DNA of 52,656 nucleotides from Arenicellales bacterium (GTDB taxonomy: Bacteria > Pseudomonadota > Gammaproteobacteria > Arenicellales > Poriferihabitantaceae): contig JAPYNL010000095.1 in assembly GCA_028285795.1 (NCBI GenBank), positions 1-52,656 on the forward strand. The letters are read 5' to 3'. Below the pieces are notes generated by a model that saw only the letters and a program-made list of their open reading frames with translations, ran no database searches and had not been told where the DNA came from. The position numbers and the translations under genes were made by a program. Shown in pieces: positions 1 to 52,656 of this stretch; the first letter of the stretch is position 1, and each line of letters opens with the position of its first letter.

Positions 1-1
1 C

Positions 2-913
2 TATAACATTGTTCCACCCTGTTTTGACACTGATCAGCCTGTCGCATGGTCCCCCGTTTGGTCATTCAGCCAAAATCGCCATCGCTACCTTCCGACGGCA
101 ATGCTCTACGGAATGACGCCGGAGCAACGCGGCACGGTCAAGCTTTGGGCCGACTCGAACGGATGCGCTGCGGGCAACACGCTTGAGGAGGCCATTCTGC
201 AGGGATTTTTTGAGCTTGTCGAGCGCGATGCATTTGCAGTCTGGTGGTATAACCGTACACAATGCCCCGGTGTTGACCTGAACAGCTTTGGCAGTGACTA
301 CCTCTCTTACGCACCGCACTATTATGAAAAGCACAATCGGGATATGTGGGTTTTGGATATTACCAGCGATCTCGGCATTCCCTGTTTTGTCGCACTCTCG
401 CGGCGCATGGACCGCGAGCCTGAAGACATCATATACGGTGCGGGTGCTCACATGGATCCCGCCATTGCCATTTTGAGGGCGGTCTGTGAATTGAATCAAT
501 GCCTGGCCCTGGTTCCAAATCCCGTTCAAGGTTCCGAGCATTACAGGATTGACGATCCCATGTGCCTGTCGTGGCTGAAAAACATCAAGGCCGGGGAACA
601 CCCCTATCTGAATCCCAGCGAAACTCACCCAATCCGAGTTCATGGCGATTTCAGCATTCTCGGCAGTGAAGACATGAAAGAAGACATTGAATGGATTCAG
701 GCATTGATCGAGGGGAAGGGCATGGAGCTATTGGTGCTTGACCAGACTCGCCCCGATATCGGCATGCCGGTGGTTCGCGTGATCGTGCCGGGTCTTCGTC
801 ATTACTGGGAACGATTCGCACCCGGAAGGCTCTATGACGTGCCGGTCGACATGGGATTGCTTCACGAGAAGACGCCGGAGGAAGAATTGAATCCGCTACC
901 TGTCATTGCCTAG
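2..913 (+). CDS. YcaO-family azoline-forming cyclodehydratase (SagD/TOMM type), C-terminal ~300 aa; 5' end outside window
   Basis: The frame is open from base 2 (YNIVPPCFDTDQPVAWSPVW... precedes the first Met at 101). YcaO hallmarks are present: SNGCAAGNTLEEAILQGFFELVERDAFAVWWYN, GIPCFVALS, GAGAHMDPAIAILRAVCELNQ, and a Pro-rich C-terminal tail GRLYDVPVDMG...LNPLPVIA. Confidence 0.85.
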   Translation, partial: YNIVPPCFDTDQPVAWSPVWSFSQNRHRYLPTAMLYGMTPEQRGTVKLWADSNGCAAGNTLEEAILQGFFELVERDAFAVWWYNRTQCPGVDLNSFGSDYLSYAPHYYEKHNRDMWVLDITSDLGIPCFVALSRRMDREPEDIIYGAGAHMDPAIAILRAVCELNQCLALVPNPVQGSEHYRIDDPMCLSWLKNIKAGEHPYLNPSETHPIRVHGDFSILGSEDMKEDIEWIQALIEGKGMELLVLDQTRPDIGMPVVRVIVPGLRHYWERFAPGRLYDVPVDMGLLHEKTPEEELNPLPVIA

Positions 914-1504
914 TTGCAGTTGCAGATCGAGACAAGCCGCAAGAGGTTTTGGTTGGGAATTGAGCATGGCTTGAGACTGAGTTCGCTTGGTCATCCCCGT
1001 CATGCCTGCCTGGGATTTTCCGGCCAGCGAGTTGCCGCATGGAGCGCTCACGCCATGGATTCGGCATTTTTCGCATTCTCATGTAACATAGAGCCATCTT
1101 GCTGCCGCATGGGGCAAGCATTACGCCTTGAGAGTGCCTTCTCATTTTTGGGTTCGGGACACTGTGATCCGAAGTCGGGTCGGAGACAGGCAGGTCGGTT
1201 TTGGCCTGCATTTCCATTCTGACCGGTCGAGTCAGTGACCAGGCATGTCCAGCTTAGCCGGGGATATTGCAGGCAATTCATGCCTTCCCCGTTGTGTTGC
1301 ATCGACTCTAGCCATGCACCTGAGTGCACCGGATTCGGCATGATTTCATGACTCGCAGCATCCTTATTACATATTGGATGCCATTAGTGGGACTTCGTCA
1401 CCATCACAATTCCACGAACTTGTCGGTTTTGATTTTCCGGCCCCGGCGAATTTACGGCAGTCGGTCGACAGACTGATATTCGTTCAAAAATATTCAAAAA
1501 AGTA

Positions 1505-1534
1505 TTGACAGGGGGGAGGAGTGTAGGCTAGCAT
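1505..1534 (+). promoter_or_regulatory. candidate sigma70-type promoter for the precursor gene
   Basis: TTGACA (1505-1510), 18-nt spacer, TAGCAT (1529-1534). It lies upstream of a strong GAGGAGG Shine-Dalgarno (1578-1584) and the ATG at 1592. This is a motif match only. Confidence 0.35.
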
Positions 1535-1591
1535 GTTAAAAATAAGGAAAAATATCTCTTAACTGTAGTAATCTTTTGAGGAGGACTAGCT

Positions 1592-1846
1592 ATGAAATCA
1601 CTTGACCAAATGCATGACCATCTGCTTGCCAAGTCAGCTCAGGATCCTGAATTCAGGCAGGCGTTGATCGCAAATCCGAAAGAAGCAATCGGCAAAGAGC
1701 TGGGTATTGAGTTTGCCGACGATGTTGAACTTCATATCCACGAGAGTGACATGAAAAGCCTTCACCTGTCACTTCCTTTCGACGGAGAAATGACTGAGGA
1801 ACAGCTTGAAGCAGTCGCCGGCGGACTGTGCTGCTGCATGGGCTGA
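1592..1846 (+). CDS. NHLP (nitrile hydratase leader peptide) family RiPP precursor; predicted core LCCCMG after a double-glycine cleavage site
   Basis: The 84-aa ORF has a strong RBS. The leader LAKSAQDPEFRQALIANPKEAIGKELGIEFADDVELHIHESDMKSLHLSLPF resembles the two ends of NHase alpha (see 20411-21025) but lacks the metal-binding centre. The leader ends MTEEQLEAVAGG, with hydrophobic residues at -4, -7 and -12, as in double-glycine leaders. The core is codons 79-84 (1826-1843), LCCCMG. Confidence 0.9.
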   Translation: MKSLDQMHDHLLAKSAQDPEFRQALIANPKEAIGKELGIEFADDVELHIHESDMKSLHLSLPFDGEMTEEQLEAVAGGLCCCMG

Positions 1847-1888
1847 CTAGCCTGCAACGGCCTTATTGGTCGCTGTTTACTTGGTGGT

Positions 1889-1921
1889 CGCCCCATGTGT
1901 CTGCAAGGCATGCATGGGGCG
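1889..1921 (+). terminator. stem-loop just downstream of the precursor gene (possible partial terminator/attenuator)
   Basis: CGCCCCATG (1889-1897) pairs perfectly with CATGGGGCG (1913-1921). It is followed by TTCCCGTTTCC, which is only a weak U-tract. Confidence 0.35.
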
Positions 1922-2123
1922 TTCCCGTTTCCACCTGCCCCGTCTTTCTGCCTTGATTTCGACCAGCCCGTGTGTTGTTGAATCCTAGCCCCGGGCCGGC
2001 TTTTACCCGGCACATATTCGTCAACCCTGTCGCAACCCTGCCTGGACATCTGCATGATGCCCGTCAAGCGGGCAGCATCCCCGGTTTTCCCGCCGCGCCG
2101 CGCCCAATAACGGCGGTTTTAGG

Positions 2124-4478
2124 TTGATGCTGGAAAGAGCCAGTCAAAACACGGGTTCTTTTTCCGCCAGCTTTTCCTCATGGGTCGTTGAAGGACGACT
2201 CATGGCTATCATGATCAGCGTTATCCTCACTGCCGTCGCGGCCTCGGGCATGAGCTTTCTTCAATTGTCGAGTAGCTACCGAATCATGTTTGACGAAAGC
2301 AATCCCGAGCTGATTGCACTCGAACTACTGGAAGATACCTATGGAAAAAGCGATAGCGTTGTCTTTCTGATTGTTCCGGATAATGGCGATGCCCTGTCAG
2401 CCCAAGCCATGGAGGCAACCCTTTGGCTGACAGAGCAGGCATGGCAGACACCCTATTCGACAAGGGTTGATTCAATCACCAACTTTCAGCATACAACGGC
2501 ACGGGACGATGACCTTTTCATCGAAAATCTTGTCGATTCAGAGGTGTTGGGTGATCCCGTCGAGATCGAACGAATCCGGGAAATCGCCTTGTCCGACCCG
2601 CGATTGGTCGGCAAGCTGATTGATACTGCCGGGAGCGTGAGCGTTGTTCTTGCAACCATTGCCATTCCCGAAGAATCCCAAATTTCCGCATTCGCAGAAA
2701 CTGCGGAGTTTGCGCGAAATCTCGCCACCCGTGCAGAAAGCCAGTACGAGGGACTCGATCTTCGGCTGGCTGGAACAGTCATCCTCAACCAGGAGTTTGC
2801 GCAGGCAGCGGTAAACAGTCAGAAGGTTTTCCTGCCGCTCAGCCTTCTGATCATGGCTCTGCTTCTTGCGATTCTTACGCGTAGCCTGATGGGTGTTCTG
2901 GCGACCAGCATCATTATGATATTTTCGGTTCTCATATCCCTGGGACTGGGCGGCTGGATAGGCTTGGTACTCTCACCGTCTACTGCGCCGGCACCGACCA
3001 TCGTGCTGATGATCGTGGTGGCGAACTGTGTTCACGTACTGGTAGCCCTGCAGCAGCGACTCGGTTCCGGTGACACGAAAAAAAATGCAGTCAAGGAGTC
3101 CGTCCGGGTCAATTTGCATCCGATTTTTCTGGCAAGCGTTACCACAGCACTTGGCTTTCTCGCAATGAATTTTGCCGAAGTGCCGCCGCATCGCCACCTT
3201 GGCACATTCGTCGCACTTGGGCTTTTGGCATCGTTCATGCTGTCGGTCACATTGCTGCCCGCCCTGCTGAGCCTATTCCCGCTTCGTGCACAGAAGGTGC
3301 TTGTGCAGGATGATCCGCTGATGACCCGAATGGCAAAGGGCGTTCTGCGGCATCGAAAAGTCCTGTTGATGGGTTCGTTCCTGGGTGTAGTGATGCTGAC
3401 GGCACTGATTCCACGCAATGAACTGAATGATGTATTTACCCTGTTTTTTGCCAAGCGCGTCGAATTTCGACAGGATATGGACTTTCTTGACGAACGCCTC
3501 GGCGGCAACGGCATCATCGAATACTCGCTGGTGTCCGCGGAAAACATTGCAGACCCCGGGTTTCTGGCGGATGTAGAGGCATTTGCTGGGTGGTATCGGG
3601 CACAGCCGGCGGTGCGAAATGTATCGGCGATAACCGATACCCTCAAGCAGGTCAATCAGTCCCTGCATGGCGATGATCCCGATGCATATCGGCTTCCGTC
3701 CACGACCGAACTTGCCATGCAGTACCTGTTGCTGTACGAGTTCTCGTTGCCGGTTGGCCTTGACTTGAACAACCAGGTCAGTCTGGACAAGACGTCAACT
3801 CGATTGACGGTGACGACCGGCACGCTATCTTCAAACGAGATGCTGGAGCTCAATCAGTCTGCGGAGCAATGGATATCCGACAACGCGCCGAACATCATTG
3901 AAGCGAAAGGCTCCGGCCCGGCAATCCTGTTCTCCTATATTGCTCAACGCAGCATAAAGTCAATGCTGCTCGGCACGGTATTTGCGCTGGCCGGCATATC
4001 CTGCGTGCTGGTGCTTGCCTTTCGTTCACTTCGACTGGGCTTGATCAGTCTGGTTCCAAACTTCATGCCGATCATCATCGGCTTTGGGGTCTGGGGGCTT
4101 GCAGTAGGCGAGATAGGGTCGGCCCTGTCGGTAGTCGCGGCGATGACAATCGGCATCGTGGTTGATGACACCGTACACTTCCTGAGCAAATATCGCCGTT
4201 GTCGCAAGGAATTGGGCTACGATCCCGAACAGGCAGTGATCTATTCATTCCAGACTGTCGGAAAGGCTATTCTGATGACGACCATCATACTGGCAGCCGG
4301 ATTCCTGATCCTTGTATTTTCACCCTTCATACCAACAATACAGGTGGGAATACTGGTTTCGATCATCATTGTTGCGGCTCTGCTTTGTGATTATTTGACA
4401 CTCCCGCCCATACTGGTCATTGCCGATCGGTTTATAAATCCGCAGAGCAAGCTGACTGAACCCGGTCAGCCCGGATGA
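2124..4478 (+). CDS. MMPL/RND-superfamily exporter (HpnN/MmpL-like, 12 TM)
   Basis: 784 aa, with a TTG start in the ORF track. There are two blocks of hydrophobic helices, each preceded by a large soluble loop. RND-type TM motifs are present, e.g. MTIGIVVDDTVHFLSKY and LLASFMLSVTLLPALLSLFP. Confidence 0.85.
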   Translation: MMLERASQNTGSFSASFSSWVVEGRLMAIMISVILTAVAASGMSFLQLSSSYRIMFDESNPELIALELLEDTYGKSDSVVFLIVPDNGDALSAQAMEATLWLTEQAWQTPYSTRVDSITNFQHTTARDDDLFIENLVDSEVLGDPVEIERIREIALSDPRLVGKLIDTAGSVSVVLATIAIPEESQISAFAETAEFARNLATRAESQYEGLDLRLAGTVILNQEFAQAAVNSQKVFLPLSLLIMALLLAILTRSLMGVLATSIIMIFSVLISLGLGGWIGLVLSPSTAPAPTIVLMIVVANCVHVLVALQQRLGSGDTKKNAVKESVRVNLHPIFLASVTTALGFLAMNFAEVPPHRHLGTFVALGLLASFMLSVTLLPALLSLFPLRAQKVLVQDDPLMTRMAKGVLRHRKVLLMGSFLGVVMLTALIPRNELNDVFTLFFAKRVEFRQDMDFLDERLGGNGIIEYSLVSAENIADPGFLADVEAFAGWYRAQPAVRNVSAITDTLKQVNQSLHGDDPDAYRLPSTTELAMQYLLLYEFSLPVGLDLNNQVSLDKTSTRLTVTTGTLSSNEMLELNQSAEQWISDNAPNIIEAKGSGPAILFSYIAQRSIKSMLLGTVFALAGISCVLVLAFRSLRLGLISLVPNFMPIIIGFGVWGLAVGEIGSALSVVAAMTIGIVVDDTVHFLSKYRRCRKELGYDPEQAVIYSFQTVGKAILMTTIILAAGFLILVFSPFIPTIQVGILVSIIIVAALLCDYLTLPPILVIADRFINPQSKLTEPGQPG

Positions 4479-4872
4479 CTGGGTCATTTCGAACTTCACT
4501 GCCGGCAGTCGTGAAAAAATTCGGAAATTTCGTGTCGGACCTTCAGTCCCGGGCCGGGTTCATGAATGTCGATATCAACGGTTTCCGTTTTTCCAGCCGC
4601 GTCCCGGATCTCTCTTCAATGCCGGCATGCGATTCTCGTCATGTCCGGCTGTCCCGGTTCTCCGTCTTTTCCCGCCGGGTTGACGGACCGTGAACTCGGC
4701 ATCTGCGCCGAGTTCGGTCATTGACAAATTAGGCGATCCGAATCCCGGAGGTTTTCTGGCTGCTTGCGAGCATTGGACCAGTGCCTCATTTTCGTTGGGC
4801 ACAGGTGAATGCTTATCCGGGCTTCATGAAAGAACCGGAGCCCTTCCCTGCCAGAATCCGGGTATCCTGGCT

Positions 4873-4901
4873 TTGCACTTCATGGTGATTGTTTCTATAA
4901 T
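4873..4901 (+). promoter_or_regulatory. candidate sigma70 promoter upstream of the orphan gene and export genes
   Basis: TTGCAC (4873-4878), 17-nt spacer, perfect TATAAT (4896-4901). It lies ~130 nt upstream of the ATG at 5029. This is a motif match only. Confidence 0.4.
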
Positions 4902-5028
4902 CTTTCTAGTAGTATCGGCTAGTTGAAAACAGGAAGTCGTGACCTGTATTTGCAGACATGCCAACCAAACCCGCATGACCGGCTGTTGAAGTCGAGTCCG
5001 GGTACCCGGCAAAAATTGACCCGTATCG

Positions 5029-6168
5029 ATGGACCCCCTTGAAAAACATAAGATTTGCGAACGCAGAATGGCATCGGAAGCCGAGAACCTCGGGCAGGTA
5101 ATCGAGCAACTTGGTGATTTTATTCCACTGGAATTAATTGATGAAAATGCCAGGAAACGGATTATCAGTCAAACGGCGAATCTTCCTTCGACTTTGGCGG
5201 TATTTCCATTTGGATTCGAACTAGGCATGGACAAACCGCAAAAAGGGGCTGACCTGGGTGTTACAGTGGTAGGCGGGGATACCCGAACCGCCGATTATTT
5301 CAGGAATCAGGGGAATTGCAGCGGTGCGACACCGAGTCTTTCGGGCTTTGCAGAGCTGTTATCGGAAATCGATGGCACCAACAGCATACTATCCGGAATC
5401 ATGAGTCGCAATTTCATGCTCGAGTTTGACCTTGCATCGGCCAGGGGCATTGCATGCCCACCGCCGGGTCTTTGCATGAGACCGCATGAGAACATGAGAA
5501 ATCAGGAGCATCGATTGGCCGATGAAGTGTCCGCAATCGCCAATGCGATGGTAAATGCGGTTGGCTGGCAATTCGATCTTGAAGATCAGTGCATTGTGAA
5601 AAAAGTCTGTACAGCGCTTGAGCCCCACATGAGCCTCGAAACGCTTGCGGTTTTTCCGGGACGCAGAAAATTCATACGCATGGCGACCGCTGGGTATCGA
5701 AATTGTGATGAAGTGGTCAATTATCTGGATCGAATAGGCTTGAACCGGCAGAATCGTTTACATGTTGAGCCTCTTCTAGCCGCTCTTGAAAGGCGGGTTT
5801 CCATTCCACTTCTGGGTTTGAGCCTGGATATTGAATCCGGAACATTTGGCAACACCCTGGGCATCAGCTTGTATCTGAACACACAACCCCCAGCGGCTTC
5901 CGGTTTCTGGATAAACAGTCCCACTCTATGGGATGAGGCTCTTGAGTCTCTAAATGCCCATGATTACGGAATTTCCGAGAAACTGTCTGCACTCAAGCGT
6001 TTTCAAGGTCCCCCCAGGATGCTGCTTGGAAAATCCGGCAACCTGTTGCTGATTCGCGGGATAAACCATTTGAAGCTCACGCTGTGCGGCGATCGAATTG
6101 ATGGTCTGAAAGCCTATATTTATTTCCTGCTTTGTCCATGGCCTGAATGCCTTCAACCGTCGGAATAG
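5029..6168 (+). CDS. hypothetical cytoplasmic protein (379 aa), orphan member of the RiPP cluster
   Basis: Long ORF, co-directional with and tightly packed against the HlyD-like gene. No signal peptide or TM segment is seen. I recognise no family motif. Repeated strand-turn-strand segments are present (LLGLSLDIESGTFGNTLGISLYL; GINHLKLTLCGDRIDGLKAYIYF). Confidence 0.6.
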   Translation: MDPLEKHKICERRMASEAENLGQVIEQLGDFIPLELIDENARKRIISQTANLPSTLAVFPFGFELGMDKPQKGADLGVTVVGGDTRTADYFRNQGNCSGATPSLSGFAELLSEIDGTNSILSGIMSRNFMLEFDLASARGIACPPPGLCMRPHENMRNQEHRLADEVSAIANAMVNAVGWQFDLEDQCIVKKVCTALEPHMSLETLAVFPGRRKFIRMATAGYRNCDEVVNYLDRIGLNRQNRLHVEPLLAALERRVSIPLLGLSLDIESGTFGNTLGISLYLNTQPPAASGFWINSPTLWDEALESLNAHDYGISEKLSALKRFQGPPRMLLGKSGNLLLIRGINHLKLTLCGDRIDGLKAYIYFLLCPWPECLQPSE

Positions 6169-7043
6169 TCGTGTTTTTTGAAGAAACCATCGACGACCGT
6201 AACGAACGCAAGAGGCTTGACTTGTTGTTGCGGGTTGCATTTCCTTGCCAGCAGCTTGTTGCCGGCTTTCTTTTTGTGGCAATCATCACGCTTGTACTGT
6301 GGGGGGTTTTTGGCAGCATGCCACGTACAATGACGGTTGAGGGATTGCTTGTCAAGGCGGGGAAGTTTCATGAAGTGGCAATGCATGATTCGGGAAAAAT
6401 TGTCGAATTGCATGTTTCGGTTTCAGACACCGTCTCCCCGGGAGATGCCATTGCGAGACAGACTGTGCCTGGACTTGATCGGGAAATTGCATATTTACAG
6501 GACAAGGAAGAACGGCTAAGGAAGAAAATCCCGGAAAATACCGGAACGCATGCCGATATCAATTTGCTGGAATTAACCGGGGTCGCCCTCCTGCAGCTTG
6601 AGGCACAGCGGGCCTCTCGTTCACAGGTCGTCAGTCACGGCGGAGGAGAAGTCGAAGCAATATACGCAACGAGTGGGGAATTCCTGAATGCTGGCAGTGT
6701 ACTGGCCAGAATCCGGGAACAGGATGCCTTGGTCGATCATGTGGTAGCCACTGTGCCTGCAGGCATTCTCGAGCACATCCATCCGGGATCACTGGTTGAA
6801 GTTGACATTCCGACAACTGATGGCAACCTGCTGCGCATGCCCGGAGAAGTGGTCTCACTGACGGATGCCTCCAATTTTCAAAATACTGTCGAGAACTTGC
6901 TGCCTCCCGGGGATGGAGAAGCTCATGTGGGCATTGCCTTCGAGAAAAAGCCGGATCTGACGGATATTCATGAAGGCACGCCCTGCCGTATTCGGGTCAC
7001 GCTGGAACACGACGCCCCGTTTAGAATTCTTGGCTTCGGATAG
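6147..7043 (+). CDS. HlyD-family membrane-fusion/secretion adaptor of the NHLP-type export system
   Basis: N-terminal TM anchor LVAGFLFVAIITLVLWGVFG followed by a barrel-sandwich/lipoyl-like segment (GKIVELHVSVSDTVSPGDAIARQ) and a short coiled region. The true start may be the GTG at 6171, directly after the upstream stop. Confidence 0.8.
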   Translation: MPSTVGIVVFFEETIDDRNERKRLDLLLRVAFPCQQLVAGFLFVAIITLVLWGVFGSMPRTMTVEGLLVKAGKFHEVAMHDSGKIVELHVSVSDTVSPGDAIARQTVPGLDREIAYLQDKEERLRKKIPENTGTHADINLLELTGVALLQLEAQRASRSQVVSHGGGEVEAIYATSGEFLNAGSVLARIREQDALVDHVVATVPAGILEHIHPGSLVEVDIPTTDGNLLRMPGEVVSLTDASNFQNTVENLLPPGDGEAHVGIAFEKKPDLTDIHEGTPCRIRVTLEHDAPFRILGFG

Positions 7044-7058
7044 TCTTGCCATTCCTCC

Positions 7059-9263
7059 ATGAGTCAAACGAGAGCCAAGCGAGACAGGATAGGGCACCGC
7101 ATCATTACGCCGCTGGTGCTGCAGTCGCACGTCACGGAATGCGGCGCAGCGTGCCTCGGGAGCGTGCTTGCCTATTTTGGGTTGTGGATACCCCTGTCTG
7201 AACTTCGCACGCTTTGCGAAGTAAGCCGAGATGGTTCCAGCGCTGCCGGCATCAAGCGGGCTGCAAAGTCCTTTGGCCTTGACTGCAAGGGTCGAAGCGC
7301 ACCTAGTTCCAGCGTGCTGCGGGGCATGTCCCTGCCCCTGATCCTGTTTTGGGAATTCAATCACTTCGTGATTCTGGAGGGCTTCGATGCGAAGCACTTC
7401 TACATTAACGATCCCGCTTGCGGACGCCGCAGGTTGACGGCCGGGAAATTTGATCAAAGCTACTCTGGAATCGTTCTGGAATTTCAGCGCAGTGCAGATT
7501 TTCAGAGTGGAGGAAAGCGCCCGAGCCTGTTGCAAAGAGCCCAAATGTGGCTGGCGGGAACATCCAGGCAAATTGTCGCCTGCATCAGTTGCGGCTTGTT
7601 GCTCATTGCCCTCTCCCTGGCAATACCTCTGCTGACAGGCATATTTGTCGATCATGTGCTCCTGGGCGACAAGCAGTGGGGATTGCAGATCGCGGCCGGG
7701 CTTCTGGCGGTTGCACTGCTTGTTTATCCGCTAACCCTATTCAAGCAGCGATGGCTGAAACATCTTGCAGCACGCGTATCGGTTGTTGCGGCAGACCATC
7801 ATGTTTCACGACTGCTGCGATTGCCATATGAATATTTCTGTCATCGATTTGTCGGAAGCCTGACGGTACGCATTTTATCGGTTGACAATATCGCACGAGC
7901 GTTATCCCGGCATTTTTTGCAGTTTCTCATGGATCTGGCAATGATCACCGTGTTTCTTCTGGCGATGGCATTTTTATCTCCCGAATTGACGCTGGTTGTG
8001 CTTGCTCTAACGATTGTCAATTTTTTTCTTGCCTATCTGGTCGCCAACATTCAGCTGGATAAAAACATGATCTTGAGGAGCGAACAGGGGCTGATGGCGG
8101 GTATAAGCGCCTTGCTGTTCAACAAGGCGGAAATCCTGCGTATCACGGCAAGCGACGATACCTTTTTCGCACGCTGGGGAGGACACCAGGCACGAGAGCT
8201 TGATGCATGGCAGAGTCTTGCAGGATGCCGCCATATCAGTGCCAGCCTGTCCGTTTTGTTCCTGCTCCTTGGTCATGCCGCAGTGTTGACATTCGGTGCC
8301 GAGCAGGTTGAATCAGGAGAATTGACGCTTGGTCAGCTGGCTGGCTTCTATATTCTTGTACTGATGTTCCTGTCTTCTGCGGGTCACTTTTTCGGGTTCG
8401 TCAATGCACGCCACATGCTCGATGCCGATATGCAGCATCTTGACGATATAACCGGTACTCAACTCGCGCGAATCCGCACATCCGAGACGGATGCCAGTCT
8501 GGAGCAGGAGGCAGTTTCGACTCTGAATGGTCAATTGAAACTGTCGGGGCATGTCGAATTCCGCAATGTCACATTCGGCTATAACCGATCCAGAAAGCCG
8601 CTGATCGAGAACTTCAACCTGACTATTGAGCCGGGTCAGCGGGTTGCGCTGGTTGGCTCGAGCGGTTCCGGAAAATCATCGGCTGCATCAGTGCTTGCCG
8701 GATTTTTTGAACCGTGGTCGGGCGAAATACGGTATGATGGCTATCCACTCGCCGAGATCCCCGGCAATTTGCTGTCGCGCTCAATCTCGCTGATTGACCA
8801 GCATGTGACGTTGTTTGCCACCACAGTGCGCGAAAACATCACTTTGTGGAACCCTTCCATTCCAGAGAAGACAATGATTGCCGCAGCGCGGGATGCAGCG
8901 ATCCATGACGTCATTCTCAGTCGACCTGAAGGATATGAAACACGGGTTGAGGAGGGTGGGGCAAATTTCAGTGGCGGTCAGAAGCAGCGGCTGGGAATCG
9001 CACGTGCGCTTGCGAGTGAACCGACTTTTGCAATTCTTGACGAGGCAACCAGTGCGCTGGATGCAAAGGCCGAGGAACTCATTGACAAGGCATTGCGCCG
9101 GCGAGGAATGAGCTGCCTGATCATTGCGCATCGATTAAGCACAATTCGTGATTGTGACCGGATTGTCGTGCTGGACAAGGGGGGTGTCGTTCAGCAGGGA
9201 ATCCATGACGAACTGATCAGTGACAGGGACGGACTCTATTATCAACTGGTTCAGGCGGGTTAG
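7059..9263 (+). CDS. ABC exporter with N-terminal C39 cysteine peptidase domain (double-glycine leader-cleaving peptidase/permease/ATPase)
   Basis: C39 catalytic residues are present: QSHVTECGAACLG (Cys), FNHFVILEG (His), YINDP (Asp). It has six-TM ABC membrane domains, Walker A GSSGSGKSS, signature FSGGQKQRLGIARAL and Walker B FAILDEATSALD. Confidence 0.92.
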   Translation: MSQTRAKRDRIGHRIITPLVLQSHVTECGAACLGSVLAYFGLWIPLSELRTLCEVSRDGSSAAGIKRAAKSFGLDCKGRSAPSSSVLRGMSLPLILFWEFNHFVILEGFDAKHFYINDPACGRRRLTAGKFDQSYSGIVLEFQRSADFQSGGKRPSLLQRAQMWLAGTSRQIVACISCGLLLIALSLAIPLLTGIFVDHVLLGDKQWGLQIAAGLLAVALLVYPLTLFKQRWLKHLAARVSVVAADHHVSRLLRLPYEYFCHRFVGSLTVRILSVDNIARALSRHFLQFLMDLAMITVFLLAMAFLSPELTLVVLALTIVNFFLAYLVANIQLDKNMILRSEQGLMAGISALLFNKAEILRITASDDTFFARWGGHQARELDAWQSLAGCRHISASLSVLFLLLGHAAVLTFGAEQVESGELTLGQLAGFYILVLMFLSSAGHFFGFVNARHMLDADMQHLDDITGTQLARIRTSETDASLEQEAVSTLNGQLKLSGHVEFRNVTFGYNRSRKPLIENFNLTIEPGQRVALVGSSGSGKSSAASVLAGFFEPWSGEIRYDGYPLAEIPGNLLSRSISLIDQHVTLFATTVRENITLWNPSIPEKTMIAAARDAAIHDVILSRPEGYETRVEEGGANFSGGQKQRLGIARALASEPTFAILDEATSALDAKAEELIDKALRRRGMSCLIIAHRLSTIRDCDRIVVLDKGGVVQQGIHDELISDRDGLYYQLVQAG

Positions 9264-9267
9264 GGAG

Positions 9268-12204
9268 ATGAATCCAGCTGAATCCCCCCCTCTGCATGTC
9301 TTCTCCCGAAATCGCGGCATTGCCGTGCCATGTACCGGAAATACGCCAATTGACTTAAGCGATGATCAATCGGCATGGTTCATAGAAAAAGGCGAGGTTG
9401 ATGTTTTTCTGATGGAAGAAAAAGACGGCGTCCCCATCGCCGCGCCTCAGCACATGATGCATCTCGGTGCAGGGCGCTTGATCATCGGCACAACACCCAG
9501 TCATGAAGAGACAACACTTCACCTTATTGCAAAAGGCATTCAGAATACGACCATCAGGCATCTTTCTCTGGATAGCCTGTCAGACATCGATGTGACAGCG
9601 GTGGCGGAACAAATTGATCAATGGATTGAAGAGGTTTCGAACATGCTTGCACGATTCAGTTCGGAAGCGGGTCCAATCGATCAAGTCATCTCCCGGAACC
9701 CGGCAAAAGCATATGACCCCGGTATTGTTGCTCCCAGGCAGGGAGTAATGTGGATCTCAGGCATAATGTCGGGATCTGCAACTTATCTTGGGCTTCTCGA
9801 TCCGGCCGAGAGCAGTCCGGACAGTGCTGAAATATTCAGCTTATTGCCGCTGGCACGCAAGCTTTGGCTTGAACTGGCTGAATCGCAACAATTATCGGTG
9901 CAATGTACCAAATCGGTAATCCGGAATGGCTTGACAGACGAAGCATTGAGAAAGTTTCACGTTCTGGCACTGTCCATTGAGAGGCTGAATCGCAAATTGG
10001 CGATTGCCGATCAGGTTAACTTGGCGCGTGATCGAATCGCAAACCGCAAAACGGATGAAGACATTGCGCGTCATCAGCTATTCGACCTGCATGGCATTTC
10101 GGAAGATTCGGAACCGAGGAGTGATCGGACATTTCTGCATCAGGCCCTCGAACGGATCGGCCAGTATGAAGGAATCGAATTCAAAAGCCCGAGTCGCGGT
10201 CTTGCACGAGAAGAACGTTTGGGTGGAGGCGCCTTGCTGCGCGAGATTCTTGATGCCTCAGGCGTTCGTTTCCGTCGGGTAAGCCTGAAATCAGAAGACA
10301 AGTGGTGGCAGAACTCCTACGGTGCCATGCTTGCCTTTCTCCAGGATGGTGAGTGCCCTGTTGCCCTGATACCCGATCGGTTGGGCGGTTATTCTGCGGT
10401 TGATTCCAAAACCGGGCAAAAGGTCAGGGTCGGTACGGGTTTTGCCAAGTCGCTGCAAAAGGGAGCATGGGTTTTCTACGCGCCATTGGATAGCGATGCT
10501 CGGCGCGTCAAAGATCTTTTTGCCCTCGCCTTCAGGGGATCCGGGATCGCCCTTGCTCAATTGTTCGTGGGTGGTGCAGTTGGAAGCCTGTTGATGCTGA
10601 TCCCTGCTGTTTTTCTGGGGATTCTGGTCGATGAGGTCATTCCCGGCGGTAATTCAGGTCAGTTGTATGCGCTTGGTGCCGTGCTGACGGTAGTGGCATT
10701 TCTGGCGGCCGCCTTGCAGTTCTATCAGGGCATGATGATCATGCGCGTCGAGGCACGAGCCATGACTCGTGCAGAGTCCGCATTCATGAGTCGATTGCTG
10801 CATCTGCCATCGCGTTTCCTGCAGACCTATTCGGCCGGCGAACTCGCGACGCGAAGTCAAAGCTTTCAGATACTCCGTGAAGCCATGCAGAAACTGGTTT
10901 CCGATGGATTGCTGTCGACCATGTATCTTGTGGCTGCCTTGTTGGTCTGTTATTTCCATGATCCGACATTGGGCAGTGTTGCAATCGTTGTCGGTCTATT
11001 CAGCCTGGTCGGGACGATTGTACTGGGCGCACGTCAGATCACGCCATACATGGATGTGATTGGTTCCGTGCAGAAGCTGGCAGGACAGGTGTTTCAATTG
11101 ATCAGCGGAATCTCAACCCTGATTCTGGAAGGAGCCCACGGATCTGCATTTGCAGTATGGGCGAGGTCTTATCGTGAGCGGCATCAAGCCGAATTCAGGC
11201 ATAACCGCATCGAATCACATGTGCAGGCGTTTGGTGCGGCAATGCCCCTGATTGGCATTGCCTGCCTGCTCCTGGCATTTGTCGTGTCTGCTCCTGAAAA
11301 CCTGACCACAGGAAAATTTCTGGTCGTCACTGTCCTGTTCCTGATTTTTCAGAATTCGGTTAGGAGTTTTGCAAATTCTTTTGACTTGATTGCAGCCATA
11401 CTGGCCTCGACCAAACTGATCGCGCCGCTGATTCAGGAGAAACCGGAGACCATTACCGAGTCTGAACCGGTCGATTCACTGAGCGGTGATATCAGGATTG
11501 AACATGTCAGTTTCCGGTATTCTCATGATAGCCCGCTTATCGTTGATGACCTGTCGATGCAAATTCGGCCGAATGAATTCGTTGCCATAACCGGCGAATC
11601 CGGTTCCGGCAAGAGTACGCTACTGAAGCTGCTGCTCGGAATCGAGAGCCCGGTCAGTGGTTCGGTGTATTACGACGGGCGTGACCTCAGGCATCTCAAT
11701 TTGAAACAGGTTCGACGCAGAATCGGAGTGGTGCCCCAGTCTGTTCAGGTTTATCCGGAAGATCTCTGGGACAATATTGCTGGCAAGCAGATCGACATGG
11801 AAGCGAAGAGAGTTTGGGAAGCTGCCGAGCTTGCTGTCATCAGAGATGAAATCATGGCAATGCCCATGAAGATGTCAACAAGTGTCGGTGCAGGGGAAGG
11901 GACTACATCCGGTGGTGAAAGCCAGCGTACCATGCTGGCAGGGGCATTAATTTCCCGGCCCAGTATCGTGATGCTGGATGAGGCGACGACCTGGCTGGAT
12001 AATGGCAGGCAGGCAAAAGTCATGGAAAACCTGGACGCATTGAATACAACCCGAATCGTTATTGCGCATCGATTGTCGACCCTGCGCAAGGCAGATCGAA
12101 TTTACGTACTGGAAGCCGGAAGGCTGGTTGAACAAGGCAGTTTCGATGAGTTGATGGATAGAGAAGGTGTATTCTTTCATCTGGCGCGGCGACAATTGGC
12201 CTGA
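9268..12204 (+). CDS. second ABC exporter subunit with N-terminal cyclic-nucleotide-binding-like domain and a Cys-less C39-like domain
   Basis: cNMP-type beta-roll segment: AWFIEKGEVDVFLMEEKDGVPIAAPQHMMHLGAGRLIIG. C39-like region without a catalytic Cys at ~aa 330-440. Walker A GESGSGKST, signature TSGGESQRTMLAGAL, Walker B IVMLDEATTWLD. The ATG at 9268 follows the upstream stop at 9261-9263. The ORF track's GTG at 9220 is an alternative start. Confidence 0.9.
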   Translation: MNPAESPPLHVFSRNRGIAVPCTGNTPIDLSDDQSAWFIEKGEVDVFLMEEKDGVPIAAPQHMMHLGAGRLIIGTTPSHEETTLHLIAKGIQNTTIRHLSLDSLSDIDVTAVAEQIDQWIEEVSNMLARFSSEAGPIDQVISRNPAKAYDPGIVAPRQGVMWISGIMSGSATYLGLLDPAESSPDSAEIFSLLPLARKLWLELAESQQLSVQCTKSVIRNGLTDEALRKFHVLALSIERLNRKLAIADQVNLARDRIANRKTDEDIARHQLFDLHGISEDSEPRSDRTFLHQALERIGQYEGIEFKSPSRGLAREERLGGGALLREILDASGVRFRRVSLKSEDKWWQNSYGAMLAFLQDGECPVALIPDRLGGYSAVDSKTGQKVRVGTGFAKSLQKGAWVFYAPLDSDARRVKDLFALAFRGSGIALAQLFVGGAVGSLLMLIPAVFLGILVDEVIPGGNSGQLYALGAVLTVVAFLAAALQFYQGMMIMRVEARAMTRAESAFMSRLLHLPSRFLQTYSAGELATRSQSFQILREAMQKLVSDGLLSTMYLVAALLVCYFHDPTLGSVAIVVGLFSLVGTIVLGARQITPYMDVIGSVQKLAGQVFQLISGISTLILEGAHGSAFAVWARSYRERHQAEFRHNRIESHVQAFGAAMPLIGIACLLLAFVVSAPENLTTGKFLVVTVLFLIFQNSVRSFANSFDLIAAILASTKLIAPLIQEKPETITESEPVDSLSGDIRIEHVSFRYSHDSPLIVDDLSMQIRPNEFVAITGESGSGKSTLLKLLLGIESPVSGSVYYDGRDLRHLNLKQVRRRIGVVPQSVQVYPEDLWDNIAGKQIDMEAKRVWEAAELAVIRDEIMAMPMKMSTSVGAGEGTTSGGESQRTMLAGALISRPSIVMLDEATTWLDNGRQAKVMENLDALNTTRIVIAHRLSTLRKADRIYVLEAGRLVEQGSFDELMDREGVFFHLARRQLA

Positions 12205-12273
12205 GCCAGAAATGGGATGGGTTTGCAAAATGCGGCAAGACGGCTGAATGCAGATAAAAATGTTCCGATGTGA

Positions 12274-13191
12274 ATGAAAAGTGGGCAAATGAGCAGCAAA
12301 ATCAAAATCGAAGAACCGCACCTGAAAAAGAAAATTCTCGATTACTACAATTTCAATACGAAAGATTTGTATATGGAATTGTGGAGTCGCGACCACTTGC
12401 ATTTCGGTTGCTTTGAGCCCGGAGAATGCCCAGAACCCACCGAGACGGGGGCAGAATTCCGGGATTCACCGGGATTTGTTCGTGCTCTTGCACGGATGGT
12501 CGATGTCATCATTGCCCCGGCAGATATAGGGCCCGATTCATTTGTGGTTGATGCCGGTTGCGGGATTGGCGGAACCGCCCTGCATTTGGCAAGGAAGTTT
12601 GGATGCAGGGTGATGGGTGTGAACATCGTCCCACTGCATATCGATCTTGCCAGCAAAATGGCCGATGATGAAGGCTTGTCCGATCTACTCGGTTTCAGGC
12701 TGGGCGATTGCTCGCAGCACCTGCCGGCTGAAGACAACTCGGTTGATGTCGTCATAAATATTGAATCTGCCTGTCACTACATTGATCGACAGCAGTTTTT
12801 GCGCGAGGTGTACAGAATACTGAAACCAGGCGGGAAAATCGTTGCATCGGATTGGCTGTACCGCGATGGTGCGTCCGATGAAGAATATGAAAAGTACATC
12901 AGGCCAATCACCGATTCATGGGCATTGCCCAGTCTGGAGTGTCAATCTTCCTATGTTCCGCTGGTGAAAAATGCGGGTTTTCGACTGCTCAGTTTTGGGG
13001 GGTTTGATGGCAAGGATGCAGACAATATAAGGATATTCAGGAATCTGCATCAATTTTTGTTGAAATTCTACATGGCAGGGGTGAATACTCCTGAATTCCT
13101 CAATCTCTTTGAAAAGATACGATCGCTCTACATTGGCTGGAGAGATGGTTTTTTCGAGCTGGGGCATTATGTCGCAGAGAAACCGAAGTGA
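12274..13191 (+). CDS. class I SAM-dependent methyltransferase
   Basis: SAM-binding motif I VVDAGCGIGGTALHLA, an acidic post-I residue (VMGVNI), and motif II/III DVVINIESACHY...LKPGGKIV. It directly follows the ABC genes on the same strand. Confidence 0.85.
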   Translation: MKSGQMSSKIKIEEPHLKKKILDYYNFNTKDLYMELWSRDHLHFGCFEPGECPEPTETGAEFRDSPGFVRALARMVDVIIAPADIGPDSFVVDAGCGIGGTALHLARKFGCRVMGVNIVPLHIDLASKMADDEGLSDLLGFRLGDCSQHLPAEDNSVDVVINIESACHYIDRQQFLREVYRILKPGGKIVASDWLYRDGASDEEYEKYIRPITDSWALPSLECQSSYVPLVKNAGFRLLSFGGFDGKDADNIRIFRNLHQFLLKFYMAGVNTPEFLNLFEKIRSLYIGWRDGFFELGHYVAEKPK

Positions 13192-13538
13192 GCGATTTTG
13201 GTGCGTTCGCTGAAAGAGGGAAAGACGGGTGGTTGCCCAGTTTGAAAGCCAGCTCTGGACCTGCACGGCTTCAGCCGGAATCCCGCCTTGAAAGCGTGTC
13301 TCAAGTGAGATGCAATTGCAGGCCCTAATCGGCAGGACTGTCATGCCTGCCCAAACATCCATGCTCCATGTCCGTGCTGACCATCCGCTCAAGCCCAGGA
13401 CGCATTCACTGGCGTTGGCCTGACACTCCCGGATACGCATCCTGTTGACCCGCATGGCGAAGGAAGGCGGGTTGCCTGCCGAACCGGATGCCTACGATGC
13501 CTGGTTTCGGGCCAGGATGCAGGAGGCTCGGGGGCTGA

Positions 13539-13823
13539 TTGGCGGGAAGTGCCGTGCACGGTCTTGAATGGAGGGCCACGGCCATCGAAGATCCACTGCG
13601 ATTGTCGATTACATCTCCGACGGCAATCCGGCCACCGCCGGGGCTCTCGAAGGATGAAATCGAGGACAAGGCGTCAAAGCTGCCAGAGCATCTCCTGATG
13701 TACCGCGTGGACAGCATCGATGGTGCCCGCGGGATCGTCATGCGCCGAAACTGCATCGTGTTCTATGCGGAGAACCCGGATACCGCAGCAATTCTGCGTG
13801 TTGTGCATGAAGCACGGCAATGA
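13539..13823 (+). pseudogene. decayed ParE/RelE-family toxin gene (with remnants of a ribbon-helix-helix antitoxin upstream, ~13395-13560)
   Basis: The C-terminus NCIVFYAENPDTAAILRVVHEARQ is ParE-like. The middle of the ORF reads nonsense (PLRLSITSPTAIRPPPGL), while an alternative frame reads the expected IVDYISDGNPATAGAL. This implies compensating frameshifts. Upstream fragments LHVRADHPLKPR... and ...DAYDAWFRARMQEA resemble pieces of an antitoxin. Confidence 0.45.
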
Positions 13824-13936
13824 CCGGATCGCGGATCGGTCACTTGCCGACACCCGTATGCCTGGCGATGTCCCGTGTTTTTTCAGCAGGTTTTTTCCGT
13901 ATCAAATTACCCTCTAAAGGTATTATCATAGGACTC

Positions 13937-16900
13937 ATGAACAAGCCCATTCCACATGATCTTGGCAAGGCGTCTCTGGATGACAAGTATTCACTGACTG
14001 CCGGGCGTGCGTTCATGACCGGAATTGAGGCACTGGTTCGACTGCCGATGATGCAGGCCCGTCGTGATCTTGAGGCAGGCCTCAATACTGCAGGCTTCAT
14101 TTCCGGCTATCGCGGCTCTCCGCTGGGTACGCTGGATCAGTCGCTCTGGAAAGCCCAGTCCTGGCTGGATCGACACAACATTGTGTTTCAGCCAGGCGTC
14201 AATGAGGATCTGGCAGCTACGGCAGTCTGGGGTACCCAGCAAACACACCTTCTTCCGGGCGCCCGGCATGACGGCATTTTTTCCATGTGGTATGGAAAGG
14301 GACCGGGTGTCGATCGCAGCATGGATGTCATCAAGCATGCCAACATATTCGGTACAACCCGCTACGGGGGGGTGCTTGCTCTGGCCGGAGACGACCACGC
14401 CTGTAAATCTTCCACCCTGCCGCATCAAAGCGAGCACAATTTCATCGGTGCATCGGTTCCGGTATTGAATCCAGCCAATGTACAGGATGTGCTTGACTAC
14501 GGAATCATTGGCTGGGGTCTGTCCCGGTTCAGTGGCTGTTGGGTAGCCATGAAGGCGATTACGGAAAATATGGACACAGCCGTCTCGGCGGATCTTGATG
14601 AAGGCCGGATCAATATCGTATTGCCGGAGGATTGTGAAATCCCTCCCGAAGGCTTGAACGCCCAGTGGCCGACCACGCCTCTGGAACAGGAGCGGCTATT
14701 GAACCGCTACCGGATTTATGCGGCGCGTGCCTTCGCCCACAGTAACCATCTGAATCGGATCATGGTGAATACCGATAATCCGAGACTGGGCATCGTAACT
14801 TCGGGAAAATCCTATCTGGATGTCATGGAGGCCATGAATGATCTGGGGATTGACAGGGAAACTGCCAGTCAAATCGGAATTCGCGTCTTCAAGGTTGGGA
14901 TGAGTTGGCCACTTGAGCCGATTTCCACTCATGAGTTTGCGCGTGGGCTCAGCGAGATTCTGGTGGTCGAGGAAAAACGCAGCATTCTCGAAGACCAGAT
15001 TACCGGACAGCTGTATAACTGGCCCGTTGCAGCCCGACCTGTTGTAGTTGGAGAATTCGATGAGGACGGCAAGGATTTGGTGACCAACTTGAGCGAGTTG
15101 ACGCCGGCTATGGTTGCACGAGCGATTGGAACTCGCGTGCTCAGGTTTTATGACAGCGAGAGCATTCGTGAACGGCTGCGGTTTCTGGATGCCAAGGAAC
15201 AAAGATTATCGAACCAGGTCAGTTCAATTACGCGAACGCCATATTTTTGTTCGGGATGCCCGCACAATACATCGACCAGGGTTCCGAAGGACAGTTTTGG
15301 AATGGCGGGGATTGGATGCCACTACATGGTCAAGTGGATGGATCGAAAAACCGAGACCTTTACCCAGATGGGAGGAGAAGGTGCCGCATGGATTGGGCAG
15401 GCACCGTTCACGGAAATTCCGCATGTGTTTCAGAATATTGGAGACGGAACTTATTTCCATAGCGGCATTCTGGCGATTCGTGCAGCCATCGCTTCTGGCG
15501 TGAATATCACCTATAAGCTGCTGTACAACGATGCGGTGGCGATGACCGGTGGTCAACCGGTAGAGGGAGTGATGCAGGTACCTGAAATCGTCTCCCAGTT
15601 AAAAGCCGAGGGAGTGAAGCGTCTGGCCGTCGTATCGGAAAACTACCGGGAGATAAAGCATGGCTTAAGCGGCTATAACGGAATTACGGTTCATCCAAAA
15701 TCCGATTTTGACCGTCTCCAGGAAGAGATCAGGCAGGTTAAGGGCACCAGTGTGATCGTATTTGATCAGACCTGTGCTGCAGAGAAGCGCCGACGCAGAA
15801 GTCGAGGAGAGATGCCGCAAAGTCCGGTTCGGGTGTTTATTCATCCTGACATCTGCGAGGCTTGTGGAGATTGCAGCGTTCAGTCAAACTGCCTGTCAGT
15901 ATTGCCCAGGAATACGGCTCTTGGAACCAAGCGGCAAATTGATCAGAATGCCTGTAATCACGACTTCAGCTGCCTCAAGGGTTTTTGCCCGAGTTTTGTG
16001 ACGGTGACCGGGGGGAATTACATCCCTGCAAAACGGAAACGGGATGAGGGTCTGGATATTGATCCACCGAATCCTGAATTGCCGGCAATAGAACGAAGCT
16101 GGAATATTCTGGTGGCTGGAATTGGAGGGACGGGTGTGCTCACTGTTGGTTCGCTTCTGGCGATGGCTGCACATCTGGAAGGCAAGGGCTGTGCAACCTT
16201 GAATCAGACCGGTCTTGCGCAAAAATTCGGGGCGGTGGTGAGTCATGTACGTATTGCCAACGCGCAAGACGATATCCTGGCTGTCAGGATTCCCGATGGT
16301 GAAACCGATCTTTTGCTGGGTTGTGATCTGGTGGTGGCTTCGGGGCGGGATAGTCTGGCTCGCTTGAGACCCAGTCGCTCACAAGCTGTGGTTAACTCCC
16401 ATGAGAGCCCGACTGCAGATTTCATTCTTGATTCGGACTACCAGTTTCCCGCTGATATCATGAAATCGCATATTATTCGGGAGACTGGCGAGGGCAAGAG
16501 TGATTTTATCAATGCCACAAAAATTGCCCGAAACCTTCTCGGAAACTCGATTGCAAGTAATTTGTTCCTGCTGGGCTATGCCTATCAGAATGGACAGATT
16601 CCGGTTTCAGAGGCCTCGATTTTCCATGCCATCGAATTGAATGGCGTTGCCATTGACCTTAATCGACAGGCTTTCAGGCTTGGCAGACAGGCGGTGGTTG
16701 ATCTTGGTCTAATCGAGGAGAAAGCCAATCTCAATGAAGCAGATGACATTCCCAAAACCCTGGATGAGATGATTGACTACCGGTATCGGCATTTGATCGG
16801 TTACCAGAATCAACAATATGCGGATCGCTATCGGAATCATGTGCAGCAGGTGCGGGATTTTGAAGAAGCAGATGGTGCGGATTCTGAATTGCCTTTAACC

Positions 16901-17422
16901 AGGGCCGTGATGAAAAATTATTTCAAGCTGCTGGCGTACAAGGATGAATACGAAATCGCCCGACTGTATACGGAATCCGGTTTTCTGGATGAGGTCAGGG
17001 AGAGCTATCAGGGGAGTTATGCGGTGAATTTTCTGATGGCCCCGCCGGGGTTGTCGAAGCGTGATCCGCATACGGGCCATCCGCTGAAACGAAAATTTCC
17101 AGGCGGATTGCTGATGCTGCTGCGTTTCCTGGCGAGGCTCAAGGGAGTGCGCGGGACGTTCTGGGATGTATTTGGCAGGACTCGGGAGAGAAGGCTGGAA
17201 CGCTCCTTGATCAGGGAGTATGAAAAGGATGTTCAGTTGATACTGAACGGTTCTGGTCGATCTGATCCGGAGATGCTTTGGCAACTTGCCGAATTGCCGG
17301 ATATGGTGAGAGGGTTCGGTCATGTCAAGCTGTCCAGCATCGAACGATATCAGGCTGCGCGAATTGAACTGCTTGAAAAACTGAGAGTCGACGAAACCTC
17401 ACTCAAACCTGATTTCAACTGA
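13937..17422 (+). CDS. indolepyruvate:ferredoxin oxidoreductase family protein (fused alpha/beta, ~1160 aa)
   Basis: Characteristic N-terminus SLDDKYSLTAGRAFMTGIEALVRLPMMQARRD...GFISGYRGSPLG, TPP motif IGDGTYFHSG and ferredoxin-like CEACGDCSVQSNC. The start is placed at the ATG at 13937 (MNKPIP) rather than the upstream ORF-track start. Confidence 0.9.
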   Translation: MNKPIPHDLGKASLDDKYSLTAGRAFMTGIEALVRLPMMQARRDLEAGLNTAGFISGYRGSPLGTLDQSLWKAQSWLDRHNIVFQPGVNEDLAATAVWGTQQTHLLPGARHDGIFSMWYGKGPGVDRSMDVIKHANIFGTTRYGGVLALAGDDHACKSSTLPHQSEHNFIGASVPVLNPANVQDVLDYGIIGWGLSRFSGCWVAMKAITENMDTAVSADLDEGRINIVLPEDCEIPPEGLNAQWPTTPLEQERLLNRYRIYAARAFAHSNHLNRIMVNTDNPRLGIVTSGKSYLDVMEAMNDLGIDRETASQIGIRVFKVGMSWPLEPISTHEFARGLSEILVVEEKRSILEDQITGQLYNWPVAARPVVVGEFDEDGKDLVTNLSELTPAMVARAIGTRVLRFYDSESIRERLRFLDAKEQRLSNQVSSITRTPYFCSGCPHNTSTRVPKDSFGMAGIGCHYMVKWMDRKTETFTQMGGEGAAWIGQAPFTEIPHVFQNIGDGTYFHSGILAIRAAIASGVNITYKLLYNDAVAMTGGQPVEGVMQVPEIVSQLKAEGVKRLAVVSENYREIKHGLSGYNGITVHPKSDFDRLQEEIRQVKGTSVIVFDQTCAAEKRRRRSRGEMPQSPVRVFIHPDICEACGDCSVQSNCLSVLPRNTALGTKRQIDQNACNHDFSCLKGFCPSFVTVTGGNYIPAKRKRDEGLDIDPPNPELPAIERSWNILVAGIGGTGVLTVGSLLAMAAHLEGKGCATLNQTGLAQKFGAVVSHVRIANAQDDILAVRIPDGETDLLLGCDLVVASGRDSLARLRPSRSQAVVNSHESPTADFILDSDYQFPADIMKSHIIRETGEGKSDFINATKIARNLLGNSIASNLFLLGYAYQNGQIPVSEASIFHAIELNGVAIDLNRQAFRLGRQAVVDLGLIEEKANLNEADDIPKTLDEMIDYRYRHLIGYQNQQYADRYRNHVQQVRDFEEADGADSELPLTRAVMKNYFKLLAYKDEYEIARLYTESGFLDEVRESYQGSYAVNFLMAPPGLSKRDPHTGHPLKRKFPGGLLMLLRFLARLKGVRGTFWDVFGRTRERRLERSLIREYEKDVQLILNGSGRSDPEMLWQLAELPDMVRGFGHVKLSSIERYQAARIELLEKLRVDETSLKPDFN

Positions 17423-17979
17423 TTCTTGAACCAACAACATGCATTCTCTAACCGCCCGTTGGTATCCGTATCCTCTGGGACTGACATTGCCTTGTCAAAT
17501 GATGACAGCTTAGCCGCATTCTGAAAAAACAACCCTCTGCCCACAGAAATACCGATTCTCAGGTAAAAATCACCACCCGCCGGCCAGGATTTCCCATCAG
17601 GCTTTTTTTTGGGTGCCCCACAATTCATGATTTCCCTCCGCCAAGGTTTATGCGACGCGGTTTCCGGGTCAATGACATATCTACAACTGCATGGCGTACG
17701 GGATGATTGAAGTCCCCGACAGTGGGGACTGCTCATCTGTGGAAAAACAGCCCTAATCCAAGACATACGGAACATGAAAGCATATCCAGTGCCCTGCATG
17801 CTCCCATTTTCGAAAGGTTGAAGTTTTCCCAACAGATGTTTTCGAGTCTGGAACTCACGGTACAGGAAGCCCTGCCTCTAGGGTGATCTCGGAGTGATCC
17901 ATTCAGGGACTGGGGAGCAGAGTTGCATTTGTCCCTAAAACCAACTATTATGGTTTAAGAGACAAATATAGAGACATAT

Positions 17980-19353
17980 ATGAGACAGAATAGAAATGAA
18001 CAGATAACCGAGATCGTGAACCTGTTGGGAAGAAATTCACGGGGCCTTTCGCGTGGTCAGATTATGGAAAATCTTTCATTTTCCATAAATATAAAAACAT
18101 TACAGAGAATTTTGTCGCTTCTTTCAAAGGAGGAACGAATACGAAAAACCGGCGACAGAAAAGCGACGAAATACTATCCAATTCCATTTCCTCAACCGGA
18201 ATTTAAAGGACAAAAAATCCAGGAAGAAAGCAAGGCATTCAGTCTGGAAAGCAGAAAAGCCCTGGAATTTCTCGGCTTGCCGCTTCATGCGCGCGAAAAA
18301 GTGTCCTATAAAAGAGAATTTATCGAGGGCTATACTCCAAACGAGACCGTATATGTTCCCAAGGAGCGGCGAGATGCGCTGCTCAAGGCCGGAAAGCGGT
18401 TTGACCATGTATTGGCAGCGGGAACCTACGCACGTCAAATTTACCGGCGACTCCTGATTGACCTATCCTATAACTCCAGTCGACTGGAGGGCAATACCTA
18501 CTCAAGACTGGATACCCGAAAACTTGTGCAGGAAGGCATGAGTGCTGAAGGCAAGGCTGATGAGGAAACCGTCATGATCATGAATCACAAGGAGGCCATA
18601 TTATTTCTTGTGGATAACGCACAGGATATCGAGCCGAACCTGTTTACAGTTTTCAACCTCCACAATTTGCTGGCACAGGACCTGCTTGCAAATCCCGAAG
18701 CCTGCGGAAACATCCGGAAGATGGAAGTCGATATAGGAAAATCCACATACAAGCCATTGGGCAACCCGCATGCGCTCAGGGAGTTGCTCGAACTTATTTT
18801 GCTGAAGGCCAGAAAGATCGAAAATCCCTTTGAGCAAGGTTTCTTTTTACTGGTTCACCTGTCCTATCTACAGGCATTCGAGGATGTTAACAAGCGCACT
18901 TCGAGGCTGAGCTGCAATATTCCGTTTATCAAGAAGAACCTGTGTCCGCTGAGTTTCACGGATGTGTCAGGCAATGACTATACTGCGGCATTATTGGCGG
19001 TTTACGAAAAAAACAATATTAAACCCATGCTGGATCTGTTCTGCTGGGCTTATGTGTGTTCCTGTAGGCAGTATGGCCTCGCAAAGGAGTCTTTGGGTGG
19101 AATCGATGCCTTTCGAATCCAGTACCGTCAGCAGCGAAAAGAAGCGATGGGCATGGTCGTTCGAGAGGGGTTGCACGGCAAGGATATCGAAAATCACATC
19201 GAGAAATACTGTGCTGAAAGGGATATAGAAGAGTTTGATAAATTCATGGCAATGACGCTCGCTGACCTGGACTCCCTGCATGCAGGCGTAATCGCCGGGC
19301 TTGGCATTTCAGAAACACAACTGAATGTATGGCTGGATGCCAGACTGGAGTAA
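17980..19353 (+). CDS. Fic/Doc-family protein with N-terminal winged-helix domain; non-canonical active-site motif
   Basis: The Fic-fold core has ...FLLVHLSYLQAFEDVNKRTSRL... where canonical Fic has HPFxDGNGRxxR. His is replaced by Gln and the second Gly by Lys, as in Doc. The N-terminal ~70 aa look like a wHTH (SRGQIMENLSFSINIKTLQRILSLL). The gene is visibly AT-richer than its neighbours. Confidence 0.8.
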   Translation: MRQNRNEQITEIVNLLGRNSRGLSRGQIMENLSFSINIKTLQRILSLLSKEERIRKTGDRKATKYYPIPFPQPEFKGQKIQEESKAFSLESRKALEFLGLPLHAREKVSYKREFIEGYTPNETVYVPKERRDALLKAGKRFDHVLAAGTYARQIYRRLLIDLSYNSSRLEGNTYSRLDTRKLVQEGMSAEGKADEETVMIMNHKEAILFLVDNAQDIEPNLFTVFNLHNLLAQDLLANPEACGNIRKMEVDIGKSTYKPLGNPHALRELLELILLKARKIENPFEQGFFLLVHLSYLQAFEDVNKRTSRLSCNIPFIKKNLCPLSFTDVSGNDYTAALLAVYEKNNIKPMLDLFCWAYVCSCRQYGLAKESLGGIDAFRIQYRQQRKEAMGMVVREGLHGKDIENHIEKYCAERDIEEFDKFMAMTLADLDSLHAGVIAGLGISETQLNVWLDARLE

Positions 19354-19395
19354 GAAAGGCCCCGGTTCCGGTCAAGTGCCCCGGAACTGCCTTTC
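19354..19395. terminator. long imperfect hairpin between convergent genes (possible bidirectional terminator)
   Basis: GAAAGGC (19354-19360) pairs with GCCTTTC (19389-19395), and the inner CGGTTCCGG pairs with CCGGAACTG (one mismatch). There is no clear U-tract. Confidence 0.4.
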
Positions 19396-19500
19396 CGGCA
19401 TTGCCGAAACATGGGCATGATTTCGGATTCGTTATACTGTTGAATAACGTATGCACATAGGGAGCACAATGAATTGGCAAGCCCGGCCCTCTGGACGCGG

Positions 19501-19755
19501 TTATTTCATGTCTTTTGCAATATCCTCCAGAGCTTTCAGCCATATCCGATAATAGTCATCGCTATTGTGGATTGCCGCGTGCATTTCGTGGTTTTTGATC
19601 AGTCCTGCAAGTTGATCAGACCATTCTGTCCACGAAAAAACCCCCTGTTCATTCAGATGCACGGCCATCGCAAATGCACGTGCCTGCCAGGGCGCATCAA
19701 AAACCGGTTCGCCTCCGGACTCGGGCTGCCCCGGAAGTGGACGAATCCTTGTCAC
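19501..19755 (-). CDS. nitrile hydratase accessory/activator protein (small, beta-subunit-homologous)
   Basis: 84 aa. It begins with PVFDAPWQARAFAMAVHLNEQGVFSWTEW, as NHase accessory proteins do. A 4-bp overlap couples it to the beta subunit gene. Confidence 0.75.
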   Translation of the reverse strand: MTRIRPLPGQPESGGEPVFDAPWQARAFAMAVHLNEQGVFSWTEWSDQLAGLIKNHEMHAAIHNSDDYYRIWLKALEDIAKDMK

Positions 19756-20414
19756 TGGACGGCATCAAGGTAGGGTTCGAAGAGGTCAAGGTGCAACGCC
19801 ACTCTCGATTCGGCATCCTCAGTTCCCCAGACTTCTTCAGCCTCAAACCGGACACAGTAAAGATGCATGGGAATCTTTTCGCCTGTTCCGGCATGCTGAT
19901 CGGCAAAAACGTGTGCGCCATGATGGTTAACCACAACGCCCTGGCGACCCCGAATATACCGCGGTGCACGGGTATGGGATTTGGGGTTGAAATTTCGGAC
20001 CCGTACCGCCTGGCCGGCATGAAACCCGGGTTTCTGATCGGTTTTCATGCTCGCCGGTGCTCCCTTGCCCAGAATGCCGGGTATTCGATCGACAGAAACT
20101 GCCCTGTTGGCCTCCCCATTCTCGGAAATGCCGGAATTCAATTCCTGCTCTGAAATGAGGCCCTTTGCCAACAGTAATTCCTCCAGCCCATGGAGCCAGT
20201 GCTCGTAATAGCTGCTGTTCAGATAGTCGCCGGGCTTCATGGTTTCACGGGCATGGCGACTTTCATCGAGATTCCATTTTCCCAGCATCCCACAGGCCAG
20301 TGTCATGCCAAAAATCTTCCGTTCCCAGTCGTTTGAAAAGTCTACAGCCTGACTCCGATCAATCGGCCCGTGTCCGTGAGTGCCACCTAGATCGTGAGTG
20401 GAATTCATCATCAA
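19752..20414 (-). CDS. nthB: nitrile hydratase beta subunit
   Basis: N-terminus [17 protein letters not shown]...[12 protein letters not shown] and C-terminal SH3-like part [25 protein letters not shown] are typical of NHase beta. It shares an ATGA overlap with the alpha gene. Confidence 0.9.
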
Positions 20415-21025
20415 GATTGTGGCGATTGGACCACACCAACACCAATCATGGAGTCTCGAGTGACCAGCTTTGCCAGCTCGTTTTCATTGAAGTCTTCGGT
20501 ACCGACAGGACGTTGAGGCAGAACCAGGTAGCGAATTTCTGCCGTTGAATCCCAGACCCTGATTTCGACATCCTTTGCAAGCTCTACACCAAATTCAGCA
20601 AGTACCGCTCTTGGCTCACTGACAGCGCGGGCGCGATAGCTGGAAGCCTTGTACCAGGTCGGCGGTAATCCAAGAACCGGCCACGGATAGCACGAGCAGA
20701 GCGTACAGACCACCATGTTGTGGACTTTGCTGGTATTTTCGACGACCTGCATGTGTTCACCCTGCCGTCCCCGATAGCCGAGCTCCATGATGGACTCGGT
20801 CGCATTCTCCAGAAGTCGCTTCCTGTAGTTTTCATCGGTCCATGCCCTGGCTACGACATGCGCACCATTCCTTGGTCCGACCCGATTCTCGTAGGTATCG
20901 ACCAGTGCGTCCATCGCGGCCGGGTCCACCAATCCCTTGTCAACCAGAAGCTTTTCAAGACGACTGACCCTCAGTTCGATATCGCCGGGGCCGTGGCTGT
21001 GATGGGGAAGTGGTGTACGGGACAT
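20411..21025 (-). CDS. nthA: nitrile hydratase alpha subunit, cobalt type
   Basis: Metal claw [14 protein letters not shown], where the Thr in CTLCSC marks Co-type enzymes. The remaining 204 aa align by eye with NHase alpha. Confidence 0.93.
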
Positions 21026-21119
21026 GATTGTTGTGTTGGCCTTATTCCAGCTTGAGTCAGTCCGGAGACGAAAAAATTCCTGTCAGGCAGTCTGATAGCC
21101 TCGATTTAACCACAAAGGA

Positions 21120-22790
21120 TCAGGATTTCCAATTCAGAAAACGTCGGTTAAGGGGGTTTTGTTTTTTCACAGCCATCTCCAGTCGGATGGAAGCCCGAGT
21201 CATGCCGCAATAGAGTACCGTATTGAAGCTATCGAGACTGTCTTCATCCGGATCGACATCGACCAGGATCACGGCAGGCATTTCCAGCCCCTTGAAACGG
21301 TAGACGCTATCAAACCGGAGGTCTCCGGGGCTGTAGCATTGCTGGCCATTATCATCGTATTCGGTAAATTTTCGCAAGGATAAATTGCCCACCGTGCTCA
21401 GATCATGGAAAGTGGATCTTCGAAGTCCACAGCACGCAAGCACAATAATTTGACGGTAGGTGAAACCATCCTTTATCAATTTTTCAACGATATTCGAGAC
21501 AATGCCGGACTGCTCCTCAGCCTCGTTGTATGCATGTATTTTGACGCCAAGCCCGAGCCGGTTGTTCCCCTGCTCAAATTCAAAGGGCAGAGTTTGCAGG
21601 ATGAACCGTGCAATCGATTCGGGTGAACGATAGTTGACTTGATAGTGGTAGCCAACGAATTGACCGACAGCAAAATCATCGAGACTAACCCGGGGTTTGC
21701 CATAGAGATTTTGATCTCTATCCTCCAGCCATAGAATATTGGCATTGTCATGAAGAAACAGTTGAATGATTTCAAACCACTCCTGTTCAAAATCCTGGCC
21801 CTCATCCACGATCAACGAGTCGTACTTCCATTCATCCGGTATTTCAACACCCACGATTCGGTCAAGTACGGTGTTCCAGAAATATGGATTTGCGACTGCG
21901 GAATCAAAGTTCACCGGTTTGCCGGCCGACCGGAGAAATTCATCGCAAAACCCCAGAAATGTATTTACCCTGCCGGCTGCTCCGATACTCTGCCTGAGTT
22001 GATCGGAAAGGGGTCGGTTGAAGCAGAGCATGAGAATGTTGCGGTTGTTGCTCAACTCCCGATCATAATATTCCCGGGCAAATTGGCTTTTCCCACTTCC
22101 TGCGGTGCCGGTGATCTTCAGTCGGAAAGGCTGCATCTCAAGATCCATGAGAATTCTTGCGTGTTCCCCGATATGTCGTTTAAAGCCTGCTTCCTGAGAT
22201 TCAATGTGGCTGTGTATGTCGGGCACGAGATTGAGGGTTTGCGAGAAGAAGTTGCGTACTCGTTCGTACTGTCCATCTGCCGACCTTTTTCCTTTGCCCA
22301 GTATCTTTTCTATTTTTTTCGCAAGGAGGTATTTTGAGCGGGCGTCCACGATCCGACCCGTGCCGACCCCTGCTGCATTGGTGTGCCGAACCTTGTAATC
22401 CGGGCAGTAAACGAGGTAATCGATGTCCGTGAGGGAATGTTGCGGGTTTGCGCTCCTGAATTTTTCCCGAACCCTGTTAATTGAACGCTGAAGTTGTTGA
22501 ACCGGATTTTTCTCATGATCGCCATAGCGCTTCACAAGTCCGTCTTTGGTCTCTTCAAGAGGGCCATTCTTCTGTTCGATGACCAAAACCTTGCCGGATT
22601 GATTCAGGACAACGAAATCGATCTCCCCAAAAAGTGTCCAATTTGAATTTTCCTGAGACCAGTGCACTCCATGGAAGACCGTATAATTATCCGGCAATTC
22701 ATCTCCAAGCATTTTCAAAACCGGTATTTCCGGATTATGTGAGCCTGCCAGGTAGAGCTCGGATAGATCAGATGGGACGATATGGGCCAT
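21120..22790 (-). CDS. NERD (PD-(D/E)xK-like nuclease) domain fused to an SF1 UvrD-like helicase/ATPase
   Basis: N-terminal GEIDFVVLNQSGKVLVIEQK (D...ExK), Walker A GTAGSGKS, Walker B LIVDEGQD and the C-terminal UvrD_C-like motif YRFKGLEMPAVILVD. The start is placed at the ATG at 22790; the ORF track's TTG is at 22808. Confidence 0.8.
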   Translation of the reverse strand: MAHIVPSDLSELYLAGSHNPEIPVLKMLGDELPDNYTVFHGVHWSQENSNWTLFGEIDFVVLNQSGKVLVIEQKNGPLEETKDGLVKRYGDHEKNPVQQLQRSINRVREKFRSANPQHSLTDIDYLVYCPDYKVRHTNAAGVGTGRIVDARSKYLLAKKIEKILGKGKRSADGQYERVRNFFSQTLNLVPDIHSHIESQEAGFKRHIGEHARILMDLEMQPFRLKITGTAGSGKSQFAREYYDRELSNNRNILMLCFNRPLSDQLRQSIGAAGRVNTFLGFCDEFLRSAGKPVNFDSAVANPYFWNTVLDRIVGVEIPDEWKYDSLIVDEGQDFEQEWFEIIQLFLHDNANILWLEDRDQNLYGKPRVSLDDFAVGQFVGYHYQVNYRSPESIARFILQTLPFEFEQGNNRLGLGVKIHAYNEAEEQSGIVSNIVEKLIKDGFTYRQIIVLACCGLRRSTFHDLSTVGNLSLRKFTEYDDNGQQCYSPGDLRFDSVYRFKGLEMPAVILVDVDPDEDSLDSFNTVLYCGMTRASIRLEMAVKKQNPLNRRFLNWKS

Positions 22791-23180
22791 GAAACGGGAG
22801 AGAGTCAAGCAATTGCCAATTCAGAGAGGAGTCCTGGCAGTTAAGAGCTTCCTGTGCCTGGTGTGGGGCCAAGTGTTGTTTGTGTTCCATAATAGAGACA
22901 TGCGGGGTTGGTGGTCAAGGGTTTTGAGCGGGATTTGTTGCCTATTCTGTGCGGGCAAATGAAGTTGTAAAATTAGGGAAAACCGTCTTGGGCCTGTTAT
23001 CCGCTGTTCTTTTGGTTGTAATCGTTGCATCAGCATGGATTGGGCAGGGCATGAAACGGATTATCAATGCATATCCGGATATCGATAATTTATCGATAAT
23101 CGGAATGGAAAAGCCGTTCAGTGGTCATTGGTCAAATGAAATCCATCATTGATTGATTAAGCAGTAATGATCGAAAAAAC

Positions 23181-24014
23181 ATGAAGTCTATTCCTTCACC
23201 CGGTCCATTCGGAGTCGAGTTCTTCGATGTGGACGTAAATCGGATGTCCGATGTCGAGCTGGATGGGGTGGCAACTGCGCAGAATAGTAATGGCGTAGTA
23301 TTTATCCGCGATCAGAATCTTGATTGTGAACAGCATATCGCCTTTGCTCGACGCTGGGGAAAGATTGTCGCCAATCGCTTTTTTGAACGAGTTGAGGGGT
23401 ATCCGCAAATTGCGATGGTAAGAAAAGAACCCAAACATGAAACGGTTGTCGGCGAGACCTGGCATACTGACCATTCCTATGATGCAGAGCCGGCTCGTGG
23501 GTCAATCCTATATGCCAGAGAGGTGCCTTCAACAGGAGGGGACACACACTTTGCAAACATGTACATGGCCTATGATGCCCTTTCCGAGGGATTGAAACAT
23601 GCTCTCGATCATCTCAGTGCCGTCCACAGCAGCGCACATGTCTTCAGTACCGAAGCTGTCCAGGCTAAGGAGCATGACGACGATCGGTTTCATGGCGGCG
23701 AAAAGGCGATCCAGCGGTCCATACACCCTGTAGTTATCAAGCACCCGATAAGTGGTCGCAAGGCCCTGTACGTAAATCCTGATTTCACGACCCATTTTGA
23801 GGACTGGACTGAACCGGAATCACGACCTCTGCTCGAGTACCTGTATCGGCACTCTACGCAAGATCAATTCGTAATGCGCTTCAGCTGGAGCCCTGGCACG
23901 ATCGCTTTTTGGGACAATAGGGCAGTTATGCATAAGGCAGTCAACGACTATCCGGGCGAACGTCGGCTCATGCACAGGATTACCCTGGCCGGATGTGCCC
24001 TTCAGGGTGCTTGA
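23181..24014 (+). CDS. TauD/TfdA-family Fe(II)/2-oxoglutarate dioxygenase
   Basis: WHTDHSYDAEPARGSILYAREVPSTGGDTHFANM (HxD facial triad) and a distal His in SAVHSS. The length of 277 aa is typical of the family. Confidence 0.88.
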   Translation: MKSIPSPGPFGVEFFDVDVNRMSDVELDGVATAQNSNGVVFIRDQNLDCEQHIAFARRWGKIVANRFFERVEGYPQIAMVRKEPKHETVVGETWHTDHSYDAEPARGSILYAREVPSTGGDTHFANMYMAYDALSEGLKHALDHLSAVHSSAHVFSTEAVQAKEHDDDRFHGGEKAIQRSIHPVVIKHPISGRKALYVNPDFTTHFEDWTEPESRPLLEYLYRHSTQDQFVMRFSWSPGTIAFWDNRAVMHKAVNDYPGERRLMHRITLAGCALQGA

Positions 24015-24078
24015 CATGGATAATCCGGTGAAATTGTCAGGGATCAGGAACACTGCCTGTTCGGCAGGTAATGCCCCA

Positions 24079-25053
24079 ATGTCCTATCGTGTTTGTGCGT
24101 TCTACCGGTTTATGCGGCTCGAGGATCTTGCGTTATTGCAAGGGTTGATCAAATCCCGTTTGATTGGGGCTGAAATGTGTGGGACAGTCTTGCTGGCGCC
24201 GGAGGGGATTAATGGCACAGTCGCGGGCCCGGAAAACCGAACCTTGCAGTTTTTCGGGTGGCTGCAAAGCCGACTAGGCTTGTCGAGCCTGCAAGTCAGA
24301 GAGTCATGGTGCGAGAACCCGCCATTCAAGAGAACCAAAGTCAAGATAAAAAGGGAAATAGTGACCTTGGGAGTTGAAGGGGTTAATCCGGTTGAGCAGG
24401 CCGGTACATATGTCAATCCGAATGAATGGGATGCATTGATTGAAGATCCGGAAGTTCTGCTCATTGATACCCGCAATGACTATGAAGTGGAAGTAGGATG
24501 CTTCAAGGGGGCAGTATCTCCGGGTACGGCTACTTTCAGGGATTTTCCGGATTATGTCAAACAACATCTGGATCCGGAGCAGAGCCCGAAAATTGCCATG
24601 TATTGCACAGGAGGGATCCGTTGCGAAAAGGCATCGGCATATCTCAAACAAAACGGATTCAGGGAAGTCTTCCAGTTGCAGGGCGGGATCCTGAACTATC
24701 TCGCAGCATTTCCGGGCGATCAATCAAGCTGGGAAGGGGAATGTTTCGTGTTTGATGGCCGCATGACCCTAGATGAAAACCTCACAAGTGGTGAATACGA
24801 CCAGTGCCATGCTTGTCGAAGACCAATCAGCGAATCTGACAAGCAGAGTGACAAATACGTCAAGGGAGTAAGCTGCCCCAAATGTCATGACCACAAAAGC
24901 GATCAAGATCGGTTGCGCTATGCTGAAAGGGAAAGGCAAGTCCATCTTGCCGATCTGAGGGGAGAGGTGCATATCGGGCCGGGCAGTCGTGCGAACCCTG
25001 TAAATCGCAAATCGGGAGAATGTGATATTACCAAAGAGGTTATCTCCGAGTAG
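24079..25053 (+). CDS. trhO: rhodanese-domain protein of the UPF0176/TrhO family (tRNA U34 hydroxylase-like)
   Basis: N-terminus YRVCAFYRF...LLAPEGINGTVAG and rhodanese active-site loop MYCTGGIRCEKAS, with a C-terminal Cys-rich tail. The ATG at 24079 is preferred over the upstream ORF-track start. Confidence 0.85.
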   Translation: MSYRVCAFYRFMRLEDLALLQGLIKSRLIGAEMCGTVLLAPEGINGTVAGPENRTLQFFGWLQSRLGLSSLQVRESWCENPPFKRTKVKIKREIVTLGVEGVNPVEQAGTYVNPNEWDALIEDPEVLLIDTRNDYEVEVGCFKGAVSPGTATFRDFPDYVKQHLDPEQSPKIAMYCTGGIRCEKASAYLKQNGFREVFQLQGGILNYLAAFPGDQSSWEGECFVFDGRMTLDENLTSGEYDQCHACRRPISESDKQSDKYVKGVSCPKCHDHKSDQDRLRYAERERQVHLADLRGEVHIGPGSRANPVNRKSGECDITKEVISE

Positions 25054-25080
25054 ACGGGGCTTGGTCGCACACCCGTCTAC
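25050..25080 (+). terminator. hairpin overlapping the trhO stop codon (possible terminator)
   Basis: GTAGACGGG (25050-25058) pairs with CCCGTCTAC (25072-25080). It is followed by a T-rich stretch, GGTATTATTTTCT. Confidence 0.45.
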
Positions 25081-25476
25081 TCGGAAGGTATTATTTTCTG
25101 ATGAGGGCACGCCCATCCCCGTTTCGACAAAGTGCAAATAGCACAAGTCGGCTTTGCTGAGAAAAGAAGTGCCGAATCCGGTGTATCACGGATGGAAAAT
25201 TGGACGAATTCTCCTGTCTTCACAAACCGTGCAACATGAAAAGGCCTTGGCTCATTCAGCAAAAGGGAGAGTTCAAGAAGAAACCGTAGTTCGACTTCTC
25301 GACAAAAGGTTATGGGGCAATCTCCAATCCATTATTAATCAAGGCAGTTCAACATGAACCCGAATGAGATGAAAATGACGAGAACAATATTATTCGGCAG
25401 TACGAAGGTTTTTCTAACTCAGGAATTTCGGCAACCGTGTTGAATGTGTGATACGCATTGCGTACCGTAACAGGCC

Positions 25477-25750
25477 ATGAAGTTCCGTATCCGGTCACTG
25501 CAGAAGTTTTACAAGGAGGACGATGCACGGGGCCTGAATCCGTCGCGTGTTCGGCGTATCCGCAACAATTCTGTCTGCTCTCGGTGTTGCCAGTAAGGTG
25601 CAGGACATGGACATTCCGGGCTATCCCCTTCATTCCCTGGCGGGTTCTCTTCAGGTGTGCTGGAGTGTAAGGGTCAAGCGGAACTGGCAGATCATTTTCC
25701 GGTTTGTCGACGGTGAAGCGGAAAATATCGAATTGACTGACTGTGGCTGA
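25477..25750 (+). pseudogene. HigB-like (RelE-superfamily 'killer protein') toxin gene interrupted by a frameshift
   Basis: Frame 1 reads MKFRIRSLQKFYKEDDARGLNPSRVRRIR and then hits a stop. A +1 frame continues ...ILSALGVASKVQDMDIPGYPLHSLAGSLQVCWSVRVKRNWQIIFRFVDGEAENIELTDCG, which is the HigB C-terminal consensus. The shift is near 25565. Confidence 0.55.
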
Positions 25751-25769
25751 CTGGCCGGGAGGCTTCATA

Positions 25770-26159
25770 ATGAGCACCAAGATGAAGAACCCCCCTGCAT
25801 CCGGGGCCATAGCGCGCGGTGTGACTGAAGAGATGGGAGTCACGATCAGCCGGGCCGAGATAGAGGGTCGGCCGAGTCATTTCAATTCTGACTGTAGACT
25901 GTACTTTGCCCGCATTCTTGATGGCTTTGCAGGTACCGTTCTGTCTGCCGGCATGCTGGCAGCAGCATATGTCCGAATGCTTCACCCCAATATGGAAATG
26001 TCTCGTTGGCTTGTTCAGGCGAACTCAGTGGCCCCTGGTCCATTATCAAAAATCATTTCAAGGGTCGCTCGCATGCATTTGCCTCAGGAGCCAGGCATGG
26101 CGTTCTGCAATCGGCATCTTGCCCTGGTCGGCAACAGTCTTGTAAAACATCGCCATTGA
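25770..26159 (+). CDS. HigA-like HTH antitoxin, probably degenerate
   Basis: It starts 20 nt after the higB-like stop with MSTKMKNPPASG, which resembles the HigA N-terminus MKNPxHPG. It then reads ...ARILDGFAG...SAGML...EMSRWLVQ. The 3' ~100 nt overlap the convergent peptidase gene, which is unusual and suggests loss of the original stop. Confidence 0.35.
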   Translation: MSTKMKNPPASGAIARGVTEEMGVTISRAEIEGRPSHFNSDCRLYFARILDGFAGTVLSAGMLAAAYVRMLHPNMEMSRWLVQANSVAPGPLSKIISRVARMHLPQEPGMAFCNRHLALVGNSLVKHRH

Positions 26160-27128
26160 TTCTGACTTGGAGAGAACTGCCCGAAAAGCGGGAACCAGCC
26201 TGTGGTAGGTTGCAATACCGCCCAGTCGCGCATTGTTGACCCCTTCTTCAAACCATTGATCCCAGAATCGAGTCCCAGAACCGGACTCGGACAGGGACTG
26301 GTAGGCACCGGTCATTTCCCCTAGCACCCTTGCCTTTTCTTCGGCCAGCTCACTTTCACTGGAATTTTCGTAGACATTGCCCAGGCGTTCCCGGTAATCC
26401 AGTATGAGCTCGATAATTCTCGCGTTTTTCTTCTTTGCGCTACGATATTGGAAGATTTGCCCTGTATTGCCTTCGGCCCGCATCCATCGCTCCACTCCCT
26501 CTTGTTCCACCGCGGTCGCAAATGCCTCATTGAACGCTGAATCGTCTTTCACATAGAGCAATTGGTGGGCCAATTCGTGAAATATCAGGCCGGCGAGCGC
26601 ATAATCCGGATAGAACAGGAAGGTATCCAGCACAGGGTCACTCAGCCATCCGAGTGTGGAATAGGCAGCGACCCCGTAAAGGTCGGTATCGTAACCCTCC
26701 CTGATCAGACTCTCTTGATAGCTGCCCGCTTTTTTCTTCGAGAAGTAACCCCGGTACGATATGCAGCCCGTAATCGGATAGCACCAGGTTTTGAGGGTCA
26801 AGTCATAAGGCGGTGCTGCAACGACATTCCAGATGACATGGCGTCGTCCAAGCTCGCTGTATGTGGTGTATGACGAATTCTCCGGAAGGTCCAGTTCCTC
26901 AATTGCGAATTGACGAATGCGCTTGACAAGTTCCAGGCGTTCCCTGGTTTCAGGGGCTGCCCGGTTGCCTGCGAGCACCTCATCGATGGGTTCTCGTGAG
27001 AAAGTGATCTCGAGTTGTCCCCGGGCTGCCTGGGCAAGGTAGCCGAGTTGGCTGCATCCGGACAGCAAAATACAGGCAGCAATTATCAGGCAGCGAATCA
27101 ATGAAGGAATCGAGTTCTGAAAAACCAT
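26058..27128 (-). CDS. predicted zinc aminopeptidase lipoprotein (COG4324-like)
   Basis: Lipoprotein signal peptide with lipobox LLSGC. HExxH motif FHELAHQLLY followed by ...FNEAFA. Confidence 0.75.
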   Translation of the reverse strand: MVFQNSIPSLIRCLIIAACILLSGCSQLGYLAQAARGQLEITFSREPIDEVLAGNRAAPETRERLELVKRIRQFAIEELDLPENSSYTTYSELGRRHVIWNVVAAPPYDLTLKTWCYPITGCISYRGYFSKKKAGSYQESLIREGYDTDLYGVAAYSTLGWLSDPVLDTFLFYPDYALAGLIFHELAHQLLYVKDDSAFNEAFATAVEQEGVERWMRAEGNTGQIFQYRSAKKKNARIIELILDYRERLGNVYENSSESELAEEKARVLGEMTGAYQSLSESGSGTRFWDQWFEEGVNNARLGGIATYHRLVPAFRAVLSKSESMAMFYKTVADQGKMPIAERHAWLLRQMHASDP

Positions 27129-27155
27129 CGGTCTTCAAGCCTTGAAGTGAAAATC
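27089..27155. repeat. copy A of a ~67-bp imperfect direct repeat (peptidase 5' end plus divergent promoter region)
   Basis: GGCAGCGAATCAATGAAGGAATCGAGTTCTGAAAAACCATCGGTCTTCAAGCCTTGAAGTGAAAATC matches 27719-27785 at roughly 80-85% by eye. Weaker similarity extends leftward into the signal-peptide codons. Confidence 0.8.
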
Positions 27156-27323
27156 GTAACTGTGCGCCACATGAATTGCGCATGGGAGTGGCTTACGGTA
27201 TTTTGCACCGGAAGGCTCAGATTTAGGTTCAAGCTAATTTTGTTGGTAAAATAGTTCTGGACCCGCGAAAAACTCATTTCGAATACCTCGAAATTTCCTG
27301 ATTTAAGGTTGAAAATTCCTCAA

Positions 27324-27334
27324 CCCCCCCCCCC
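27324..27334. repeat. homopolymeric C11 (G11 on minus strand) tract
   Basis: Counted directly: 11 consecutive C at 27324-27334, inside the orphan insert. It lies near the 3' end of the minus-strand small ORF 27303-27512. Confidence 0.95.
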
Positions 27335-27718
27335 ATGACTTGATGGGAATTATATATCTGCTGGCCAAAAGACTGGATAGAGACTCAGTTTGAAAATGAG
27401 CCTGTGCAGGTTCAAGGACATGTGAGGCTTTTCCAGCCATCAAGGCAAGACGGATCGGGAACCTGAAAAACAGAAACAGGAGTAGGCGAAGCACAACGAA
27501 TGGCAGCATCACCTGTCATATTCGGATTGCTTGAAATCGCCACGCATCTCTGCGATGGCCCAGAAGAGGCCGCTCAAGCTCTGGTCGTCCGTGCACATGG
27601 GACATCCATTTTTCTTTTTGTGGATTTAGTCTCACTGCAGATGGTTGCGCTTTTTACCGGAATGGACCAATGTCAAGTCTTCTCAATCGGGTTGCAGGCA
27701 TGCAAAGTACCATCACTG

Positions 27719-27785
27719 GGCAACGAATCAATGCGATAATCGAATTCTGAAAATCATCGGTCCTCAAGCCTTGAAATGAGAAATC
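27719..27785. repeat. copy B of the ~67-bp imperfect direct repeat; supplies the cca start region
   Basis: GGCAACGAATCAATGCGATAATCGAATTCTGAAAATCATCGGTCCTCAAGCCTTGAAATGAGAAATC. It contains a dead 10-codon copy of the peptidase start (MIFRIRLSH*) on the minus strand and the real cca ATG (27776) on the plus strand. Confidence 0.8.
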
Positions 27786-29059
27786 CTGAGCAGGAACTTG
27801 AAGTATATCTGGTTGGTGGCGCAGTCAGGGACAGACTCATGGGCCTGAATGTCGAAAGTGAAAGGGATTGGATGGTTGTGGGGTCCTCGCCCGAACAAAT
27901 GGCTGAACTTGGATTTCGTCCGATTGGCAATGACTTTCCGGTATTTCTTCACCCGCATACCCACGAACAGTACGCACTGGCCCGCACCGAAAGAAAGATT
28001 GGTCGAGGCTATCACGGCTTCGTTTTCAATTGTGATCCGGAGGTTGGCATCGAAGAAGATTTGGCCCGGCGGGACCTGACCATGAACGCCATGGCCATGG
28101 ATACGAAGGGCAATCTGATCGATCCATTTGGCGGGGCTGCAGACATCGACAATCGGATCATTCGACATGTCTCGGAAGCATTCAGAGAGGATCCGGTACG
28201 AATTCTGAGGGCGGCTCGATTTGCAGCTCGATTCCGTAGGCAGGGATTTTCAGTAGCAGAACAAACACTCATCATGATGTCAGAGATGGTTGTCAATGGT
28301 GAGGTCGATACACTGGTTCCGGAACGTATTTGGCAAGAGCTGTCCAGTGCGCTTGCCGGTCCGGATATGGCTGAATTCATACTCACTCTCAAGCGCTGCA
28401 AGGCACTCAAAAGCCTCTTGCCCGAAATCGACAGGCTCTTCGGTATCCCGCAAACGGCCAAATATCATCCGGAAATCGATACGGGGATTCATGTCTTGAT
28501 GTCTCTGGATGCAGTAGAAAAAATCACCGTTGATCCAATGACCCGATTTGCGGTCTTGGTGCATGATCTGGGCAAGGCAGAGACTCCGGCTGACATACTG
28601 CCTTCACATCAGGGGCATGAGATGAGCGGACTGGAACCCATTGCCCGTCTGTGTGAGCGGCTAAAGGTGCCGGGCAACTATCGTCAATTTGCTCTCCGAG
28701 TGTGTCGCCATCATCTTGAGGTACACCGAATTGCAAGGATGAAGCCCGGCAAGGTACTCAAGATGCTCGAAAAATTGAACGCATTCCGATCACCTGAAAC
28801 GATGACAAAGTTGAAACAGTGCTGTCTGGCTGACAGTCGTGGCCGGGCCGGTTACGAAAATAGTGATGCGCCACATCTCGACTTGCTGGATGAATACTAC
28901 CGGATTGCAATCTCGGTCGATCAGGCAGGCATAGCAGCGCAAGTGAGGTCAAGCACCGTCCCCAAGACCGCGATGGGCAATCAAATCAAGAAAAAAATAC
29001 GAGAAGAGCGGTTACAGAAAATCTCGCAATTCAGAAAGCAGCAACAGGCAATTTCATGA
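27776..29059 (+). CDS. cca: multifunctional CCA-adding tRNA nucleotidyltransferase with HD phosphohydrolase domain
   Basis: VYLVGGAVRDRLMG...RDWMVVG...FPVFLHP...EQYALARTERK (polymerase-beta head) and HD domain motif VLVHDLGK. Confidence 0.92.
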   Translation: MRNPEQELEVYLVGGAVRDRLMGLNVESERDWMVVGSSPEQMAELGFRPIGNDFPVFLHPHTHEQYALARTERKIGRGYHGFVFNCDPEVGIEEDLARRDLTMNAMAMDTKGNLIDPFGGAADIDNRIIRHVSEAFREDPVRILRAARFAARFRRQGFSVAEQTLIMMSEMVVNGEVDTLVPERIWQELSSALAGPDMAEFILTLKRCKALKSLLPEIDRLFGIPQTAKYHPEIDTGIHVLMSLDAVEKITVDPMTRFAVLVHDLGKAETPADILPSHQGHEMSGLEPIARLCERLKVPGNYRQFALRVCRHHLEVHRIARMKPGKVLKMLEKLNAFRSPETMTKLKQCCLADSRGRAGYENSDAPHLDLLDEYYRIAISVDQAGIAAQVRSSTVPKTAMGNQIKKKIREERLQKISQFRKQQQAIS

Positions 29060-29204
29060 GCAGTTAGCCCAACTCTTCCAATGTTTGCTATGATCGAAAC
29101 CGGTAACAGCCTTCAGGTACATGTGATGATGCAAGGGCTAAAAATGGCAACCAGGATATTGGGCCAAGAACCTGCAGTTGCCGGATGCATTTTTGGAGTT
29201 GGAA

Positions 29205-29627
29205 ATGACGGACTTTGATCCGACAGATGCTGTTCAGGTCGGACATGCCCTGGAAGGCTTTGGCGTGAATCTGCTGGTTTCCGATGTTGCGAGGATAGCC
29301 GGTTTTCTGGAACAGGTTTTCGGTTTTTCCAAATTGTCGTGCAGTCAGGACTATTCCCTGCTATCCCATGACGGGATTCTCTTTCAGCTGCATGCCGATC
29401 ATGCCTACTCAAGAAATCCCCTCCCGTCCCTGCTTCCCGAATCAGGGGCCAGAGGTGGTGGTATCGAGCTACGATTATTTAATGTGCAGCCAGACCAGGC
29501 TGAGCAAAAAGCCAGAGAAGCAGGATACGAAATACTGATGGAAACAGCTGACAAACCACATGGCTTACGAGAGTGCTTCATTCTGGATCCCGATGGGTAT
29601 TGCTGGTGTCCCTCGGTACGGATTTGA
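29205..29627 (+). CDS. VOC/glyoxalase-bleomycin-resistance family protein
   Basis: ~140 aa with a paired beta-alpha-beta-beta-beta pattern and the C-terminal KPHGLRECFILDPDGYCW typical of VOC proteins. The start is placed at the ATG at 29205. Confidence 0.7.
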   Translation: MTDFDPTDAVQVGHALEGFGVNLLVSDVARIAGFLEQVFGFSKLSCSQDYSLLSHDGILFQLHADHAYSRNPLPSLLPESGARGGGIELRLFNVQPDQAEQKAREAGYEILMETADKPHGLRECFILDPDGYCWCPSVRI

Positions 29628-29631
29628 AGTC

Positions 29632-30363
29632 ATGATTCGAGGCATCCTGTTTGATAAGGACGGTACATTGCTCGATCTGGAGAGGACATGGATACCGCCA
29701 TACCGGAAAGCCGCCGAATACATTGCTGGCCTTGCCCAGAAGCCAGCACTTGCTGACCGCCTCATGGCTGTCGGGGGATATGACCCGGATATGCGGCAAT
29801 GGACAACCGACTCGGTCTTGGCATCGGGAAGCAATGATGACGTAGTCCGCACCTGGGAAAGAGAGCTTGGGTTCGGTCTGACACGGGAAAAACAGGAGCA
29901 TATCCGAAGTCAGTTTTTTCTCTCATCGGTTCAGCCTGTACCGATCACGGATAATCTGCATCGGCTCATCCATGAAATTAAGTCGTTTGGGGTTATACTG
30001 GGAGTTGCAACGATGGATGATGAATCAAGTGCAAGAGCCATGCTGAGGACATTTGACCTGCATCATGCTTTTGAATTCGTATGTGGGGCTGACAGCGGCT
30101 ATGGCGTCAAGCCAGATCCGGGAATGGTTCAAGCCTTCTGTGAAAGGTGCAGTCTACGACAAGGCGAGGTCATGGTGGTGGGTGACAGCCTCAAGGATTT
30201 GCAGATGGCAAAAAACGCCAGGGCGGGCATGGCGGTTGGCGTGCTATCGGGGGCCCAAGCTCATGGCCAGTTGGAGTCTGATGCAGATATGATCCTGCAG
30301 AGTATCGAGGAGTTGCCCAGGTTGCTTGGATCATGGCTATTGAGCAATCGCGTGCCTGTATGA
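29632..30363 (+). CDS. HAD-superfamily hydrolase (phosphoglycolate phosphatase-like)
   Basis: Motif [12 protein letters not shown], motif II GVATMD, motif III/IV KPDP...[16 protein letters not shown]. The ATG at 29632 lies just after the upstream stop. Confidence 0.8.
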
Positions 30364-30409
30364 TGGCTACCCTAGATTGGATTTATACCCGAAACGAGTG
30401 ACAGCCATA

Positions 30410-30871
30410 ATGACATCCTATCCAAAACCCAGCGACCGGGAATTGCGGAAAAGCCTGACTCCTATTCAGTATCAGGTCACCCAGCAGGACGCAACGGAAC
30501 GGCCATTTGAGAATGAGTACCATGATGAGAAGAGGGCCGGCATCTACGTCGACATCGTCAGTGGAGAACCACTATTTGCATCAATACACAAATTCGATTC
30601 ACGGACCGGGTGGCCGAGTTTTTATCAGCCAATTGCTCCTGAATCAATTGTCGAGAAACGGGATTTCAAGTTATTTTTGCCAAGGACCGAGGTAAGAAGC
30701 CTGCATGGCAATTCCCACCTTGGGCATGTTTTTTCTGACGGTCCGGCACCAACGGGTCTTCGCTACTGTATCAATTCTGCAGCATTGCGGTTTATTCCAG
30801 CCGATCAGTTGGAGGAGGCTGGATATGGGCAATACAGAGGCCTGCTTGATTCAGGGGAGTCATTGTCTTGA
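30410..30871 (+). CDS. msrB: peptide-methionine (R)-S-oxide reductase
   Basis: [40 protein letters not shown] and catalytic RYCINSAAL. Confidence 0.9.
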
Positions 30872-31638
30872 AACGAATGGCCCAATTCCTGTTGCTGGCA
30901 ATATGCTGCATTGCAGTGGCTGGAGGTGCCGGCCAGACTCTGGTTGTATCGAGTGCAAGCACCATAACGCCACTAGTCGAACTGTATACTTCGGAAGGTT
31001 GTAGCAGCTGTCCGCCGGCTGATCGTTTTCTGGCTGAACTTGGAACTCACATCGGGCCAGACTTTCATGCTCTACCGCTGGCCTTTCATGTTGATTACTG
31101 GAATCGTCTTGGCTGGCCTGATCCGTTTTCAAAAAAACAATATACCGATCGCCAGCGCTGGATAGCACACGTCAATCGGCAGGCCTCAATCTATACCCCC
31201 GAGCTGGTGGTGAGCGGACGGGAAACCCGAAATGGCGCCCAGATTTATGACCGGATCCGCAAGCACAATGCAACCCCTGCAAATGTAAGCATCCAGCTTC
31301 AAGTCGGCCGAAATGCTCCGCAACGTTTCCATGCAGAAATCACTTTCGACAATGTTTCGGGAAGTACTGCAGAGGGACATATTGCAATCTACGAAAATGG
31401 CATTATTAGAAAAATCGACGGTGGAGAGAATTGGGGTGCAACACTGCACCACGAATTTCTGGTTCGTTACTGGAGTCAGCCATACGAAGTCGATACCGGA
31501 CAATCCAATACTTTCGTGGAACTCGATATCGAACCTGACTGGGAAATCTCCAATCTGGGCCTTGCAGTGGTTGCCATTGACCCCAAAACCGGGGCGACTT
31601 TGCAAGCCGTTCACACCCCTCTAAATTCTTTATATTAA
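30868..31638 (+). CDS. secreted DUF1223-family thioredoxin-fold protein
   Basis: Signal peptide [19 protein letters not shown] followed by [16 protein letters not shown], the DUF1223 signature. Confidence 0.8.
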
Positions 31639-31656
31639 AAAAATAAAGGAAAAGTA

Positions 31657-31681
31657 TTGAAAATATAAATACTGCCGCCAT
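31657..31681 (+). promoter_or_regulatory. candidate sigma32 (heat-shock) promoter upstream of hsp20
   Basis: TTGAAA (31657-31662), ~13 nt, CGCCATAAT. The consensus is CTTGAAA-N13-15-CCCCATNT. It lies 40 nt upstream of the hsp20 ATG. This is a motif match only. Confidence 0.35.
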
Positions 31682-31720
31682 AATTTAAGGCAATTCATTT
31701 TAACCAATGAGGAAAATACT

Positions 31721-32149
31721 ATGAATGCTTTAACACAACTTCCCTTGAAGGGCTGGAACCTGAGTGGTGATTTCGATCATCTCTTCAATGGTCTGATGTC
31801 TAGGTACGAGACTCCGCAGTCGCATATCGTTCCTCCGCTCGATATTATCGAGACTGAGAAAAACTATGTAGTCAAGGCGAATTTGCCGGGTATTGATCGA
31901 GACGACTTGTCTGTCAGCATAAAAGAAGGAATGTTGACCATTGAGGCGGAAAGCAAATCCGAAAATGTCGAAAAAGACGGTGAAACCTTGATTCGTCTGG
32001 AACGACACACTGGAAAATATTTTCGTCGTCTGCGTCTCGGCAAAATGATCGATGATTCAGCCATTAGTGCCGATTACAATGATGGTGTCTTGACGCTCAC
32101 GATTCCGCGTCGCGAGCAGGAAGAAGGACGCAGGATTTTGATCAACTAA
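31721..32149 (+). CDS. Hsp20/alpha-crystallin small heat-shock protein
   Basis: Alpha-crystallin domain: PPLDIIETEKNYVVKANLPGIDRDDLSVSIKEGMLTIEAE...RLERHTGKYFRRLRL...ISADYNDGVLTLTIP. Confidence 0.9.
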   Translation: MNALTQLPLKGWNLSGDFDHLFNGLMSRYETPQSHIVPPLDIIETEKNYVVKANLPGIDRDDLSVSIKEGMLTIEAESKSENVEKDGETLIRLERHTGKYFRRLRLGKMIDDSAISADYNDGVLTLTIPRREQEEGRRILIN

Positions 32150-32166
32150 GCACTCTGCATCCAGAC

Positions 32167-32200
32167 GGAACAGGGTCGCTTCGGCGACCTTGTTCCTTTT
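32167..32200 (+). terminator. rho-independent terminator after hsp20
   Basis: GGAACAGGGTCGC - TTCG - GCGACCTTGTTCC forms a 13-bp stem with one mismatch, followed by TTTT. Confidence 0.7.
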
Positions 32201-32322
32201 GGGAACACGCTTCTAATCCATGGTTCCCCATGTGGTGATGGCTGACCCAAATCGCCATGTATCTCAGACAATTCGCTATACTCCAACTCTCGTGAGAGAA
32301 CAATTAACCCAAACGGTGGAAT

Positions 32323-33069
32323 ATGGATCCGGGCTTAATCATTACGGGGGCAGGGCGAGGTATCGGTGCAGCAACAGCACTTCTTGCGGCACAGGCCGGG
32401 TGGCGTGTGCTCATCAATTACCGCCAGAATTGGCAGACAGCGGAATCTGTCCGTGAACAAGTACAAAATCATGGTGGACATGCCGTGGTTTATCAGGCGG
32501 ATGTTGCTGATGAATCTCAGGTTATCGCGATGTTCGCGTTCGCTAGCCAGCAACTTGCTCCCATCGGTGGACTGGTCAATAATGCAGGTACGCTTGAGGC
32601 CGCAACGCGGCTTGAGCAAATGGAGGGTGCACGATTTGACCGCATATTTGCAACCAACGTCAAAGGCAGTCTTTTGTGTGTCCGGGAAGCAATTCGATAC
32701 ATGTCCGTTCGCCACGGTGGTCAAGGCGGATCCATCGTCAATGTGTCTTCTGTCGCCGCCCGCTTGGGCGGGCCCAGTGAATATGTCGACTATGCAGCAT
32801 CCAAGGGTGCGATAGATACCTTGACCGTGGGTTTGGCCAGCGAGCTCTCTGAAGATGGAATTCGGGTCAATGCGGTCCGCCCGGGGCTAATCGATACCGA
32901 AATTCATCAACTGTCCGGTGATCCTGATCGAATCAACAGAATTTCAAGGCACATACCCATGAAACGTCCAGGATCGGCCGAAGAGGTTGCAAATTCAATC
33001 GTGTGGCTGCTCTCCGATCAGGCATCCTACTGCACGGGTACCTTTGTTGATTGTTCCGGAGGGCGATAG
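32323..33069 (+). CDS. short-chain dehydrogenase/reductase (SDR)
   Basis: TGAGRGIGAA cofactor motif, NNAG, and the catalytic YAASKGA (YxxxK). Confidence 0.88.
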   Translation: MDPGLIITGAGRGIGAATALLAAQAGWRVLINYRQNWQTAESVREQVQNHGGHAVVYQADVADESQVIAMFAFASQQLAPIGGLVNNAGTLEAATRLEQMEGARFDRIFATNVKGSLLCVREAIRYMSVRHGGQGGSIVNVSSVAARLGGPSEYVDYAASKGAIDTLTVGLASELSEDGIRVNAVRPGLIDTEIHQLSGDPDRINRISRHIPMKRPGSAEEVANSIVWLLSDQASYCTGTFVDCSGGR

Positions 33070-33072
33070 ACA

Positions 33073-33729
33073 GTGCTGAATTCCATACAACGAGTAAATG
33101 GTAACGAGGAAAGTCTGATCTATGTACACGATCCGATGTGTAGCTGGTGCTGGGCATTTCGTCCGCAACTGGACAGGCTTCTGGAATCACTGCCCGATAA
33201 TATCCATGCAGTACGGTTATTGGGTGGTCTGGCACCTGATTCAAACGAACCGATGCCAGAGACAATGCGCCAGCATCTGCAACAGGTCTGGCGGACCATC
33301 ATGCGCACGGTCCCGGGAACCAAGTTCAATTTTGACTTTTGGCAGGACTGCATACCGAGACGCTCAACCTTTCCAGCATGTCGGGCTGTGATCGCTGCCC
33401 GTAATCAGGGTATTGAGTGGGATGAAAAAATGACTCGGGCAATCCAGCAAGCATACTATCTCGAGGCACGCAATCCATCGGAGGAACAGACCCTGACTGA
33501 AATCGCCAAAACCATCGGTCTTGATGACATGCGTTTTTCACAGGACCTTGGCTCAAGACAAACGCAAGGTACGTTAATTGATGAAATCACGCTGTCTCGG
33601 AATCTGGGTATATCCGGCTTCCCCTCCCTGATGCTGAAACAGGGCAGTCAGTTGAGTCGTATCCCGGTAGATTACAGCAATCACTTACCCATGCTGGAAG
33701 CAGTCAAATCGACTTTGAGCATCAATTAG
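33073..33729 (+). CDS. DsbA-family thioredoxin-fold protein
   Basis: IYVHDPMCSWCWAF (CxxC), ~215 aa, and a C-terminal GISGFPSLML typical of the DsbA-like family. The start is a GTG. Confidence 0.8.
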   Translation: MLNSIQRVNGNEESLIYVHDPMCSWCWAFRPQLDRLLESLPDNIHAVRLLGGLAPDSNEPMPETMRQHLQQVWRTIMRTVPGTKFNFDFWQDCIPRRSTFPACRAVIAARNQGIEWDEKMTRAIQQAYYLEARNPSEEQTLTEIAKTIGLDDMRFSQDLGSRQTQGTLIDEITLSRNLGISGFPSLMLKQGSQLSRIPVDYSNHLPMLEAVKSTLSIN

Positions 33730-34343
33730 GCGGGTCGTTTAGCGAACAAGACCTCTCCGAATGATGCATAGGCACTCGCCCCAAGCCTGGAGAGTGGACG
33801 AATCTGATCGGCCTGAATTGTCAGGCGATTCTTGCCATCGTGTCGAACACAGTCGTCTGAGACATAGACAGAATCGATTTGGGCAAATACCAGATGTTGC
33901 TGATCATGGGTGCCGATTTGTTCAATCTTGTGAACATGACTCATAAAGGCAACCTTGCAATGTGTCAGTCGAGGTAGGAGGAAGCTGTCAACATCTGACA
34001 ATTCAAGATTTCCGGCGTCGACCTCAGAGACTCCCGGAGGCAGGGTTGCTGAACTGAAGTTCAGGTCAGCCAGTTGATCAGAGCTTGCAATATGTATCAC
34101 CAATTGCGGTCGTTCAAGCACATTTCGTAAGGTATCCTTGTGAGATCCGTCATCCTGGAGACCAATGGAAATCATGACTAGAGGAGGATCGCTACATACA
34201 GCATTGAAATAGGAAAAGGGTGCCAGATTTAATGAGCCGTCCTGATTCTCGCTGAGTATCCAGGCAATTGGACGTGGCAACACCGTTTGAGTCATCGTGA
34301 AATAGACATTCGGTGTATTCAGCTCTGATAAGTTGATGATCAT
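33726..34343 (-). CDS. flavin reductase-like domain protein
   Basis: LPRPIAWILSENQDGSLNLAPFSYFNAVCSDPPLVMISIG is characteristic of the FMN-binding split-barrel flavin reductase family. Confidence 0.8.
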   Translation of the reverse strand: MIINLSELNTPNVYFTMTQTVLPRPIAWILSENQDGSLNLAPFSYFNAVCSDPPLVMISIGLQDDGSHKDTLRNVLERPQLVIHIASSDQLADLNFSSATLPPGVSEVDAGNLELSDVDSFLLPRLTHCKVAFMSHVHKIEQIGTHDQQHLVFAQIDSVYVSDDCVRHDGKNRLTIQADQIRPLSRLGASAYASFGEVLFAKRPA

Positions 34344-34426
34344 GATTGGGGATACTGGTTTGAACGAACCGACTATTATAATAACTGCAATTTCGCAAAT
34401 CTGCCTGCCATCAAGCCATCGGATTC

Positions 34427-35131
34427 ATGCAAACCAGAAGCCAGTTTGCCATCCCGGCACCGCCGGTTCCATACCTGCCTGTCAGGAATTCGGATGCTCT
34501 TTTTCCAGTGCACCGTATTTATTGTGTTGGGCGGAATTATGCTGATCACGCGATTGAGATGGGACATGATCCAGCTCGCGAATTGCCCTTCTTCTTTCAG
34601 AAAAATCCCGATAACCTTGTCATCAACAACGAAGACTTTCCCTATCCTCGGAATACCAAAGAAGTTCATTACGAGATTGAATTGGTCGTTGCCATGGGTA
34701 AGGGAGGGATCAATATCACACGCCGGGATGCTCTCGATCATGTCTGGGGTTATGCAGTGGGATTGGACATGACCAGACGTGATCTTCAAAACGAGATGAA
34801 GAAGGTGGGAAGACCGTGGGAGATTGGCAAAGCCTTTGAGCATTCGGCACCCTGCAGTCATGTAGCTCCTGTCGCTGAAGTTGGTCATCCAAATGCAGGC
34901 CGCATCGAACTCAAGGTGAATGGCGAGGTCAGGCAGTTGGGTGATCTAGGCCAATTGATCTGGAAGGTTCCGGAAATCATCATGACACTGTCTGGCTTGT
35001 TTGCGCTCAAATCTGGCGATTTGATTATGACCGGAACTCCGTCAGGCGTAGGGGCAGTAAATATAGGCGATCTGCTGCAAGGTTCTGTTGAAGGCATCGG
35101 AGAGTTGAATACGAGGGTTGTATTAGGATAA
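34427..35131 (+). CDS. fumarylacetoacetate hydrolase (FAH) family protein
   Basis: IYCVGRNYADHAIEMG, YEIELVVAMGK, GLDMTRRDLQ and IMTGTPSGVG. Confidence 0.85.
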   Translation: MQTRSQFAIPAPPVPYLPVRNSDALFPVHRIYCVGRNYADHAIEMGHDPARELPFFFQKNPDNLVINNEDFPYPRNTKEVHYEIELVVAMGKGGINITRRDALDHVWGYAVGLDMTRRDLQNEMKKVGRPWEIGKAFEHSAPCSHVAPVAEVGHPNAGRIELKVNGEVRQLGDLGQLIWKVPEIIMTLSGLFALKSGDLIMTGTPSGVGAVNIGDLLQGSVEGIGELNTRVVLG

Positions 35132-35326
35132 GGTCTACAATCCGTGACGCGCTTACTTTTGATGCCGGCACCTCATTGATAGTCAAGAACCTCAAATCTT
35201 CCATACTCCTGCTTTGCCAGTGCAGCGTAAGCATGAAACGACGGATAAACCCATAATCGCTGCATTTCGCTCATCCGCCGCTTGCACGAACTGTTTCAGG
35301 TGAAAATGAAATTCCAAATGCGATCC

Positions 35327-36344
35327 ATGAAACCAAAGAAGACAGAGTCACCCAATCCGATCATGGCTGAAGTGTTTCGCGAGAACACCCTGGAATCCTG
35401 GCATCGCGGTGCTGCTGTGGTTGTCGACAGCCAGGGGCAAACGGTCTACGCACTTGGCGATGTTGAACGCATTATCTTCCCTCGTTCGGCAATCAAACTG
35501 TTTCAGGCAATTCCGTTGCTTGAAACGGGTGCTGCCGAGAATTTCTCCCTGACAGCACGAGAAATAGCATTGGCCTGTGCTTCGCACAATGGAGAGCCAG
35601 GTCATGTTTTGGCTGTTCAAAACTGGCTCTCATCGCTGGGCCTGGGTCCTGATGATCTGGAAAATGGCCCATCGCGGCCATATTCTTCGAAGGCCTTTCA
35701 CGAATTATTGAAAGCAGGAGAACCGTCAACCCAAGCCCACCACAACTGCTCTGGCAAACATGCCGGCATGTTGACCATGGCCCGGCATCTCGGACTAGAT
35801 GTACATGGATACACCCATCCAGAGCATGGTGCCCAGCAAGTCTGGATGGAGGTCATGTCTGACTTTGCCGGCTTTGATGTGACGGCTATGGACTGCGGAA
35901 AAGACGGTTGTGGTGCTCCCGCAATAACCATGCCGTTGATCGCATTGGCCCGGGCTTGCGCAAGATATGCTGATCACAGGCTATTAACGAACAGAAGGGC
36001 ACAAGCTGTAGAGAAAATAATCGAGTCGATTACAAATCACCCATGGATGATTGCAGGAACGGGTCGATGTTGTACGGATGTCATTGATCTGACAAAGGGT
36101 CGGGTTCTGGTCAAGACCGGCGCAGAATGGGTTTGTTCCTGGCAAGAAACTTGGCCTTGCGCTGAAGATTGATGACGGTTCAACCAGGGCGAGCCAGGTC
36201 GCCTTGGGCAAATTGTTGCTGAAAGTTGATGCGATTTCGATTGAAGAGCATCAAGCTCTAGGCAGCTATTTCAGGCCAGACATTGCAAATAGCAACAAGG
36301 ACAGGACAGGATTTATTTCAGCATCCGGAATCTGGAGCGAGTAG
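35327..36344 (+). pseudogene. L-asparaginase II-family gene with a +1 frameshift near 36128 (pseudogene or sequencing error)
   Basis: The ORF reads ...RSAIKLFQAIPLLETGAAE...ACASHNGEPGHV...VLVKTGAEW and then degenerates to a stop at 36172. The next frame, from 36129, continues with the family's expected C-terminus GFVPGKKLGLALKIDDGSTRASQVALGKLL... up to the stop at 36342-36344. Confidence 0.7.
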
Positions 36345-36411
36345 GAAAGCTTGTGGGTGAAGCACTTGCCATGGGCGATTGGCAGCATTTAGCTTCATGC
36401 AAAAAGACCCG

Positions 36412-37482
36412 CTACCCGAAATAAGCGCCCAGACGCTCCACTGCAAGATCAATGTCTGATTTGGCGAGGTCCTTGTGGGTGACCATCCTGATTGGGTTCC
36501 GTCCAGTGAACAATACCCCTTTTGATTCAGCGAAGCTGGCGAATTCGTCATGGTTGGTGCTTTTCAGGCGTAGAAACACCATATTCGTGCAGGCTCCCCC
36601 AAATTCAATGCTGATGTCATCGAATTCGGAAAGCCTGTTTGCCAGATATTCGGCGTTGGAGTGGTCCTCGCTTAATCTTGAAACGTTATGGTCAAGGGCA
36701 TAAATACCGGCTGCAGCGATTATGCCCGCTTGGCGCATGCCCCCGCCAACCACTTTCCTCCAGCGCCTTGCGCTGCTGACAAATTCATGGCTTCCCGACA
36801 ATACCGAGCCGACTGGAGCCCCCAGCCCTTTGGACAGGCAGACCGATACGCTGTCGAAATGTTTTGTCAGTTCCATGACATCAACGTTCAGTTTTGCGGC
36901 TGCATTGAATACCCGGGCACCATCCAGATGAAGGGCCAATCTGTTACGGTCACAGAGCTGCCGTACTTTCTGGCAGTAAGAAGCTGATATTGCCATCCCG
37001 TCAGTGGTCGTGTTTTCGAGTGCAACCAATCTGGTTTTGGCAAAGTGGAAGTCATCTGCCTTGATCAGCTTCTCGATGTGCTCCAGATCAAGCGTGCCAT
37101 CCGAATTTCTTTCCATGGGCTGCGGTTGAATTCCGCCTAGTGCTGCCGCTCCACCCCCTTCATACTTGTAGGTATGAGCAGTCTGTGCCACGATGTATTC
37201 GTCTGCACGCTTACAGTGTGTAAGCAGTGCAACCAGATTGCTCTGGGTCCCTGAAGGAAAAAACAGGGCATCTTCATGTCCGGTGATTCTGGCGACTTTT
37301 AGCTGCAGCTGGTTGACTGTTGGATCTTCACCGTAGACATCGTCTCCCATTTTTGCATCCTGCATGGCCTGCATCATGCGTGTACAGGGCCGAGTTACGG
37401 TATCGCTTCGAAAGTCAATGGGAGGTTCGTTCACAATAGATCGGGATATTTTCAGAGTATTGCCTTGCTGTTGGGTTGGCAA
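36412..37482 (-). CDS. ltaE: low-specificity L-threonine aldolase
   Basis: IDFRSDTVTRPC...MGDDVYGEDPTVNQLQ...FFPSGTQSNL and PLP-lysine region SVCLSKGLGAPVGS. The 37482 start is a TTG. The GTG at 37434 (MNEPPIDFRSD) is an alternative start. Confidence 0.88.
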   Translation of the reverse strand: MPTQQQGNTLKISRSIVNEPPIDFRSDTVTRPCTRMMQAMQDAKMGDDVYGEDPTVNQLQLKVARITGHEDALFFPSGTQSNLVALLTHCKRADEYIVAQTAHTYKYEGGGAAALGGIQPQPMERNSDGTLDLEHIEKLIKADDFHFAKTRLVALENTTTDGMAISASYCQKVRQLCDRNRLALHLDGARVFNAAAKLNVDVMELTKHFDSVSVCLSKGLGAPVGSVLSGSHEFVSSARRWRKVVGGGMRQAGIIAAAGIYALDHNVSRLSEDHSNAEYLANRLSEFDDISIEFGGACTNMVFLRLKSTNHDEFASFAESKGVLFTGRNPIRMVTHKDLAKSDIDLAVERLGAYFG

Positions 37483-37669
37483 ATGGTCGAATTAGCGTCA
37501 AATGCAGTGAATGAGTAATCTGTCATACAGCCCTGCCTGCAAGGCCATATTGTAGTTTTTCCGACTGAAAATGGAAACTTGAAGAACGTTTTAGGTTAGC
37601 CCAAAGCTGTTATCTCCATAATGGGAAAGAGGAAGAGGTGAAGGAAGGGGTACTGTCGATGAGTCATAG

Positions 37670-38230
37670 GAGCTGGGTCGTCCAGTCGCGATCCATTCGT
37701 ATCGGCATGGCATCTTCCGGATCAACCAGATACTCCATGACCGCCTGATCAGGGAACTGCGCCTGCGCGGGATCGACAGTGCGGAGCAGGCCAACGCCTT
37801 CCGGCCTGAATTCATGAAGGACTATAACGCCCGCTTCACGGTTGATCCGCAGTGCCCCGATGCCCACCGGGAGGTTCTGCATAACCGGCGTGAATTGGCC
37901 CTGATCTTCTCGCTGCATCATTAGCGCACGCTCTCTAAGAACCTGGTCTGCCGCTTCGAGACCGGGAGTACCGGATCTCGAACCGTACACAGGGCTACAC
38001 CCTGTGCGGATTACGAATCACTGTGTGCAAGGTCTTCCACGGCAACGTGACATTGCTGCGTGACGGCCGGAAGCTTGCCTAATGCGTACTGCAGCAGGAT
38101 CTTGGGATCAGGCCCCGGTCGCCGACGGGAAGAGCATCCAGCAGGCGGTCGAACGGGCACAGGCAGAACTGCCGAGATGGAACCACCGGCCGATCACCCC
38201 TGGCGACACTTTCCGATCCGGTCTCTTGCG
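37670..38230 (+). mobile_element. remnant of an IS transposase gene (IS481/ISNCY-like integrase-core C-terminal half): 5'-truncated, with nonsense and frameshift mutations
   Basis: Fragments across three frames: ...QILHDRLIRELRLRGIDSAEQANAFRPEFMKDYNARFTVDP...AHREVLHNRRELALIFSLHH*RTLSKNL, then (shift) REYRISNRTQGYTLCGLRITVCKVFHGNVTLLRDGRKLA*, then PVADGKSIQQAVERAQAE, then (shift) ADHPWRH. There is no intact ORF, and no N-terminal HTH or DDE start. Confidence 0.7.
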
Positions 38231-38574
38231 TCCCGGGTGCCGGGGGAACGCCGGACCGCTTCCCCAGCCAGGTTCAGGGCTGGATGGAGCGACGCTTGGT
38301 GAAAGCACAGTCAAAATTGAAAATGGACAATATTTGGACCATTTGGTCAAGAATCACCCGGTTCCACGTGGGCAACCCCAAACAAAGAAGCTTGCAGCCC
38401 CTTATATGTTGCAGCGCAATATAATTTTGCAATACTTACAATAAAATATTTTTACTGTTATTCAATTAACAATATTTATAGATTTACCATAAAGCAGGAA
38501 TGTTGCAGTACAGCACGAGATGGCCGTTTAGTCAGACTGCCCGATTTCAAGCATTCCGTAACAGATTTATATGA

Positions 38575-38928
<354 letters not shown>

Positions 38929-38974
38929 CAAACGTTCTTCTTTCCCGAAAAACAAATTCAAATGAGATATACAA

Positions 38975-40258
38975 ATGGCTGACGTTAATTTTATGGACGG
39001 CATTTTTCACCTCCAGTATGCACTCGATACATTCTATTTCCTGATATGCGGTGCTCTGGTCATGTGGATGGCTGCAGGCTTTTCAATGCTGGAAGCAGGA
39101 ATGGTCCGGTCCAAGAACACCGCGGAAATTCTTTCCAAGAACGTGGCACTCTATGCGATTGCAAGTGTTGCCTATCTGGTTTGCGGCTATCAGCTCATGT
39201 ACGGCGGCGGCTGGTTCTTGAACGGAATGGGCGACATGGATGTCGGATCAGTGTTGGGCGATTTCCATGCCAGAGAAGGTGGCATAGAGGGCGGGTCAAT
39301 ATACTCCGGTGCTTCAGACTTCTTTTTTCAGGTAGTATTTGTCGCTACGGCAATGTCGATTGTCTCCGGAGCCGTTGCCGAAAGGATGAAACTCTGGGCA
39401 TTTCTGGCCTTTGCTGTCGTAATGACCGCTTTCATCTATCCAATGGAAGGAAGCTGGACTTGGGGCGGTGCAAGCGTTTTCGGTTTCTATAACCTGGGCG
39501 ATCTTGGATTCAGCGATTTCGCAGGCTCGGGCATCGTGCACCTTGCAGGAGCAGTAGCAGCACTGGTCGGGGTAATCCTGCTGGGACCACGCAAGGGCAA
39601 ATACGGCAAGGATGGTCGAATCAACGCAATCCCGGGCGCAAATATGCCTCTTGCGGCCCTGGGTACGCTGATATTATGGATGGGCTGGTTCGGATTCAAC
39701 GGAGGATCAGTCCTGAAACTTGGCGACATTGTGAATGCTCATGCCGTAGCCATGGTTTTTCTGAATACCAACGCTGCAGCAGCTGGCGGTGCCATCGCAG
39801 CACTCGTCACATCACAATTATTATTCAAAAAAGCTGATTTGACGATGATGCTAAGCGGTGCTCTGGGTGGCCTGGTTGCAATTACTGCTGAACCCCTAAC
39901 CCCTACCCCGATCGTGGCCGTCATTTTTGGTGCAGCAGGCGGAGTCTTGACGGTATTTAGCATCATGGCCCTGGATAAACTCAAGATTGATGACCCACTT
40001 GGGGCTATTTCAGTGCATGGAACCTGCGGGATCCTGGGACTGCTGCTGGTTCCATTGACCAACAGTAGTGCAACCTTTGTCGGCCAGGTTGCCGGTGCAT
40101 TGACCATAATCATCTGGGTTGGCCTGGTCAGCTTTGTCGTTTGGAAAATTCTCCAGGCTACAGTTGGAATTCGTGTTTCCGAAGAGCAGGAATATGATGG
40201 CATGGATCTGGCAGACTGCGGCATGGAAGCTTATCCGGAGTTCACCAAAACTGCATAA
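38975..40258 (+). CDS. amtB: ammonium transporter
   Basis: FSMLEAGMVRSKN, DFAGSGIVHLAGAVAALVG, WFGFNGGS and ISVHGTCGILG. It has 11-12 TM helices. Confidence 0.93.
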   Translation: MADVNFMDGIFHLQYALDTFYFLICGALVMWMAAGFSMLEAGMVRSKNTAEILSKNVALYAIASVAYLVCGYQLMYGGGWFLNGMGDMDVGSVLGDFHAREGGIEGGSIYSGASDFFFQVVFVATAMSIVSGAVAERMKLWAFLAFAVVMTAFIYPMEGSWTWGGASVFGFYNLGDLGFSDFAGSGIVHLAGAVAALVGVILLGPRKGKYGKDGRINAIPGANMPLAALGTLILWMGWFGFNGGSVLKLGDIVNAHAVAMVFLNTNAAAAGGAIAALVTSQLLFKKADLTMMLSGALGGLVAITAEPLTPTPIVAVIFGAAGGVLTVFSIMALDKLKIDDPLGAISVHGTCGILGLLLVPLTNSSATFVGQVAGALTIIIWVGLVSFVVWKILQATVGIRVSEEQEYDGMDLADCGMEAYPEFTKTA

Positions 40259-40271
40259 ATTTCCACCACTG

Positions 40272-40313
40272 GGCCCGGCCTCCTTTTTGGGCTGGGAAGC
40301 CGGGCCTTTTTTT
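40272..40313 (+). terminator. rho-independent terminator after amtB
   Basis: GGCCCGGC (40272-40279) pairs with GCCGGGCC (40299-40306), followed by T7 (40307-40313). Confidence 0.7.
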
Positions 40314-40473
40314 GGCAAGAGGATCTGCCCATACCCAACCCCGATTCAATGACTGATTTAGCCGGTCAACATGGCGTAGACTGCGGCGTAAAGTAAGTAC
40401 AGTTTGCTATTCTTGATTGACCTGTGCCGGCCGCTCGCAACAAGCCCTGTCGCTCCTTCAACAACCCAAAGCA

Positions 40474-41361
40474 ATGAATATCACTGAGTGGGGTCTACTG
40501 GTATTTCTTTCTATTTTATGGGGCAGTGCCTTCTTTTTTGTCGGAGTGGCCGTGGTCGAATTGCCTCCCTTGACGATTGTTCTGGCCCGGGTTGGATTGG
40601 CCGCACTGATTCTCTTACTCCTGATAGTTTATCTTGGACATTCACTGCCAAACAGATTGTCCGCATGGACCCCATTTCTGGTTATGGGGCTACTCAACAA
40701 TGTGCTTCCTTTCAGTTTTCTTAATACCGGACAGATCATGGTTAGTGTCGGCCTGGCTTCAATTATCAATGCCTTGACACCCTTGTTCACGGCATTGGTC
40801 ATGGCATTCTTCAAGGAAGAGAAATTGACCGTGTATCGCGTTATCGGGGTTTTGCTTGGGGTGCTTGGCGTTGTCCAGATCTCGCTGCCGGATATGGCTC
40901 ATGGAGGCATGCGTATGGCAGGCATCGGATTTTGCATGGCTGGGGCATTCAGCTATGCCTTTGCCGCACTTTGGGGGCGAAGACATCTGATGGAACATCC
41001 CCCAGTCGTCAATGCGACCTGTCAGCTATTGGCATCGACATTAATGATGCTGGTCGTGGCGTCCTTGCTGGAGCAACCTTGGAACCTGCCTCTCCCAAGT
41101 ATGCGGGTCTGGCTTGCACTTGCCGGTCTTGCTGTGTTTGGAACAGCACTCGCCTATCTGATATTTTTCCGACTTCTCGCATCCATAGGCGGCTCGAATG
41201 TGATGCTGGTTACACTTTTAATTCCCATTTCTGCATTAATGCTTGGGAATTTATTTCTCAATGAACCGCTGGTTGCCCATGAGCTGACCGGTGCTGCAAT
41301 TATTGGCTTGGGACTGTTATTCATCGATGAACGACTGCTACGAAAAATCAGGTTGCGATAA
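40474..41361 (+). CDS. EamA/DMT-superfamily transporter
   Basis: Ten hydrophobic helices arranged as two EamA repeats. The N-terminus reads WGLLVFLSILWGSAFFF. The start is placed at the ATG at 40474. Confidence 0.85.
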   Translation: MNITEWGLLVFLSILWGSAFFFVGVAVVELPPLTIVLARVGLAALILLLLIVYLGHSLPNRLSAWTPFLVMGLLNNVLPFSFLNTGQIMVSVGLASIINALTPLFTALVMAFFKEEKLTVYRVIGVLLGVLGVVQISLPDMAHGGMRMAGIGFCMAGAFSYAFAALWGRRHLMEHPPVVNATCQLLASTLMMLVVASLLEQPWNLPLPSMRVWLALAGLAVFGTALAYLIFFRLLASIGGSNVMLVTLLIPISALMLGNLFLNEPLVAHELTGAAIIGLGLLFIDERLLRKIRLR

Positions 41362-42071
41362 TTGCTATTTTCAAGTGTTCTGACAATTCAACCCGAAGGT
41401 ATCCAATGAGATGAATATCGAGATTTTCAGTTTGTCAGCGATTGCTAAATGCCTTGGTTTTAGGGTTTGCGTCACAATAGAGGCGAAAATCTCTTGAATT
41501 GGGGTTTTCATAATGAGCTCTTTTTCAGGCAATCGAGCGATCAATTTGTCGAAATTGTGATAAAGCAAAACCCATCTTCAGTCGACATTCTTCGTGTCGT
41601 GAAGTAGCTCGGTCGCAAAACACTTTCTGTGCCTTGAAGCGGTGTGTGACTCATGGGAAAAGAGCAGCAGGATTGGTGCAGATCAAACTCCTTCAGCTCG
41701 AAGATACATTCCAATGGCCCGAAAGCTCATGCATAACATGCGTGTGCACGGGAATTCATGGCGGCTGAGGCCCTCACTGTCATGCATGAACAAGGCGCCT
41801 GCCAGGCATGGCCGGAACTGCTTCGTCAAGCTAATATGACAGCTCCTGTGCCAAATGCGGATTTCGTCTCGAAGTCCGCAGAGTTCCAGAGTGCTTTTGG
41901 TTTTGTTTTGGAGTCGTTGGTGATACCATAGCATGACGATGGCAAGCAGACATTTTTCGGTCAATAGGCTGGATTTGCATGATTTTCAGAGAATCAGCAA
42001 TCAATGTTTCTGCCCTGCATTCATGTACATTGACCGATAAGCTGTTTCTTCTATTTTGGGCTCATGGTAGA

Positions 42072-43235
42072 ATGAATATCAAAACCAGTCACGACGATTT
42101 TCCGATTACTCTCGGGATAGAGGAAGAATTCTTTCTGGTAGACCCCAAGACCCGTGAACTGGTTGCCGATCCCGACCCCGGATTCTTTGATGACTGCAAG
42201 AGTGTCGAGAGTCCGCATAACTACGTGCATGAATTGTTTCGATCGCAAATTGAAAGCAATAGCCGCGTCTGTAGTTCCGTGGATGAAATTCGTCAATCGT
42301 TCATCGAAAGCAGAAATACGATGATTGAGCTTGCCGCTAAATATGGCGCAACGATTATGGCCGCTTCCACTCATCCAACGGGTTCATGGCAGTCGCAAAT
42401 GACCACTCCGATGGAACGCTATCAACGCTTCACTGAAACATATCAAGCTAGCGTCAGGCGTTTCTTTATCAGCGGCATGCATATCCATGCAGGCTTTGGA
42501 GATCCGGATATGAGGATTAGGGTAATGACCGGCCTGCGCCGTTATCTTCCGTTACTTCATGCATTATCGACATCATCCCCGTTTGCTGCCGGTAACGAAA
42601 CCGGATTCAAGTCATATCGGCTGACCTTGGTTGGGGCTCTGCCGAGAACTGGCATACCCGGCCCATTGTATTCCTATGCTGACTATGATGAATTGCTGCA
42701 ATCCTACCGAGCCATGAATTTTGTCAAAGATGGCAGCGAACTATGGTGGGACATACGACCATCTCACCGTTTTTCAACGATCGAGATGCGAATCTGCGAT
42801 GTGTGCACGCGTATTGAAGATGCGATGTCTATCGTTGCTCTATACGCCTGTCTGATTCGCTGGTTGATGCGCAACGAGCAAATGAATCAAGTTCTGTCCG
42901 AGCCCCTGACTGAAATCATAGTGGAAAATCGCTGGATTGCCCAGCGTTATGGCGTGGTTTCATTCTTCGGTGTCCCGGGCGAAGAAAGCGGGCGGATTGA
43001 CATTTATGACTATGCCAAGACGCTGCTTGATCAATTGATTGACGATGCTCATGCCCTCAATTGTGTTGAAGAGTTGTATCGTTGTACATCGATCATTCGT
43101 GAAGGCACCGGTGCCGATCGACAGATTGATCTCTATCGAATGGAAAAGCTAAACGGCGGCACCCATGAGGAAGCACTTGCCAAGGTAATCGATTTGATCT
43201 TGGAGGATACTCAAGCCGGTCTCGGGTATCGGTAA
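42072..43235 (+). CDS. ybdK: carboxylate-amine ligase (YbdK / glutamate-cysteine ligase family 2)
   Basis: ITLGIEEEFFLVDPKT, SQIESNS, GMHIHAG, and SSPF...G...SYR. The ATG at 42072 is preferred. Confidence 0.85.
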   Translation: MNIKTSHDDFPITLGIEEEFFLVDPKTRELVADPDPGFFDDCKSVESPHNYVHELFRSQIESNSRVCSSVDEIRQSFIESRNTMIELAAKYGATIMAASTHPTGSWQSQMTTPMERYQRFTETYQASVRRFFISGMHIHAGFGDPDMRIRVMTGLRRYLPLLHALSTSSPFAAGNETGFKSYRLTLVGALPRTGIPGPLYSYADYDELLQSYRAMNFVKDGSELWWDIRPSHRFSTIEMRICDVCTRIEDAMSIVALYACLIRWLMRNEQMNQVLSEPLTEIIVENRWIAQRYGVVSFFGVPGEESGRIDIYDYAKTLLDQLIDDAHALNCVEELYRCTSIIREGTGADRQIDLYRMEKLNGGTHEEALAKVIDLILEDTQAGLGYR

Positions 43236-43291
43236 TGGGCTTGTGTTCCATAGCCATGGCCATAATTTCTTCAGGTCATTCGTTTCAGCAA

Positions 43292-43468
43292 TCAGGCCAA
43301 ATTACGGGAGATATCTTGCTTGCGCCTGATGTCGAGTTGTTCCAGTATATCCAGCTTCTGCTCTCTGGACATGATCATCCAGTCACGGACTTCATCCGCA
43401 CTGCGATAGCAACCCTTGCAGTATGGCTGATCGCCAAAGGTGCATACGGAAAGGCAGGGGGAAGGCAT
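43292..43468 (-). CDS. DUF1289 (YdhL-like) small Cys-rich protein
   Basis: MPSPCLSVCTFGDQPYCKGCYRSADEVRDWMIMSREQK matches the DUF1289 pattern SPCxxxC...CxGCxR...E...W. The longer ORF-track N-terminus is Arg-rich and unlikely to be real. Confidence 0.7.
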   Translation of the reverse strand: MPSPCLSVCTFGDQPYCKGCYRSADEVRDWMIMSREQKLDILEQLDIRRKQDISRNLA

Positions 43469-43545
43469 CGATATGTCGAAACTGTTCGATGGACCCGCTC
43501 CCCTCCGACGATTTTTACGTCGGTGTCGAGTTGTGACGGACATGC

Positions 43546-43983
43546 CTAAGGTGAGACAGCAGGATAGAAAAATCCGTTAGCAATCGCGATCAATAGCAGT
43601 GCAATCATCTGGAACATGTTGATAATGACGGTCTGTCGATGAAGTGACTTGTATCGCGACTTGTCCTGATGGGAGTCAGTCTCAAGCCATTTTGCCCTTG
43701 CCTGATTGTACTTATTGAGAAGATATTGTCGGGCATACACAAATCCAGATAGAATGATCAACAGAAGTAGCGTCAGAGATTGAAACTCAAGTGCCGCAAT
43801 AATTGTTAACAAGATGCTCAGTGCAATGCACCACAGGTAATATCGTGGGAACAGTCGATGGGCAAGAACCTGAGCCGGCTCTTTGTCCAGTGATTGAAAG
43901 ACTGCCGGCATCACAATAGCACTGAAAAATACCATTGACCCAAAAAGCAGAGACGACAGGAAAATGATTAGATCTAAAATCAT
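43546..43983 (-). CDS. DUF4149-like four-helix membrane protein
   Basis: 145 aa with four hydrophobic segments. The N-terminus FGSMVFFSAIVMPAVF...AHRLFPRYY resembles DUF4149/TMEM205-like proteins. Confidence 0.6.
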   Translation of the reverse strand: MILDLIIFLSSLLFGSMVFFSAIVMPAVFQSLDKEPAQVLAHRLFPRYYLWCIALSILLTIIAALEFQSLTLLLLIILSGFVYARQYLLNKYNQARAKWLETDSHQDKSRYKSLHRQTVIINMFQMIALLLIAIANGFFYPAVSP

Positions 43984-44233
43984 ATCTATGCAAATCGCGT
44001 AGCATCACCCTAATAAGATGGATTGATTATATTCTAGATTGACCAGTTTTTTGGAGTTATGTACTTGTATGGTAATAGAGGCAAATTCCTGGCATGGGTG
44101 TCAACCCCTGAGTCTATCCCAATCAACCCACCAGCGAAAACAAATCGAAAAAATTGCGTTTCGGGGCTGATAATCCGAAATGCCAGACAACCCTGCAATT
44201 CATGTTTAACCTGCGACCGGGAAGAACATAACC

Positions 44234-45679
44234 ATGAAAAAGACTGTAGTCTGGTTACGTCGGGATTTTAGACTTTCCGACAACCCGGCGATTTCCCATG
44301 CCCTTGAGCAGTCGGATCAGGTGATCCTGTTTTACATTCATGCACCCCATGAAGAACATCCATGGCAACCGGGGGCGGCGAGTAGTTGGTGGCTACACCA
44401 GAGTTTGAGTACCTTCAGGAGGCAGGTGCGAATAAAGCAGGGCGAGCTGATTGTTCGACAGGGAGACAGCCTGCAATCCCTGATTGAAATCTGTACTGAA
44501 ACCGGCGCAGAGGCTGTATGCTGGAATCGGCTTTATGAACCGGTGATCGCAAGACGGGATCGAAAAATCAAGCAAGAACTGGAAAAGCTCGGAATCAGGG
44601 CTATCGATTTCGCGGGAGCCTTGCTACGAGAGCCAGATGAAGTTCTCAAGGAAGATGGAGAGGTATACCGGGTATATACCCCCTTTAGCAAGCGACATGC
44701 CTCACTGGCGCCACCCGAACCACCACTGGATGAACCCGGGCATTTGCCAACTCCCTATCCCGTTCCAAAATCACTGCATATCGAAGAACTTGAACTTGTC
44801 GACAGGATTCAATGGCACTCGCAATTTACCGGAGAATGGCAGCCGGGAGAAAAAGGCGCCCAACATCGAATTCAGTCATTTTCCGAGCATGCTGCTCTTG
44901 ACTATGGGCATCATCGGGACATTCCGAATCTTGAAGGAGTGTCTCGGCTATCTCCACACCTGCATTTTGGAGAAGTGTCTCCCCGCCAGGTCTGGCTGCA
45001 TGTACGAAGCGGAGATAACCAGATGTACGATCCGCCCGATATGAGCCCTTTCTGGCCGTATTTGCGTCAATTGATCTGGAGGGATTTTGCCCATCACCTG
45101 CTCTATTATCACCCGGCAATGAGTGATCGTCCTCTTGATCCCATGTATGAGGATTTTGTCTGGGACTGCAATCCGAAACTACTTGAGAAGTGGCAAAATG
45201 GACAGACTGGAATCCCATTGGTGGATGCAGGCATGCGCCAGTTGTGGCATACCGGATGGATGCACAATCGGGTCCGCATGATCGTGGCTTCGGTGCTTAG
45301 CAAGAACGGACTGGTCCACTGGCTGGAAGGTGCTCGCTGGTTCTGGGATACTCTGGTCGATGCCGATCTCGCCAATAATTCCATGGGCTGGCAATGGGTT
45401 GCGGGTTGCGGTCCTGATGCGGCACCTTACTTCAGGATATTTTCACCAAGGAGTCAGGGCCAGAGGTTTGATCCTGATGGCGAATATATTCGGCGGTGGG
45501 TACCAGAATTGTCTGCAATACCAATTCAATATATCCATGAGCCCTGGACATGGCCTGATTCGAACAGTATACTGAACAAGCTGAATTACCCAATGCCAGC
45601 CCTCGATCTCAAACAGACCCGGTACAGGGCTTTGGATCGCCATCAGGAGGCCAGGCAGGCCTGGATAAAATCACGCTGA
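44234..45679 (+). CDS. phrB: deoxyribodipyrimidine photolyase (class I CPD photolyase/cryptochrome family)
   Basis: VVWLRRDFRLSDNPA, TPFSK, SRLSPHLHFGEVS, WREF-like WRDFAHH, GWMHNRVRM and NSMGWQWVAGCGPDAAPYFRIFSP. Confidence 0.9.
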   Translation: MKKTVVWLRRDFRLSDNPAISHALEQSDQVILFYIHAPHEEHPWQPGAASSWWLHQSLSTFRRQVRIKQGELIVRQGDSLQSLIEICTETGAEAVCWNRLYEPVIARRDRKIKQELEKLGIRAIDFAGALLREPDEVLKEDGEVYRVYTPFSKRHASLAPPEPPLDEPGHLPTPYPVPKSLHIEELELVDRIQWHSQFTGEWQPGEKGAQHRIQSFSEHAALDYGHHRDIPNLEGVSRLSPHLHFGEVSPRQVWLHVRSGDNQMYDPPDMSPFWPYLRQLIWRDFAHHLLYYHPAMSDRPLDPMYEDFVWDCNPKLLEKWQNGQTGIPLVDAGMRQLWHTGWMHNRVRMIVASVLSKNGLVHWLEGARWFWDTLVDADLANNSMGWQWVAGCGPDAAPYFRIFSPRSQGQRFDPDGEYIRRWVPELSAIPIQYIHEPWTWPDSNSILNKLNYPMPALDLKQTRYRALDRHQEARQAWIKSR

Positions 45680-45713
45680 AAAAACCTCAAATATAGAGTC
45701 TCAGGATCTGAGT

Positions 45714-47378
45714 TTATGTTTTGAGCGGTCTGTAACGAATTCGGACAGACTTGATTTCCTGACTATGACGTCGCTTGTAATCCTGTTCGTATTCCGAGTA
45801 GTTTCCATCAAACCAGACAATTTCTGAATGACCCTCAAAAGCCAGCATGTGCGTGGCAATTCGATCCAGAAACCACCGGTCGTGGGAGACCACGACCACA
45901 CAGCCCGGAAAGTCCAGAATAGCCTCTTCCAAGGCCCGTAGCGTTTCAACATCCAGATCATTCGTTGGTTCATCGAGCATCAGCAGGTTTGCTCCGCTGG
46001 CGAGGAGTTTCGCGAGGTGAACGCGATTTCGTTCACCCCCTGAGAGAGTGCCGACAATTTTCTGCTGGTCAGGCCCTCTGAAATTGAAGCGTCCGACATA
46101 GCGGCGTGACTGCATCTCGAACCCGTTGACTGTCATTGCATCTTGCCCACCAGTAATTTCCTCAAACACGGTGTTTTTGTCATTGAGCAATTCCCGGGAT
46201 TGGTCAACATGGCCCGTGATTACGGTATCGCCGATCTGAAAGGTGCCCGAAGTGGGCTGTAGCTTGCCAGTCATCAGGTTCAGCAGAGTGGTTTTGCCGG
46301 CACCATTCGGCCCGATGATGCCAACTATCGCGCCTTTGGGCAGACTGAAACTGAGGTTTTCATAGAGCGGTTTTCCATCGAATGACATGGAGATATCCTT
46401 GGCTTTGATGACCACATCTCCAAGACGGGGACCCGGTGGGATATAGATTTCGTTGGTTTGTGCACGTTTCTGGTAGTCACTTGAGCTCAATTCCTCAAAC
46501 CGCTTGATGCGGGCCTTGTTTTTGCTTTGCCGTCCTTTTGGATTGGACCGCACCCATTCAAGCTCACTTTGCATGCTCTTGATGCGTGCCGACTCTGTGT
46601 TTTGTTCCTGCTCAAGTCTCTTCTCCTTTTGCTCGAGCCAGGAGGAATAGTTACCTTTCCATGGAATGGCCTGACCTCGATCCAGTTCGAGTATCCAGCC
46701 CGCAACGTTATCCAGGAAATATCGATCATGAGTTACTGCAACCACAGTCCCGGCAAAGCCATGCAGGAAATGTTCAAGCCAGGCCACTGATTCAGCGTCC
46801 AGATGGTTGGTGGGTTCATCCAAGATCAGCATGTCCGGATTTGAGAGCAGTAGCCTGCACAGTGCAACCCGCCGTCGTTCACCGCCGGACAGGGTTGCAA
46901 TCTGGACATTCCATGGGGGCAATCTGAGAGCCTCGGCAGCAATTTCAAGGCGGTGATCAAGGTTATGAGCATCTGCAGCCTGGATAATGCTTTCAAGCTG
47001 AGCCTGCTTGTTGGCGAGGACTTCGAAATCCGCATCCGGATCGGCATAAGCGGCGTAGACTTCCTGAAGCCTGTCTTGGGTTGATTTGATGTCGGCCAGG
47101 CTTTCTTCAATGATTTCACGAATGTTTTTTTGATTGTCGAGTCCCGGCTCTTGTTCCAGATAGCCAATTTTGAGGCCAGGTTGTGGTCTTGCTTCTCCAG
47201 CAATGTCCCGTTCAATTCCGGCCATGATTTTCAGCAGAGTAGACTTGCCGGCACCGTTATAGCCCAGTACGCCGATTTTCGCCCCGGGAAAAAAGCTCAG
47301 ATAAATGTCCTTTAGAATCCAGCGGTTTGGTGGTACAGACTTGCCGACCCCGTTCAGCGTAAACACATAGTCAGACAA
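45714..47378 (-). CDS. ettA: ABC-F energy-dependent translational throttle protein
   Basis: 554 aa with two ABC cassettes (GYNGAGKSTLL; GPNGAGKTTLL), two LSGGE signatures, no TM domain, and an N-terminus typical of EttA (YVFTLNGVGKSVPPNRWILKDIYLSFFPGAKIGVLG). Confidence 0.93.
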   Translation of the reverse strand: MSDYVFTLNGVGKSVPPNRWILKDIYLSFFPGAKIGVLGYNGAGKSTLLKIMAGIERDIAGEARPQPGLKIGYLEQEPGLDNQKNIREIIEESLADIKSTQDRLQEVYAAYADPDADFEVLANKQAQLESIIQAADAHNLDHRLEIAAEALRLPPWNVQIATLSGGERRRVALCRLLLSNPDMLILDEPTNHLDAESVAWLEHFLHGFAGTVVAVTHDRYFLDNVAGWILELDRGQAIPWKGNYSSWLEQKEKRLEQEQNTESARIKSMQSELEWVRSNPKGRQSKNKARIKRFEELSSSDYQKRAQTNEIYIPPGPRLGDVVIKAKDISMSFDGKPLYENLSFSLPKGAIVGIIGPNGAGKTTLLNLMTGKLQPTSGTFQIGDTVITGHVDQSRELLNDKNTVFEEITGGQDAMTVNGFEMQSRRYVGRFNFRGPDQQKIVGTLSGGERNRVHLAKLLASGANLLMLDEPTNDLDVETLRALEEAILDFPGCVVVVSHDRWFLDRIATHMLAFEGHSEIVWFDGNYSEYEQDYKRRHSQEIKSVRIRYRPLKT

Positions 47379-47432
47379 TTGATAAATCCTTTGCGGTGGG
47401 CATGCAGGAATCTGGCGCTATGCAAAGAGTGC

Positions 47433-48209
47433 CTACGTCAAGGTCGGAAGTGCTCGTTCAAGGAGCTGGGGATTGGCAGCAGCCAGAACTTCTCCGCACG
47501 AATTGATGTTTAGGGTCTCTCCCTGCCAGTCGCTGATTGCCCCGCCCGCACCTTCAATAATCGGCACCAGGGCCAAGAAATCGTAAGGCTTGAGGCTGGC
47601 TTCGCAGACTAGTTCATTGAGACCCAGGGCAAGCAGGCCATAGTTGTAGCAGTCACCGCCAAAGACCCTAAAACCGCACTGATCACTTAAAGTGTCTAGC
47701 TTGTCTTTTTGTGTTTTGTCAAACATGTCCGGTGATGTAGTGCATAGACGGGCTTTGGAGAGATCCTGGTTTTTGCTCGTGGAGCATGGCTTGCCATTGT
47801 ACAAGGCTGCCTGGCCCGAAATCCCGACCCAGCGCTCATCGAGAATAGCCTGGTCAATCATGCCAATTACGGGTGAGCCGTGATGCAACAACGCGATCAA
47901 AGTTCCGAAAGCATGCTTGCCCGTGGCATAGCTTCGGGTCCCGTCAATGGGGTCGATCACCCATAGCCATTCTTGAGAATGTCCGGTTTGCCCGGTCTCT
48001 TCACCGAAGAAATCATGGTCCGGATGGTTTTTCAATATTGTTGCACGGGCGATCTTTTCCACCTCGAGATCTGTTGTGGTGACTGGGGAGCCATCTGGTT
48101 TCATCTGCAACACTGAGTTACGGCGAAAATCTTTTTTGATCAGCGTGCGAGCAATGTCTGCGATGCGGTGTGCGGTTGTCAGATACGCTCGGTAGGAGTG
48201 TGCATTCAT
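47433..48209 (-). CDS. inositol monophosphatase-family phosphatase (SuhB/HisN-like)
   Basis: FFGEETG, WVIDPIDGT and a C-terminal GAGG...SDW motif. 258 aa. Confidence 0.85.
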   Translation of the reverse strand: MNAHSYRAYLTTAHRIADIARTLIKKDFRRNSVLQMKPDGSPVTTTDLEVEKIARATILKNHPDHDFFGEETGQTGHSQEWLWVIDPIDGTRSYATGKHAFGTLIALLHHGSPVIGMIDQAILDERWVGISGQAALYNGKPCSTSKNQDLSKARLCTTSPDMFDKTQKDKLDTLSDQCGFRVFGGDCYNYGLLALGLNELVCEASLKPYDFLALVPIIEGAGGAISDWQGETLNINSCGEVLAAANPQLLERALPTLT

Positions 48210-48249
48210 CTAGAAACAGAAACTTGAACGGTTGACATTACCGCTTATA

Positions 48250-48325
48250 TGGTGGGACGCGCAGGAATCGAACCTGCGACCCGCTGATTAAAAGTCAGCT
48301 ACTCTACCAGCTGAGCTAGCGTCCC
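48250..48325 (-). tRNA. tRNA-Lys (anticodon UUU), CCA encoded
   Basis: The reverse complement folds by hand into a 76-nt cloverleaf: acceptor GGGACGC/GCGTCCC, D-arm GCTC-AGCTGGTA-GAGT, anticodon arm GCTGA-CTTTTAA-TCAGC, variable loop GGGTC, T-arm GCAGG-TTCGATT-CCTGC, then ACCA. Confidence 0.9.
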
Positions 48326-48392
48326 TTTGATCGGAAGTCACGAGACGGACCCCCCATTACAAGATAACGTCGAAACAGTCTGATTCAAAATA

Positions 48393-49478
48393 TTGCAGCA
48401 TTGTAGCATGAAAGATAAAATTTGTAGTGAAATGAGTATGGCCGAGTCATCAAGGCTTATGCACAACATTTCGCTTCATGTAACCCACAATCCTGTTCCA
48501 GCCTTATTGAACCCGATGACGAGAAGACGACAATCCAACTGTGAATATGACCTGATTCATGTTGCGGAACAGTATTTTCGGAATCGACTGCTTAGACCAG
48601 CCACGCAGAATACCTACCTATCGGTGGCAGAACGCTTCATCAGGGATACGTCGGTGCAACGCGTCGACCACATTACCAGCGAAGTGCTCCTCAGTTGGCG
48701 AGACCTGATCGCCGAGCGCGCGTCGAAGACGACTTACAACAACTATCACAGGCATCTACGGGCACTTCTCAACTTCTGCGTGGAGATCGAATTGATTGAC
48801 AAGAACCCGTTCCTGAAAATCAAGCAGTTCAGGCGTGTCAACGTTCGCAAGAAGGGATGTACCATGGAAGAACTTCAGGAATTTTGCAATTTTCTGGCTC
48901 GAGACAGCCGAAAAATCTCGCCCCTCATACTAAACATGATCCTGACCCTTTTCTATACCGGCATGCGCCGGTCACAGCTATGCGGCCTAGAATGGCAGGA
49001 CATCGACTTCCATGAAAACACCATCACGCTAAGGAAGCAGCACTCGAAGACTGGAAAGGAATGGACAATCCCCCTGCATGACGATCTGCGGACAATACTT
49101 CTCGCAATGAAGCAAGACGTCATGCAGCACTGGCCGTCATTCAGTGAAAGCGATCAGGTATTTTTAATACAGAGATACAGCCGTGACTACCTGGGAGAAA
49201 GGCTGGAGCCTGAACAGTTCGGGCAAATCCTGAGACGCATGGCCGACCGGAGCGGCATCAGGATATCCGCCCACCGAATCCGTCATCTGGTTGCGACCAC
49301 GCTGGCAAACAAGGACACGGAGGACTTTCACGAAACAGGCACAATCCCATATACGCTTAACAGCATAAAGGACTTTTTGGGCCACGAAGCGATCACGACG
49401 ACCATCGGCTATATCGAGTCAAAGGTCTCCTCTCAAAGGACAATCATTAAAGGACTCAGGGGTCCGCAGATCGAATAA
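48393..49478 (+). CDS. int: tyrosine-type site-specific integrase
   Basis: N-terminal SAM-like domain (TYNNYHRHLRALLNFC). Catalytic residues are present: YTGMRRSQL (Arg), AHRIRHLVAT (HxxR), LGHEAITTTIGY (His, Tyr). It lies adjacent to tRNA-Lys. Confidence 0.88.
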   Translation: MQHCSMKDKICSEMSMAESSRLMHNISLHVTHNPVPALLNPMTRRRQSNCEYDLIHVAEQYFRNRLLRPATQNTYLSVAERFIRDTSVQRVDHITSEVLLSWRDLIAERASKTTYNNYHRHLRALLNFCVEIELIDKNPFLKIKQFRRVNVRKKGCTMEELQEFCNFLARDSRKISPLILNMILTLFYTGMRRSQLCGLEWQDIDFHENTITLRKQHSKTGKEWTIPLHDDLRTILLAMKQDVMQHWPSFSESDQVFLIQRYSRDYLGERLEPEQFGQILRRMADRSGIRISAHRIRHLVATTLANKDTEDFHETGTIPYTLNSIKDFLGHEAITTTIGYIESKVSSQRTIIKGLRGPQIE

Positions 49479-49517
49479 AATCGGGAATGACTGTAGTATC
49501 TATCCGAGCAAGCATAA

Positions 49518-51272
49518 TTGAAAAAAATTCTCGGCTTATTCCGACAACTCCATGATCCCCGTCTGCTGCCGATCGGGAAAGCAGAAGAAATTCTGGCACG
49601 CGAGGGCCTGCAGGACAAGATTGAGGCCATACGCCATCTGGCAGGAATATCAGATGCCTTTTTCGAGAGCCTGTATCTCAGTGCCATCGAAAAGGCCGCA
49701 GACACTGTACAGCTCTGCCCAGGATCAGAATCGCACCATCATGCCTGGCCCGGGGGATTGATATCGCACATCCTGGAATCCTGTGCGTATGCACTGGAAT
49801 TTCGCAAGGGCGTGATCCTCCCGGTCGGCTCAAGCCCTGAAGTCGCTGCCCGCAAGGCGGACTTGTACAGCTATGCCGTATTTGCCGGCACCCTGCTACA
49901 TGATATTGCCAAACCGCTATCCGACCAGAAAATAGCGCTGCATACCCGCAACGGACGCTATCTCTGCGACTGGGATCCCCTGTCCGAGGACATTCGCGAG
50001 ATTCCCAGGGCTGCCAGCATGCGCATTGAATTCCGGGCAGACCGGGTCTATTCGCACCATTTGCAGGAAGGCTTGACCTTCCTGCAGCGAATTCTGCCGG
50101 ATGAGGGCCGGCGCTGGCTCCAGAGCGACAAGGAAGTATACAGCGAGTTCCTGTCCGCGTTTTCCTCTGATCCGGTCGGTCCCATCCATGAGCTGATGTC
50201 TCGGGGAGACCGGGTGTCGGTGTCGAAAGCCCTGGGTGCACAGCAGATTCCGCGGTTCGAGGCATCCTCCAAGCCGCTTTGGATGAAGCTGAGAACAGCA
50301 CTGCGTCACCTGGTCGAAAAAGGTGACCTGTCGCTCAACCGCCGCGGGGCGGCTGGATGGGTCGACAAGCAGGGAGTGTGGCTGATGAGCAAGCGGGCGG
50401 TTGATGCTGTCCGGGAGCAGCTGCTCAAGGAGGGACATAGCGGCGTGCCCGGCGACAACAACCGAATATACGATATTCTTTCGGAGAGCGGCCTGCTCGT
50501 TCCGAACGGCAACGGCAAGGCCATCTGGCGGGGCAGGGTCGTCAGTAACGACTGGGCCCCCGAAACACCGTTCTCGCTGATCCGCCTCAAACATGACTGC
50601 ATCTGGAGCAACCCCGATACGGTGCCCCTGTTCGACGGCCGGATCGAAATCGCTGACGATGAGCCAATGCCGGGGGGTGAGGGCGTATCGGAAAGAGAGG
50701 AGGAGAGCGTGACCGCGTCGGTTGCCGCTGCACCGGCCCCGGTCCGCGTCCCCGAACCGGGCGAACCCCTGTCACCGGTTCCCGCCATCCCCGTTCCTGA
50801 ACCGCTCGCGGCGGTCCCGGTTCCCGGTCCGGAGGCGGCGGTTCGGCTTGACGGCCGTGCTGCAGCCGCTGGCGATGGGGTGACGGCGGAGGGGGAGAAG
50901 TTCAGGCGCTGGGTTGAACATGGCGTCAACCGGAGGGACTTGACCGTGAACACCCGGGAATCCATTGTGCACTTCATCGAGGAGGGCGTCTTCCTGGTGA
51001 GCCCGGAGGCATGGCGAAAGTACGCGCTTGACCAGCGCACCGGATGGGAGAACGCGCAGAAGAGCTTCCAGGCACTGAAAATCAACCTCAAGACGCCGCA
51101 GCGGGACGAGAACGTCTGGCGGGTGCGGGTCGAGTTCCGGGGCCGGGTGTCGCAACTGAAGGGGTGGATCGTTCCCTACAGCCACTTCAGCCTTGACGGG
51201 ATTCCGAAAACGAACCCGGTTCTGACCCTGATTCAGCCTGACGCCGACCCTGCCCGGTCGGGAAACGCCTGA
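49518..51272 (+). CDS. traI: MobH-family (TraI_2-type, HD-domain) relaxase of an integrative conjugative element
   Basis: PGSESHHHAWPGGLISHILES plus LLHDIAKP (HD-type metal site of PFGI-1/PAPI-1/SXT-class relaxases). It has a Pro/Ala-rich linker (APAPVRVPEPGEPLSPVPAIPVPEP) and a C-terminal TraI_2_C-like part (RESIVHFIEEGVFLVSPEAWRKYA). The start is a TTG. Confidence 0.8.
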   Translation: MKKILGLFRQLHDPRLLPIGKAEEILAREGLQDKIEAIRHLAGISDAFFESLYLSAIEKAADTVQLCPGSESHHHAWPGGLISHILESCAYALEFRKGVILPVGSSPEVAARKADLYSYAVFAGTLLHDIAKPLSDQKIALHTRNGRYLCDWDPLSEDIREIPRAASMRIEFRADRVYSHHLQEGLTFLQRILPDEGRRWLQSDKEVYSEFLSAFSSDPVGPIHELMSRGDRVSVSKALGAQQIPRFEASSKPLWMKLRTALRHLVEKGDLSLNRRGAAGWVDKQGVWLMSKRAVDAVREQLLKEGHSGVPGDNNRIYDILSESGLLVPNGNGKAIWRGRVVSNDWAPETPFSLIRLKHDCIWSNPDTVPLFDGRIEIADDEPMPGGEGVSEREEESVTASVAAAPAPVRVPEPGEPLSPVPAIPVPEPLAAVPVPGPEAAVRLDGRAAAAGDGVTAEGEKFRRWVEHGVNRRDLTVNTRESIVHFIEEGVFLVSPEAWRKYALDQRTGWENAQKSFQALKINLKTPQRDENVWRVRVEFRGRVSQLKGWIVPYSHFSLDGIPKTNPVLTLIQPDADPARSGNA

Positions 51273-51402
51273 AGCAGGCGCGGGTGCTGGCGTTCAGTCC
51301 CCTCCCTGGATGACGGTCTTGAGCGCGGCCAGTTTGTTTCACTTGTGACCGGCATCAGGCATTCAAACATGAATATTGGCACTTCTGCATGACGGTTGAC
51401 TG

Positions 51403-52200
51403 ATGCCCGGGACGCTTGCCGCCTATGGACTGATCGCACTGGCCGGCTGGATGACCGGCACGGTACTGCATGCGGTGATCGACCGACTGCCCGTCCGGCT
51501 GCTTCGCGCCTGGTCAATAGAGGCCCATGAACAGACCGGTCAGCGGGCGCAGGCGAACGCCCTGCGGGCGGAGCCGGTGCCCGGGCTGCTGGACTGGTCC
51601 GCGGTGCGGCTGCGGATCCGGGGGCACGGCCCTGCACACGGGGGGCTGCACGGCACCGGGAGGCACTACCCGGTCGTCGAGGCCGTCAGTGCCCTGCTCT
51701 GGGTTCTGGCTGCCCACTCGATCGGCACCGGGTGGGATCTGGTTCCCGCGCTGGTACTGGCCAGTGCCCTGGTGGTGCTGGCGTTCATCGATCTTGATCA
51801 CTGCATGCTTCCGGACCAGATCACCGGACCGCTGGTTTTCCTGGGGCTGCTGGTCAATACCCAGGCCGTATTCGCGCCATCGCCGGCATCGGCGGTCTGG
51901 GGTGCTGTTGCCGGCTATGGTGCGCTGTGGGGGGTCCGCACGGCCTACCGGGCCCTCACCGGCAATCCGGAAGCCGTGGGCCTGGGCGACTGCAAGCTCC
52001 TTGCCATGCTCGGTGCCTGGACCGGCTACGAACTGCTGGGGCAGACCGTAGCCATCGGCAGCGGACTCTGCATCATCTACCAGATCCTGCATCGGAGCGG
52101 CGGCCCGCGGCCGGCGGGGAGACGGCTGCCGTTCGGCCCCTGGCTGGCCGCGGGCGGGCTCTGCTCGCTGTATTGGGGCAACCTCCTTTCCCTGCTGTAG
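51403..52200 (+). CDS. A24-family type IV prepilin leader peptidase (Cys-less N-terminal region)
   Basis: RHYPVVEAVSALLWVL, and both catalytic Asp regions: AFIDLDHCMLPDQIT and GLGDCKLLAMLGAW. It is a multi-TM protein. The usual CxxC...CxxC zinc cluster before RYP is absent. Confidence 0.8.
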   Translation: MPGTLAAYGLIALAGWMTGTVLHAVIDRLPVRLLRAWSIEAHEQTGQRAQANALRAEPVPGLLDWSAVRLRIRGHGPAHGGLHGTGRHYPVVEAVSALLWVLAAHSIGTGWDLVPALVLASALVVLAFIDLDHCMLPDQITGPLVFLGLLVNTQAVFAPSPASAVWGAVAGYGALWGVRTAYRALTGNPEAVGLGDCKLLAMLGAWTGYELLGQTVAIGSGLCIIYQILHRSGGPRPAGRRLPFGPWLAAGGLCSLYWGNLLSLL

Positions 52201-52656
52201 GGTGCACGCCACCGCCTGTCCGTGGTTTCCGTGGACAGGCTTTGACCGAACTGACCGTTTCCCTGGCATGGGCAGGAATTGCTGTCCCGGCTGTCCCTGT
52301 TTCTGTAATCGACGCCGGACGATCCATCGTGCTTCATTCATTCCGGCTGGCAGGGTGGCCGGGACAGACGCCCTTTCCCTTTGTGACCGCCCTTTTGGAT
52401 AGGGCCTTTCCATTAAGGCCCCCTTCCCTTGTTTTCCTTTTCCCTTTATTCCTCTTTGACCATGCGATCCGGTCGGGCGGCGGTGCATTCGCTGACGCTG
52501 ACCGGTGATCCGGCTCGCTGCCCATTCGGCACCCGGCGGGAACGGATCAGGCCGGCATTCACTGTCCCTGGGAACGGCATGCCGTGGTGCCGGGACAACG
52601 GGCAGGGCTTTGACTTGCAAATGCCCCCTTCCCCCGGAGACGGAACGCGGTATAAT

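Follow-up and report, generated by a model that had tools for sequence, protein, structure and literature searches.

The window, by which we mean the whole 52,656-nucleotide stretch analyzed here, begins with an uninterrupted run of eight genes on the + strand, which an earlier note on this DNA had read as an NHLP-leader/YcaO RiPP cluster with a HlyD and two-ABC export set. An ORF check of the window found all eight ORFs in place, intact, and full length, and profile searches bear out both the cluster type and its export genes. The RND pump, the orphan protein, and the methyltransferase, which that note had listed as unexplained extras, are true cluster members, being syntenic in relatives from other genomes. 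Dozens of genomes carry this gene set around their homologues, which makes the grouping more than a coincidence, and the identical intact arrangement was found on at least seven independent contigs. The leftward extension that the note had proposed, since the window cuts the cluster at its 5' end, was run on L002, a metagenome contig with 99.95% identical DNA, on which 8.4 kb upstream was scanned. For wider comparison, 80 related loci were found with 22 closer sequences of the orphan's family, the 103-sequence set of diverse members being too divergent to seed the search.

The precursor gene (1592-1846, +) encodes 84 aa and scores 67.0 bits on TIGR03793 against a cutoff of 50.9. Its NHLP leader (1592..1825) spans 78 aa and ends in MTEEQLEAVAGG, the recognition and double-glycine cleavage region, after which the core peptide LCCCMG and the stop codon follow (1826..1846; precursor end ...EAVAGG/LCCCMG). 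The recognition motif in this precursor is MTEEQL, and (L/I/M)TEEQL has been reported as the motif recognized by YcaO/SrpI (bioRxiv 10.1101/2023.06.09.544420; PMC10858898). Alignment with SrpE gives 53% identity over 83 aa (E 1e-31, full length), with the LCCC core start in common. Across the related loci the Cys-rich core is strictly conserved, in the forms LCCCW, LCCCG[FLIVG], LCCC, RCCC, LSCC[LVAM], and LSCGF, and the core LCCCMG has no occurrence among the 80 loci examined. A promoter-like site (TTGACA-18-TAGCAT, 10/12 matches; 1505..1534, +) lies 58 bp upstream of the precursor gene, but such sites are no more numerous in the region than in shuffles, so that this one is weak evidence. After the gene comes a GC-rich hairpin (1883..1935, +); the RNA fold of 1847-1960 has a minimum free energy of -36.7 kcal/mol, with a z-score of only -1.9, and a terminator scan made no intrinsic-terminator call on the hairpin, for which a role as attenuator or stabilizer is possible.

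Upstream of the precursor lie the last 303 codons of an SrpC-like gene for an azoline-forming cyclodehydratase in which wHTH, E1-like, and YcaO parts are fused (2..913, +; PF02624 254.6 bits), and the truncated protein reaches 222.4 bits on TIGR03604, above the cutoff of 219.25. The L002 copy completes the gene to 768 aa, with a start ~1.39 kb left of the window, and holds the PF21084 wHTH, TIGR03882, and TIGR03604 in one protein (263.2 bits on TIGR03604; 109.5 bits on TIGR03882 against a cutoff of 36.9). The suggestion that E1-like/RRE and dehydrogenase partners might lie upstream thus holds in substance for the former, although it is fused within the YcaO ORF itself, and falls for the latter, as neither an FMN dehydrogenase of the SagB/McbC/ThcOx type nor a nitroreductase was found by Pfam and tblastn in the window or 8.4 kb upstream. 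A ThcOx-like gene is present in only 4 of the 80 related loci. With an azoline dehydrogenase absent, the rings would stay thiazolines.

The YcaO superfamily also includes thioamide- and amidine-forming enzymes, and a McrA-thioamidation model appears as a secondary match of this YcaO. That the enzyme makes thioamides or amidines instead of azolines is nevertheless barely credible to us. It passes the azoline-specific models TIGR03604 and TIGR03882, its alignments with LynD (4v1t, E 2.8e-152), TruD, and MusD run over the full length, and no TfuA gene was found among the cluster ORFs scanned. We rejected a thioamide-forming YcaO on the model scores, on the LynD/TruD homology, and on the precedent of SrpC, which has been demonstrated to form thiazolines (PMC10858898), turning the three Cys of the LCCCW core into such rings (PMC10858898, PMC10286304).

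Judged by its sequences, the cluster is a member of the srp family of sponge-derived RiPP proteusins, which had been described before. This family, reported by Nguyen et al. (JACS 2021, doi 10.1021/jacs.1c03474) and summarized in PMC10858898, PMC10286304, and bioRxiv 10.1101/2023.06.09.544420, has an LCCCW core that reportedly also gains a brominated Trp. The view that the window cluster has no known counterpart fails on this point, given a precursor 53% identical to SrpE and a family present in the literature. The earlier note had named a known near-identical cluster as something that would end the novelty; the family is indeed known and in part characterized, with a mature product still cryptic, so that this condition applies only in part. 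The window cluster and srp share the NHLP precursor with a leader ending in xTEEQLEA(V/I)(A/S)(G/A)G and an LCCC core start, a fused YcaO (the window YcaO shares 50-53% identity with those of LCCCW loci), an ABBA-fold gene and a C39-ABC/ABC pair that are also present in LCCCW-type loci, and relatives spread over many sponge-symbiont phyla. The srp clusters have been reported in sponges with high-diversity microbiomes, across many bacterial phyla, with precursors among the most transcribed symbiont genes (bioRxiv 10.1101/2023.06.09.544420). The two differ in that the window core ends in -MG where the srp core ends in -W, many loci of the same gene family having other non-Trp endings. The window also lacks the SrpI brominase, the NHLP-toroid fusion protein, and the AlkB-like/GlnE fusion, carries the genes by which the non-Trp subclass is recognized (SAM methyltransferase, MMPL pump, short HlyD-like adaptor), and has a rearranged gene order.

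The export genes begin with an MMPL/HAE3-type RND transporter (2124..4478, +; PF03176 118 bits, with partial matches to TIGR00921 and HpnN), which probably exports a hydrophobic product. Of the 17 loci with xCCCGx cores, 14 have an orthologue, as do 43/80 loci overall. Next to the orphan gene, which it overlaps by 22 nt, is the gene for a short HlyD-like membrane-fusion adaptor of 298 aa (6147..7043, +; TIGR03794, PF16576, PF13437), with orthologues of 291-300 aa in L011, L013, and other loci. It is followed by a C39 peptidase/permease/ATPase exporter of the NHLM ABC1 type (7059..9263, +; TIGR03796 E 1.8e-234, PF03412 109 bits), in which the Cys/His/Asp motifs of the C39 domain are intact (ECGAAC, NHFVIL, and NDP), so that this domain would cut after GG, and by a second ABC permease/ATPase of the NHLM ABC2 type (9268..12204, +; TIGR03797 E 9e-194 over residues 306-993). 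The latter carries a conserved N-terminal domain of ~300 aa. The cNMP domain once attributed to this exporter could not be recovered: a PF00027-like cNMP-binding domain gave nothing at E<=1 in the window protein or 10 orthologues by Pfam, and the PDB gave no such match either.

An NHLM (NHLP/Nif11-associated) export system of HlyD plus two ABC proteins was reportedly described by Haft, Basu, and Mitchell in 2010. The window genes resemble it in that their best NCBIfam matches are TIGR03794, TIGR03796, and TIGR03797, adjacent in the order HlyD-ABC1-ABC2. They depart from it in that all three proteins score below the equivalog cutoffs (76 bits against 156 for the adaptor, 780 against 853 for ABC1, and 646 against 709 for ABC2), the adaptor is ~120 aa shorter than its model, and an RND pump is added. 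The export proteins would work like the NHLM system, yet they are not strict equivalogs of it.

Thiazoline-rich siderophores such as yersiniabactin and pyochelin exist, and MMPL/RND pumps export some siderophores. By analogy, the three thiazolines could form an unlipidated chelating peptide, a metallophore with the RND pump as its exporter and the methyltransferase and ABBA-fold protein as peripheral genes. The strict conservation of the Cys-rich core would fit such a peptide, but we consider it very doubtful, because there is no TonB-dependent receptor, uptake system, or metal regulator in or beside the cluster, and among related loci the ABBA gene is more tightly conserved than the RND gene.

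That ABBA gene is the orphan (5029..6168, +), which encodes a 379-aa protein that AF2 and Foldseek point to as an ABBA (PT-barrel) prenyltransferase-fold protein and a candidate tailoring enzyme. Searches of Pfam and NCBIfam with the protein gave zero matches, the prenyltransferase families of Pfam were matched by none of 103 family members, and a profile of the family found nothing among PDB sequences. An AF2 model built from 4 sequences had reached a pLDDT of only 51, whereas the model from a 103-sequence alignment has a pLDDT of 94 and a pTM of 0.92, and it alternates helix pairs with strand pairs, as in the ABBA barrel. In a Foldseek search against the PDB, all of the top 50 matches are ABBA prenyltransferases (probability 1.00, TM 0.4-0.6), the best being DMATS1 at TM 0.61. 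It is by fold alone, then, that the orphan looks like a prenyltransferase, a sequence link to characterized prenyltransferases being absent. The idea that precursor and orphan are extremely rare, taken from a word-indexed search with 4 matches each, was dropped; an exhaustive profile search (E<=1e-3) found at least 490 representative proteins of the orphan family. Across its members the mean column identity is 27%, and yet D75, D134, R212, R217, K318, H347, K349, and Y363 are kept by at least 90% of the 103 diverse members, with the nearly invariant basic or aromatic residues R212, R217, H347, K349, K361, and Y363 sitting on the barrel strands.

ABBA proteins in RiPP clusters can be inactive, as PatF is, and among the Foldseek matches is PatF itself (4bg2), a known inactive ABBA protein of a YcaO pathway. 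This raises the alternative that the orphan is a noncatalytic partner or scaffold of YcaO, aiding, for instance, leader binding or processive cyclodehydration, so that the product would be a (methylated) tris-thiazoline hexapeptide. In 59 of the 80 related loci, from many phyla, the orphan gene directly follows the YcaO gene, often overlapping it; LCCCMG lacks the usual prenyl acceptors Trp, Tyr, His, and Arg; and SrpC alone is poorly active, giving partially modified products in E. coli (PMC10286304). All of this would suit a scaffold. We still regard that role as unlikely, since in the window the precursor and RND genes separate the orphan gene from the YcaO gene, and the residues of the kind expected in a catalytic barrel, charged and aromatic, hardly vary despite so low an overall identity. 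The family also stands beside NHLP precursors without any YcaO, as in L100 and L101, and in L097, which consists of a bare pair of an NHLP precursor (core ARFIWN) and a PT-like gene. Because such pairs exist, the family may act on NHLP precursors in its own right.

The catalytic alternative, in which the orphan actively prenylates peptides in a leader-dependent way, as part of a new NHLP-specific sequence family, and the ubiquitous srp peptides of sponge symbionts are prenylated thiazoline micro-peptides, is quite possible, though we stop short of calling it probable. More distant family members mostly adjoin cores that contain Trp or Tyr. For the window variant, whose core is without an aromatic residue, one would have to assume an unusual acceptor, whether a thiazoline or Cys sulfur, part of the backbone, or one of the termini. 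By analogy, the best functional precedent would be MppC from the mpp lanthipeptide cluster, an ABBA prenyltransferase that depends on a leader, in its case a long one of the Nif11 type (PMC12715784). Compared by description, the two would be alike in that a soluble ABBA-type prenyltransferase lies beside a long-leader precursor of the Nif11/NHLP clan and acts while the leader is attached; they differ in that MppC geranylates the Trp indole of a lanthionine-cyclized core (PMC12715784), whereas the window core is Trp-less and azoline-modified.

Other azoline-forming systems are related more loosely. The mpr proteusin azole cluster (MprC/MprD/MprE, PMC12455567) reportedly has an NHLP leader, an RRE-containing YcaO engaged via an L(X)4L motif, and Cys azolines, all of which recall the window, together with MprD, an FMN oxidase that yields thiazoles, and ten cores of greater length; the window has no oxidase and a single 6-residue core. 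The cyanobactin pathways (heterocyclases LynD/TruD/PatD; ABBA prenyltransferases PatF/LynF/PagF; the methyltransferase-prenyltransferase AgeMTPT) resemble the window in their heterocyclases, as the window YcaO is homologous to LynD, TruD, and MusD over its full length. The linear cyanobactins of the aeruginosamide/viridisamide type, which carry N-prenyl and C-methyl-ester decoration, come closer in having a short Cys-rich core and in the ABBA-fold protein and methyltransferase that accompany the heterocyclase. However, the window leader is a structured NHLP leader and not a cyanobactin one, its removal would fall to the C39-ABC exporter and not to PatA/PatG, and the orphan has no sequence match to cyanobactin prenyltransferases, being closer to the DMATS type in size (379 aa) and TM-score. 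No PatA/PatG-type subtilisin protease domain was found in any cluster ORF, and cyanobactin membership was rejected on this and on the NHLP leader.

The last gene encodes a class I SAM-dependent methyltransferase (12274..13191, +; PF08241, PF13649), whose nearest structures are MitM, sugar and small-molecule O-methyltransferases, and prenyl-diphosphate C-methyltransferases. Orthologues with 46-52% identity are found in many methyltransferase-bearing loci, and genes of the family occur in 12/17 xCCCGx and 9/11 LSCCx loci but in 0/35 xCCCW loci; across genomes, non-Trp cores are found together with the methyltransferase, MMPL, and HlyD-like genes. Halogenases were seen in 15 of the 35 xCCCW loci; the non-Trp classes have none, and a further case is in one locus that has both core types. 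Neither tblastn nor Pfam found a halogenase (Trp_halogenase/SrpI homologue) in the window or 8.4 kb upstream, and tblastn found no AlkB-like/GlnE fusion, LolA-like, NHLP-toroid fusion, or GGR-like flavoprotein gene in the window or its left extension.

The AlkB-like/GlnE fusion is carried by 60/80 relatives; lacking it, the window cluster may yield a less elaborate product or have decayed in part. Full decay, leaving a remnant with no mature product in this lineage, would find some support in strains ~99.5% identical to the window, where a 262-bp deletion fuses the PT and HlyD genes (L003), and in another strain, where frame-breaking deletions interrupt the RND gene and part of the RND-PT spacer is also lost (L008). 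We hold it to be very unlikely, as the window itself retains every ORF at full length along with the conserved PT residues and C39 motifs, the same intact arrangement recurs on those independent contigs, and srp precursors rank among the most highly transcribed sponge-symbiont genes (bioRxiv 10.1101/2023.06.09.544420).

Taken together, we think it reasonably likely that the locus is a brominase-less srp variant of an uncultured gammaproteobacterium, yielding a tris-thiazoline hexapeptide that, probably with prenyl and methyl groups added, is cut from its leader at GG and exported. The 84-aa precursor would be made, probably from its own promoter, and the fused wHTH/E1-like/YcaO protein would bind the NHLP leader at the MTEEQL region and, in an ATP-dependent reaction, convert the three contiguous Cys of LCCCMG into thiazolines, a reaction shown for the homologous SrpE/SrpC pair. 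The ABBA-fold protein, going by its fold and gene linkage only, might then add a C5 to C15 prenyl group to the peptide, and the methyltransferase could add a methyl group, most simply at the C-terminal carboxylate as in linear cyanobactins. The C39 domain of ABC1 would cleave after Gly-Gly, and the ABC1/ABC2/short-HlyD system would export the small hydrophobic product, to which the MMPL-type RND pump may contribute. By arithmetic, the predicted neutral monoisotopic masses are 628.18 Da for the unmodified core and 574.15 Da for the tris-thiazoline, with predicted increments of +14.02 Da for methyl and +68.06, +136.13, and +204.19 Da for C5, C10, and C15 prenyl groups.

What is new here is that the srp-cluster orphan, judged by its modeled structure, resembles a prenyltransferase, so that the still cryptic peptides may carry a lipid tail. 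A conserved hypothetical gene beside YcaO would thereby gain a prenyltransferase fold and a large unannotated family tied to NHLP precursors; if true, this would be a new family of leader-dependent peptide-lipidating enzymes and could be the missing step of srp maturation. Lipidation would also explain the accompanying lipid-type RND and LolA-like export genes, and the AlkB-like hydroxylase, geranylgeranyl-reductase-like, and cytokinin-dehydrogenase-like genes of the relatives. The window itself would be one more non-brominated, methyltransferase-bearing srp variant.

Some minor observations concern the surrounding DNA. Rfam returned no regulatory RNA in 1-14000, and scanning the intergenic regions for repeats turned up only short matches at chance level. 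Two small ORFs in the RND-PT spacer (4475-4693 and 4690-4926) were set aside as non-genes, having no family matches and no conservation in relatives. The MAG names of many of the 80 related loci point to sponge symbionts, and the housekeeping proteins of the window share at least 90% identity with proteins of gammaproteobacterial MAGs.

The 5' end of the window falls within a gene, and from there eight plus-strand open reading frames run over 2-13191, all of them present at exactly the coordinates that the earlier note had assigned to its eight-gene run. The first is the C-terminal part of a YcaO gene (2-913; PF02624, 254.6 bits), which despite its truncation scores 222.4 bits against TIGR03604 (cutoff 219.25). 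It is followed by an 84-aa NHLP-leader precursor (1592-1846; TIGR03793, 67 bits versus 50.9), with the C-terminus ...MTEEQLEAVAGG|LCCCMG, an MMPL/HAE3-type RND protein (2124-4478) and a 379-aa orphan (5029-6168) with no Pfam or NCBIfam match. Next come a short HlyD-like adaptor (6147-7043), a C39-peptidase ABC exporter (7059-9263; top match TIGR03796, E 1.8e-234), a second ABC exporter (9268-12204; top match TIGR03797, E 9e-194) and a class I SAM methyltransferase (12274-13191); all of these assignments come from profile searches. The general reading of this run as an NHLP/YcaO RiPP cluster with dedicated export was right. Its architecture, which had been taken as unprecedented, is not: the cluster belongs to the srp (sponge-derived RiPP proteusin) family, reportedly described by Nguyen et al. 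in 2021, as a variant that lacks the brominase and carries methyltransferase and MMPL genes.

Several lines of evidence place the cluster in this family. The window precursor is 53% identical over its full length to the srp precursor SrpE, whose leader sequence was taken from the supplement of PMC10858898, and its close homologues carry the cores LSCCGL and LSCGF. Homologues of the orphan occur elsewhere in the same gene set, with precursor, MMPL protein, short HlyD-like protein, ABC1, ABC2, methyltransferase and fused YcaO. When one genome per species was scanned with a degenerate pattern, 289 loci proved to encode an orphan relative, and the best 80 of these, which we analyzed, come from metagenome-assembled genomes (MAGs) of Gamma- and Alphaproteobacteria, Binatia, Nitrospirales, Acidobacteriota, Gemmatimonadota, Opitutales, Thermodesulfobacteriota and others. 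Names such as Poriferihabitaceae, Porisulfidus and Spongia_Bin9 suggest that many of the 80 belong to sponge symbionts. Across the 80, the commonest precursor end is ...EEQLEAISAG|LCCCW, the signature of srp clusters. The srp clusters are spread over symbiont phyla and highly transcribed (bioRxiv 10.1101/2023.06.09.544420; PMC9426513). For housekeeping proteins of the window, counterparts with at least 90% identity exist in uncultured gammaproteobacterial MAGs.

The precursor sequence is found on at least 16 public contigs, one of which (L002) matches 11.8 kb of the window at 99.95% identity and, because of this near-identity, was used as its left flank. In the L002 copy, the full YcaO gene encodes 768 aa, with a PF21084 N-terminal winged-helix domain, a TOMM leader-binding/E1-like domain (TIGR03882, 109.5 bits) and a SagD-type YcaO domain (TIGR03604, 263 bits), and the protein can be aligned over its full length with LynD (E 2.8e-152), TruD and MusD, all cyanobactin heterocyclases. 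These family assignments rule out thioamide chemistry by the YcaO. The earlier note had suggested that E1-like/RRE and dehydrogenase partners might lie upstream; the former exists, but fused into the YcaO itself, and the left extension holds no dehydrogenase upstream of the YcaO gene, where small opposite-strand open reading frames and an ABC importer operon are located. Given this upstream content, and since the genes downstream of the methyltransferase are housekeeping genes that are not conserved beside related clusters, we place the cluster end at 13191, for a size of ~14.6 kb starting 1.39 kb left of the window. The window has no azoline oxidase (nitroreductase/ThcOx), a gene that only 4 of the 80 loci carry, so thiazolines are expected rather than thiazoles, as reported for the srp YcaO, SrpC. 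Taken together, srp membership and thiazoline formation are in our view highly probable.

When the open reading frames of the best 80 loci were clustered and the loci classed by core, distinct gene contents appeared. Of the 35 xCCCW loci, 15 have a Trp halogenase, 24 an NHLP-like/toroid fusion and none a methyltransferase, and the halogenase is found in none of the non-Trp classes among these 80. The xCCCGx loci (n=17) carry a methyltransferase (12), MMPL protein (14) and HlyD-like adaptor (7), and 9 of 11 LSCCx loci have the methyltransferase. With its LCCCMG core, methyltransferase, MMPL protein and HlyD-like adaptor, and lacking a halogenase, the window belongs to the non-Trp subclass. The window has no counterpart of the toroid fusion (~433 aa; for example L046 3880-5181 and L029 3842-5152, from the 24 of 35 LCCCW-type loci). 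The first ~80 residues of this fusion are NHLP-like, 30-43% identical to the window precursor, and the rest resembles an alpha/alpha-toroid with a faint squalene-hopene-cyclase match (E 0.0055); the protein joins a leader-like domain to a putative enzyme. Another gene absent from the window is near-core in srp clusters: present in 60 of the 80 loci, usually just upstream of the YcaO gene, it encodes a 670-800-aa fusion (L029 5274-7670; L013 5694-7703) of an AlkB-like membrane di-iron hydroxylase (His boxes HELVHR, EHVYIHH, NYFQHYG, QRHADHH) and a GlnE-type nucleotidyltransferase domain.

The absence of this common gene could mean that the cluster is decaying, and near-identical strains do carry deletions in the orphan/HlyD-like (L003) and RND (L008) genes; all open reading frames of the window are, however, intact. 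Both contigs are 99.5-99.7% identical to the window. In L003, a 262-bp deletion (window 6043-6304) joins the orphan and HlyD-like genes into one 584-aa frame, in which the last conserved barrel strands of the orphan are lost. In L008, window 2541-2811 and 4619-4840 are deleted and the MMPL gene is split into pieces of 138 and 541 aa. These deletions are either natural loss-of-function variants or assembly artefacts. The spacer between the RND and orphan genes (4479-5028) is unusually long at 551 bp; it is missing in the relative L011 (~100 bp there) and partly deleted in L008.

The orphan is where our analysis adds most. A word-indexed search returned only four relatives; an exhaustive profile search of 1.84 billion representatives yielded 490 at E<=1e-3, 77 of them at E<=1e-30. 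None of 103 diverse family members matches a Pfam family, their profile matches no PDB sequence, and one of them is labeled "hypothetical protein" at NCBI. An AlphaFold2 model from the 103-sequence alignment (pLDDT 94, pTM 0.92) shows the repeating helix-helix-strand-strand pattern of a PT barrel, and its best 50 Foldseek matches in the PDB are all ABBA prenyltransferases, among them AmbP3, DMATS1 (TM 0.58-0.61), 5- and 6-DMATS, FamD1, IptA, NphB/Orf2, EpzP, CdpNPT, FunA, PriB and PatF; an earlier low-confidence model had pointed to the same fold. Positions conserved in 90% or more of the 103 sequences, among them D75, D134, R212, R217, K318, H347, K349 and Y363, lie mostly on predicted barrel strands and would fit a charged diphosphate or cation site.

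Linkage ties the family to peptide precursors. In 59 of 80 loci the orphan gene comes immediately after the YcaO gene, in the same orientation, and in 46 of 80 there is an NHLP precursor gene no more than 1.5 kb away. Distant members also adjoin NHLP precursors, with a YcaO (L102, core KMGMYCIT) or without one: L097/L098 holds a bare precursor and PT-like pair (L097 9587-11215, core ARFIWN) with neither YcaO nor exporter within 10 kb; L100 (5996-9041) has the core WDGW, a Trp halogenase and the ABC set; and L101 (8001-16699) has the core GSGMYW, two PT-like paralogues, a P450 and a cytokinin-dehydrogenase-like flavoprotein. The precursors of L097, L100 and L101 have no Cys-rich core, and these three loci look like further prenylated-proteusin cluster types. 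An alternative is that the ABBA protein could be a non-catalytic YcaO partner, given that SrpC performs poorly on its own and that PatF is a precedent for an inactive ABBA protein, but the occurrence of the family without any YcaO argues instead for an independent family of NHLP-precursor tailoring enzymes, not an appendage of YcaO. A functional precedent for such an enzyme is MppC (PMC12715784): this ABBA prenyltransferase adds a geranyl group to a Trp of a lanthipeptide with a Nif11 leader, and does so only as long as the leader is attached. That paper and the other searchable srp literature, apart from the original 2021 description, make no mention of a prenyltransferase in srp clusters. 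The new contribution here is the predicted prenyltransferase fold of a conserved "hypothetical" srp gene, which brings the question of what srp clusters make within reach of a simple experiment.

We propose that the fused YcaO would bind the MTEEQL region of the leader and cyclodehydrate the three Cys to thiazolines, as demonstrated elsewhere. The ABBA-fold protein, by its fold and linkage, may prenylate the peptide. No obvious acceptor is present: of the side chains normally used (Trp, Tyr, His, Arg, Ser or Thr), LCCCMG has none. The prenyl group might go to a Cys sulfur before cyclisation, to a thiazoline or to a terminus, and prenylation in this variant is a tentative proposal, slightly short of an even chance. 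Methylation of the peptide, suggested by linkage, is given the same guarded standing, a little below evens. The structures nearest the methyltransferase are small-molecule N-, O- and C-methyltransferases, including prenyl-diphosphate C-methyltransferases, a spread from which no acceptor can be named. The simplest guess would be the C-terminal carboxylate, by analogy with linear cyanobactins. The C39 domain retains its Cys, His and Asp motifs and would cleave the precursor behind GG; a small hydrophobic product may leave through the ABC1/ABC2/HlyD-like system and the lipid-type RND pump. Relatives offer weak hints of an isoprenoid or lipid group. They carry the AlkB-like hydroxylase fusion, the toroid fusion with its faint squalene-hopene-cyclase match, cytokinin-dehydrogenase-like flavoproteins and a flavoprotein that faintly matches geranylgeranyl reductase, and their RND pump has LolA-like and DUF1302-like proteins next to it. 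A metallophore role might be imagined purely by analogy.

All three export proteins score below the NCBIfam equivalog cutoffs and are thus relatives of Haft's NHLM system, not strict members. The "cNMP domain" attributed to the second ABC exporter was not found: no cNMP-binding model and no PDB sequence matched the N-terminal extension of the window protein or 10 orthologues. This 300-aa N-terminal domain (9268-10167) has no Pfam match either; among orthologues, mean column identity is 60%, with ~50 invariant positions.

Regulatory features are weak: promoter-like sites 58 bp 5' of the precursor gene (TTGACA-18-TAGCAT) and before the orphan gene (TTTGCA-18-TATAAT, 4872-4901) are not enriched over shuffles, a GC-rich hairpin 3' of the precursor gene has a z of -1.9, and no Rfam family matched. 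A genuine nitrile hydratase operon lies on the minus strand ~7 kb from the NHLP (nitrile-hydratase-like leader) precursor (19752-21025; alpha subunit 20411-21025, PF02979, 295 bits; beta subunit 19752-20414), and the leader is 33% identical to the alpha subunit over 42 aa. A 457-aa Fic/DOC-domain protein (17980-19353), just downstream of an indolepyruvate oxidoreductase gene, appears unrelated to the cluster. At 48250-52656, GC rises to 65% from ~50% elsewhere. The segment opens with a minus-strand tRNA-Lys (48250-48325), after which come a tyrosine integrase (48393-49478), a TraI-type relaxase/helicase (49518-51272) and a type IV prepilin-peptidase-like gene; an integrative conjugative element probably has its edge here, having inserted at the tRNA.
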